Shown here one piece after another: positions 1 through 64,000 of a DNA stretch of 64,000 nucleotides (positions within the stretch are counted from its first letter, which is position 1; each line of letters begins with the position of its first letter). The notes under the pieces are model-generated. The model did not search any database and was not told the origin of the DNA. It worked only from the letters and a program-made list of their open reading frames with translations. The stretch is from positions 5,044,510 through 5,108,509 of the forward strand of contig OZ316892.1 in the NCBI GenBank assembly GCA_973895155.1, given 5' to 3'. The translations under genes and the position numbers were made by a program. Origin of the DNA: Marsupella aquatica (lineage: Eukaryota > Plantae > Marchantiophyta).

Positions 1-1023
1 AACGGTGTCAATTTTACGTATCTTATAGTGATGGTTCAAAGCCATGTAGGTCAATTTCTGTAGAACCTGCGGGGGTGCTGCTTTTCCAACCAAGGACGAC
101 GCGTTTTCAAGCAAAGTTTGGCCCCAGTTGACAATTGTGTAGAGTGCCAGGAAAATGGCACCGACAGGGTCAATCCACCAGAAGAAGTAGTCTGCCAGAA
201 GTGCCGCTGACAGCCCAACAAGGTTCGTAAGGATATCCATAAAATGATCCTTGGCGTAAGTATTCACAATTTCATTGTCGAAGCTGCTGCAATATAGGTA
301 CAGGCCCAATTTGACAAATATGGCCAACCCCATAATACTCACCAACCAGATTCGCTCCTCAAAATTCATCGCCTCTCCATGCCCTTCGACCAATTGCTCT
401 ACTCCAGTTATGAGCACCTGCAGCCCTAGTGTTGCCATTGTGGCAGCAAAAATAACAATTCCCACCGGTTGAATTCGAAGCTTCCCTATAGGATACTTGT
501 ATTGATTCTTCGTCTGCATGTGGTGGCGAGCAAACCAGAGCACGAAGCCAGCAACCAAGTCCAAGAGGGAGTCCAGTGTCGACGCTAAGATGGCAAGGGA
601 CCCACTCTGGACTACTGCATAAATCTTCACAACCAAGAGGAAGAAATTCAGGCCGTTGGAGAAGTTGATGGCGCGATTTACTCCCGGCTCCTCAGGCACA
701 GCTAATTCCCCTCCGTCAGGTGAAAGTGTACCATTGATAGCATCAACCTCCTCAAATCCGGCAAGAGCTTCTCTCTGCTGCCTGTTGTACTCTTTCTGAG
801 CAGGTGTAAGCCCATCCCTCTCGTCAAAGTCGGCCTTCTCCACATACTTGTGAAACTTGAATTGCCAGCGGCCTGATAACATTGGTTTGAGACCGGTGGA
901 GGGCCTCTCTTTCCACTTGCGCTTCCCTTCATCAATGGGCAGACCTCCATGATTTCTCTCATAGGGCTGCTCGCTGATCAAGAGCGGAGCCTCTAGGTCG
1001 GACCTCGATCCAGCAGCAGCCAT
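1..1023 (-). CDS. MTP8: Metal tolerance protein (Mn-CDF, MTP8-like), copy 1; 3' end runs off the window
   Basis: Manual translation from ATG at 1023 (MAAAGSRSDLEAPLLISEQP...) stays open through ASTLDSLLDL, YKYPIGKLRIQPVG, AKDHFMD and WWIDP to the window edge. Collinear paralog of 1932..3167; no introns seen. Confidence 0.9.
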   Translation of the reverse strand, partial: MAAAGSRSDLEAPLLISEQPYERNHGGLPIDEGKRKWKERPSTGLKPMLSGRWQFKFHKYVEKADFDERDGLTPAQKEYNRQQREALAGFEEVDAINGTLSPDGGELAVPEEPGVNRAINFSNGLNFFLLVVKIYAVVQSGSLAILASTLDSLLDLVAGFVLWFARHHMQTKNQYKYPIGKLRIQPVGIVIFAATMATLGLQVLITGVEQLVEGHGEAMNFEERIWLVSIMGLAIFVKLGLYLYCSSFDNEIVNTYAKDHFMDILTNLVGLSAALLADYFFWWIDPVGAIFLALYTIVNWGQTLLENASSLVGKAAPPQVLQKLTYMALNHHYKIRKIDTV

Positions 1024-1931
1024 TGTCTCACTCTTCGCTTCAAATGGAGTTCAATTCTGCGGGTGCATTGGAGCCCCACTCTTCTCTTTACACTCAGTTC
1101 ATTACTTCGGGGTGCATCAGAGCCGAACTATAGTCGCAACATTTGCGGTGGGGTGCTCTGGGTTGAATTGCATGCTGAATCTTGGCACGGCCAGAACAGA
1201 ATAACCAATAGCGAAGCGACAGATGGTCGGGAAAAGGAGCCGTTGAGACAAAGAATTCTTGAGGGAAAAGAGAATTTTTTGTTGTGGGGAAGGTTCATAT
1301 AACAATTTGTAATACTACATTTTCACTGCAGACAAAAGTGGGGCCATGTCAGGGCGTGTCCACTAGTCCGAAAACAGGATCTTGAAGGACCTGATGTTGG
1401 AGAATCTCGAAAATAGAAAAACCGCAGCTGCCCTTTTCAGATGGGCTTGTGTGCTCTGAAAATACTCTTTAATCTGGTGTGGATCTTCGTTTTGTACATC
1501 ACTCTCCAACAGCAAAGATGAAGATTTTGGAAATACAATTTTTCTTCGTCCTCCGGCATTTATTGTATGCAGTGTTTGTTTTTCAATTTTGGCAAAGAGC
1601 TTTCTAGTGTATTTTTTGTAGAAAACCATTTATAGACCATCATATTTTTAATTTTTTTAATAGTGATACAATATATCGACATCAGTAACTGATTCAGCAA
1701 TTTGCAATTCACAAACATCTGGTGACAAAAGTGTGTCTTGCCTAGACAGACTTGATAGAGGTCGTTGGAAAACTGCACACAGATTTGTACCTTGAACTGG
1801 CGTAAGACTCAACTCGCAAATGGACAACGCAAGTAGGTACGGAATTGATTTGCACGACATTTTGAAAGTGCACTGTGCCTGAATGACTCCGTATTTTGAT
1901 TTTCGGAAAGGATGGGGAAAGGACTAGTATG

Positions 1932-3167
1932 TCAATGCTTCAACTCTGCAGCAAAGTGCTCAGGTCGATGGACACTGTCATAATCTAGATGTACAAAAGC
2001 TCGTTCCACCTCTGTCAAACGCTCTAATTTATTTTGCAAACTTTCACCAATTTCGTGAGCTTCCTTCAAGGGCATCTCTTCCGGCAGTTCTATGTCCACC
2101 TCCACAAAGTAGAAGGTCCCAAATGTGTAAGCACGAACAGTGTCGATTTTACGTATCCTCGGGTCGTGGTTTAGAGCCATGTAGGTCAATTTCTGTAGAA
2201 CCTGCGGGGGAGCTGCTTTCCCAACCAAGGACGAAGCGTTTTCAAGCAACGTTTTGCCCCAATTGAAAATTGTGTAGAGTGCCAGGACAATGGCACCGGC
2301 AGGGTCAATCCACCAAAAGAAGAAGTCTCCTAGAAGTGCTGCTGCTAGTCCGGCAAGGTTTGTAATGACGTCAAAAAAGTGATCCATGGCGTAGACGTTC
2401 ACAATCTCATTGTCCAAGCTGCTGCAATATAGGTACAGGCCCATTTTGATTAGTATCGCCAACCCCATGATCACAATCAACCATAATCTCTGCTTAGCAT
2501 CCATGGCCTGCTTATCCCCTTCCAGCAGCTGCTCTACTCCAGTGATCAACACCTGCAGCCCCAAAGTTGCCATTGCCGCAGCAAAAACAACAATTCCCAC
2601 TGGCTGAATTCGGAGCTTTCCTATAGGATACTTGTACCGGTCCTTCCTCTGCATATAGAAGTGAGAAAACCAGAGAACAAATCCAGCAACCAAGTCCAAG
2701 AGGGAGTCCAGTGTCGATGCTAAGATGGCCAGTGACCCACTCTGGACAACCGCATACATCTTCACAACCAAGAGGAAAACATTCAGGCCATTGGAGAGGT
2801 TGATGGCCAGATTGACTCGCGGATCCTCAGGCTCACGGATGCTCGGATCTTCGGCTCTAGTGATGGCATCAACCTCCTCAAATCCAGCGAGCGCTTCGCG
2901 CTGCTTCTTGTTGTACTCCCTCCTTCCAGGTGTGTGCTCAGCACTCTCCGAGAAGTCCATCGCCTCCACATACTTGTGATACTTGAATTGCCAGCGACCT
3001 GGCTGCAACGATTTGAGACCTGACGAGGTCCTCTCTTTCCACTTGCGCTTCGGCTCATCACTTGGCAAAGCTCCCGGATACTGTGATCGATGAGATGGGT
3101 TTCTCTCATGGGGCTCCTCGCTGATCAACAGAGAAGCCTCCAAGTCGGAACTGGACCTAAGAGACAT
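1932..3167 (-). CDS. MTP8: Metal tolerance protein (Mn-CDF, MTP8-like), copy 2, ~411 aa, intronless
   Basis: Motifs DSLLD (TM2), DHFFD (TM5), YKYPIGKLRIQPVG and the C-terminal dimerization domain (IDTVRAYTFG...VERAFVHLDY). The likely start is ATG 3167 (MSLRSSSDLEASLL), matching the copy-1 N-terminus; the ORF-track extension to 3647 is translated tandem repeat. Confidence 0.93.
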   Translation of the reverse strand: MSLRSSSDLEASLLISEEPHERNPSHRSQYPGALPSDEPKRKWKERTSSGLKSLQPGRWQFKYHKYVEAMDFSESAEHTPGRREYNKKQREALAGFEEVDAITRAEDPSIREPEDPRVNLAINLSNGLNVFLLVVKMYAVVQSGSLAILASTLDSLLDLVAGFVLWFSHFYMQRKDRYKYPIGKLRIQPVGIVVFAAAMATLGLQVLITGVEQLLEGDKQAMDAKQRLWLIVIMGLAILIKMGLYLYCSSLDNEIVNVYAMDHFFDVITNLAGLAAALLGDFFFWWIDPAGAIVLALYTIFNWGKTLLENASSLVGKAAPPQVLQKLTYMALNHDPRIRKIDTVRAYTFGTFYFVEVDIELPEEMPLKEAHEIGESLQNKLERLTEVERAFVHLDYDSVHRPEHFAAELKH

Positions 3168-3224
3168 GGCCTCACTGCGCACAACACATACACAAACAGC
3201 ACAGCCAGCAGCAGCGGAAGATTT

Positions 3225-3900
3225 CAACAATCGTTGGCACTTGGGGTGAGCTGAAGTCGGTGCCCAACACTGAACGGAGGAGAGAAATGTCGAGAAATCT
3301 TGAATGCAAATGGATGGATGTGAGATAAAGCTCAAATTGAGAGAAATCAATTGTTGCAGAGTTGAACAATTGTTAGCACTTGGGGTGAGCTGAAGTCGGT
3401 GCCCAACACTGAATGGAGGAGAGAAATGTAGAGAAATCTTGAATGCAAATGGATGGATGTGATTTAAAGCTCGAAATTGAGAGAGATCAATTGCCGCAGA
3501 TTGAACAATAGTTAGCACTTGGGATGAGCTGAAGTCGGTGCCCAACACTGAACGGAGGAGAGAAACGTCGAGAAATCTTGAAGGCAAATGGATGGATGTG
3601 AGATAAAGCTCAAATTGAGAGAGATCAATTGCCGCAGAGTTGAACAATAGTTAGCACTTGGGATGAGCTGAAGTCGGTGCCCAACACTGAACGGAGGAGA
3701 GAAACGTCGAGAAATCTTGAAGGCAAATGGATGGATGTGAGATAAAGCTCAAATTGAGAGAGATCAATTGCCGCAGAGTTGAACAATAGTTAGCACTTGG
3801 GGTGAGCTAAAGTCGGTGCCCAACACTGAATGGAGGAGAGAAATGTAGAGAAATCTTGAATGCAAATGGATGGATGCGATATAAAGCTCAAACTGAGAGA
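3225..3900. repeat. Tandem array, 139-bp unit, ~4.8 near-identical copies
   Basis: The ttggg(g/a)tgagct(g/a)aagtcggtgcccaacactgaa motif recurs at 3241, 3380, 3519, 3658 and 3797 (period 139). Confidence 0.95.
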
Positions 3901-4129
3901 AATGAGAAATGATTGGGGCGGCGAGCATCGAGGGACTCGACGGAGGTTATGCAACAACTAAACAGCAGCAGCTTACAAAGGATTCTTGGTCACACATATC
4001 TTGCTTGCAGATCCTGTGACAAAATTGATTTTCCCTGTCATCCGTTTCTTTTGCTAAAATTTAATTCTTAATTTAAGGTAAGGAAGCACCAAATGTAATC
4101 CTCAATAACACCTGCAGTTAAACAAGCAG

Positions 4130-4245
4130 GGAACAGAGAACACAAACCCAAGGGCCAAGAGGTCAACAGAACAGAGAACACAAAACCCAAGGGCCCAAGA
4201 GGTCAAGGGAACAGAGAACAAAAAACCCAAGGGCCCAAGAGGTGA
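4130..4245. repeat. Short tandem repeat, ~40-bp unit, 3 copies
   Basis: aacagagaaca(c/a)aaacccaagggcc(c)aagaggt repeated three times. Confidence 0.8.
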
Positions 4246-5216
4246 AGGCCACTGACACCTGAGTGCCGCAAAGCCCTTCAACAAACGACACCTTGGAAGC
4301 CCAGGCCTAGACATTGGGTGGATACTAAAACCAGTGGGGAATAGCGAACATGAATGATGGAGCCCCACAAGCACACCAATTGAAGACACCCGGGAAGCTC
4401 ATGCTCTCGGCAGTCGTCCATGACTGTGCAGAGTCCTCGAGTTTCCTGCCCTGAAGTGAATACTTGGCATGTCAGCATTGAGTGAGATTTGTACATATGA
4501 CTCAACTTCCTCCTCAGGCACGCCTGACTTTATAGAAAGTTTTTTTTATGTTTTGGGGGTGGGGGCTGTCCCAGTAATTGCATATCAAAATATGATATAT
4601 AAGATGAACCACATCTCTCCATACCATGATAAACCTCATTATGATTTTTAGATCAATGAGTGAACCCTGTATATTAACACATTTTGATGTGTGATTATTA
4701 CCGGCAGGGATACTGGAGAACCAAGGGCAAGGGCCGAAAACTTTTCATACCTTGAGATCCCAAACCTTGAAACTTGAATTAAACAAAGAACATTTCCCAA
4801 CAGAGCCTTGTAAAATCTAGATGTGGAACTACAAGCAGATAGTATTGAGATTTGGATCTGAGTTTTACAATACTTTTAGGAGTGCTAAGGGCCGGAAACT
4901 TGTGAGACAATACATGCAAGACAGCCCGTAGACCTTCTGCTAGGAGTGATTCCTAGTCTACCACCCATCTCTCAATGGGCAAGTCTTGGATCCAAGTACA
5001 CCATCCAGTGCTTCTCAAGGCATTTCAAAGGATGACAACTGTAATATCTATGCTCAGGGCAGTGATGCTCCAATAAATCCTTAATCTGCTTTCTGGTAAA
5101 ACTAACTAGTAAGCTATCATTGAGTAGACAGAAGGGAGAAACCTTTTCATCCAGGAATGCTGGAGGCCCTTGGAGAATGGGTGGGACTGGGGATTGACAT
5201 TGCGTTAAACCTCGTC

Positions 5217-6423
5217 GAGTTAATTCGTCCCCATTTTCTGGAGCCCGTACACTGCCCGTCCCAATCCCCAATGCTGCTGCCCCCTCCGGCCTGAGTTTGC
5301 CAAAACATAAACCAATACCCTACCATTTTGTCATCCACTCTGGCCTGATCAACTTTGTGTCATTGACTTTGGGTTTATGTTTTGGTACCCTTCACTTGTT
5401 GTTGCTTGCTCCTGCCCAAGTCCCCTATGCTGCTGCCCACTCCGACCCAAGTTTGCCAAAACATAATTTAAGACTATCATTAATCATGATTCTATTACAA
5501 AAGAGACATGACTCCATTGGAAAGAAGTGTTGCCATAACATAAACCATGACTCCATAGAGAAGAAACATTCGGGAGAATATTGACCAAGACTCTATCCAT
5601 GATGACTCTTAACCAAAGTACTAGGCTCTGCCTGAACACTTAGACTTTGTTACTAAACAAGCATGATTTCATATGGAAAGAAGAAGTGTTGCCATAACAT
5701 AAACAACTACTCCAAAGAGAACAAGCATTTGGTAGAACATCAACCACAACTCTGTCAATCATGACTCTTAACCAAAGTAGTAGGCTCTATCTGAACAACT
5801 CTATCTGAACACTTGGACTCTATTACGAAGAAAGCACTATGCAGTTGGAAAGAAGTGTTGCCAGAACATAACCACAACTCCATAAAGAAGAAGCATTTGG
5901 CGGAACATCAACCAAAACTCTATAAATCATGACTCTTAACCAAAATACTAGGCTCTGCCTGAACACTTACTCTGCTACAAAGCAAACATGACTCCGTTGG
6001 TAAGAAGTGTTGCCAAAACATAATCCACGATTCCACAAGGAAGAAGTCGATGACACAAAGTTGATTGGGCCGGAGCGGGCAACAACTAGTGAAGGGTGCC
6101 AAAATATAAACCCAAAGTCAATGACACAAACTTGATTGGGCCAAAGCGGGTAACAAATGGTAAAATATTGGTTTATGTGCCTAGAGAGGCATGACTTTGT
6201 GGTAGCTCATTTGGGTAGAGACTGATAGGTATTAGGTTCAACTATTGTGGTTGACTCTTCCCTTTTTGTGAGATTTCATAGATTTCTCCTTAAAAATAAA
6301 TAAATAAAATATTGGTTTATGTTTTGACAAACTTTGGCTGGGACGGCAGCAGCATTGGGGAATGGGATGGGCGGTGTAAGGGGGCAGTGTAAGGGGCAGG
6401 GGAAAATGGGGGAGCATTAACTC
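5217..6423. mobile_element. Non-autonomous TIR/foldback-type element with internal ~160-bp tandem repeats
   Basis: Left end gagttaattcgtccccattttc...ccccaatgctgctgcc...tttgccaaaacataaaccaata is the imperfect inverse of the right end (tattggtttatgttttgacaaa...ggcagcagcattgggg...gaaaatgggggagcattaactc). Internal aagaagtgttgcca units at ~5522, 5682, 5850 and 6002. No TSD identified. Confidence 0.6.
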
Positions 6424-6519
6424 TGCCTGAACTTAAATTCAAGGTGGAGATTGGGGGATGGGAGATGGGAGCCCTTCACTGAGATCAGGGTCAAAGGTCT
6501 TGGAATGGAGCTCTTCTCT

Positions 6520-6995
6520 CCAAAAGCATGATGGGGATAGTGACTGTCAATGAAATTGGAATTCCCTTTGAAAGGTGACGGAAGAACTGACAGCAAAGAC
6601 TCCTGCACAAGGGGAATCGATTCGAGTCTTCAAAAGTTCAAGTTCACCGGTCCAGCTGGAAGTAAAACAGGAACTTTGATTTATAAGGGTTGTGGTTAAT
6701 ATAAACGTAAAAGCATGATGCAGATACTGAGTGTCAATGAAATTAGATTTCCCTTTGAAAGGTGACAGGAAGGAGTGATAGCAATGACTCCTGTACAAGG
6801 GGAATCAATTCGAGTCTTCAAGAGTTCAAGTTCACTACTGAGTGTTAATGAAATTAGATTTCCCTTTGAAAGGTGATGGAAGGACTGATAGCAATGACTC
6901 CTGTACACGGGAACTTGATTCGAGTCTTCAAGAGTCCAATTTCACCGGTCCAGAAGGAAGGGAAACAAGGAGCTTTGATTTATAAGGGTTGTGTT
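6520..6995. repeat. Triplicated ~130-180-bp segment just upstream of SCNM1
   Basis: gt(c/t)aatgaaatt.gatt.ccctttgaaaggtga...gactcctg.aca.ggg...ttcgagtcttcaa occurs at ~6546, ~6733 and ~6844. Confidence 0.8.
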
Positions 6996-7033
6996 TCTTA
7001 CAGGTCGCATATGCGAGAGATAGATTCATAGGG

Positions 7034-8878
7034 ATGAGCACTTACGGAGGGGACAGCTGGGTGCCGGAGAATTTGTACAGGAAGCGGAGGGTGGCAGAGC
7101 TTCTTGGAGAAGAGATCGAAGAAGATGAAGTGCGGCTGCTGAGCAATGGCGGACTAGCTTGCTTGGTCTGCCCCAACCGCCCTGTTCTCGATACGATGCC
7201 CATGTTACATGTATGTTCTTTCTTTCCATGCTCTCTTTCTTGCTTCTCCTCTAACCCTATGCCAATTTTCAATTCAATTGGGTTCTACAGAGTTAGCTGT
7301 GCTGTTACTGGGGAAAGCAAACAATGCGGAAAAATGAGGAATTGAATTCAATTAATTAGAGGGCAAGGGACAGAAAGGAAGAGCAGGGAAGAGAGCTCGC
7401 CAAACGCAAGGCAAAGAAAAATCAAGACAAAACCACAGAACATTAACACCTGGAGTTGACGAATCTTCAGATTTCCTTCTCTTCATGTAATTTCCGAAGT
7501 AAATTGAAGACAGACACGCCAACAAGTAGACCTGATCAAATTTTACAAAACCTTTTTCTCAAAATTGGGCAGGAGTACACATGGAACCCTAAACAACAAT
7601 AGGCAAGAAACTGACGTCCTCAGTCCACTTCCACGCATCGCCCACGGGCTGAAGTTAGGAAATGTAGGAGACAGATACTACTCTCATAGATTCTGCGTAG
7701 AGGTTGATGATGAAATTATTGCTATTTGGCAATAACCGATTTAGGTCAAATTTGTAAGGGCTATTCCATTTTGTAGTCAGACGTAGGTTGGCGTTCAATC
7801 TATGCAAAGGGCCAAAGTTTGTGTTTGCTTGATATTAACGCAATGTTGGTATCCTATGGTGAGTAGATCCACAGAAAAGGTGCTCGCCATCTGGCTGCCG
7901 CAGAGAAATTGCGAGAGAAAAAGCGAAGATTGCACCAGGAGATTCAGAAGCGCATAGCGCTTGGGTCCGATGCTGTCCCAAGCACAGGGTCCACTTCCAC
8001 TTCTAATCCTGACATTTCTGGGTCGCGGAAGAAAGTTTCCCCTCTTTTGACGGCAACGAAAAATATCGTAAACGCAGTTTTACTTGGCCAAGGCGATGGT
8101 GACTCAGGTACAGGTAAGCTACCGAGGGATGTATCATCTGGAAGCGAGGAGGTCAAAGCCTATGTGAGCAAAAGGAACGGTTCGTTCTTTCAAAGCCAGA
8201 CAGAGAATCCTGCTTCAACTATAGCGACCAATGCGGGGATACCAGCATCATCCAAGTCTCCTCTCGAGAAGGCTCGCGAAGTGAGCTCGGAGTATACAAA
8301 AGCCAAAAGTGTTGTCAAGGCTTCTAGCAGCCAGAAGAGGAAAACTTCAGATAGACCTGCTGTTGAGCTAGAAACTGATGTGGAAATGCAAGCTCTACGG
8401 CGTCAGGCACAACAAGAGTTGAAGTGGAAGGAAGCAGGCTGGAGGCGGGATTCATCAGGGCGTTGGTCCAGGGATGAAAATGTAAGTCCTCCTGAATCCT
8501 ACTTTTTGTCTGCGCTACTGGACCTCCTCCTAGATCGCTTCCGCTCATGAACTCTAGTAAATAGATCGGACAGATTGCAATATTTCAGTCACACTGGTTT
8601 CCAAACGACGATAGGGTTTGCATATAATCGGGCTCAGTATCCAAGAAGGGCACTATTGGAATGTAGAGCCTCGCATATAAAGTAATCATGATTACTTTAT
8701 ATGGAATACCTTAACACTTGAGGGACTATGATGCAGTCGTTAAAATCTCCAATTTGCCTTTCTCTGTAACTAAGCCTACACACCAGATGGTCACGCAAAT
8801 ATCGGGATTGACATTCTGGGAATTCTTCTGCAGGTAGAGTTTGATTCAGATGAAGAGGTGCCAGTTGATGATGTATAG
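7034..8878 (+). CDS. SCNM1: Sodium channel modifier 1 (SCNM1), zinc-finger minor-spliceosome factor; exons 7034-7210, 7867-8481, 8834-8878
   Basis: N-terminus GGDSW..RKRRV..LL; zinc finger CLVCPNRPVLDTMPMLH|IHRKGARH split by a GT-AG intron; C-terminus GWRRDSSGRWSRDEN|VEFDSDEE. All junctions are GT-AG and phase-compatible. Confidence 0.9.
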
Positions 8879-10064
8879 ATGTCTCAGTTCTTTTTTCCTT
8901 TGGACTCAGCTTGAGCAAGCACTCCTGATGAAGTCTTGTATATAACTGGACACAAACGAGGTTCAACATAGAGCTTGCGTTGTCCTCACGGCAAGAGTCA
9001 GTGCGGTGATTTTGTTTCTCTTGACAAGGCGCGAGCTGTACTGTACGCTAAATGAAGGTCACTGCGCCAAACAATTGGAGATCGAACCATACGTGAGTCA
9101 ACCAGTATATGCTGTTTGGAAGTACTACTTGATCGATCTATAAGAGATGATTCTAGCCTTTTGGTAATTGTGACATAAACTTTGCTCCACTTTCCTTTCT
9201 TCTTTTGACAGAACATTATTCCTGCCATTGTTTAGAAAGAGGATTAAGTTGTCTTCTGTCACTTCTGCTTGTTGACCTCCTGTCTGCGGACTACGAAATG
9301 TACAGTTGGATCTATTCAGGAGGTGTCAGATTCCCGACTGGTGGAGCACTGCTAGCATGCAATTTTACACATTGCTTTTCTCTGCCCAAGTGTACCGAAG
9401 GAAGTGGAGAGGATGGCGCAACCCAACAGTGAGTGGAGCCGTCAGTGAATGTAATGCTGATTCACGCACGAGAGAAGAATTAAGCACAACTAGATAAGAA
9501 ACCGGCACAATTGCACCACAAGGACAAGAAACGCTTAGGCATTCGCTCCTCGCAAAACTGATGTCCAGATAGAAGTAGAGATGCTAGTCCAAACTTAGCT
9601 CAAGAAGAGGAGACTGTCGTTGGTGGGCAGCTGCTGCCTGGTGAAAGGTGAGCCAAAGTGGTCTCCCAGCCAATTGGCGATTGAACCAAAGAAATGGGGG
9701 CGTCTTAGCCAAATGCATCCGTCTTCAGGAGCATTAGTTGGGTTTCACAGGTGGATTCTTGCGATGCATTAAAGTTCCTATGTTCGTGCAAGGGAAAGTG
9801 TAAGCAGAGGAAGTTAAAAGTGGACTCGCAAGAACTCACCTCGTGGGTGAAAAGAGCCATGGAAGAGCGCTTTCGAAGAGGAACAAAACTGATTTTGATA
9901 TAGATGACACGACGCCCAAAACTGTCAGCACACAAGAAATTTCGTTTTCGTCGTGATGTTATTCTGTGAACACCATATAGCAATGAATTAAGGATGATAG
10001 GAAATTTACTAAGGTGGATTTTTTCAATATCACTCAGAGGTCCCCCAAGGACCTCAAGAAGTCG

Positions 10065-10490
10065 TTCTGCAGGTTTTCATTCTCATCGATGCTTGTGTAC
10101 TAAGGAATCTTTAAAATGTAACAAGACTGAAAGCCAAGTATTTGAATCTTCAAGTAGGATACTATTGACGACTTTAGTCAGATGTGAGCTACGATAGTAA
10201 GAAAGCACAAACGGCAGGTTAAGACTCGTGAACTCTGTTTATCAGGCAAGGACAGTTTGCAGTGCAAGCACTATGACAACATGGCCATTTGAAAAACAAA
10301 GATGTAATCCTGGCGGAGAAAGACATAATTGCTGTGTAAAAATGAGTCATACCAGCAAAGGTGTCCCCACTGAGAGAGTATAATGGTTGAAGGGTCGTCT
10401 CCCTCAATTACAAAACATCATCATTTCTTGATTCTTTCTTAAAGGATCCGACTCAGGAGTGTGGGGGCTCAACCAGACAGTCATCCTTTC
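10065..10490. repeat. Diverged duplicated non-coding segment (copy A; copy B at ~15605-16010)
   Basis: Collinear shared blocks ttcattctcat, aacaagactgaaa, tgagctacg, aacatggccat, aatgagtc, gactcaggagtgtg and ggctcaaccagaca. Confidence 0.65.
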
Positions 10491-11094
10491 TCTTCCTCAT
10501 AGCTCAGAGCAAGTTACTGAACTATATTGTGAAAGCTTTGCTGCCTAAACTTGACCATTGCTGCCGAAACTTGACCATTACCGACAAGCAGACATCGATC
10601 TCCCTTCGATATGTCTGTTGTGTGGCAGAAGTCCTCACTTTCTGAAACCCATGAATGTAATAATGAACAGTCAGTGTAACATGACTGCGCACTAAGAGAT
10701 CCATTAACATCACTAAAGTACTCACCACGGATAGAGGATGAAGATGCTTTCTCGAGGGGTCAAAAATGAAATCACTTAAAAACGATTGATGCATGACGAA
10801 GCTTGGCAGCCCCTTCGAAGAGAGCCGCCTGCTCAAGTTTCCGAGTTTGGTGGGGTTGTCCCGACTGGATGACCGGCTCCGCCAAATTAGTGACCAGTGG
10901 GGCAAGTTCAAAGTCCGACAAGTTCAAAGTTCCAGGAGAAATCCTGATGAGTTTTCAGTTATGGCCATTCTTGACGCTTCCAGTGTCTTTGGCGGACCAG
11001 TCGCGTGTCGCCAAATGCATAAGCGCAACTGCTACAGAGTGAGGTGAGAACGAACGTATCTACCTAAACGAACATAGTGATTTTCGGCTGGCAA

Positions 11095-11122
11095 TTCTTC
11101 TTCTTCTTCTTCTTCTTCTTCT
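11095..11122. repeat. (TTC)n microsatellite
   Basis: Run of about 9 TTC units. Confidence 0.9.
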
Positions 11123-11599
11123 TTTATTTTACTTTTCCTGTGATCAGCGAATTGGTCTCCTGGTCTAATGTCGGTCAGAGTCCTGGCTAAGAACGTTCTA
11201 CTTAGATCCTACCGTAGGAGGCAGTTGGCTCAGAGGTAGATTGTGTTCGTTTTGGTAGACGCATCAAGCTTCGACCACTTCTTCCGGTCGTAAGTGAGCC
11301 AACAAAGAAGTCTTGATCTGACTGTGCATGGAGCTAAGTCAAACAAAGCTGAGACCCAGATCACTCAATCGGGTTTAATTTAGTGTTGGACTCATTTCAA
11401 TCACGGAGCTCAGAGCCAATTCTTTCACCACTCTTGAGTCTCTCAAACTTGTTGGTGTCTCCATTCGCATCTAGTCATGGCAACCTCTTCTCCATTTCTG
11501 TATTGGGTTGCCGCTGTTTAGTGAATTGGATGGCAAGTGCCATGAATTCTTTATTTCCTGCCTTTTCTCTGCATAGCCAATTCTCCTTCTAGTTCAGCC

Positions 11600-14031
11600 A
11601 TGGCTTCTTCGTTTCTTCTCTCCCTTTCCTCTGCCAGTGTTGTTTCTTTTGATCCTGCTGCTACTGGTAATTCTCGCGCGTCAACCATCTCCTCCGGTTC
11701 TAGAAGGGCGGAACGCCAACTGATCAAGGAGATGTTAACCGATGATCGCCTTCTCACATCGAAACCACGCTATCATTTTACTTTCCCGAACATCTGGAGA
11801 CGATGTCTTGTCTGGTCAGGCCGCAGCACCATTCAAACCGGACAGGTCCCTCAATTTGCGGCGGCTCGGCAACAAAATGAATCCCCCGTTGGAGATGCAG
11901 CTTCGCCTAGGTCGACCGGAGTTGAGGGTTCCGGCATATGCCCTTGTCGACTGTGCGGAAGAAGAGCACTGGTAGCATCTTTGGGCCCACTTCTCGCTTC
12001 GACTGGGAACACTCGCAGGGCCACAGCTTCTAATTTCGAGAGCTCTGATTACAATGTACGGTTCCCATAAAAATTTGATGGATGGATCGGTTCACACCTT
12101 CAATTTGGAATCCTTGTATCGTAGGCTCCTCTCTGTGAAGCGCCTCGCTCTCTCAAATTTGTGAGCCTTAAAATTCATTCAATTAATTCATTCTTTCATA
12201 TAATTCTCGTCTGTAAAGTTCCCCTACTTTGGGCTTGCTTCGATTCATTCGTTCAGTTGTCCTCTACAAGAGTGCCCTTCTGTTTTCCCCTTGTCTTAGA
12301 TAAATCCATAAATGCATCCATTCATTTGTGGCATTGAAGCTCCAGTGGTTGAATTGGATCTGCATTGAGGATGTGGGAATCTTTTCCATTCTCTTCAGGC
12401 TATTAGAGAAGCTATGCATCCGCCAAGACCAGAATGGTACGAAAAACTCTACGCCCAAGCCATGGCTAAAACTATGGTTTCATATGAGGCAGAGGTGAGC
12501 CCACAATAAAGGAACTCCGTAATCAAATGATCTTCCCGTGAGCGCAAGTTTACTTCTAGACTTTGTTCTCAGATCTCTGATGTTGCCCACATTCTGACGT
12601 TGGCCGATGAAATCTCTTGAGTTTGAGTGGCTTGTTTACTACTTTGTTGGCTAAGCTGTTGTGCATTGCGGGAAGGTGGCAATTTACAAGCGCGAGCTAT
12701 TTGGCGAGCTGGATGAGAAGGTAGAGCACATACTGGAGTTGGGCATTGGGACGGGGCCCAATCTGATGTACTATGGGAACTTGCCTCACCTTCAGCAAGT
12801 GGTAGGAGTGGACCCCAATCTGCAGATGGCTAAATACTGTGCAGACTCTGCCACTGCCGCAGGTCTTTCCGATTCGCAGTTTGAGTTTTTACATGCAGTA
12901 AGCTCAATCCTGGCGCATCCTTAACAGCCTTCAGATAACCTTGTTTGCCTTTTGCAATCATAAAAGAGATTTTGGGTTTAGTGGGTCTCCAAACATAGCT
13001 CTTCTAAACTTGAGTCTGGAATGCCTCTCTGAGTCTAATTATACGTTGAGCACAACTTTCTCTGCAACATGTCCACTCCCTTTTGATGTCAGGTGCACTA
13101 GTTGTTTTGATGGTTTTGGTGGTGCGATGGTAACATCAGGTTGGGGAGGGAATACCTGTTGCTGATGAGAGCATGGACGCCGTTGTTTGTACTCTTACAC
13201 TGTGTTCGGTATCAGACGTGAACAAGACTCTTGAAGGTACTACCTGGGCCCCTTTTCTACTTCTTAATCAATATATTGGATGAGCCTTCAATGCTGTGAA
13301 GAGTAAAAAATGATCTAAGGGAGGTATAATATTAGCTATGATAGGTGCAACGCTCGCGCAGTGGGAGATGCCGAGCCAGTCTGAGTCATACCTTTTAGGA
13401 AAATTCCCCATTGACATAATTAATTTCTTGATTTTGATTTGCTTGAACTGCCATTTTCTCTATTGTTCTGTGAAGCAACTTGTGTGCATAAGGAATAAAC
13501 GAAAACAGTAGTCACGTTCAAGCTGTTCCCTTATTTTTCTGCCATTAGAGTTGGAAGATTGTTCCAACTTCCCTAACTCCCCCTCAATTCTTGTGTTTCA
13601 AATCCTATCGGATAGCAGACGGTGCTGACATTGTTGTAATATTTCTGTGGTGCTCCAGAGATCAAGAGGGTGCTCAGGCCAGGTGGTGCCTTTCTATTTA
13701 TCGAGCATGTAGTTGCCCCAGGTCTGTTTGTATTTCCACGGACACATGCATTCATCAGAGTTCAATGCTTGTTTACAACCTCCGGCATCAATGGTTTCGT
13801 TTTTTACTGACCGTCGGTATTTCTTGTCTGTCTCCAGAGGGCAGTGGTCGGCGATTTTGGCAAGGTCTGCTGGACCCTCTTCAGCAGTGGGTTGGAGATG
13901 GATGTCACCTCACACGAGATACTCTACAATCTGTTAATGATGCCCATTTCGGTTCTGTTCAGTCTGAAAGATTCAATGTGGCATCCGTTTCTCTGTTTAG
14001 TCCACACGTTAGGGGCATAGCTTACAAATAA
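11600..14031 (+). CDS. Class I SAM-dependent methyltransferase (Methyltransf_11, METTL7-like) with probable plastid transit peptide; exons 11600-12055, 12399-12494, 12676-12897, 13140-13236, 13659-13721, 13838-14031
   Basis: Ser-rich N-terminus; HPPRPEWYEKLYA; motif I LELGIGTGPN; DAVVCTLTLCSV; EIKRVLRPGG.FLFIEHV; DPLQQWVGDGCHLTRD. All GT-AG junctions join in frame. Confidence 0.9.
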
Positions 14032-15604
14032 TGTGTAACGTGCAGGGCGCTGAAAGACAACCAGACCGAGAATGTGCAGCATGACCAAGCCTTTTGTCTA
14101 TGGGGAAATGTCTCAAGCTCGACATGTTTTCCATTGTCTTATCTGCTCTGAGGCTGGTGTCTCTATTGGACCAGTGAGCTTCGAGAATTGGAGGGTCCGT
14201 TTTAGGTTCTAGTCAGATGTCAAGTAGCAGATGGGTTTCATGTTATGGGGCGTGATATCTCACTATGTTAGGGGTCTTGCCATTGCTGACATAGCAATAT
14301 GAAAATCAGAATACATCGTTGAGGCTTTAACTGTTTTTGCCTCCAACAGTGGTCACCACTTCTTCATTGTATAACAACCAACTATTCATGGCTTCAAGGA
14401 TACGAACAGTAAGCCTTTGAAAGTAGTAGTAAATGTGTTTCCAGAGATGTTTGGCTGGACGACTCTGTCGAGAAGCATGCCCAGAAAGGAAAATCAACCA
14501 CGACAAGGACTCTCGTATCATCAGTCTCTTAATTTACTTAATGGTGCAACTTAGTGTTTCAAAATTTGACTTCAAACCAAGCATCTCAGATGCATAAATC
14601 GGTGCGACTCTGACTGTGCGTGACATTCGGGAAGGGAAACGTGATAAGTTCAAATTTACATGACAGGGAAAAAATATAGACCAATCTGCTCCAGATTTCG
14701 TGGATTGGTGTGCCACATCGTCTTCAAAGATTATCCCCCCTCCCGCATATTTACTTAAACTTAGGCCACCTTTTTGTTTCCTCTGGCAGAATACGCATTA
14801 CTTTAAACTACATTCAGCTTCGGGCTACAGGGACAGTGTGGGATTCCCCACGATGACAAAAACCAGAATGACAATATTTTCAAACGGCCATTTTCCTCTG
14901 CTGGCCACTTCCCGGTATTATTTGAACTGTCGGTTACAAAGGATGCTTAGTTCGTCTCCTGTTGTCGTTACTATGGCGCTCACAGTGGTACCATCGCCTT
15001 CACTTGGGTTCAAGTATATTCGACTTATTTTTCTTGGTGCTTTGTATGGGGCTCACCAGGGTTCCTTGTTTGAGTATCTTGCGGAGCAACCTGTTATTGC
15101 CAGCGGATTGTCGTCCAGGAAATGCTCAGCTTCTGCTGACCAGTTCATTCCAACAACGCTTTCACACTCCCTGTCACACCATTACGAAGAAGGACTCCAT
15201 TACGATGTCGATCCACAATTTAAGTGGAGGGTACTGAAGCCCATCCCATGCAAGATTAAATTCGCCAGCTGATGACCTGAATAATAGTGACAAACCTTAG
15301 TAGATCAACATGGCCGAATTGGCCTTGTTTGACCACCAATTGAATTACTGATTTGCTGCAAAAACGCATCCTCGCTGGAATAACTCATTTTCTACGATTA
15401 GCTCTGTCTCTGAAGGCGGCTTCGATACCAAATCTTAAACACTCAAAACATGTCACAGAAGTGTACCATGACAGCACAATTAATATTTTGGTTGTGCACA
15501 TTTGATCCGGCCTTCCATTCCACATTGCAATATCGGTCAGAGTTGCATCCTACAAGAGTAAATCGCCTGGAATGAAGTAAGGATGGGACAGAAATTTACG
15601 AAGA

Positions 15605-16010
15605 TGCATGTTCATTCTCATTCGATGCTCGTCTGGTAAGAAATCCAACAAGACTGAAACCTCAACTATCTGGATCTAAAAATAGGGCAGGTCTGAGCTA
15701 CGGCACTGTAGTAAGTAAGCTCGCAAGGGGCAAGTTGGAATCATGAAATACAGTGCTCCAGGCAAGAACAGTCACCATAATGAAAGGAGCTGATGATAAC
15801 ATGGCCATCCCAAAAGTAAATCAGGGCGGGGAAGGATAATTATTGCAAGATGGAAGAATGTCCTGAATGAGTCGTGGCAACAACTAACAAAGGTTCCGCA
15901 ACCATTTTGGATTACAGCACTGTCATGGGAGGGTTTCTTCAGAAATATCATCATTTTGATTGACTCAGGAGTGTGCACATGTGTTGGCTCAACCAGACAT
16001 CATCCAGGAT
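15605..16010. repeat. Diverged duplicated non-coding segment (copy B of 10065-10490)
   Basis: Same ordered blocks as copy A. Confidence 0.65.
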
Positions 16011-16324
16011 TCCACGGACGGCTCGTGGTCCTATCGTTTCCTCTGCTTTTTCCGTTGCTTTGCAGAGACAATGATTGTAATTTACCTTGTTGAGTTGCTG
16101 ATGGGAGAAGTGTCCACTTTCCCACTTCAAATTGCATTTTCTCATTGCATGTTAAAAAAGAAAATGCCAGATCTGGTTAAGCACTTGTGAAAAAAATGCA
16201 TTTTTTGGTTCCATGTACAAAGCAAAAGGCCCTATATCTAGTAAAGGGAGATTAAAAACTACAATAGGGGCCTATGGTCTAGAGTGAAGCCTCTAGACCG
16301 CAACTTTGGGGGACACAGCTGCGG

Positions 16325-16572
16325 CTGGGGTGGAACTGGAAATAGACTTCACCATCTATTTACAAGCAAAGCTCGGGCATTCAGTTGGGGTTGGAACTAG
16401 AAACAGGCACAAAGTTATTCACCATCTATTTATGAGCAAAGCTCGGGCATTTGGTTGGGGGTCGAACTAGCACTGGGCACAAAGTTGTTCACCATCTATT
16501 TACTAGCAAAGTTCCGACATTGGATTGGGGGTGGAACTGGCAATGGGCACAAACAGTATTCACCATCTACTG
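16325..16572. repeat. Tandem repeat, 70-bp unit, ~3.5 copies
   Basis: ttcaccatcta recurs at 16348, 16418, 16488 and 16559. Confidence 0.85.
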
Positions 16573-18515
16573 GTGAACAACACGCAAGCATTCTGGCTAG
16601 TTTTTTGGTGGTTTCCGCCTCTTTGGCATTTGCTTCCTTGTGTGCTCAGGCCCCTTGGGTTTGCTGTTCTTTGTGCGCAGTTGGTCTTTGCCGCAGTGGC
16701 CTCTTGAATACATCCGTACCCTGTAGCCCTTTTCTTAAAAAAAGAAGGGTAAAAAGTTTTTGGGAAGAAGTCATAGGCATGCACTTATTAAATTTATGCA
16801 CACTTATGCGCAGTGGACTCTTAAACCGTACCCTGTAACCCTTTTCTTAAATGAAAAAGAAAAGTATAAACGTTTATGTTTCTTTTTTCACAATGAATTA
16901 CATTAAAATAGCCAACATACAAAGCCTGGGGCCCCAAAAAAGGACACCAGCCCACAGGACCAAAGGTCAACGTGCTAAAAACCAGGGGAATTTAAAGAAA
17001 AAGAAAAGTATTAAAGTTTTTGGGAAGAAGCCATAGACTTCTTGCACTTATTCACTTTACATGCACTTATGCGCAGTGGACTCTTCAGTCAGCAGAGGTC
17101 CACGAGGGCCGTGCAGTGCCATCGTCACCTCTTGCTTCCAAGTTCCAAGATCCAAACTCTTCGCGAAATAAATCTATCTCCCACATCAATGCGGAAAAGG
17201 ATCTGCCCACAAGAAGGAAATGACATCATTCACCATTCTGCCCGAGGCGATGCACGAGAAGGAGACACACGGAGACGACTTTTCACTCACTCTTCACGCA
17301 ATCAAGCGAGAGGTGACTTGTTGTCTCAGCTGAGCTGAGCTGAAAGGTCTATTGCAGCGAAGGAGTTGGACGGAAGATTGTGGAATCGATTCTTCTGTTG
17401 GTACAATGTTGTGGCGATGCGAGAGAGATATTTGAACGGGGGAGACGCCTTGTGACTCTTTACCGCCTCTGGGCTGAGCCGAGCTTGAGTTGGGCTGAGC
17501 TGAGCTGAAGTGAAGGCTGTGGTTCGTTTTTCTAAAGGAGTTGGAGAGAAGACTGGAATCGCTGCTGTAGGTGTGGAAATAGGGAGTGTTGGGGCGATTG
17601 CGGAGAGAGACATCTGGAGGAGACACGTGAACTCGGATTTGATGGTCATTGCGTGGATCTGAGTTCCGAGGATTGGTAGTCGGGAGGAGAGACAGACGAA
17701 ATCCGACACAAACCCTACTCGAGATACGTTTCGTCGTCGGTTGATTGACAGTTTAGAGGTAAGGAAGGGGCAAAGCAGGATCCGATCCGAGAGTTCGAAG
17801 GTGTGTGTCGGAAGAACTGGGCAAGGAAGGACTTCTGTAGCAGGTGGATGATTCAGGAGGTGGGATCGATGGTTTTCTGGCTTCTCACAATTCAGTCTGT
17901 TGAGTGGTATTTTAACATGGGGGAAGGAGTGATGTCTGTTAGGTTGGAAGGTTCGAGTGCATTATTTCCTGAAGCTGACAAATCACCTAAAGTAGAGTGG
18001 AATTTGAAGAGCTTCCTGTCTTGCAAGTTTAGGGCTAGATGGTCTTCTAGTTGTCTGAAGGAGGGCAGCCACTTCTCGATCTGTTTAGCATTTGTGGCGT
18101 TTGAGGATTGGGGCTTTAGCTCTAGCAGGCTGAATGTCTTAACCAGTGCTCTCTGTAATGTAGTTGTTCAGACCAATGCTGCCCGTTGTCTCACAATCTG
18201 ACGCAATGCTGCATGTTTTCTCACAATCTAGACCAGTGGTGACTGTAGTGTAAGAATCAGAGCTGGCAGCCAGAAAATTTAACGAAAGAGTTGGACCTCT
18301 GCCCTGGTCCCCCTGCTGAGAAGTCTTGTTCTGCGTTGTAGCTGTGCCTGAGAATCGTAGAACGTTTAGGGTTTTTCATCATTCAAGAGACCGTTAGATA
18401 GTGTGCTGGGGATTAATTGAAGGTGGGGGACGAAGGACTCACGGCATTTTTCTCGTCTAATGCAGTGAATTCCGGCTGCACTCCATCCGGCCCAGTCGCG
18501 ATTCACGGCGCCTCC

Positions 18516-19691
18516 ATGGCAGGACCCAATCATGATCACCGGATCCACATGGATCGCATGGGGCCGGCCCCGAGTCAGCTACCTGTGCACCTCCTCCTGA
18601 TTTTGGCCCAACTCCTGGCGGGCATTGGCTACGTGCTCACGAGTGTTGTTCTCGTGGGAGGAATGAACAGAATAGTCCTCAGCTTCTACCGAGACATTGT
18701 GGCCATGGCTATCCTGATTCCGGCAGCCTACTTTGTGGACAAAGGCAACCGACTTAAACTCTCTTGGGATGTCATTCTGCATCTCCTTGTGCTGGGCGTG
18801 ACTGGAATTTATGGCAGTAACTATCTCCTCTTCGTTGGGATTCAATACACATCCCCTGAGCTTTCTGCTGCTGCGCAGCCTTTCATTCCTGCACTGACTG
18901 CCTTCATCGCTATTGTGTCTGGGATTGAGGTTGTTTACTGGCAAAGAAGGGATGGACAGTCGAAAGTGGTTGGAATCGTGGCAAGTTGTGCCGGAGCGAT
19001 CGTGATGACCTTTTATCAAGGTCCAGCAGTTATCAGGTTGTGGAACGACGTGGGACAAGGGTGGACTCCGTTTGCGACTTCACCACTGAAGGACATTAGC
19101 TATACAGACATGGGAAGTTTACAACTCCAGGGGTGGATGAATGCCTGGCGATTGGGAGGGCTGTGCCTCATTGGCAACTGTATATGCATGGCTTCTTTCA
19201 TGAATTTGCAAGTTCCTCTTCTGAAAAGGTATCCGGCACCTGTTTCCATCCTTGCTTACTCTTACGGATTCGGAGCTATCTGTATGGGTATTACAGGGTA
19301 TTTTGCTGTGCCGGATGCAAGTGAGTGGGCCCTCGGCTTTAATATGGACCTAGTGGCGGTTCTCTGGAATGGTGCCATAGCTTCAGCCCTGATCTTTGGG
19401 ATTCTGGGATGGTGTCTGAACAGAGTGGGGCCCCTATTTGTGGCCAGCTACATTCCGTTGCAGCCAGTCGTTGCCGGAGTCTTGTCCCTCGTCTTTCTGG
19501 GTAGCACCATCTACCTCGGGAGTATCATTGGCGCCGTGTTAGTTCTCATTGGGCTCTTGCTTGTGTCCTGGTCTCGAGAGGAGACAGTCCGCCTGGCCTC
19601 TCTCTCTCGTCAACTTGAATCCAATTACTCAGAGCATCACAGGTCACCAGTTGATGCACTTAAGGAGCCTTTGATCCAGGTTCATGAATAG
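18516..19691 (+). CDS. WAT1-related / UMAMIT (EamA, nodulin MtN21) transporter, intronless CDS
   Basis: Multi-TM protein with GMN..V..YRD, GIQYTSP, P.LTAFIA...GIE.V, G..KVVG, YQGP, W.LG.L.LIG, LLKRYPAP.S and GPLFVASY.PLQ. First in-frame ATG is 18516; the start could instead be 18549 or 18558. Confidence 0.9.
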   Translation: MAGPNHDHRIHMDRMGPAPSQLPVHLLLILAQLLAGIGYVLTSVVLVGGMNRIVLSFYRDIVAMAILIPAAYFVDKGNRLKLSWDVILHLLVLGVTGIYGSNYLLFVGIQYTSPELSAAAQPFIPALTAFIAIVSGIEVVYWQRRDGQSKVVGIVASCAGAIVMTFYQGPAVIRLWNDVGQGWTPFATSPLKDISYTDMGSLQLQGWMNAWRLGGLCLIGNCICMASFMNLQVPLLKRYPAPVSILAYSYGFGAICMGITGYFAVPDASEWALGFNMDLVAVLWNGAIASALIFGILGWCLNRVGPLFVASYIPLQPVVAGVLSLVFLGSTIYLGSIIGAVLVLIGLLLVSWSREETVRLASLSRQLESNYSEHHRSPVDALKEPLIQVHE

Positions 19692-21220
19692 AGGACATGG
19701 TCACCATAATCCTAATGACGGCATGAGCACTTGCGAATGTAAATGCATCCGACACGTCAAGGTTGTAAAGTGCCCTAGTATGAACAAAGCAGCTTGTTTC
19801 CGTTGTGTTCACTAAAGCAGGCTGCTTGTGGTATGGGACCTGATTGTGCTATGTTCCAGTCTATGCGCTGATAAATTTCCAATGCAAGGGAACGGATAAA
19901 ACCATACCGATGTAGACTATGCAGCAAAATACATGCCGTCACATGTTCTCAAACCTTACCGATGGAAAAAAGTCTGTCAAGCTCCACATTCTCGCTCCGG
20001 CTTCCTTTCCAGCAGATAGGTCGTCTTTAATACTTCAATCCAGCAATTGGATGAATCGATTAGGATAAAAAACAAGTCCAAGCAGGTAGGACTGATCAGT
20101 ATGTACTGTAGCTCAATTGAAGGTCAAGTTATCCGTAGAAGGAATGGTTCATTTGTAAGCTGTATGCAGAACGTGTTGCCTAGTGTTGGACCTTGCCACC
20201 GTGAGCCTTTCAGATATAGAAGAATTCTAGTTTGTGGAAAACCTGCCATTATAGTAGAGTTCCACCTTTTGTCCCACAATTTAATCAGGGGGTCGTTGTA
20301 TTCTCGCAATCTAAATCACGACTGACTCTACTTTCACAATCTAAACCCGTCCTGCCTGGAATCTAGCAAATGCAGCTTTTTCTGCCTCATCGGCAACCCA
20401 TGTGTGTATGGGCTTCCTTCCCTCAATTTGCAATCCACTCTTTGGGAAGGTAGTCATCCCATATGTACAGACTTTCGTACTTTTATGGTTTCCGAGCTGC
20501 CATCTGAATAGAATTCTGAATATAGAGTGGACCGGCAATTTGCATCCATCTGTGAGCAGCATTTGCTCCATGTTAGATCTCATTGACGATTGCTTGTTTC
20601 TTGGTCTCGAGGAGAGACATTCTGCCCGGATTCCTCACATCCAAAGTGACCCAGGATCGGCACTGAAAGCGAAATAGTAGTGAAGTCACTTAAGCTCATG
20701 AAGAATTGAGGGGAGGAGGTGATGTAGTACATCTGAGAAACATCGGAGGCAAGACTTCAGTCCACAGTCATTGGAAGTTCTTTGTGTAAACCTAAATAAT
20801 GTAACATGCACTCTTTCTACCCATGTATAAGTATGTAATCTCAATCAAAAGCTACTGCCTGGGCTTTAGGGAGCCTCTAGACCTCGACTCTAGAGACATC
20901 ATGTCTAGTGGCTAGGCTCTAAGGACAGAATTGAAAGAGAGGGCAGACAAAATATCTCAGGACATAATGACTAGAGGGCTCTAAGGACAATTGGAAGTGA
21001 GATTGCACACAACAAACAGAGATAGGGGTAGACCATGACTCTAAGGACATAACTGAAAGTCTAGAGTGAAGTCTCTAGACAATGACTCTAAGGACATAAT
21101 GTCTAGATCTCTAAGGCCAAAATTAAAAGTGACTCTAAGGGCATAACTGAAAGTTGTCTAGAGTGAAGAGCCACTTTCAATTTTGGCCACTTTTTACTGT
21201 AGCCCACGGGACCAGTACCT

Positions 21221-21998
21221 TCCAGCAAGCCACATCGAGTGATCAGGTGTTGTGAGAAGGGTAACGAACCTACCCACATGAGATGAAGATGGGTAACAGA
21301 GAGAAATCGATGCAAAAGCGGGCAGTGGACCCTACAATTAATACTGAAGGGAGTGCTCCAGTGTTTTTTTTAGTGGCAAAAATTTGCCAGATTCCACCTG
21401 CCCAAAAATATTTAGCCATTTTTGGCAAAAATTTGTTAGTATTTTGGTGTCTCATTAGCCAGTGTCTTGCCTAATCATAGGTCCCACTAGCCAGAATCTA
21501 AGAGTCAGACTTAAATCTAGGGAGCTGACGGTCACCTAATCATAGGTACCACTAGCCATCTAACAGTCATACTTAAATCTAGGGAGATGACGGTCAGGAA
21601 ATTACTCAGATAAGGAATATTTTGAGCATCTTCTCCTTCACACTCTCGACATTCGCCACTCTTTCTAGTGAAATACTTAAAAAAACATGCTGGACATTCG
21701 CCACTCTGGCCAAAACGTAAAATCCTTAAAAAAATATGCTGGAGTGTTCCATGGGAAGGTCCGACGAAGGGAGACCCCGAAACAATGAATGGATCTTGAC
21801 AGCTCCCTAAATCCAACGTTGGCAGATTAGCCGCTCACCTAATCTTCACATTTGCTCCCGAAATCTCCGGAAGTTTTCATATTCATGAAACGGCTGTTGA
21901 TCTGTGTTGAGCAACGAACGTATCTATCTATTTTCTAAATGAAAATCATGTGGGGCACGGAGGATTGAGTGAATGAGCTGTACACTGTGGCCTTTTGT
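21221..21998 (+). promoter_or_regulatory. Non-coding module shared with the region upstream of hevein-RLK2 (55311-55424), split here by a ~660-bp insertion
   Basis: 21221-21255 vs 55311-55345: 33/35 identical. 21956-21979 vs 55384-55407: 24/24 identical. A regulatory role is inference only. Confidence 0.45.
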
Positions 21999-22504
21999 CG
22001 TGTGTATTCTCGCAGAGTTTCCCAGAGCCTCTCGACTAGTCATGTCAATGGCGCTTGGAACGTGCTCAAGGAACACTTGCAGCTGGGCAGATCAGGTTTG
22101 TCTAATTCTTCCCGGTGTAGGTTTTCTCCTAGTCTCTCAGGGTACTGCTCCCGGCCTCCTTGCAACCTCTCCTAAATGTGACTCGGTCAGGTATCGACTA
22201 GTCCTTCTGTTTTGTGGATCTCGAAACCGTTCTGTTGTTGTTTCCCACTCGTCGGGAGATTTCGCCTTGATTTCGTGCATCTGCATTGGTTGACCTTTTT
22301 CATGCTCGTAATCAGCATGATTCAGCCAAAAGATCCGATGTCGTGATCAACGATTTCTGATAATCGCACTTGCTGTCAAGTTTTTCTCTGCGTCGGATCA
22401 ACGTCATCGAGGCAGAAGGACTGTGTGCTTCAAAGGCCCCGGATCTGTGCTGCTTTCCTTTCCTAGTACCGAGCATTTCCTATCTACTACTGAGGGCAAA
22501 TGCA

Positions 22505-25500
22505 ATGGATACTGAACGCGTTGCATGGTGTTCAAGATGCCTCAAACTCTTCAACATCTGCACCGACTGCATCACGGGAACATGTTCTTCCCGAAGTGAA
22601 GAAGGTAGAAGTTCAGCAGTGCCTGTGGTTGCTCCTTTTTCACCACCCAACAGAAATAATTTCACGTCGTTTGCTTCATCTTTTCTACCACTTGAAAATC
22701 GTGACAGAGTGGAGATGTGCCAAATTCCTTGCGAGGACCACTTGGTGATCCTCTTTGCTTTCCACGGACCTAACTGATCATGATAATCATGTCGGCTTGC
22801 AGCTCAATGACTCTGTTTATGAACTTTGCAAACCATCAGGATCTCGAGCACGCCGACCCTCTGTAGAGATAGTTTTCTTTCACGGTCTCCAATTTGATAG
22901 ATCTGTGACGACCTTTCTCACCACCTGGCTCTCAAAAGATGTGCGAGAGTCTTGGCTTCCTTGGATCTTTGAATATTTTCCAGACGCTCGTATTCTCCTG
23001 ATTTCATACAATGGCTGTATTAAGAAGAAAAATAAAGGGGGTGATCCAGATATGTATATCACTTCGGAGAATCTGTGGCAAGATATGATTGATGCGCGTA
23101 TTGGACAAGATGGATGCCCTGTTGTGCTGGTGGGACACAGTCTTGGAGGGTTGGTGATGAAAGAAGTATTGCTGAATGCCAATTCAGTGCTCTGCTTGGA
23201 TCCATCAAAACAAGTGAAGGAAAAATTGGGATTTCTCTTGCAGAATGTGAAACAGCTATTCTATTATTCTTGTCCCCACAATGGTACCAGATTGGCTGCT
23301 ATGGAAACTAAGTTTGTGAAGCGACAGCTATTTAAGCATCTAACCATACTCAAGAAGGAAGCAGCTAGATGCAATGAGGCGTTTCGTAAGTTACGCTTCA
23401 AGTACAAGTGGAGTGCTTTCTCCATTGCCGAAGCGCTTCCAACAGAGCTGGTGAGTAACCGCTGCTTATTGTGTCGCATGGATGGAACGAAAGGGATCCC
23501 AAGTATACTATTGAATTGTTACCATGTGCACTTGACTGGTATGTGCACTTGACTGGTATGTCTGGTATGCTTTGCCCATGAGATTTGTTAAAATATTCTC
23601 TGTTTTCACGCAAGTTTAAAGGACTGTATCTGTTCTACAAAGCTCCCATTGGATTTATCCTGCTGCAAGGTCTCCTACAGCTGAAGTGAATCTGTCCAAT
23701 ACGAAGTACTGTTCAGTGTTGCCAATTTGACTGACGAGTAGATAGGCCTTCAGTTTTTAGTGTGAGGAATTTTGAATGGAGAGATCAAAGCCCAACTTGA
23801 ACGGTATTTCTCTTCCTCGCACGCATTTCTAAATCTTACTATTCCCAAAGAATTTTCTTCATCTGGAATACCCTGGCCTAGAGGATTTGTCAGTGCCTGC
23901 ATTTTTCCAGCGCTTCAATCTGAAGTTGCCTGAATGCGTTGAGAAGTAACTTACCATAAATTAATGTTCATTCGTTACCCTATTTACATGCTGTCTTCCC
24001 CAGGGACAATTGGGAAGGCATATTGTTGTTGAAGAGGCTTCAGCGAGGTATGACACAGACGGCTATTACACAGCTCAAGATGCTGATCATATTAACATAT
24101 GTCGACCCGAATCTAGAACTGACGCCAGGTTTTCCAAGTTAAAGAATGTTATCAATCAGGCACTGGCAGCGGTATCTATTCTATGTGGATACGCTCTCCA
24201 ACTATTTTGAGATGCATTCTACTTGCCCTTTTTGAATGTTCTCTGATATATCTTTTGTTCGGGTTTGAAGAGAATGTTTTGGCAAGTGAATTGATTGGCG
24301 TGCGTAACCTTAGTGTTCATTCTTTGGCAGGATGTCGAGGGCCACAAGCTTTGGGTGTCCCGTGATGAAGTTGTAGGTCTTGATAAGCAGGTTGAGATGG
24401 TTCGAGATAAACTTGAGAAGTCACGACAGGTGGGCTTGTTTGGACCGGGTGGAATTGGAAAAACCACCTTAGCTAAGCTTGTATACAACGACATGTCAGA
24501 CAACTTCGAGTACACCTGCTTTGTAAGTGAAGTGAAAGGACGTGTGACAAAGAAGGCAAGTGTGGAAGACCTGCAAGCAGAAATACTGAAGAACTTGTAC
24601 TGCAAAGGGCGCCAGGTCAATTACGAATGGAGTACACTAAAAGGAACGAGAGTGTTGATCGGTCTGGATGATGTTGAGGACGACTCTCAGATTTTGAGTC
24701 TGACCGAGTCAGGATTTTCACCTGAGAGTTGTGTCCTTCTCACATCTCGGGACGCAAGAATTCTGAGGTGGAACGATTTTGAAGTTCACGATTTAGAGTT
24801 CCTTGATGCTGAGGCGTCCAGAAGGTTGTTCTGCAATCATGCTTTCAAAAGTGCAAATGCACCTGAAGCTTACAAAGAGCGTGTGGAGAGATTTACACAA
24901 AAATGTAGGGGTTGGCCATTGATCCTGAAAATTGCTGGCAAATACTTGTACAAACAAGAAGAACGAGTTTGGGACGACGCATTCGACAAATTAAGTCAGG
25001 CGAACCCACTCAACGCAAACATTGGTAAGGATGAATTCTGGCCAATTTTCAAGGTGATATACGGTTCTCTTGATACAACAGAACAACAAATGTTTCTGGA
25101 TATAGCCATGTGCTTCCATAGCGAGGAATTGAAGTCTGTACAACGAGCTTGGAGAGTTTATATGGCACACTCTGATGCGGGATGGCAGAATTTGCTGGAC
25201 ATGGGTTTGGTAACGAAAACCAGCAGAGCCCAGATCAAGATTCAGATGCACGAGGTGCTCCGTGATTTGGGACGTAGCATAGCATGCCCAGACCCTGGGA
25301 ATATTGGAGGCCACAGTCGTGTTTGTTACCACGCCAATAGTAGCCCTTGGCCATTTGAGAAGGTAATGCCAATACCTAAGATTAATTTAGGGGTGCCAAA
25401 AATCCTGAAGATTGGGTTTGTGGGTAAGCTTGGAGACACTAATTTAAATGTGTTGGACGTGCACAATTCAATGCAGGGAAATTCTAGAGTGGAAGTATTG

Positions 25501-26979
25501 AAGATTGTTTCAAGTCGTGAGAGGCACTACGGAACAGAAGACCCTAGATGGACCATCATCGATACTGGGAAACTTTGTGGATTGGAGAACTTGAAAGCTC
25601 TCTGGCTTAATGGTGTCAGCCTGCATGGGGCTTGGAATTTGCTTCCAGCCAAGCTTGAGTTTCTGCAAGTGAAAGCAGGGCGGATACACCATTTAGGTTG
25701 TTTCCGTCAACGTCGTGGATTGGAGAATTTTGGGGAGAACTTGGAATCTCCCTGGCTTGATGGTGTCGTTCTGCGTTGGGCTTGGAATGTGCTTCTAGCC
25801 AAGCTGGAGTTTCTGAAAGTGAAAGCAGGACGGATACACCAATTAGGTTGTTGCCGTCGTCCTGTTAAGTATAATGATGGTCACGCAACATTACGACAAG
25901 TGGAAAATTACAGCGGGAGATATACCACGCATACTCCCCATCATACTACCCTGGAGTCTTTGAGTTTTGGGTTTTGTCGTTCACCAGATCTTCCGCATAG
26001 CTTCAAAGAGCATCGAGCTCTTAAATATTTGAGAATAGAAAATTACCAAGGCACAGCTCTTCCCGATACCCTGGCGGATCTTGAAGCATTTGAACGTTTG
26101 AGAATTGGAGATTCGAGGTTGGATAGTTTCGGCCGGTTTGGAGCTTTGAAGAGTCTAACGATCCGTGGCTACCCCGCAGAAACCATTCCAGATTCTCTCG
26201 GGCAGCTCTCGGCGTTGGAAAGTCTGACATTACGTGATTGTTCCAAATTAAGAGCTCTGCCTTCTACCCTCGGGAAGCTCTCGTCTCTGAAAAGTTTGAC
26301 ATTACATTATTGTTATGGATTAAGCATTCTGCCTGCTTCCTTCGGGGAGCTTCGGGCTCTGGAAAGTCTGACAATACTTTATTGTTATGGATTAAGAGTT
26401 TTGCCTTCTACTCTTGGGCAACTTCGGGCTCTGGAATGTCTGACATTAATTTCCTGCCTGAACTTGCGAACGCTTCCTGATAGCCTAGGACAACTGAAGG
26501 CTCTACGACAATTAGTCGTTCGTTGGTGCGAGGAGCTCACAGCCTTTCCGGAGACCCTCGGGGAGCTGAATGGTCTACAGAACTTAACAATTTCCAGGTG
26601 TTGGCGTTTGAGAAGTCTTCCAAATGGCCTCGGGAAGCTTCAAGCTCTTTCACATCTTGTGATCACAGAATGCCAACTTCTGAATGCTCTTCCTCCTACT
26701 CTCAAGGAGCTTCCGGGGTTGCAACATTTGGAATTGGGTTGGTATCATGGCAGCTTGAAACCGCTGGAGAACCTCCTTGGGAAGCTCCGACCTCTGCAAC
26801 ATTTTAGACTAATTAGTGACCATGACCCAAGGGCTGTTCAGGAGGCCCTCGGGGAGCTTGATGCTGTGAAACATCTCAACATATGGATTGGCGATAATGC
26901 ATGTGATAGAGTGGGGGAGGAGGCGCTCGGCAGTGGAGAATATTTTGAAATTCTTCCTGGGGGTAATGATTGTTCGTAA
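22505..26979 (+). CDS. Alpha/beta-hydrolase-NB-ARC-LRR immune receptor (HNL class); exons ?22505-~22708 (uncertain), 22803-23450, 24004-24171, 24331-26979 (possible in-frame intron 25363-25476)
   Basis: SERAC1/PGAP1-like hydrolase: IVFFHGL, GHSLGG, PHNG, VVEEASA, DHINICRP. NB-ARC: GPGGIGKTT, LDDVED, LLTSR, LFCNHAF, GWPLIL, MFLDIA, MHEVLRDLG. About 10 LxxLxLxxCxxLxxLP LRRs follow. Exons from 22803 onward join in phase 0 via GT-AG. Confidence 0.88.
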
Positions 26980-27236
26980 GTGACAAGAGATGGGTTCTAT
27001 CTTAATGGACTTCATCTTAGTGAGTTCAATCAAATAGGTATTTGGTCCTAAATTAATCTGTATATTTGGTAGTAAATTAATCTGTGTATCCCAAGTTCAT
27101 CCAAAGAATGTATAGGTGTGTGATGAAATTAAATTGTTTATTTGGAGCAAATGAAACAAAGAGGGAAATATGTTTTTTTATGCAAAATAATTTTTTGATA
27201 CAGTATTTGATCTACCTAAGAGTGCCTAAGTCCCCT

Positions 27237-29770
27237 CTAGTTGGCATTGTATTTGTGCTTCAAAGAAGCGCCCATTGTCGAGGTCTCATCCCTCCCTGTT
27301 CTGAGCAGGGATGTCGGTGATCAGGTCTTCCTCGCTACCCCTCTGTAGATGGTCAATCAGTGTCCGTGTGTTTTCTAGTCAAGTTGACTAGCATGTGGAT
27401 TGGCATCTTGAAGTCGTGCCTCGGCCTTGTCACCTGGGTCGGGTGCGTTCCCTTTGTATGCTGAATGTATTTGTGTGTCGCCTCCTTCTTGGTCAGCTGG
27501 TTCTCATCGAAAGGTACTGCCATGTACCCGAGCACCTCTTTCTGCACTCCTCTGTTACACTATGTGGTTGAGTTAGTATGTTATTGTTCTTGAACGTTGT
27601 GAGATGGGTTTGAGTGGGAGTCTCAGCTTGTTACCTGTTGTTGGTCTCTCGTTGTCAAGTTCCTTGAAATCTTTGAAGAATTTCTTGCGGTTGTCTATCA
27701 ATTTTGACATGTCTATTCTGCTGATGCCAGAGTCCCATTCTGAGGCCTCCATTCCCATACCGTCTACGTACTCGATCTGCCTGGTTGTGGGGACGTTTTA
27801 TCTGAGGACTATGATCCCTTGTAGGCAGCTCACGCATGATCAATCGCGCCAGCTCGACTGCCGTCATGGGCTGTAGTGAAAGACCGACAAAGTGTTAGTT
27901 GGTGTTAGTGTCATGTTGTTGTTATAGCATACTTTTGTATTGAGTTAAGATGAGTTACATTAATTGTTATTGATTTCTTAGATTAGTACATGTTGGATTA
28001 TATTTTAGAAACACATTTTTGTACTTGTAGTAGTTATCAATTTTTTTAGATATGTTTTTTTTCATGAATTTAATAGTGGTGCAGAGAGCGGGAGATGGAT
28101 TGTAGTGGTGTTACTGTTGTGATGTAATGTCTTGGCAGCTGGTGCAATCGTCTCCATGTGCGCCAGCTCCCGTGGATGTGCCTAGGATGATTTCCCAGTC
28201 TTGCTCAGTTTGCTGGTTGACATCTGCTTCACCATGAACGGGTAAGCCTCAAGATAAGTGAAACACTCTGAAGGCAGACGGCGTGAGATTTCCAACAATT
28301 CACATGAATGACCTGTTTGTGACTCTACTCAACATGACGTAGACAAGCCCGGGTGCAAATGCATTAGTTATGTCCAACACGACCTTGTTGGCTACCGTGC
28401 ATCCTTGGCTTTTGTGTCCGGTAATTGCATAACCGATCATTAGAGGGAATGTGGATTTCCTATAGGTCTCGAGTCCTGAGAGAAATTTGTTCTCATGCAC
28501 TGTGCGGTTCACTTTGATGAGGCGGTTGTTCAAAGCCAAGCAGACAGAAATAGTCTTTTTGCCGTTGGCATCGGTCGGGATGTCCTCGATGACTCCGCCA
28601 TTGCCATTCATTGTATGTTGGGCGAGGTTGATGTTGTGTGTGCCCGGGCCCTCAGTCTTAACTAATACATGGAGGACGTGCAAGCGCTCAAATGGTAGTT
28701 TTTATTCATTTTGAAGTAATAATGATAATTATTACTGATATCTCGGGGGTTTCACTTCAAAAAAAATGGCACATCACATGCGACAAAGTATAGGGTCATT
28801 TGATTGGTTCAAAGGGAAGACTTAGTAATTTTCTTAGAAGAACAATAGGGTTTTTTAAATCAAATTTTGAGACTTATAAGAATATTAGGGTCTTATAACC
28901 AATTTTTAGAATATTCCAAGAAATTCCAACTTTATAGGGGTTGAAAAATAATTTTTTTCTTACATTTTAGGGTGTTCGAGGCCTAAAAACGTCACAGGTG
29001 ATGGGGAGGTATCCATATAATGAGACCCCTGAGCCGGTAATAAGGGAGCTTTTTATAGTAAAATGAAAATAACAAGGGGTACACAGGAAGAGGTCCCGAT
29101 TGCAGTGGGGTCCTTTTATTTTTACACAAAGTGAGGGCCCAAGGTGTGTGTGAGAATCACCTTGCATCCAATCGCCGCGGTTGAGAGTGTGTGGAAGTCG
29201 GAATCTTGGATCCAAGCTTTCATTGCATCATTGGATCGATGGGGCGTTGATGAGGATGGGGATGTCTATGAGAAGTAGCTTTGTAGGGCAACTTTTGCAT
29301 GGACTTGTAATATGGCGACCCTGATATAATTATGACACAATTTTCATATGTTGTCTATGTGATGGTTGCACACCGGGGGTAGTTGGCACATGTCACCCAC
29401 TAGGATCATCGCCATCTTTCTCTTGAAAGGGTCGGCGATGCGGTACCCGTCTTGGAGTGTCTTGTGGAGCCTTGTGGAGATACACTGCAGTAGTTTTGGC
29501 TGCAGCATGCTGGCCTTGTCTATGACAAACTCGTTGTTGTCTCTCAAGGTCTGAAAGTATGGGCTTGTGATGATGAGAGGTCGGAGTTCTCCGTGTGTGG
29601 GAATGTTGAACAAGGAATGCATGCATAGTCATGGCATTGGAGTTGAGGTTGATTGCAGCTGCGCCTGTTGTGGCACACATCTTCACCGCCCTTCCTTTCG
29701 ATCTCCAATACCTGGTCCATGTGCACTATGAAAAAAATCTTGCCTAATCCCGGGTTCCCGTTGATCATGA
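27237..29770 (-). mobile_element. Decayed Pif1-helicase-bearing element, probably a Helitron
   Basis: Fragmented SF1B motifs in order: GNPGLGK (I), TTGAAA (Ia), MHSLF (Ib), IDKASML (II), GDMCQLPPV (III) at 29344-29768, and FPL..GYAITGHKSQG / GLVYVMLSRV (V/VI) at 28300-28683. Candidate 3' end: 17-nt hairpin at 27255-27271, 14 nt from CTAG at 27237-27240. No Rep domain seen. Confidence 0.7.
28742..29033. mobile_element. ~290-bp MITE-like element inserted in the helicase remnant (copy 1)
   Basis: Imperfect TIRs ctcgggggtttcact / aatgagacccctgag with AT-rich interior; a second diverged copy lies at 30236-30510. Confidence 0.6.
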
Positions 29771-30235
29771 ATAATCCGCTTTTGACATCCTTGAGTGCTT
29801 GCCCTTGAACACTTCCTTTTGGTCAGGAAGTCGTGCAAATCTTGAAGTCGTGCAAATTAAAGAAAAAGTGTAGGTAACCCATCTCCAAGAGGGGGTGTCA
29901 ATGGGATGTAATCCCACAGGGCGCTGAGTTACAGCCTTATCCCCAAATGGAGATGAGTTACCAAGTGGAAAACCTGAGTGCATTTTTGAACCATTCACTT
30001 CATTTTACACTGCAAAAGTTTTATCTGTCACTCTCTGCCACTTGCACCTTATTGTATTTCTTGTTCAAATTTCAGAATCCCCAGGCCAGGTTGGCATAGG
30101 GTTCCGGGACTTCATCCTGGGGTAATGACTCATAACTTACCAGGCATCAACGTACAAGGAAATTAGTTCATGGACCCCATATTCAATTGTAGTTCAATGA
30201 GAGACAAGTCATTGGAAATATTTTGAAGTGTTGTA

Positions 30236-30510
30236 CTTGAGGGTTTCACTTTCACAAAAATGGTGCATCACGTGTGACAAATGATAGGGTGGTTTTATTG
30301 GTTCTAAGGGAAGGCTTAAGAAGTTTCTGGAAAGAACATAATTATAGTCTTATAAATGCAATTGAGTGTCTTTTTAATCAAAATTTTGGAATATATTCTA
30401 AGTTTATAGAGATTAAAAATTAATATTTCTTTCCCTACATTTTAGGGGGTCTGGGGCTTAAAAACATTGCAGGTGATGGGAAGACCTTCATATATAGTGC
30501 AATCCCTGAG
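30236..30510. mobile_element. MITE-like element (copy 2)
   Basis: Collinear with 28742-29033 (gggtttcactt, aaaaatgg, ttggttc.aagggaag, tacattttaggg, caggtgatggg, ccctgag). Confidence 0.6.
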
Positions 30511-33423
30511 GTGTTGTATCAAAATTATTTGCCTTGTTGCATGAGTCCTACATAACCACCTATGATTATGTGAACAATACATATGGGATCATGGAGCAAC
30601 TTGGAACATGAAGGAATTTGGATCTTTATATTCTTAAGTGTTCATCTTGCTTCCCCCTAATTTTGAATTGCTTGTACCTCCATGATCATTGAAGCTAATT
30701 GATTGCCTAGATAAGCTTCAATGTTGGATCCTTTCCATATTGGGATTCATTCTTTATCTCCTACTAGTCAGATCCAAATCAATATCTAATTACAAACGCA
30801 ACCCAAACATTATCAATACAAAAGTGTCATCTCTAGCTTTGTTTTTTCATTCCTCTCAATGTTTATAGTCTATAGGTAACTTGGAAGTTTGAGTTCAAAT
30901 TAAAGGCCCTCAAACTAGTGGAAACCAATATGGATTAAGGGCCCATGATCTTGTAAGTTAGGAATGAGAAAATATGCCGATGTTAGATTCATTCTAGCTT
31001 TTCAGTGTTTAGCATAAAAAGTCTCATTGAGAGATTAATGACAAAACAGAATCATGATTTTATGAATTTCTTGGTTTTCAATGAACATCACATTGGTAGA
31101 TTTTGTCAAGTACCAAGGAGATCTTGAGTTTGTCAAAATTGCTGGGTTTCCTATGAGCCTAACATTGGCAGATTTCATCAAATACTATATGAGTTTTTGA
31201 ATTTCCCTTGCATTGTCAATCAATGTGCTTGTCATTGTGACATTCAAAGATTGTTTCAAGTCTTACAAAGATCACGAGTTCATGAATTCTTGTAACTTTC
31301 CAACATTGAGTCAAACATTAACAAATTTTAGGCCCTAGAAAGATGTTGCCCCCTTGGGGAATCACTTAGGCTAAAACTCCAAATATCCCTATGAACACTT
31401 ACATGTTATATACCCCTCATTAATTTTCATATGGCAAATTTAAAAGACCCTTGAAAAATGTAATAAATAATTTTCATATATTAAAAATACCCTTGAGTCA
31501 TTTATAAGTACATTGGAAACTCATTGTAAAACCCCTTGTGTCTTTATAAAGTATCGTGTATGTAGTACTAAGATATGATCATTCAAGTGCACATGTATAG
31601 TTCCTACTTTAACAACTAATATCATTGTAAAAAATTAAAATACTAATAAATGACCCGTACTAAGCAAGTGACACATGGACCAATCCGCTGGTGACGCATG
31701 GCATACACTATGTGGTAATACCCTTGTAAAGAAATAAAAATAATTTGAGATAAGGAGTTAATTAATCCCCTTCATTACAAATTTGTGATTATAATTATTA
31801 ATTGGGTAGGATTTTAAATAGCCTTCATTAGTTCGCACATGGTTCTAAGAATCCGACGAGTGATTCCCCAGGGTGTTGCCCATGCATGGTTTGGAGCCAT
31901 CTATAGGGAGCATTTATGAAGGTAAGAATCAGTGATTGAATGAGTGTTGAGATCTTTGGTAAAAAATAAAAAATAAAAACATTAACAAATTTCATGTCAG
32001 ATTTTGACAAATTCCAAGATTTTAAATCTCTCTAACTTTCTAATGTGTGACATTGGAAAGTTTAGCCAAATTTTAATTAAAGAGATCATGATGAGGATCA
32101 TGATCAAATTCTCTAGAGTCGCAGAACTCGACTACCTTAACACTTAGCTTCGGCGTCGCTGACTCCGACGCCGAGCTCCCTTATGATCCAAGCCCGGATA
32201 GGCCATCCGGGGAGGACTTAGCATGGGGAGACTGGGGGCAATGAGACGTGACACTGGCAAAGGCAAGGCTCCAAGCTGATGACACACACTAAGGACTTAG
32301 ACTAGGTGAGAGTTGGTCGAGTCAAGGGGAAAAGGGCCGAGCTCAAGGTTGACCGTCCGGACCCCCGGACGGACTTTGAGTTTTGAGGGCTTGAGTGAGA
32401 GCTCCTCTTGGGCCCAAGACCTATGGAGTTGACGCCATGGGCAACGGACGCTTGGGGTGCGACTTATGGCCCGATTCTGGTCCCCAAGCGGCGATGAGAT
32501 CTGAGGGTTTAGGCATGAGCACTGGTTTGGCGCGATCACAACGGGCTAAGGCATTCCGCTTGCGGACGCCTAACGAGAAAGTTATGGGCGTTGCCAATTG
32601 GTGGTGCGCCCAGACATGCGTGATAGGATCCGGGTTGTGGCCCAAAAATTTGGTGGCAGGTTTCCAGAAGCATATATGAGGGGAGTGGTGTCTTCCCGGG
32701 GGCTAAGGGTGAGCCGAAGTCGTGATCCGCGCCGGTTGCAACACTAAGAAAAAATGCCAAACGGAAACGGCGATAACTTCCCAATGGGAAGTCCGTTGGA
32801 GGACTTCTTGGGTGCGTTGGAAATCTCTCGAGGAGGGCTACATCTTCCTGATCTCAGATGGGTCTGTGGACACAGTAGGTTCTTGAGGTTTGCGGATGTT
32901 ATCACGCTCGCTGGCCAAAACTTGCCGAAATAGCAGCCAAGCCGCGTTCAGTCTCTCAAGGGAGCTTGCGTTGGGGAGGCAAGGCCAAGTAGGCATGGAG
33001 GTTGATTTCCAAGGGCACTTGACCCCTAGACCACCAGCGGGTGAGAACCGGGAGTTGGTTGCTAGAGTTGGGGCCATTCTGGTCCCGACTCGTTGGGACA
33101 AGCTTTAGGACAAGCTACGCTACTTGGGCCATGAACATGTCTTGGGGGCAGGGCGGTCAGTTGATGATGGATAGGTACAAGGGGGAACCCAGGCCGCACC
33201 CAAGGAAGGGGCTATTATGGATGAACAGTGGGCGTGGGTTTTGGTTCCGACTTATGGCATCGGGAGGACCTATTGCTGACCTACTTACTAATGTTTGTTG
33301 AGCTTGAGTTAGGATGCTAGACTTGGTGAGATCTAGATCCTGAAGGGTTACTTACCGAGATTGTGACGGGGTCCCCGTCACTCAAAATCACAAATAACTT
33401 GGTCGCGGAGTGTTGCGTAGTGT

Positions 33424-36384
33424 GACAAAGGACCCACCCCCAACTCAGCTAGGCCAGCAGGATAGTGATGCACCGGTGTATGGAGGAATGCGACTAGCAC
33501 GGTTGGAGGAGACCTTTGATGAGGAGACACGTAACAAGCTGGACGTGATTAGGCCGGAGCAGTACACCAAGGTGGAGGTGGGTGAAGGCAAGACACTCAA
33601 CATTGGTAGCAAGCTGGATGCTACAGAGCAACGCACTATTCAAGAGTTGTTAAAAGAGTACCAAGACGTATTTGCATGGAGCCACCAAGATTTGAAGGGG
33701 GTGCCACCTGAGTTTGGTGAGCACAGCATTGACTTGATGTCGGGAGCACGGCCTGTAAGGCAACACCAATACCGTCTCAACCCCAAGTACTCACTCATGG
33801 TGAAGGAGGAGATTGACCGTCTGTTGGATGCAAGATTCATTTATCTGGTCATGCATAGTGAATGGGTATCACCCATCGTGATTGTGCCCAAGAAGAAGGG
33901 ACCAGACGGTAAGGTGAAGATACGGGTGTGCCAAGATTTTCGGAAGCTGAATGACGCCACCAAGAAGGATCACTACCCGCTGCCGTTTACTGATATCGTG
34001 TTGGATATGGTGGCCGGTTGGGAGATTTACAGCTTCCTGGATGGTTACTCTGGATACAATCAAATTTGGATACGGGAGGAGGATCAACTCAAGACGGCTT
34101 TCACCACGGAGTGGGGAATTTTTGCATTCCGTAGAATGCCTTTTGGGTTGTGCAATGCCCCTGGCATGTTTCAGCGACTCATGATGAATATATTTCATGA
34201 CTTCTTACGGAGGTTCTTGGAGATCTTTATTGATGACTTTGCTGTCTACGGAAAATGACTCAAGCACCCTGAACACTTACGGTTGACTTTTCAGCAGTGT
34301 CGGGAGACTTGCTTGAAGCTACATCTTGAAAAGTGTTTCTTTGGAATTGAAGAGGGGACATTATTAGGGCACAAGGTTCTGCTCGGGGAATAGAGGTGGA
34401 TCGTGAGAAGGTGGCCGTGTGGGTGGCGGTCTCCTTTCCAAGAAATGTGAAGGAGGTGCGGGGCTTCTTGGGGTGTGTTGGCTACTACCGACGCTTCATC
34501 AAGGACTTTGCCAAGGTAGCCATGCCACTCACATCCATGTTGAAGAAGGGAAGTGAATTTGAACCTACTCCTTCCCGACAAGCTGCTTTTGATGAATTAA
34601 AAAAACGTTTGCTAGAGGCTCCCGTACTCATTACGCCTAATTGGAATAAGGAGTTCCATGTTTACGTAGACGTATCAGGATTTTGCATAGGTGTCGTGTT
34701 GAGTCAATTGGATGATGATGGGAGAGATCATCCCATCTACTTTGCCAGTAGACAGTTGGCCCCGACAGAGAAGAACTACTCACCCACCGATAGGGAGGCT
34801 CTTGGTATCATTTACGCTTGTAAGAAGTATCATCATTATTTGTTGGGTTACAAGGTTGTGTTCCACACGGATCACAACAGCTTGAAATACATGGTCAACA
34901 AGCCAGATCTGTCCGGGAGAATTGCACGCTGGGTTCTGTTGCTGCAGGAATTCAACTACGAGGTGAGGGTGAGATCCGGGAAGAGTCACAACAATGCTGA
35001 CTTCTTCTCCCGTATTGAGGGAGCATCTGACTCTCAAGAGATTGATGATCGTTTTCCCGATGAAGAAGTCTTCAGGGTGACTATGGACACCACTACTTGG
35101 TATGAAGAAATTCTTGAATTTCTCCGTACGGCCAGGGTTCCATTACGGTTGGGTCCGGAACGTGCAGCAGTGTTCTTACGTAAGACGGGACCCTACTTGC
35201 TTGTGAAGGGAGTACTTCACAAATATGGGATGGATGGATGCCTTTGCCGTTGTTTGGAGGAGGCTGAGATACGTACGGTCATGGCAGCACTTCATGAGGA
35301 GGAAGCTGGTGGTCACTTTGCTCGGGAGACAACTGCCAGAAAGATACTAGATGCGGGATATTGGTGGCCAACTCTTTTCCGGGATGTGCACCGGTACATC
35401 CAAAGATGTGACCCCTGCCAACGCCAAGGGAAACCTGGACCCTCCTCACGACATCCGTTGGTTCCAATCCTCCCTCTTGCCCCATTTGAGAAGTGGGGAG
35501 TGGACTTCATTGGTCCATTCACTCCCATCACACGACGGGGAAGGAAGCGGTATATCATCCTAGCTACGGACTACGCCACCAAGTGGGTGGAGGCCCGAGC
35601 AACTGCAAAAGATGATGCCAACACCACGGCACATTTTTTGTATGAGCAGATTTTTACACGGTTTGGCCCACCCTTAGAGCTGGTAAGTAACAGAGGTACT
35701 CATTTTCTCAATCATACAATCGAGCGTCTAACAGAGAACTACTTGGTCTCCCATAGGAAGACCACCCCGTACCACCCACGAGCCAACGGCCTCACTGAGA
35801 GAGCGAACGGGATCATGGGCAAGATTCTCAACAAGACGGTGTCAGCTCACAAGACAGATTGGGATTTGAAGTTGCTGGCTGCCACTTACGCCTACAACCT
35901 GGCTCACAAGACCACCACTGGCCACAACCCCTATTTCCTTGTGTTTGGTCAACATTCTCTGGTGCCGGTGGAATTTGAGGTGCCCACTATTCGAATCCTG
36001 ACACGGGAAAGGGAAGGGCAAGAAAGTAGTGTAGCTGCACGAATCCAACAGTTGGAGCAACTTACGGAGGTAAGGGAGGAGGCTCTCGCGCACACGGAGC
36101 AACAGCAAGGCAAACGGAAGGTGCACTACGATTCTCGGCTTCGCCGTGTGTCCATTCAGGAGGGGGATTTGGTGCTCCTCTACGACAGTCGTTTCATGCA
36201 TTTCCCTGGGAAGCTGCATACATGTTGGATGGGGCCCTATTTAGTCGACAGAGTCTACTCCAATGGGTCGGTGCAGCTCAAGACATTGGAGGGGCAAGTA
36301 CTCAACACACGGATCAATCAAGAACGCCTAAAGAAGTACTACACGGAGGAAGAGTATGGTGCTCGCGGGCCGCTTCGCAATTAA
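33424..36384 (+). pseudogene. pol: Ty3/gypsy pol (RT-RNaseH-integrase), non-chromoviral/Athila-like; no gag or protease upstream; disrupted
   Basis: RT: DFRKLN..TKKDHYPLP, FLDGYSGYNQI, MPFGLCNAP, FIDD. In-frame TGA at 34256-34258 and a frameshift near 34385. RNaseH: YVDVSG, YFASRQL, TDH. Integrase: H-H-C-C, GVDFIG, SNRG (expected catalytic Asp replaced by Asn), ERANG, GPY. Confidence 0.95.
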
Positions 36385-36395
36385 GAGAGGAGCTA

Positions 36396-37338
36396 TGTGA
36401 CGGGGTCCCTGTCACTCAAAATCACAAATAACTTGGTTGCGGAGTGTTGTGCAGTGTAAATAACCATTGTAAATAAGCATTTTTTCAAAATTTTTAAGTT
36501 AATTCTTCAATTTTTTAAAGTTAATTCCATCACTTGTGACCAAAGAATTGTATTTATTTTTATCCCCTAATTGTTCTGCAAATATGTTGGGCGGAGGGCC
36601 CTGCCTTTGGGGGACTCCCCATTATTTTATGGCCATTTTCTAGAGACCTCAATAGCAAGGTTGATGGGAAGAAGAAATAAAACAGGACCGGGAGCAAGGA
36701 AGTTTTTTTTATGAGTAAAGGTGACCCCGGCAGTGTGAGTAGGGGGACATTTTTTAAAGAGCAGCCGGAGCCAGGCTGGACACAAAGGAGGCTGCTGCGA
36801 GCCCTGCATAGGGCCGCGTGCAGGAGGAGGAAGGGGGAATTAAATCCCCCGTTTGAAGGGCCACCGCGAGTGGCAGGCTTGGCCGGGGCGTAGGTGAGAC
36901 CGCGAGCGGGGCGAGCCGGAGGGGTTAAAATCCCCCCCAAAATAAGATGAGCGCGCGCCTTGCATAGGGCCGCGTGCCACAAGATAGCTACGTGGCAGGG
37001 TGAGGCGCCCTGCATAGGGCCGTGTGCCATTTAAAGGGCAGCCGGGCCTCAATCGAGGAGGAAGGAGTCGGGGGAAGTATTAACTCTCCCGTGAGGGACT
37101 AAAGGGAGGGGGGGGGGGAATTTAATTCCCCATACCAGGGGAGCACTACAGAAGGGTACCGGGAGCCGGGGCCCAAAGCGAGTGGGGCTGGCGGTGAGTG
37201 AGGCTGCCAAGGGGGGAAATTAAATCCCCCAAAATGGGGCGTAGCACTCCGAGGCAATGAAGCGCGCCCTACATAGGGCTCTGCGAGTGAACGGAGAGGG
37301 GGAGGGCCGTGAGCCCACCAGCTGCGACCGAGGAGGAG
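36396..37338 (+). repeat. LTR 5' portion following the PPT; left arm of a long inverted repeat
   Basis: Begins TG right after the purine tract aagagaggag (36383-36392). The first ~62 bp match 33362-33423; the whole arm is the reverse complement of 45295-46253 with scattered differences. Confidence 0.9.
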
Positions 37339-38254
37339 TGTGGTGCGTCCCATGGCTCCCCAAACCCAAGAAACCCCCCCGCACAAGCCGATTCCTGCAG
37401 GTTTTGTGCTTGGCGAGGCCGTTTCCGCGGCTTAGCGGCATGGGACGCTGCTAACCTCCTTCTACTACTACTATTAACATTTTACACACATATACTGGAC
37501 AGATCCTTCATCGGGTCATGAGATACGCAACCGGCCTAATCTAGGCCTTCTCTTGTCTTTCCCTCCTGTTGGTTAGGTATATTTGGATTCCGCCACCGGA
37601 ATGATCCCCAATTGGTTTGGTTAAGCCGCTAAGACCTCTCTCAGCTCCACACATCCAACTCTCACTCCCTTGCTTACTTCCCTTCTACTTGTTGATGTGG
37701 GCACTCTTCACACAAGTTAATGCGACACACAAATAGCAAAATGACTCCTTTTGACTGAGTTATACCATGCATTTGCAATACAAATAGTACATCTCATACA
37801 CAAGCTCTGCGAACTAAGCCGTGAGGCCAACTCTATTAAGTTCTTAGGTATGAGGAAACATGAATATACACAAGGGTCACTGTATAACTAACCGAGAGCT
37901 TCTCTTACTACTTGATCCCAGCCCTGCTAGTGCAACTAAAAACTTGCTAAAGAAGAGGCCCTGAACTCCCCACAGCCCAGGCACTTATCCTGGTTGTGGA
38001 TCCGCCTGATTCCTTGCAGCGTAAGCCTAATCTACCTATTGTAATCTACCTAACTGTAATCTACCTATGTACAGCGAGGCAGGAGCACAAGTGTCGTCCT
38101 CACCTGTGGATCCAAAATCCCACTAATCTAAGTGTCAGGGCCGTCTCCTGGTCCTGATCCTAAGTCTAAACTTGGAGATCAGCGCCCGCACTGCCCACTC
38201 ACGCCTCCTACCTCCATGTCCGCCCTCCCTAAAAGGGACGGCGCCCTTACACCA

Positions 38255-41130
38255 TCACGACACCGGTGGCTGGTCCTCGATGGACATCCCCAACGCTTCC
38301 TCCGCAGCCACTTCCATTGGTGCGTCCTCTGACAGATTACCTGCCCCTGACCGAGTCAACTCTTCATTGGCCTGACTGGATCCACCCTCGGCTTCGGCCT
38401 CAGCATCGGTCACGGCCTCCGATACGGCTACGGCCTCCCCGACATGTTCTAGTGGAGGATCCGGTACCTCGGCAGCATTACTGGTTCTCCCGGCCTCGGC
38501 CTTGCCATCTCCACTTCCTAGGACTGGTGGATCCACTGCCGTGCCGATGCCGGAGCTTGGTGCCGGGTTTATCTTCTTGGTCACAACGGCTTGAGAATCC
38601 GTATAACTCCCAGACCTAGAAGGTTTCCGCTTCTTCTTCTTCCCTATTTCGACAACCGGTTCCTTCCCCTTGCCACTTACCTCCGGCACTGGGGTGAGTG
38701 TTTCGGCTTGTCCTTCGGCCAATACTACCCCTGGTAACTGGGTTCCCCCAATTGGAGTTGGACCTGATGAAGCCAAGCATTTAAATACTGCGGCTTGTGT
38801 CTTCAGCCGCTCCGTTTGGTTGTCGGCCCGCCACTGTAGGTTCTCCATCTTCCTCGTGATTTCCTTCAACTCCTCCTGGGTCTTGTCCAGGTCCTTGCGC
38901 GCCTCCTCCAACTCCTTATTGGCTTCCTCCAATTCTTTCTTTAAGGTAGCCCTCTCCTCCTGGGTTGCTCTTAGCTCCTTGTCGAGCTCTGCTACGACCA
39001 CAGACTCCATCTTATTCATCTTGGCATAAGTCTGGTCGATCTGGTCATCCTTTTCACGCAGGTCAGCCTTGAAGCTGGCCGTTAGGGACGCAAGCTCCTG
39101 CTGCAGTGCAATAATCCCTTGATAGGATTTCCCTAACTCTGCTTCCTTCTACTCAAGGGCTCCGCGGATATCTTCGAGCTCTCCTTTCAACGCCCTCTCT
39201 CTTCTCTGGTTCTCCGCCATGGCCCGATTGTTGGTTGCTAAGTGGGCCTCCTCTGCATCCCTTAGCTCCCGCTTCCATTTCTCTCTTTCCTTGACTGCGC
39301 CGGCCAACTCTCCTTGGGTCCGAGTCAGTTTATCTTTGATAATCTGATTGTCAGACTGAGCGGTATCCAACTGCCCCTGCATGATGTTTTGCTCATGCCG
39401 CTTAATCCGCAGCTCATCTTGGGCTTTCTTGGCCACCTGCAGAACTTCCACCTCGGCTTCCTTCTCCCTAAGCCGTCGGATGACCTCGTTCTTTTTGCTT
39501 CTCTCCAAAGCCACCGCTTCTTCTAATCGGTGCTTTTCCAACATCTCCCTCTGGAAAAAGGGTCCCTGCTCCAACTCCTCCCCAAAGATGCTGAGCGCCA
39601 GGTCCCCACACATCTCCCCGTACTCCATGGCTCTATCCTTAGCATAGGTGGAGTAACTAGAAGTCATCGGCATCAACCACCGCGGCCTCTGCTCCCAAGC
39701 CGCCTTGCGGATTTCTTCTACGGTGGCAAGAGGGTTGCTTCTTTTTTCGGCAAACCACCTGATGTCCTCCGGCCAATCTCCTCCTGGTAAATCCTTCTCC
39801 CTAGCCAGGGCTGCTTTCTCTTCCTCCCTAAGTCGCTCCTGAAATTCTTGTGCCATCTGCTTTATGCCGTCAAAGCTCGGGGGAGCAACCTTTGGTGGGG
39901 GAGACTCGGGGCTACTCTGCTGGGTAGGGTCCCCTCGAACTACTCTTGGAAGCGTGGGGATAAATCGGCCACAAGTCCTTACTCCTGGAACATGATGATC
40001 CGACCCATAGCCGGAGTTATCATTGCTGTAGTCCTCTACCGCCTCTTCCACTACTTGGACTCCCGGCTTCTCCCTTTGTTTCCCTGGTCCTGTCGTGAAA
40101 ACGGCCTTACAGATCACGGGCTTTGGTTCTGGTTTCCAGGCTGTCGTCTCCCTCTGCTCTTCGCGGGAAGGAGCCTTAGGCTGCTCTGCCTCTGATTCGG
40201 GGCTTGAGGCTCCCACATACATTCGCACTCCCGGCTTGTGTTCTGGCCTCCTTCTCTCCTTGGCTCCGGTAAAGGGGTCTTCCCTTCTGAGTCGGCTTAG
40301 GCCGACCTCTGGGGCAGCGTCCTGTATCGGTGCCGTTGCCGTTGCCGGAACTAGTGCCGGTGCCGTTCTCTTTTCCTTCTCCAGCAATTTCAGCAGATTT
40401 TGCATGCCTGGTTGCTGCATCGGCAAGTCTTCTTTCCTTGGCCAAAACACCTGCTCAATCGTCGGACTGTCGGGCTGGTTGGGCTTCTCTGGTGCCGGCC
40501 TTTGCTCCGGAACCTCCTCCAGTGCCCTTGCCGAGAGGGGAAGTACTGGGGCAAAGATTTGACTTTTGGCATACCGGCACAACAGCGGCATGTGATAGCC
40601 AAGCCGGGACACGCTTCCCACGCCGATCACTTGCTTTTCCTCCTTCAAGATTTTCTTTAGTTGGTTGAGGAGGTATCCATTGTAATCCCGGCTTGGGTCT
40701 GGCCTTTCTGCTAGGTAGACCTGAGCCTTGCCGATCTCTGCCCTCGGCAAGTTACAATGCATGGTCACCCGCAAGAAATTGATCATCTCTCCGATGTGTG
40801 GGTTGGTGCAGGTGTTCCGGAAGAAGCCATTCTTTGTTCCGGTCCTGGGAACGACCGGAACTCCTTGTCAAGTAAGGTCTTCCTGGTATCAACCTTGGTC
40901 TTATTACCCATCGGCAAGCCAAACACCTCGGCAATCACCCGGGGAGTGAGATAGAAATCCTTCCCATACACCCTCGTGGAATTGGTCTCGGGTTCCCATG
41001 ATCCCACGAATTCTAATAAGTCTGAGTCCGGCATCTCCGGCTTCAGCCATGGTAATCTTACAAAGGCTTCCAAGCTGGATCCGGCCATGAAGCCCTGGTA
41101 CTTCTTGGTCTGCATGGCCGTAAAGCATGC
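38255..41130 (-). pseudogene. Retroelement accessory ORF region 2 (fragments 40783-41130, 39149-40786, 38255-39019), with long coiled coils
   Basis: LLEFVGSW....RVYGKDFYLTPRVIAEVFGLP resembles the N-terminal motif of Athila/Tat extra ORFs (Transposase_32/PMD-like, recognised by eye). Followed by a Pro/Glu-rich linker and E/K/R heptads; broken by a frameshift and a stop. Confidence 0.55.
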
Positions 41131-41155
41131 ACTCAACGTACCCGTGTTCAGTACC

Positions 41156-41251
41156 CTAAACTTTGAACTCTTCAATCCATTCGTCTGGATCATCTTTTGG
41201 TCTTCCCTTGAAGGGTACGTACTGAACACGGGTACGTTGAGCAACTGCCAT
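41156..41251 (-). pseudogene. Truncated gag N-terminus
   Basis: MAVAQRTRVQYVPFKGRPKDDPDEWIEEFKV* carries the F.G...DP..W...F motif typical of retrotransposon Gag N-termini. It lies ~600 bp downstream of the PBS. Confidence 0.55.
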
Positions 41252-41855
41252 TGATGCAACTGGTCCCCGTATCAACACAAGCGGTAATGGCGTACGTTGG
41301 GCCACCGGTAACGGCAATGCTGATAGGTGTGAGATGATTAGATTTCAGTGAGCTCTAGGATTAGATTTGGCCGTAACTCAGACTGCACCAACACAAAGGG
41401 CTCCCCTTCTTCTAGCACGTGATCTACGTCTGGCTCTTCGTCTGGACGTATGGCCTCATTGTATTGAAACCCTTCTTGCGGCACACCAACTTGTTCTTCT
41501 AGCTCCCGTGGCAACCTCCTCTCTTCTGCAAGCCGTAATCGTTCTTCGGCAGCAACCCAAGAGGGCACTCGGTCTAGCTCAGGCGTACGTGAGTGTTGGG
41601 GGCTTGCTCTCCCTCCCCTTCTTCCTCTCGGCATCCCATTGAGACCTGCATGCCAAGCTCATGAAAAAAATATCACCAACAAATCTTCCTCAAACATCAA
41701 CCGTTGCAAGTTGCGTTGTGGTTGACGTAAAATAACAAAGTAACCAAGAATTTTTTTTTTCTCAAGTATCAACCGTCGCAAGCTGTGTTGTGGTTGATAC
41801 GCTTGAACTCCAAATAGACGTAGCTCCCCTCCTCCTGCAACCAAACAAGGAGAAG

Positions 41856-41875
41856 GATCCCCGGCAGCGGCGCCA
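41856..41875 (-). other. Primer-binding site, tRNA-Asp type (TGGCGCCGCTGCCGGGGATC)
   Basis: One mismatch from the Athila-type PBS TGGCGCCGTTGCCGGGGA, preceded by a T run as is usual for that lineage. Confidence 0.75.
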
Positions 41876-43001
41876 AAAACAAGGACCACACTTATGTCAC
41901 CTATTTATCAAACAATTTACACGACAAATACGTATTTATTCCTACTAAAATCGTTTGTTATCGTATGACGGGAACGTGGAGGGACGCTATTAGGATTCTA
42001 TTGCATGTAGGATGAGTATGTTTATTTTCGCTCCCAGAAATGTAGTTTTTGATCAAGTCTACCGACTAGTCCCGCTGCTTTTGATCAAGTCCCATGGACT
42101 ACGCCACACACACACTCCTACTGGTCGCTGGTGGAGTGATGTCACCACCCCCCCTACTCACATGGTCGACCAATCCGTGCAAGTATTCTTTAGACACTTC
42201 TTGGGGAAAGAACACAATCGTGAACCAGAAAAAATGACGTCACACCAAAACTTGAGGAATCAAACCAAATCCATATCTTTTGGCAAAACGTCGTAACACA
42301 TTGCAAGGACAACCCGGCCTCCTGCCGTCTGCCCAACTACTGCCTCACTGGGGCAAGTGCTACACCTCTACCTCACTACTCTGGCTTGATTCCCTTTTCT
42401 GGCTATGAGCTAACTTCCCCAAGCAAACACTAGACTGAGTTCGTCCCCTAACTACCCCGGGGGTTTCCCCCTAAATACCCAAAAAAACACACCAAAGCAC
42501 TCCTCACGGGGCCACAACGATGGCGGCTTACCCTAGCGGCGCCGCTAAACCCTTTACTAAGAAACCCCCAAACTAAAACCATTCGGCACACACATGCTTC
42601 TAAAACCCTAAACCCTAAACTAAAAATGGGACCGGCGGTGCCTTCGACGGTGCCCCAACGTTACTCTGTGAACCGTGAAATTGCAAGGAACCCCACAATG
42701 GCCGAAACTAGGCGCCCCTCCACTTGCACTTCTGAGTTCACCCCTGGATAGCTCTCCTCCTCCTGATCACGAATCACTCAACTTCTCTCGAAACGGACAT
42801 CGGACGACCAAGTTATGGCCGTTTCCGTATCCCATAAACACAACTTCACCGGGCCATAACCTGCTCATCCTGGCTCCGTTTGAGGAGCGCCGCCCCTTGT
42901 TGGAATCAGCTCCGCGAGCTCTTTCCAAAAAGCCTGTGAGTGACCCCTCACAAAAAAGTTGGAAAGTCCAGGGGCCGTACAACCACGTCCGTACGACCAC
43001 T

Positions 43002-44842
43002 CTAATCCTCCTCCTCTTCACTCACGGTGCCCTGGCTTGAGCCCCGTGAGTGGGCCTCCTCATCACTCTCCACTGGAGTGAGTGCCACTTCACTCCTCTT
43101 CTTCTTCACCGGGGTACTTCTGGTGCTAGTGCTCCCCTTCTTCCTCAAATTGGCCAAGGTCTGCCACGCCTTGATGTACCCCTCACCAATGGTGTCCTTC
43201 CATAAGGCAGCCTCTTCACCGGACCGCAACTCCAACGGTAAAACCTGCCCGGTGGCCATGGGAGTCCCAGGGGTGACAGATCGGGGTGGCATCCCCGGGG
43301 TCCCCGTGTTGACCTGAGCTTCTCATAACGATTTACGTACCTCCCTGAGCTTCTTCTCTAAGCTCTTGCTCTTCTCTTGACTCTTCTTGGCTCTTCCAAC
43401 AGGGGTCCATACTTCCCACTGACTTCCTTCACCACCAACTCAATGGCCCTGGAGATCAAATCCGGGGAGAGTGTGGAGCTAGGCGTGCAGGGACTCTTCC
43501 GTTTCCCCAGACTCAAGGCCTCACTCCTCTTAGCCCTTGTCTCAAAGATCACCATTTGACTCCGTAGTGCTCCCACCTGGGCTCTTAACTCCACCACTTC
43601 TCCAGAATTCTACTTCTCTTTGGCCAATGCCTGTTTCAATACTCCAACCTCTTCCGCTTCCTTGGCCTTGGTGGACAAGGCTCCCCTCAAGTTGGAGATC
43701 TCTACGTGAGCTGCTTGGAGAAGTTTAACCTTCTCATGAATGGCCTCCTCCTTGGCATTGATCACCTCCTTCATAGATAGGGCACTCTGCTCCAAAGTCT
43801 CTACTCTGGCGGTGGCCTGCTTGAGAGAATCTCTCAATGCGTGGACTAGCTTGAGTCCCTCATGGACTCCCTCCCATAATTCCCGTAACTCTGCCAGGTA
43901 GACATCAGGAATTTCTTAGACCAGGGGCTCCTCCAGATCTCCCACAAGTGATTCAAGCCACTCCAATGTGGAGTCCTCATCCTGGTTTTCTTCCTCTCTA
44001 CTATCATCCCCAACCGCCGATGATGATCCCTCCGTTAGTTTCCCCAAGATGGTAGTGGCAATACTCCTGATTTCCGTGGTAAGGGATGATCCAGTGTCGT
44101 CCTGTCCCGGGGAAACAATCCACCCTTCTGCTCTGGCTAGCAAAAATGACCCCATCAAATGTACAGCCCCACCTGGTTTCACACTCCCGGAATCAGCGTC
44201 CAATAGCTTCTTCAACCCGTAGTACCACCGTCCGTACACATGGGCTGGATAGTTCTTGATGTCCATAGCTACCACGAAATGCTCTCTATTCACCACCCCG
44301 GATTGCACGTTACCAAGGACCCATTGATGAACCTTGGCCAAAAATCCCTTGTGCTCAGCATCCTTGATGGCGGAAAGAGGAATGGAAGTAGTGGAGGTGG
44401 GATTAATCACCCAACCGGCCACCATTGTCAACGTGAGCTCTCCCCTTATGTTCCGAGGTGTGAATGAGAATTGTTGGTTCTCCGGGAACAGAAGCACTAC
44501 CCGTTGGAGACATTCAAAGTAGATTCCTTCCGTACGTAACTCCATCCCGACCTCAATGTTCCAACTCTTCCCCGAAGGGATTGTAATCTCCACATTCATG
44601 AACTCCGTGAGCCCGGTGACTTGAAAAATATTCCTACAATCCTCCATCACCTTGGCGGAGGTTTTGGGATAAATTTGACGGAAAACCTTCCTACTCACCG
44701 GTATGGAACTTGCCGCCAGCCCAGTTCTCATCGTGGCTTTTCTCTCTTTTCTCTCTTTTGCAATCAATGTCTCAACGTAGTCACGGTAAGCAGCCTTGTA
44801 TCTCCGAACGCGTGCCGCACTAAACTCCGATTGATCAAGCAT
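43002..44842 (-). pseudogene. Retroelement accessory ORF region 1 (308-aa ORF 43916-44842 plus coiled-coil fragments 43610-43837, 43358-43597, 43002-43292)
   Basis: Same layout as region 2: globular N-terminus (FQVTGLTEF...FSFTPRNI), acidic linker, coiled coil, basic tail. Interrupted by stops and frameshifts. Confidence 0.45.
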
Positions 44843-45294
44843 CCATGCATCCAGAAATCAAATCCTCAATCACCAAATCTCGTCACCCGTAGCAATGTCA
44901 ATCCCCTGGCCCGAAACGGCCCCCGTATCCCGATCAATCAATTACCCTCAATTCCCTCAGAAGCCACTCTGTGCTGCTGCCGCTAATGCCCGGAAGAATC
45001 ATGCCCACAAGCCCCAACAATTGACCACGAGAAAGAGCTTCAAAAATAAGTGTAAGAGCTAGTAGAGAGCTTCCGGCATTGGGGAAATTGCTTTCGAAAA
45101 TGAGTGCAAAGTGCTTCGGCCAAGAAAGGAGTTGCGCGCGCGGAGAAGGAAGCAAAGAAAAAAACAAAGAAAAAAAACAAAGGGGAGGGAATTCCCGATC
45201 CTCCCCGTGTTACCCAGAGTCCACTTCCATGCGGCTGCCACTTCGCGGCTACTCGCGGCTACTCGCGGCTACCACCTCACGGCCAGGCAGCTTC

Positions 45295-46253
45295 CTCCTC
45301 CTCGGTCGCAGCTGGTGGGCTTGCGGCCCTATGCAGGGCTCGCGGCCCTCCCCCTCTCCGTTCACTCGCGGAGCCCTATGCAGGGCGCGCTTCATTGCCT
45401 CGGAGTGCTACGCCCCGTTTTGGGGGATTTAATTTCCCCCCTTGGCAGCCTCACTCACCGCCAGCCCCACTCGCTTTGGGGCCCGGCTCCCGGTACCCTT
45501 CCGTAGCGCTCCGCTGGTATGGGGAATTAAATTCCCCCCCTCCCTTTACTCCCTCACGGGAGAGTTAATACTTCCCCCCGACTCCTTCCTCCTCCTCGGC
45601 TGCGGCCCGGCTGCCCTTTAAATGGCACGCGGCCCTATGCAAGGCGCCTCACCCTGCCATGCAGCTATCTTGTGGCACGCGGCCCTATGCAGGGCGCGCG
45701 CTCATCTTATTTTGGGGGGGAATTTTAACCCCTCCGGCTCGCCCCCGTAGCGCCTGCTCGCCCCGCTCGCAGTCTCACCTACGCCCCGACCAAGCCTGCC
45801 ACTCGCGGTGGCCCTTCAAATGGGGGATTTAATTCCCCCCTTCCTCCTCCTGCACGCGGCCCTATGCAGGGCTCGCGACAGCCTCCTCCGTGTCCAGCCC
45901 GGCTCCGGCTGCCCTTTAAAAAACGTCCCCCTACTCACACTGCCGGGGTCACCTTTACTCATAAAAAAACTTCCTTGCTCCCGGTCCTGTTTTATTTCTT
46001 CTTCCCATCAACCTTGCTATTGAGGTCTCTAAAAATGGCCATAAAATAATGGGGAGTCCCCCAAAGGCAGGGCCCTCCGCCCAACATATTTGCAGAACAA
46101 TTAGGGGATAAAAATAAATACAGTTCTTCGGTCACAAGTGATAGAATTAACTTAAAAAAATTGAAAAAATGCTTATTTACAATGGTTATTTACACTGCGC
46201 AACACTCCGCGACCAAGTTATTCATGATTTTGAGTGACGGGGACCCCGTCACA
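45295..46253 (-). repeat. Inverted LTR copy; right arm of the long inverted repeat
   Basis: Reverse complement of 36396-37338, including the internal gcggccctatgcagggc and ggggaattaaatcccc subrepeats. Confidence 0.9.
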
Positions 46254-49200
46254 GAGACGCTTGGTTGCTTGTGCAGACAGTGAGGACTGTTGAGTAGCGG
46301 TCGTGTTAGAGAGCAAGTGTGACTTCGTATGGGAGTGGCTGCTGGTAGTGCATGGGACACTAGGTTGCTTGCTCGAGGTATTCCGTGGAGGCGTTTGGGC
46401 ACCAGGGGCACTTAGGCGTGGGTGCTGGGATTGGTGAGGGCGGGGGTGAGGGCGCTGGGTGGCAAGGTCCACCACCTCTAGCTTTCCAATGAACCTAATA
46501 TTGATAGATTTTTCAGAGTGCTAAAGAGATCATGAGTTTCTAATTTTTTCTAGCTTTACATTGAGTGTGACATAGGGTAATTTTTATCAAGTACTGAAGT
46601 GGTCATGAGTTTCTTTATGTCTCTAGCTTTCCAATAAATCTAACACTAACAGATTTCATCAAATACTAAGACTATTTACTATTTTATTTTACACTTTGGA
46701 ACCCAAGGGGTTCAAACTATTTATATGTCTATCGGCTAGTTTTTAAAAACTTTCAAAAAGTTAAAATATACAAGCATTTTGATATAAAATACCAATATAT
46801 CATTGACAAGACATCAAAATTGTAACTTTGTTTAATTTACTCAATTGTTTGTTGTTCTAAAATTCACTTTTCTGTTTTTTGATTTTTTTTGATTTTTTTG
46901 ATTTTCGCTTTGAAGTAACTCGGCGGTTCTTCCGAACCATGCGCGATCTATACTTTCCAGAGCCACTCGACGATAAACTTGTTTTTCCTTGCCTACCATC
47001 AAACAAAAACACTTGAGTTTGTATCGTGCTGAAAAAATCATTGTTGTTGTTTATGACTGAACCTGATGATGTGGCTGAACATGGTGCCAGAAATTATGGA
47101 AGAAACTTCCCATGAGGGTTTGTAAAAAATTAACAAGGGCTTTAGAAGGAGGGGAAAGAGGCAAATTACTCACTTGGTAGACAAAAGTTTGCTGCCAGGT
47201 AGGTCTAGCAATCTCATTGCATCCACCACCTGTAACCATGGCCACTATAGGTAGCCTACTTGGGTAGGTAACAACAATCACACTGTTCAACCACAAATAA
47301 CACAATATAAAACTGTAGCTCTACGTTGGAGAGTTTCAGAAGCAACCATGGTCTGCATTATTTGTTGTATAGATTTATAGTCCATGCACCCTCTCTGTAA
47401 CCTCCTGTGAAAGGAAGCCAGTAAGGAAGGCGCAAGTTTGCACCCCCAAAAATGGTCATTTTAGGAGTAGTTTCTTAGTTTACCTTTTTACAGGCAACTT
47501 TTTTGCAGCCAAAGCAATAGCTAGAAAAGACAAAATCTTAATGAACCAACTCTCTCTCTATATAGGGAAACATAATATTGTTTAAGCAGATTTATTGATT
47601 TTCATAGGGACCTGAGTGATTCTAACACAGCATTCTGTTCAGTTTACATAGGAAATGTTTGAGGAAATGTCTGATCTGTCACTCTCTGGCACTTGCACTT
47701 TACTTTATTTCTCATTCAAATTTCATAATCCCCAGGCTAGGGTGGCCCAAGGTTCCGCACCTGAGGCTAATCCACTTCACTTGGGGATAATGCCTCCTAA
47801 CCTTGTACACACTGTATACCAGGCTTTTCACTTCTCGGCTAAGTAGGGTGTTAGGACTGTATACCAGGCTTTTCACTTCTCCGCTAAGTAGGGTGTTAGC
47901 CTACACGCTCCTTTGTAGGTTACTATTTTGTCTTTGTTCCTTTGTTATCTTGTGGTTGGGGACCATTGGCTTGTTTTTCTTGCCCTTTCCCCTCTTTCCC
48001 CCCTTCATTGGGCTGCTTTGACATCGGTCTTCCTGTCTCAGGTTGGGCATTTTTTGCCCTTGGGCACTATGATATAAAAAATAATTCAGGGAAGGTTCAT
48101 CGTGACCTACAATGACCGCATTTGACATTTCTGGGAAGTGTCAAGGATGATCTGCGAGACCCAGCCGGGGATAGACAATAGACAGGGGGATAGACAGGGG
48201 TTGAGGGATGGGCCCTCAAAAAGTCCCTTTCAGGAAAGAAGGGGCCTCGTCGGGTTTCTTTTCCCGTGCAGTGGCCCAATCAAGTCTTTCTTCTGAATTC
48301 CTCTCTCAACAGCTACTGTTAGACATGGAAAGACTCTGAGCCGCGTTGACACCTTCAAGTCCAAGTTAGTGGTGGCAGTGTGGTTTGGTCTTGCAGACGC
48401 GGTGTGTTCTCAGACAACTGACCGAAGAATTCGTCAGAATTCGTCTCATTTATAACCAAAACGATTCAAGGCTGACAACTGATCGAAGAATTCGTCTCAT
48501 TTATAACGAAAAAGATTCAAGGCAAATACATGGAAGGCCAGGTAGAACCTTCTGATGTCACCGAAAAAGAAGGCAGAACTCGAGTCTTCAAGAGTCATGT
48601 TATGGAAGGGGTCCTCGTGCATACTAAGGAAAACAGCGAAAGTCAAAGGAAGGCTGCGGCACTATCTATCGGCTGACTAGGTGACTTTCAGGCAAATACT
48701 TGGGTGCAAGAGTGAAAGCGAAACCAACAATGAAAGCAATCAAAATCATATCAGAGCAGTCGTCAGAGGACTCTATCAGAGCTCTATCGTAGTAGTACAT
48801 TAAAGAATGATGAGAATTGTGGATACAACAGTAAAGGCCGGACTTCAGTGACTGCCGAAGACCCCAGTGCCTCGAGTATCATTCTAGAGCTTCTTTTGGG
48901 CTCCTTCTGATTGTCCAAAACCTGCCTCTAAGTCAATGTCTTCGTTGAAGCATGCAGCTAATTGAAGGAGCTACGGGCTATCACGCGTGTTGGACATCTG
49001 TCGAACATTCTGGTCACTCGGTCCCCTTAAATTCCTCCGATCTCGAATCGGATCTTTCCGCTGCAATGCGTGGTGAGCTATTGCGTGCCTTGCTGCTCCC
49101 GTTATTAGAGCTTTATTTTTCAATAGAAAGTACCTGCGAAGGAAAGAAATTGGATCTGCTGGTATGAGATTACATCGAGGTCTCAAATCAGTACGCCCAG

Positions 49201-49907
49201 GAAAGATATGGCAAGTAGCATATATTCACAAACTGACCCACATCCAGGCCAAAAATTATCATCAGAGAGCATTCATATTGGGGGGTACATGATCCCTCTG
49301 GACTTAGAGCAGCAAGGCGTTATACAGTCTAGACGCTCGATTAAAACCACGCCGAATCATTGATTCAGCTTCAGCTGAGTGCGCGTGGAACCCGAGGATA
49401 ACATATATACGATGGACACTGGCACGGTAGACTCGCTTGTTGTCCGGTATCCTCTATGACAAGAGTATGTGATCGCATCCCACTCCTGGACTTAGTTGGG
49501 TTCCTTAGATCAATTGCTTTGCTGTGAATTTGAATTTCGATCTGAAAAAATAGCATTGCTACCAGATTTCCATCGGTATTCGTTGTCCAAACGTGATCAC
49601 TGGCTTGCTTATGTCGAAAGAAAACTTTGCCACTACATTCCGAATCCCTAGCTCAATTAAAATAAGTCACTTATTTTGAGCTCATCGTCAAGGAGTGAAT
49701 CGACTATCAACTTCAAGAGCTCCAAATTCGTCAGGCAGAGATTCTACTATCGACTTCAACAGCTCCAAATGCACTACTGTATACATCATGTTGTGTGTAC
49801 GTGCTACGACTCGCAAAGCATGGTAGGGACCTACTTCCTACGTCGTCAGCAGGATTTCGAAGGACGTTCTTTCAGCCCTTGACAACATCGAGAGGAAGTC
49901 TACATCG

Positions 49908-51734
49908 ATGACAATGGATAATACGAGGCCCCAAAGTGGAAGCCACTGGCAGCCTCAAATACTACTTCTAGTCATAGTGCTTTCATTGCTAGGCGTCAGT
50001 TTGGGGCAGATTGGGGATTCTTGTGGTTATTCCGGTTACATTTGTCCAGCTGGGTACTGTTGCAATAATAATAAAACGTGCGGTAACACGACTGTCGACT
50101 GCGATACAAATTGTCTGGACCAGTGCACTCCTGGTCTCATGAGGTGCGGTCCCTCCCGCAGCGGGGCCATGTGTCCTGACGGCTCGTGCTGCAGCACAAA
50201 CAGTTGGTGCGGAGGAGGCAATGTGTGGTGTGCTCAAGGAAATTGTGCGTCTCAATGCCCCGCAGAAAATTGCCCCAATGGCGGCAACTGCACTTGCGGT
50301 GCAAACGGCGGTATTTGTCCAGATGGGTACTGCTGCAGTACAAGTGGTTTCTGCGGTACCACCGCCTTCTTTTGCAAAGACAATTGTGCGTCTCAGTGCC
50401 CTCCTCCACCTCCAGCTTCAAGTCCATCTCCAAGTCCATCAAGTGGACTTGATGATGGTAAGCCAGGTGGAAATAAGCTGGGACTCATTGTAGGACTCTC
50501 AACGGGTATTCCTGTCTTTCTTATAGCTTGCAGCGTTGTCATCACCCTTTTTGTGCGAAGAAGATATGGCGGTGGAGGTCATCTAGGATGGTCAACGTTC
50601 GCAGAGGACGACCCCCAGATTCAGATAGAGGGGATGCCCGAGAGATTCAGCTACAAGCAGCTGAGCGTGGCCACCAGAGCCTTCACTCCGGACTCAAAAC
50701 TAGGCCAAGGAGGGTTCGGAAGTGTGTATCGTGGGGTGCTGCCCGCATCTGGTATTCCAGTGGCAGTGAAGAAAATCAGCAGTGACTCCAGACAGGGCGA
50801 GAAGGAGTTCATGGCCGAAGTTTCCATCATAAGTCGACTGAGACACAGGAACCTGATCCAACTCCAGGGCTGGTGTCAAGATACAGCCAGAGGGAATTTC
50901 TTGCTAGTGTATGAGCTGATGCCCAATGGAAGTCTTGACAAGGCGTTGTTTGAGCCGTCTCATGGTGAAACGGCTAGCTTATCCTGGTCACAGAGGTTTA
51001 ACATAGTGACCGGCACTGCGGCTGCTGTGGACTACTTACACCAAGGATGGACGCAACAAGTGATTCATCGTGACATCAAATCTTCCAATATTATGCTCGA
51101 CAATGAATGGAATCCTAAGCTTGGGGACTTTGGTCTTGCTCGTCTGGTCGATCATCAAAGAGCAGCAGCCACAACTGTGGTAGCTGGAACCTATGGCTAC
51201 ATCGCTCCTGAGGTGGTCGCTAGTGGAAGATTCACAGAGAAAACAGACGTCTACGCTTTTGGAGCTGTGGTCTTGGAGATAGCATGCGGACGGAAAGCTT
51301 TCTCCAATGATTTCCCACCAGAGGAGACTGTTCTTGTGGACTGGGTGTGGGGACGACTTAGTGAGGATGCTGTATTAAGCACAGTGGATAAACGACTCGA
51401 AGGGAACTATGACACGTACATGATGGAAGTGATGTTGATTGTGGGATTGTTGTGTTCTCATCCTGATCCTGAGGCTCGACCTTCTATGCGACACGTTGTT
51501 GAGGTGCTTGCTGGACATGTTCCGGTTCCTTCCATTCCGGCCTGCAAACCTTCTCCAGTGTTTACATCAGACTCTCACGACTTCTTCATGAAAAGTTTTC
51601 GCGGTCCAAAGTCTGGGAGCATTTCGAAATCTGGGTCTGGGTCAATATCGCTAGTATCTAGGACCACCTCTGATTCAACGGGGTCGTCTAGTGTGACGTC
51701 AGCTGGCGTATCCTCAAATTCCAACCCATTCTGA
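49908..51734 (+). CDS. Receptor-like kinase with 3 hevein (chitin-binding type 1/CBM18) domains and a LecRK-type RD kinase, copy 1, 608 aa, intronless
   Basis: Signal peptide; three CG-x-CP-x3-CC-x5-CG-x5-C-x3/4-C-x3-C modules; Pro/Ser hinge; TM (LIVGLSTGIPVFLIACSVVITLFV-RRR); kinase with RFSYKQL, GQGGFG, VAVKK, HRDIKSSN, DFG and GTYGYIAPE. Confidence 0.93.
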   Translation: MTMDNTRPQSGSHWQPQILLLVIVLSLLGVSLGQIGDSCGYSGYICPAGYCCNNNKTCGNTTVDCDTNCLDQCTPGLMRCGPSRSGAMCPDGSCCSTNSWCGGGNVWCAQGNCASQCPAENCPNGGNCTCGANGGICPDGYCCSTSGFCGTTAFFCKDNCASQCPPPPPASSPSPSPSSGLDDGKPGGNKLGLIVGLSTGIPVFLIACSVVITLFVRRRYGGGGHLGWSTFAEDDPQIQIEGMPERFSYKQLSVATRAFTPDSKLGQGGFGSVYRGVLPASGIPVAVKKISSDSRQGEKEFMAEVSIISRLRHRNLIQLQGWCQDTARGNFLLVYELMPNGSLDKALFEPSHGETASLSWSQRFNIVTGTAAAVDYLHQGWTQQVIHRDIKSSNIMLDNEWNPKLGDFGLARLVDHQRAAATTVVAGTYGYIAPEVVASGRFTEKTDVYAFGAVVLEIACGRKAFSNDFPPEETVLVDWVWGRLSEDAVLSTVDKRLEGNYDTYMMEVMLIVGLLCSHPDPEARPSMRHVVEVLAGHVPVPSIPACKPSPVFTSDSHDFFMKSFRGPKSGSISKSGSGSISLVSRTTSDSTGSSSVTSAGVSSNSNPF

Positions 51735-52896
51735 GAGCGCAATCTCTAGTTCAGGTGACTGAACTGCCGTCCGGAACGACCAGTCACTGGCCTCGCATGT
51801 CATCTCAGAACAGAGTCTTAGTTGTCGTTCTAGCAGGACAATGTCTTTGCTCTAGAAACTGTGAATGTTCACGAGTCGGTGCTGCCAGTTGTGGAGGGGG
51901 AAGGGAAATTTGGTGTGGGCTACTCGATCAATCGTTACAGAAAAACACAAGAGCTAAAAGAGATGTTAGAGAGGCAGAGCTGGATAGGTATGTCATCAAT
52001 TGGTGACTCTCAGATTGCAATTGGGGTAAAATTCCCGTGGAAACTGCCCATGCGAAGCAAAAGCGCGAACAAAGTAATTTCTTCAGGTAAGTAGATGATA
52101 TAGCGATCCTCTGCCCCCCTTGATCTAGATTAGAAATTCTGCCAGGGAGCTTTGTCAAGTATGCGGCCTTTTTTTAACCGAAGATCATTCATGGATGTTT
52201 TTTTTGTTTATACTTTAGCCTGTGGAGTGCATTTGGCATTCAATGAAAGTCTTCCTCGAAGATCGCTTGGTCGCGAATACGAATGCTTGAATTCACCAGA
52301 CAACCGAAACGAAAGAGGGCAAGTTGGACTCTGCGGAAGATACGCAAAACCCTGGAAGCTGGATAAACTGGATCGAAGCAAACTTTAACTACTCACAGGG
52401 TACGCACTGGACACATTGTGCAGTTTGCCAAAATCAGAACTTTCGGTGTTATGATGGTAAAGTTTACCGAGCTCAAGAGTTGGGAAATTCCCGGATATCG
52501 TCTTTGACGTGAGGCTCCAGATAATCTTCGGCGACTTCAAGCACTGAAATACAGTATGCTGTGTTAACGATTGGATGGCATTTCCCAACCTGGAGAATCC
52601 GAGTAGCTTGGAAAGTCCTGGACCACTGTCTACAATGGCAATATGTTGGGCTGGGAAGTTTTACCAAGCTGCCCAAGTTTCGTTAAATTATGAGTAAACG
52701 GTGATCATAGAAATTGAATGCTGCTTCCTAGTTACGTTTCTACCTTTAACTATCCATGCGATGCGTCTCTTCTGTTGAGTCCACTCGGGGCTGAAACTAG
52801 AGGATAATCTTTCTTTTCATTAATTGAATCCCTCGCTTGTCCTAGGGAGACGTTGAACATTCTCATTGGCTCACCAGAACAAAGAGGAGAGATATA

Positions 52897-54257
52897 CTTA
52901 GTGGACCTCCAAATACAACTTGTTTTGCTAATGGACCCAAAGTTGCACACGCCCTCCCAATGGACCTCTGGGCCCACCAGAGGTGCCATTTAGTATGAGA
53001 TGTTCTTCTAACACATTGTGCAGTTCTAATAACGCGAGATTGTCACTGTAAAACGCAGCATGTTTTACTGTTCTTCAGCGTCCAACCGCATCGCCGAACG
53101 CGATCGACTACAATTGCAGTTCCGAGTGAATCAATGTATCCCACAATGTATACATTGACCACAATGCATAGAAACATGAACCGTCACTTTGGCGGGGGGC
53201 GTTTTCGTAAAGTTGGAGGGACAAATTTTTTTTCTAAGTGTGAAATCCGAATACAACTTGCAAAGTGTATACATGACAAGTCATATCTCTGTGTTGTAAT
53301 ACAATATGTTTTGTCCATTTGGGCAGGCTTCGGAGGGGGGTGTCTTCGTAAAGTCAGAGTGACAAAGTTTTTGTCTAAGTGTGAAATCTAAATACAACGT
53401 GCAAAGTGTATACATGACAAATCATATTTCTATGTTGAAATACAATAGGTTTTGCCCATTTGAGCAGGCTTCGGCGGGGAAAGAGGGGCATCTTCGTAAA
53501 GTCAGAGGGACAAATTTTTTCCTAAGTGTGAAAATCCGAATACAACGTGCAAAGTGTATACATGACAAATCATATTTTTGTGTTTTAATATGATAAGTTT
53601 TGTCCATTTGGGAAGGCTTCGACAAGGGGATGTCTTCGTCGTAAAGTCGGGGGAAATGTGCATACAACATGCATATTGTATGCAAGACACACATTTATTG
53701 TTCTATGTTGAACAGGTTTTGGTTTTGTTGATTATAGCAAGCCTTATTGCCTGTATGTAAGGCAGGGGAATCCTAACTTTGTTTAGGTGCAATCTTTGAA
53801 TACAGTGTCCACTGTGTATCCAAAGCAGATGCAACCTAGAAGCAAAGCAGACGCAACCTAGAATCGCGACGTGTCATTGCATGCGTAGAGTAAATATATT
53901 GACCATGTTGTATTCTTCCGATTGCTCTAGATTGCGGCTATTGTAGTTTGAATACAATAGCTATATTGTATTCACAAAAACTAGGAAGCCATCATGTTGC
54001 CGCGCTCAATTGCGACCAGGGCTATGACGCTTGTGGACTGCGACGTTATCGACGGCCTACTACACATGACCAACCACGGTGTCCACAGGGTATGTAGTGG
54101 ACCTGAACTGTGTGGCAAGGTGTTTCATAAGAACATGCTTGTACGGAGTGGGCCCGGGGGTCCATTGGGAGAGAATCTAAACATTGGGGTCCACTGGGAG
54201 GGCGTGTGCAACTTTTGGTCCATTAAGAGAAAAAATTGCATTTGGAGGTCCACTAAG
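52897..54257. mobile_element. Non-autonomous TIR DNA transposon (TA-flanked, Tc1/mariner-like) with an internal ~145-bp tandem repeat
   Basis: TIRs of ~70 bp: cttagtggacctccaaat...gttgcacacgccctccca / tgggagggcgtgtgcaac...atttggaggtccactaag. TA on both sides. About 3 internal repeat units at 53190-53650. Confidence 0.8.
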
Positions 54258-56381
54258 TATATATCTCGAACAAAGAGGAATGAAGACAAACAATTCACGT
54301 CGAACGCACTCTACTGGTATTTATTCCGTAATTCCCTCACTCCGAGGTGAACAATTAATTTAGTCTGACCATGTCCGCACGATGTTGTCCCTCGAGTGCA
54401 CTATTCTCATCCATTTCAGGATCATGACTCAGTTTGACTTTAAACTGGGAGAAACCACGACATAGGTTGGTCCCGAGTATCATAAATTTAACAAGAAAGG
54501 GATGAAAATATATCATATTTTTATGGTAATTCCTACTCAATTTCCCCTAGAATGTTGGCTACATTTAATGCACAACTGGGAATCCGTAAAGGCGCGCACG
54601 CCCACAAGCACGCATTGAATGTGGTGCATGAGTAGATCGATCGCTGATATTTAGTGATCAAAGCTCCCAATAGAGGGCCCTCGTTCAACTAGCCTTTCAA
54701 ATATCGCAGAGCTCTACGATGTTGAAAACCCGCCACTAGCTAGTGTTTCGTCATATCGAAATTCTTCCCGTAGGATGGCATATTACGTCACCAGTTGGTG
54801 CACTTACGTAGCCTCTGATCATGGCAATGCAAGTGAAATCGTAGTGGCGAACGCTAACCGGAAGATTTGCGGGAAGAAGGTGATGTGTTTCATCTAAGAA
54901 ACATGGGCGGAAACACGTTGTTGTCATGTGTTTGGAACCAACGTTCCTAGCTTGTCATCAAACTCGATTTCAACAGGCGGCCAATGTAAACTTAATGTCG
55001 AATCGGATGTCAGGTTCTTCTGGTGTGAACGCTACGTATTTGCATTGCGAGCTCTATGCAGAAACTTGAAGTATCATGTAACAGGAAAACTGTTTTTACC
55101 TGTACCTTAGAATCTTATTTGTTATCTGGGAGAGAAAGGCAGCTGAAACAGAGTTTTGCTTGCGTTTGTGTTTATCAATTAATGCTTGGCCGGCAATTGG
55201 TGGGGTTGGACGTCTTCCGACTAAAGAACCTAAGTACTGTGGACATTGAACGTTATTAAAATAAAAGGGTGCGGTGAAAAGTGGTTCAGGCAAGGGACCT
55301 GGCCATGCCGTCCAGCAAGCCACGTCGAGTGATCAGGTCTTGTGAAACCAAGAACAAACCCAAGCACATGAGATTCAATGGGACACGGAGGATTGAGTGA
55401 ATGAGCTTACACCGTGCCCTTTTGCCATATGCAACTTTCCTCATCTCGAAATCGGACCGATAATTCGCTACCATGGCCGGCTGGGGAGCTTTTGGGTGCC
55501 TTGCTGCGCCCGCTCTCAGTGCTTAGCTGTTCAATAAAAAACATATTTCGATGTATAGAAATAGTATTTGCTGGCCGCATACGATCTTATCGAGGTACGT
55601 CTCAAATACATATTTTGCATCGAGCATCATCCGCCCAGGAAGGATCCCAGGGAAGGATATGGGAACTTGTAGCATATTCACGAACAGGCCGACATCCAGG
55701 CCAAAATTTATCATGAGGGAGCATTCATGTCCCGGGGGGTACTTGATCCCTCTGGATTAAGAGCACCAAATTTTTCCTGTTTAGACTCTCGATTAAGACC
55801 CACGCCGAGTCATTGATTCTGCTTGAGCTAAGCGCGCGTGGAAAGCGAGGTACATACGATGGACAGTGGCACGGTAGACTCGCTTGCGGAGCGGACTCTC
55901 CTGCTGATTAGAGAATATTTGATCGCATCCCACTAGCTCCTGGACTTTCAATTCTGCTTAGTAAGCACTACGGTTCCGTAACTCAGTCGCCTCCTGCGAA
56001 TTTCAATGTCAATCTGAAGAAATACCACTGCTCGTTTGGGTCGATGTTCGTTGTCCAAATGTAGACACTGGCTTGCTTATGTCGAATGAAAACTTTGCCG
56101 CTCCGTACATTCCGAATCCCTAGGAGAGTCACTCATTTCGACCTCATCGTCAAGGAGAGATCGGGGGAGGGATTCGACTATCGACTTCAAGAGCTCCAAA
56201 TTCGTCAATTAGGAGAGATTGTACTATATATCGACTTCAAGAGCTCCCAGGTTGCTCCTGTTGCATCAGACTTGCTTTAACAGAAACCATTGTAAGGACC
56301 TGCTTCCTACGTCGTCAACAGGATCTCGCAGAACATTCTTTCAGACGTTTACAGATCATCGAGAGGAAGTCCACATCGATC

Positions 56382-58274
56382 ATGACAATGGATAATGCAA
56401 GGCTTCAAAGTGGAAGCCACTGGCAGCCTCAAATGACGCTACTTCTAGTCACAATGCTTTCATTGTTAGGCGTCAGTTTGGGGCAGATTAATATTGGGGC
56501 TCCTTGTGGTCATAACGGTTACATTTGTCCATCTGGGTACTGTTGCAATACTAATTTCACATGCGGTAACACGACTGTCGACTGCGATACAAATTGTCTG
56601 GACCAGTGCACTCCTGGTTTCATGAAGTGCGGTCCCTCCTACGACGCGGCCGTGTGTCCTGATGGCCAGTGCTGCAGCACAAACAGTTGGTGCGGAGGAG
56701 ACTATCAGTGGTGCGGTCAAAGCTTTTGCGCATCTCAATGCCCCGCAGATAATTGCCCCAATGGCGGCAACTGCACTTGCGGTGCAAACGGCGGTATTTG
56801 TCCAGATGGGTACTGCTGCAATATCAGTGGTTTCTGCGGTACCACTGCCGCGTTTTGCATACTCTCTTGTGCGTCTCAATGCCCTCCTCCACCTCCATCT
56901 CCAAGTCCAACTCCAAGTCCAACTCCAAGTCCATCTCCAAGTCCATCTCCAATTGGACTAATTGATCCTGGTAAGTCGGTTGTACTTGGTCATGGTAAGC
57001 CAGGTGGAAATAAGCTGGGACTCATTGTAGGACTCTCAACGGGTATTCCTGTCTTTCTTATAGCTTCCAGCGTTGTCATCACCCTTTTTGTGCGGAGAAG
57101 ATATGGCGGTGGAGGTCATCTGGGATGGTCAACGTTCGCGGAGGACGACCCCCAGATTCAGATAGAGGGGATGCCCGAGAGATTCAGCTACAAGCAGCTG
57201 AGCGTGGCCACCAGAGCCTTCACTCCGGAGTCAAAACTAGGACAAGGAGGGTTCGGAAGTGTGTATCGTGGGGTGCTGCCTGCATCTGGTATTCCAGTGG
57301 CAGTGAAGAAAATCAGCAGTGACTCCAGACAGGGCGAGAAGGAGTTCATGGCCGAAGTTTCCATCATAAGTCGACTGAGACACAGGAACCTGATCCAACT
57401 CCAGGGCTGGTGTCAAGATACAGCCAGAGGGAATTTCCTGCTAGTGTATGAGCTGATGCCCAATGGAAGTCTTGACAAGGCGTTGTTTGAGCCGTCTCAT
57501 GGTGAAACGGCTAGCTTATCCTGGTCACAGAGGTTTAACATAGTGACCGGCACTGCGGCTGCTGTGGACTACTTGCACCAAGGATGGACGCAACAAGTGA
57601 TTCATCGTGACATCAAATCTTCCAATATTATGCTCGACAATGAATGGAATCCTAAGCTTGGGGACTTTGGTCTTGCTCGTCTGGTCGATCATCAAAGAGC
57701 AGGTGCCACAACTGTGGTCGCTGGAACCTATGGCTACATTGCTCCTGAGGTGGTCGCTAGTGGAAGATTCACAGAGAAAACAGACGTCTACGCTTTTGGT
57801 GCTGTGGTCTTGGAGATAGCATGCGGACGGAGAGCTTTCTCCGATGAGTTCCCACCAGAGGAGACTGTTCTTGTGGACTGGGTGTGGGGACGACTTAGTG
57901 AGGATGCTGTATTCAGCACAGTGGATAAACGACTCGAAGGGAACTATGACACTTACATGATGGAAGTGATGTTGATTGTGGGATTGTTGTGTTCTCATCC
58001 TGATCCTCAGGCTCGACCTTCTATGCGACACGTTGTTGAGGTGCTTGCTGGACATGTTCCGGTTCCTTCCATTCCGGCCTGCAAACCTTCTCCAGTGTTT
58101 ACATCAGACTCTCACGACTTCTTCATGAAAAGTTTTCGCGGTCCAAAGTCTGGGAGCATTTCGAAATCTGGGTCTGGGTCAATATCGCTAGTATCTAGGA
58201 CCACCTCTGATTCAACGGGGTCGTCTAGTGTGACGTCAGCTGGCGCATCCTCAAATTCCAACCCATTATTCTGA
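56382..58274 (+). CDS. Receptor-like kinase with 3 hevein domains and a LecRK-type RD kinase, copy 2, 630 aa, intronless
   Basis: Tandem paralog of 49908-51734 with a longer (SP/TP)n hinge and a nearly identical kinase. The flanks (~0.9 kb 5', ~0.55 kb 3') are also duplicated. Confidence 0.93.
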   Translation: MTMDNARLQSGSHWQPQMTLLLVTMLSLLGVSLGQINIGAPCGHNGYICPSGYCCNTNFTCGNTTVDCDTNCLDQCTPGFMKCGPSYDAAVCPDGQCCSTNSWCGGDYQWCGQSFCASQCPADNCPNGGNCTCGANGGICPDGYCCNISGFCGTTAAFCILSCASQCPPPPPSPSPTPSPTPSPSPSPSPIGLIDPGKSVVLGHGKPGGNKLGLIVGLSTGIPVFLIASSVVITLFVRRRYGGGGHLGWSTFAEDDPQIQIEGMPERFSYKQLSVATRAFTPESKLGQGGFGSVYRGVLPASGIPVAVKKISSDSRQGEKEFMAEVSIISRLRHRNLIQLQGWCQDTARGNFLLVYELMPNGSLDKALFEPSHGETASLSWSQRFNIVTGTAAAVDYLHQGWTQQVIHRDIKSSNIMLDNEWNPKLGDFGLARLVDHQRAGATTVVAGTYGYIAPEVVASGRFTEKTDVYAFGAVVLEIACGRRAFSDEFPPEETVLVDWVWGRLSEDAVFSTVDKRLEGNYDTYMMEVMLIVGLLCSHPDPQARPSMRHVVEVLAGHVPVPSIPACKPSPVFTSDSHDFFMKSFRGPKSGSISKSGSGSISLVSRTTSDSTGSSSVTSAGASSNSNPLF

Positions 58275-60312
58275 GAGCCCAATCTATCGTTCAGATGACT
58301 GAACTGCCGGCCGGAACGACCAGGCACTGACCTCGCCTTTCAACTCAGGACAGTATTAGTTCTCGCTCGAGCAGGTCAATGTCTTGGTCTAGATGCTGTG
58401 AATGTTCACGAGTCGGTGCTGCCAGTTGTGGAGGGGGAAGGGAAATTTGGTGTGGGCTACTCAGTCGTTACTGAAAAATACACAATTTGTAAAGAGCTAA
58501 ACAAGATGTTAGAGAGGCAGAGCTGGATAGGTACGTCATCAATTGGTGAAACTCAGATTGCAATGTCGGTCAAATATTCTGCAATTTCTTCAGGTAAATA
58601 CGTACAGCCACCTTCTGGCCCCTTCAATTATTCGAAATTTTGCCAATAAGCCTTGTGGAGTACGCGCGCTGTATGTTCATGGACGTTTTGTTTAGTCTGT
58701 AGCTGGTGGTGTGCATTTGGCATTTAAATCGATGTACTCCTCGAAGATTGCTGAGACGCTAATACGAATGCTTGAATGGACCAGATACAAAGGAAGCGAA
58801 AGAGGTCAAGTTGGACTCTTTCAAAAATAATCTAAACCCTGGGCCATTGGAAGCTGGAGAATGCATGCGTGGATTAAATCTTAACGAAGCAAAGCTTTTT
58901 TAGTTTTGCCATACTCGCTGAGGCAGCTACGGAGACTAACGTGGACTTCACAGAATAATGAATACACTAGTTATAGTGATCAGATAAGTACGCATTTTTC
59001 TCCCGAACTGAATACTTAAGAGATCATCTACTTTGGATAAGAGAATTTGGACAATTTTTCAAATGCAAGCTCCAGTTGGATATTCTAAGGCATGTTTTGG
59101 TAAAGACTGAATTATATGTGAAACAAAATGACTCAAGTACTAGTGAATAGATACGTACACATTTTACTCCACAACCGAATCGAATACTTCAAACACCATC
59201 TACTTTAGAGAAAATAAACATTTGGATAGTTTTTCAGGGCTCCAGTTATGTATTAAAGACAGTTGGCAGATAAAGCCTTCCTTGAGGGCTTCCTGCTTCA
59301 GGGCTTTCATTGACGAGATTTCCAATAGAGGGACAGATGTATCTTATGGTGAGTAGTGTACAAAATTTGAGCGCTTTCATTTAATCAGGAGTTCTCCCTG
59401 GAGTATTCTATGTTGAGTAATGCACTGAATTTTTGAAAACTTTGTGCAGACAAAAGGAGAAAAATGAGAGTTTTGCTACCACAGAATTCCTATCTGACTT
59501 CTGAACCTAGTGTTTCTTTTGATAAAGACCCTCAAATCTACAAGTTAACCAAAAATTTAGATATGCTTAAAGTAGAAATCTTTCCCCAGAGTACTGTAGG
59601 TGAAATGGGACCATCTAGTGAGAACTTCTACTAGCTTAATAATTAGAGAGAATCTTAAAGGGTGATGTTATTACAAGGGAGAAAGCGGTTTTTTTTTTTC
59701 ATTTCTACTTCGTGAAACACATTCATTTCTCAGATACATTCTCAAATGCCACCCAACTTATAATTTAAGCCTTACTCTGGCTGCCCACTGAGAGAGGTAC
59801 TAGATCCATCAATAGTTATTGCCTGTAGCGATGATTGCATTTCTATACGTCCCCCAATTTGCAAACAATTACATTCAAGTTCCTAGTGATGCTTGGTTCA
59901 CATACTCTCATGCTATTTCATATAACTTCACCCAGACTTAGTTTTTTGCAGTAACTTAGTATTAAATTGCAGTGCACTCTTGCACTATCTTGCTGTTGCA
60001 TTTGAAATTCTTACTGGGTGGATGTCCTACCCCTTAGTAACAATGAACCTTTTCTCTAGCCTCTACCATGTCTGCCACACAGCACGACTTATCTTGGCAC
60101 TCATGAGGTGAACTCCCCTTGTGGCATGATTGGAGTTTCAACTATGACAGAAGTCCTTCCTGGGGGTTCCTTCCAACGTGTCCCTTAACCCACCAGCTGC
60201 ACTCAAAAGGGGGAAGTGTCCCAAAACTTCTCCCCTTTTCACATTCCAGTCAATTTAGCCATGCTCCACAATGGCAACCTCCTCCATAATTCAGGAAAAT
60301 GATGGTAGTTAT

Positions 60313-60661
60313 TGTTGAGCATAGACGACATTCGCAATTGCAAGCTCATGAACCATCCAATGCACAAGAGTCGACACAGAGAGATACGTGGTTCACCTCC
60401 ACATGAGGCTATATACGTCCACGAGAACACACAAGAGCTTTACTGCACTCTAGGCCAAACCGCCATACCAAGCATCCACAACACAAGCTCTCCCTATCTC
60501 TCAACTAGCTCCGTCACAATGAGCCTAACTTCCACCCAGGGTCTGGCATTAGCCCTGGCTATATGCACAACAGCACTACCGCTAACATTAGCTAAGTCCT
60601 AACCCAAGTTAGACTAACTGTGGTTAGCTCATGAGTCACAAGACTAGAGCAATATCTAACA
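60313..60661 (-). repeat. Copia 3' LTR (~349 bp)
   Basis: On the minus strand the PPT aagggggag is followed by TGTTAG at 60661. The putative end ...CTCAACA at 60313 gives TGTT...AACA termini; the left boundary is inferred. Confidence 0.6.
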
Positions 60662-63600
60662 AACTCCCCCTTGACTCTTGTCTTGGGGACTGGACTAAAT
60701 GCTACCATATGGAATCCTCAACGGGAAGTTCTAGACAATCACCAAACCAGGTCCTCCCCTAAAAACCACAAGGGTTAACTAAGGGTTAACTAGCTAGAAC
60801 TAAGCCATAGCTAAACAAGAATGAGTAATCCATATACAAATAGTCACACACTGCTAAATAACTCTACTTGTACTACAACTGCAAAACCTGCAAAGTAGCA
60901 TGGTGTCTTGAGAAACTCTCCAAAGGAATCACTTTGGTAAAGGCATCAGCGGGATTGAGCTTTCCATCAATCTTGACTAGCTCTTGAAAAGGTTTATCAG
61001 ACACTGCTTGCCTGATAAAATGGTACCTGATATCAATGTGCTTCACCCTGCTATCCATCACCTGGTTAGCAGCCAAGTGAAGAGCACTCTGACTATCACA
61101 GTTTAGAGACATTTTGCCATGCTCTAAACCCATCTCCGTGATCAACTTATCCAACCAAATTGTTTCCTTTGCTGCTTCTGCTACTGCAACATACTCTGCT
61201 TCTGTAGTAGACTAAGATATACACTTCTGCAAGGTAGATTTCCAACTGATACATCCTCCTCCAAGAGTAAATACAAATTCAATTGTAGACCTCCTTGTAT
61301 CCAGACAACCTCCATAGTTAGAATCTACATAGCCAACTAACCTTCTATCTGATCTGTTATCAAATAGTAATCCATAGTCCTATGTTCCCTTCACATACCT
61401 GAGAATCCACTTCACAGCTTCCCAATGTACATTTCCTGGATTTGACATGAATCTGCTAACCTTGCCATCGCTAGAGCCAAGTCAGGCCTAGTACAAGTCA
61501 TCAAATACATCAGACTGCCTACTGCCTTCTCATAAGCCAAGAATCTTAGCCATCAGACCTTTCTCCACAGCATCCGTAGGAGAGAAAGCCGATGATAACT
61601 TGAAATGTGAAGCTAAAGGAATACTCACTGGCTTACAATTCTCCATGTTGAATCGTGCAAGTACTTTCCTCGCATACTGGCCTTGACTCAAGCATAACTG
61701 TCCAGTCTCAGAGTTCCTAAAAATCTCCATCCCTAAGATCCTCTTGGCCTTACCAAGATCCTTCATCTTGAATTCAACACTCAATTTTGCCTTGAGACTG
61801 TCAACCTCAGATTGATCTTTAGTCACAATCAGCATGTCATCCACATAGATCACCAGAATGATGAAACCAAACACATCATTCTTGACTGGTTTCATATACA
61901 CACAAGGATCATACACCATCCTTGTAAAACCTTGAGCAAGCATGAAATCATCAAACCGTTTGTTCCACTATTTGGGAGATTGCTTCAATCCATACAAGGA
62001 CTTGAGCAATCTGCAAACTAAGTTCTCTTGGCAAGTCTTCATAAACCCTACTGGCTGTCTCATGAAGATCATCTCTTCCAAGTTGCCATAGAGAAAAGCA
62101 GTAACAACATCCATCTGATCCATTACCAGACCAAAAATACAATAAACTGACACAAGATCCGAATTGTGGAATACGTTGCCACCAGTGGAAAGAGCTCATT
62201 GTAATCCTCTCCTTTCTCCTTAGTGAATCCCTTGGCAACAAGCCTTGCCTTGTAGATCTTATCTCCACCCTCTGAAGGACTATCCTTCAACTTGTAAATC
62301 CACTTGTTGTCCACCACTTGCTGATCTCTTGGAAGCTCCACCAACTCCCATGTCTTGTTGTGACTCAAAAATTGCAACTCCCTCTGCATTGTTGCATTCC
62401 ACTGCTTCTGCTTTGAAGCACAAGCTTCACTGTATGAAAAAGGCTCTCCTTCTTCCAAGATCAAAGTCATGTCATCATCATCAGGTGCAATATCAATATC
62501 ATCTAGCTTAGATGAGTCTGCCCATTGATCATACTTGGTAGGAGCTCTGGTAGAACGATTGGAAGTTCTTCTAGTAGATGACTCAGGCTGATCTGCTACT
62601 GCTCCTGGTTGAATTTGAGGTACCCTAGCAACAATCTGCTCCTCTTGTTCCATCACAAGAACCGGCTCCAAGCCCGGAGCTTCTCCATCTCTCTTGTCAT
62701 GAACAACATCATGACTAATCTTCCCCTCAACCCGGTCCGGGATGGGAGATTTTCCCTTGTCAGTATGGGAGTCCTGAGAACTCCCCCCCTCCTTTGATGA
62801 TTTGGATTCATTAAAGGACACATCTCTACTAACAATTAGCTTACAGGTTACTGGATCCCATAACCTATAACCCTTCACGCCTTTCTGATAGCCAAGGAAA
62901 ATGCACTTAGTTCTTTGACTTGGACTCTAGCTTGGATCGAAGCTGGGAAGGTGTAAGCACATATGCATCACATCCAAAAATCTTTAGATGTGAGTAATCT
63001 GGTGGATGCCCGTACCTCATTTCAAATGACATCTTGAATCCAATAGAACTGGATGGAGAAATTTACCAAATAAGCTGTAGTGTTGACAACTTCAGCCCAA
63101 AACTCATGTGGTAAGCATGATTGACTCAACATACTCCTTGAGCAGTCCAATAGTGTTCGATTGAGTCTCTCAAAAACACCATTCTGTTGAGGAGTATAAC
63201 TTGTTGTGAGATGGCGGGTAATCCCCTGCTCCTTACAATACGTTCCAAATTCCCCGGAACTGTATTCATCGTCATTATCCGATTGAAGATATCTCACCTT
63301 ACTACCAGTTTGATTTTCAACCTGGGCTTTCCACTCTTTAAAAGTGGCAAAAACATCAGACTTACTGTGTAGAAAGTATATCCACATATACCTTGAGTAA
63401 TCGTCTATGAACATGACATATTAGTATAACCATCCAGAATGTGAGGGAGTAGGGGCTGGACCCCATACATCGCTATGTACATACTCAAGTACCTCCTTGT
63501 TGGTGTGAGTTCCAACTCCAAAGGGTTTCCTGTGCTGCTTTCCAAGCACATAGTGCTCACAGAATTCCAACTTACAAGATTGCAAATTAGAAAGTAATTC

Positions 63601-64000
63601 TTTCTTCTGAAGAATAACCAAACCTTTTTCACTCATGTGGCCCAAACAAAAGTCCCACAGCCGGGTCATCTCTTCATGAGATAAGGTTACATTGGCTTCA
63701 TCATAGACTACACTGCCCTCCAAAATGTATAGATTATTATGTCGCTTTCCCTTCAATACAACTTTAGTACCAGTTAAAATCTGAAGGACACCATTAGCAA
63801 AACTCCACTGATAGCCATTTGCTTCTAGAACTCCAAGTGAAATTGAGATTTTTCATCATGCGAGGAATATGTCTCACATTCCTCAACGTTCTCACAACAT
63901 CATCAAACATCTGAAATCTAACAGATCCAAGTCCAACTACTTGACATGGGATTCCATTTCCCATCAACACTGACCCATTGGAAACTGTGTAAGAACAAAT
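60313..64000 (-). mobile_element. Degenerate Ty1/copia LTR retrotransposon, 5' part beyond the window
   Basis: Minus-strand order: GAG-pre-integrase (LGHMSEKGL, HSDVWGP), integrase (IDDYSR, TPQQNGV.ER.NRTL), RT (KARLVAKGF, MDVVTAFL, SLYGLKQ, YVDDML), RNaseH (CDSQSA, KHIDIRYHFIR). Many stops and frameshifts. Confidence 0.95.

What the first reader, a model, noticed from the sequence alone, without database searches (positions are those of the whole stretch)
49908..58274. Tandem hevein-domain receptor kinases: candidate LysM-independent chitin/GlcNAc receptors
Seen: two intact genes with signal peptide, three 8-Cys hevein modules, an extensin-like hinge, TM and an active-looking RD kinase. The kinase closely resembles L-type lectin RLK kinases, but the legume-lectin ectodomain is replaced. 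Established: plant chitin perception is known through LysM receptors, while hevein domains normally occur in secreted lectins, PR-4 proteins and class I chitinases; I know of no characterised hevein-RLK. Modules 2 and 3 keep the Ser (except module 3 of copy 2) and two of the three aromatic positions of the hevein site (CCS...W/F-CG.....W/F-C), while module 1 has lost them. Inference: domain shuffling created an alternative fungal-glycan sensing system.
Basis: partly seen in the sequence, partly recalled or inferred. Interest (0 to 1): 0.85.

Follow-up and report, generated by a model that had tools for sequence, protein, structure and literature searches.

The report
Liverwort hevein-headed receptor kinase pair
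Two intact neighbouring genes, likely from a liverwort, join three small chitin-lectin (hevein) modules to the membrane and kinase parts of a lectin receptor kinase; the same head sits on other kinase types in two further plant lineages, so these are likely an untested, repeatedly evolved kind of fungal-sugar sensor, probably acting beside the known chitin receptors and not instead of them.

Summary
In detail: two intronless ORFs (608 and 630 aa) encode signal peptide, three hevein modules, Pro/Ser hinge, TM and an RD kinase. The kinase nests among bryophyte L-type lectin receptor kinases beside Calypogeia LecRKs; 0 of the best 120 relatives carry hevein, so this is an ectodomain swap. The architecture is not new: Marchantia has two hevein kinases of the SD-2b subfamily, and I found one in Riccia and a BSP-hevein kinase in Silene. 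Their kinases differ, suggesting repeated origins (AU p 0.04 and 0.12). None was found characterised in my searches. Both Marchantia genes rise on fungal infection. Against strong chitin binding: no module keeps aromatic 21 or Tyr30, and module 1 has lost the site. Against LysM independence: Marchantia lyk1 and lyr mutants lose the chitin response. The ectodomains diverge (dN/dS 1.08) while TM-kinase is conserved (0.26). Verdict: real, a new variant of a catalogued but untested receptor kind; binding and LysM independence are unshown.

The parts
49196..52355 (+). Duplicated unit 1 (upstream region, gene, downstream region)
   Evidence: 83.9% identical to 55646-58842 over 3300 columns
49908..51734 (+). 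Copy 1: intronless hevein(x3)-TM-RD kinase ORF, 608 aa
49908..50006 (+). Copy 1 predicted signal peptide (aa 1-33)
   Evidence: hydropathy windows starting at aa 14-19; cleavage site inferred
50022..50126 (+). Copy 1 module 1: 8 Cys, sugar site lost (N/N/T/D), two sequons
   Evidence: 15.0 bits, below cut-off
50145..50258 (+). Copy 1 module 2: hevein, site S/N/W/W
   Evidence: 30.7 bits
50271..50291 (+). Copy 1 extra Cys pair (C122, C128) between modules 2 and 3; disulfide inferred
   Evidence: low pLDDT around this linker
50295..50399 (+). Copy 1 module 3: hevein, site S/S/F/F
   Evidence: 35.9 bits
50400..50474 (+). Copy 1 Pro/Ser hinge; likely holds the fusion point, LecRK likeness starts in or just after it
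50478..50552 (+). Copy 1 predicted transmembrane helix
   Evidence: hydropathy; aligns with LecRK TM
50688..51500 (+). Copy 1 RD kinase domain, L-LEC clade
55646..58842 (+). Duplicated unit 2
56382..58274 (+). Copy 2: intronless hevein(x3)-TM-RD kinase ORF, 630 aa
56505..56609 (+). Copy 2 module 1: 8 Cys, sugar site lost (N/N/T/D), two sequons
   Evidence: 17.2 bits
56628..56741 (+). Copy 2 module 2: hevein, site S/N/W/W
   Evidence: 28.5 bits
56778..56882 (+). Copy 2 module 3: hevein, site N/S/F/F; the Ser-to-Asn change makes an N-I-S sequon
   Evidence: 33.0 bits
56883..57011 (+). Copy 2 longer Ser/Pro/Thr hinge with 6- and 12-bp tandem repeat
57015..57092 (+). Copy 2 predicted transmembrane helix
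   Evidence: hydropathy
57225..58037 (+). Copy 2 RD kinase domain, 97% identical to copy 1

Best explanation
These are two intact tandem genes for predicted single-pass receptor kinases in which three hevein modules replace the lectin domain of a bryophyte L-type lectin receptor kinase, and they likely sense GlcNAc polymers such as fungal wall chitin as an accessory defence input. Shown: architecture, hevein fold of the modules (predicted structure), kinase ancestry, intact catalytic motifs, faster change in the ectodomain. Inferred: modules 2 and 3 keep only the terminal-GlcNAc subsite (Ser19, aromatic 23, aromatic 30), so each would bind weakly; module 1 would be a glycosylated spacer; a polymer or hyphal wall would cluster several receptors by avidity; the RD kinases would then trans-phosphorylate and feed ordinary immune signalling. 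Copy 2, with a sequon on the module 3 site, would have one working site and a different threshold or ligand. Short soluble chitin oligomers would still be read mainly by LysM receptors.
For: Fold and family of the modules. Ser19, Trp23 and Tyr30 form the first subsite and Trp21 the second in hevein (PMC6908686 passages); modules 2 and 3 keep Ser19 and aromatics at 23 and 30 in 3 of 4 cases. That pattern is common: 126 of 481 hevein cores in 146 related proteins have it (binding of those proteins is unknown). Kinase nested with Calypogeia LecRKs, support 100/98 and SH-aLRT 99; 69-74% identity to the nearest LecRK kinases. Purifying selection on the kinase (dN/dS 0.23, p 0.004) and 26 of 26 Cys kept against 26% change elsewhere (p about 4e-4) argue for function. 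Ectodomain dN/dS 1.08 against 0.26 for TM-kinase-tail (Fisher p 0.004), a pattern usual for recognition domains (own knowledge). Analogues Mp1g00210 and Mp7g16250 are up at 3 dpi with Colletotrichum and with Phytophthora (PMC12890914 supplement rows).
Against: No binding, expression or signalling data exist for these genes. No module has aromatic 21 or Tyr30; Ala replacement of any of the three aromatics, or Ser19Asp, lowers chitin binding in model peptides (review PMC10136942 passages). Ectodomain dN/dS is not significantly above 1 (p 0.85), and changes do not cluster at the site (8 of 30 against 20 of 78, p 1.0), so relaxed selection fits as well as diversification. Mp1g00210 is also up with a bacterium, and the paper calls the response generic, so induction says little about the ligand. 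The Marchantia analogues have another kinase type, and the Riccia one has complete sites (S/Y/F/Y, S/F/Y/Y), so the analogy is loose.
Confidence: 0.5

Rival explanations
1. One reading: a primary chitin receptor that triggers immunity without any LysM receptor.
For: It has a sugar-binding fold and its own RD kinase in one chain. The L-LEC origin makes it unrelated to CERK1 (307 bits to a lectin receptor kinase structure against 163 to CERK1).
Against: Marchantia has two hevein kinases, yet lyk1 and lyr mutants lose chitin-induced ROS and gene expression (bioRxiv 10.1101/2022.12.28.521631 passages). Sites here are incomplete. Caveat: that work used GN7 oligomer for ROS, and the hevein kinases are infection-induced, so a polymer-triggered or late route was not excluded.
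Confidence: 0.15
2. Bait receptor: the hevein-plus-Pro-hinge head mimics the front of class I chitinases and detects fungal proteins that attack them (such as fungalysin proteases), not sugar.
For: The head resembles the hevein-hinge part of a class I chitinase (57% over module 3 and hinge with P0137). Wheat WAMP peptides, with a weakened sugar site, inhibit fungalysin through likeness to that domain (review passages). Cys kept, sugar residues eroded and surface residues changing fit a protein ligand.
Against: No protein partner is known or was tested; Ser19 and two aromatics are kept in 3 of 6 modules, which a pure bait would not need.
Confidence: 0.17
3. A young lineage-specific chimera whose ectodomain is drifting; the kinase copies look alike through gene conversion, and the genes do little.
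For: Ectodomain dN/dS about 1. dS is 0.04 in TM-kinase-tail against 0.125 in the ectodomain and 0.10-0.18 in the flanks, which suggests conversion. No orthologue with this architecture was found.
Against: Both frames are intact, 26 of 26 Cys are kept, kinase dN is below dS (p 0.004), and module 1 lost its site before the duplication yet kept its Cys frame.
Confidence: 0.1
4. A sensor of the plant's own GlcNAc-bearing glycoproteins or of a fungal symbiont, acting in development or accommodation, not defence.
For: A lone terminal-GlcNAc subsite could fit short GlcNAc ends; many liverworts host fungi (own knowledge).
Against: Tandem duplication with a fast ectodomain and the pathogen induction of the analogues point to defence.
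Confidence: 0.08

Closest known systems
Marchantia polymorpha Mp1g00210 (MpRLK-Pelle_SD-2b) and Mp7g16250 (SD-2b6); Riccia fluitans R1flu_017622 (P0190)
   Same: Hevein repeats plus kinase (PF00187 + PF00069); Riccia shows the same order with a TM. No functional study found.
   Different: Marchantia kinases are annotated SD-2b; the Riccia kinase is non-RD (HLD) and 39% identical to the window's. Riccia has two modules with complete sites; Marchantia is listed with two and four. That Riccia and Marchantia genes are orthologues is inferred; I did not see the Marchantia sequences.
Silene latifolia XP_074270039 (P0143): BSP + 2 hevein + hinge + TM + RD kinase
   Same: Hevein modules, Pro/Thr hinge, TM and RD kinase; its modules also lack aromatic 21 (S/S/F/Y, S/L/F/Y), though shared words brought it into the search.
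   Different: Extra BSP domain; kinase 42% identical, outside the L-LEC clade, named cysteine-rich-RLK-like by NCBI. A single gene model, not checked for a false gene fusion.
Bryophyte L-type lectin receptor kinases (Calypogeia fissa P0015-P0019; MpRLK-Pelle_L-LEC)
   Same: TM, juxtamembrane and kinase; 69-74% kinase identity to the nearest.
   Different: Legume-lectin domain absent, hevein modules in its place.
Multi-hevein lectins (pokeweed lectin-C, wheat germ agglutinin, nettle agglutinin) and the head of class I chitinases
   Same: Tandem 8-Cys modules of the same fold.
   Different: Soluble, no kinase; pokeweed lectin-C modules seen keep aromatic 21.
LysM chitin receptors (CERK1, LYK5, MpLYK1, MpLYR)
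   Same: Three small modules on a single-pass kinase; GlcNAc ligand proposed here.
   Different: Unrelated ectodomain fold and kinase clade; their role is shown genetically, this one's is not.

Membership tests
Hevein / CBM18 domain | Pfam Chitin_bind_1 above cut-off | tested here: met
   Modules 2 and 3 of both copies pass; module 1 does not
Hevein / CBM18 domain | 8-Cys frame and hevein fold | tested here: met
   Cys pattern; predicted model matches hevein lectins, single domains at 1.0-1.2 A. The alignment used for folding was made of hevein proteins.
Hevein / CBM18 domain | Complete site: Ser19 plus aromatics at 21, 23 and 30 | tested here: not met
   0 of 6 modules complete; 3 of 6 keep Ser19 and aromatics 23 and 30
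Hevein / CBM18 domain | Binds GlcNAc oligomers or chitin | not testable with these tools
   needs a binding assay
L-type lectin receptor kinases | Kinase in the L-LEC clade | tested here: met
L-type lectin receptor kinases | Legume-lectin ectodomain (PF00139) | tested here: not met
   absent at E up to 0.1
Marchantiales hevein/SD-2b kinases | Hevein repeats N-terminal to a kinase | tested here: met
Marchantiales hevein/SD-2b kinases | SD-2b kinase, common origin | tested here: not met
   Window kinase is L-LEC and RD; Riccia kinase is HLD, 39% identical; one clade rejected narrowly, p-AU 0.041, and not rejected with Silene added, p-AU 0.124
LysM receptor kinases | LysM domains | tested here: not met
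   no LysM match
Active RD receptor kinase | Gly loop, catalytic Lys, helix-C Glu, HRD, DFG, APE | tested here: met
   activity itself not assayed
Pattern-recognition receptor | Membrane location and ligand-triggered immune output | not testable with these tools
   signal peptide and TM predicted only; no RNA-level or functional data

The most novel reading that the evidence does not exclude
Hevein modules were recruited onto receptor kinases at least three separate times (L-LEC here, SD-2b in Marchantia and Riccia, a cysteine-rich-RLK-like kinase in Silene), forming an overlooked, convergent class of plant receptors that sense insoluble chitin or hyphal walls and can signal without LysM receptors.
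Probability: 0.2. Interest if true: 0.85.

Novelty: new variant of a known kind. Interest (0 to 1): 0.58.

Why it matters
Chitin perception in plants is known through LysM receptors. A second, convergently built route based on hevein would widen that picture and give small, swappable ectodomains for receptor studies. The question is directly testable: Marchantia, a knockout-ready model, has two fungus-induced hevein kinases that the cited paper lists only in its supplements, and LysM mutants exist as a background. The present pair adds a likely independent origin on another kinase and a natural series of intact, partial and lost sugar sites.

Tried and rejected
No whole genome is held, so LysM genes, further copies and the donor hevein gene of this species could not be checked. 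Exact look-up found neither protein in the collection. A word search with residues 34-200 scored none of 697 candidates. No RNA holder was listed; this says nothing on expression. A first fold from a 2-row alignment failed (pLDDT 43). The careful 70-row tree did not finish; the quick tree is cited (70 rows chosen from the 122 kinases then held), with a careful 25-row LG+G4 tree as check. Clustering of substitutions at the sugar site was tested and not found. Positive selection (dN/dS above 1) was not significant. No W-box was found in the duplicated upstream regions. The ESM Atlas gave no answer. Earlier scan notes held nothing relevant. No complex prediction was run, as no protein partner is claimed. 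Rejected: assembly chimera (copy-specific contigs cross module 3 to the receptor-derived part); pseudogene (intact frames, kinase under purifying selection); 'architecture unknown'.
Full report
Observation. The two ORFs are as described: 49908-51734 (608 aa) and 56382-58274 (630 aa), + strand, no introns needed. They lie in a direct duplication of about 3.2 kb (83.9% identity) and no third copy or other hevein core occurs in the window. Each has a hydrophobic N-terminus, 26 Cys in three 8-Cys modules plus one extra pair, a Pro/Ser hinge, a TM stretch, a kinase with all catalytic motifs and a Ser-rich tail. Pfam finds Chitin_bind_1 and Pkinase only above cut-off, with the related PK_Tyr_Ser-Thr. 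Modules 2 and 3 pass the cut-off alone, module 1 does not. A model from a 52-row alignment (pLDDT 80, pTM 0.50, so module orientation is unresolved) matches multi-hevein lectins.

Reality of the locus. Four public runs from two studies hold 66-89% of the sampled words. In X1, X3 and X4, pieces specific for each copy lie on the window with 0 differences, including pieces across module 3, the hinge and the start of the receptor-derived part. One run may be the window's source, the kind of run is not on record, and no piece spans both genes, so the tandem order rests on the assembly.

Origin of the kinase. The best structure match is a lectin receptor kinase (307 bits, BAK1 233, CERK1 163). Of the best 120 relatives listed (6472 scored hits among 7985 candidates), 0 carry PF00187 and most carry the legume-lectin domain. 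In a quick 70-row tree and a careful 25-row tree the pair sits in a bryophyte L-LEC clade with Calypogeia fissa LecRKs. Likeness to LecRKs begins in or just after the hinge and runs through the TM. The source is therefore likely a liverwort, perhaps a leafy one (inference). An ectodomain swap onto an L-LEC kinase is the simplest reading. Grass proteins with DUF26 domains on L-LEC kinases show such swaps occur elsewhere.

Other hevein kinases. Van Holle and Van Damme 2019 (PMC6362431; I read passages, section 12 part 1 and rows of two supplementary tables) list hevein(2x)/kinase and hevein(4x)/kinase, one each, in Marchantia polymorpha. Supplement rows of PMC12890914 name two such genes, Mp1g00210 and Mp7g16250, both SD-2b, both in the accessory genome, both up at 3 dpi with Colletotrichum in Tak-1 and with Phytophthora; Mp1g00210 is also up with Pseudomonas. 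The main text does not name them. My own searches: 1 of 20 hits of an ectodomain profile was a Silene BSP-hevein-kinase; among the 150 listed of 199 hits of a full HMMER scan, 2 had a kinase, a Riccia hevein(2x)-TM-non-RD kinase and a LecRK fragment. Their kinases are 39-42% identical to the window's, against 69-74% for its nearest LecRKs. The AU test rejects window plus Riccia as one clade narrowly (p 0.041) and does not reject all four together (p 0.124); both foreign kinases are long branches without anchors. Three origins are likely, not proven.

The sugar site. In hevein, Ser19, Trp23 and Tyr30 make the first subsite and Trp21 the second (PMC6908686 passages). Loss of any aromatic, or Ser19Asp, lowers binding (review PMC10136942 passages). 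Here 0 of 6 modules are complete, 3 of 6 keep Ser19 with aromatics at 23 and 30, none has Tyr30, module 1 is N/N/T/D with a sequon at 21, and copy 2 module 3 has a sequon at 19. The partial pattern is common among relatives (126 of 481 cores; aromatic 21 in 316), but their binding is unknown and they were picked by likeness to the query. Weak, avidity-dependent binding is the inference.

Evolution of the pair. Ectodomain: 79% identity, dN 0.135, dS 0.125. TM to end: 98%, dN 0.011, dS 0.041. The ratio differs between them (p 0.004). Flanks diverge by 0.10-0.18, so the kinase part looks partly homogenised. All 26 Cys are kept (p about 4e-4), while changes are not concentrated at the site. This fits a maintained fold with a changing surface, but dN/dS does not exceed 1 significantly.

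LysM independence. In Marchantia, chitin-induced ROS and defence genes are abolished in lyk1 and lyr mutants (bioRxiv 10.1101/2022.12.28.521631, passages; supplements closed). A species with hevein kinases thus still needs LysM receptors for the rapid oligomer response. This does not test the present genes, polymeric chitin or late responses.

Literature limits. Searches listed no paper on a characterised hevein receptor kinase (listings and abstract starts; a 2026 review of glycan receptors has no 'hevein' in its text). The library lacks most subscription journals, and large RLK catalogues that I recall may list the architecture. One PDF supplement of PMC11906373 could not be read.

Verdict. 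Real and intact; a likely independent, L-LEC-based version of a catalogued but untested receptor design. Best reading: accessory GlcNAc-polymer sensor in defence (0.5). Primary LysM-independent receptor 0.15, bait for fungal proteins 0.17, drifting chimera 0.1, other roles 0.08. Interest 0.58.

Noticed in passing
window 22749-26979 (+): Alpha/beta-hydrolase ORF followed by NB-ARC-LRR ORF, joined by an in-frame GT-AG intron at 23451-24330: a hydrolase-NLR, a type I recall from liverworts.
   Followed up: partly
P0143 / P0136 (Silene latifolia XP_074270039): BSP (PR-17-like) domain, two hevein modules, TM and kinase in one angiosperm gene model. Worth its own check.
   Followed up: partly
P0105, P0114 (Phragmites, Lolium): DUF26 ectodomains on kinases named L-type lectin IX.1-like; P0105 groups with L-LEC kinases: another ectodomain swap.
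   Followed up: partly
window 52887-54267: 80-bp inverted repeats (89%) enclosing a 141-bp tandem array of 3.2 copies, in the spacer between the two genes; looks like a non-autonomous DNA element.
   Followed up: partly
window 33398-36384 (+) and 36393-46256: RT, RNase H and integrase ORFs of a gypsy-type element, followed by about 950-bp inverted repeats (36393-37338, 45295-46256; 89%) enclosing long minus-strand ORFs, two of which were scanned and had no Pfam match.
   Followed up: no
window 60873-63852 (-): Broken copia-type pol (integrase, RVT_2) downstream of copy 2.
   Followed up: no
window 1932-3650 (-) and 18417-19691 (+): Cation-efflux (MTP-like) and EamA genes each in a single open frame; I recall angiosperm relatives having several introns. 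The first has a partial copy at 1-1032 (79%) and a tandem repeat at 3219-3903.
   Followed up: no
window 7867-8550 (+): ORF with the acidic C-terminal motif of SCNM1.
   Followed up: no
window 28300-28701 (-): ORF with a helicase-like motif recalled from PIF1/Helitron proteins; no Pfam match at E 0.01.
   Followed up: no
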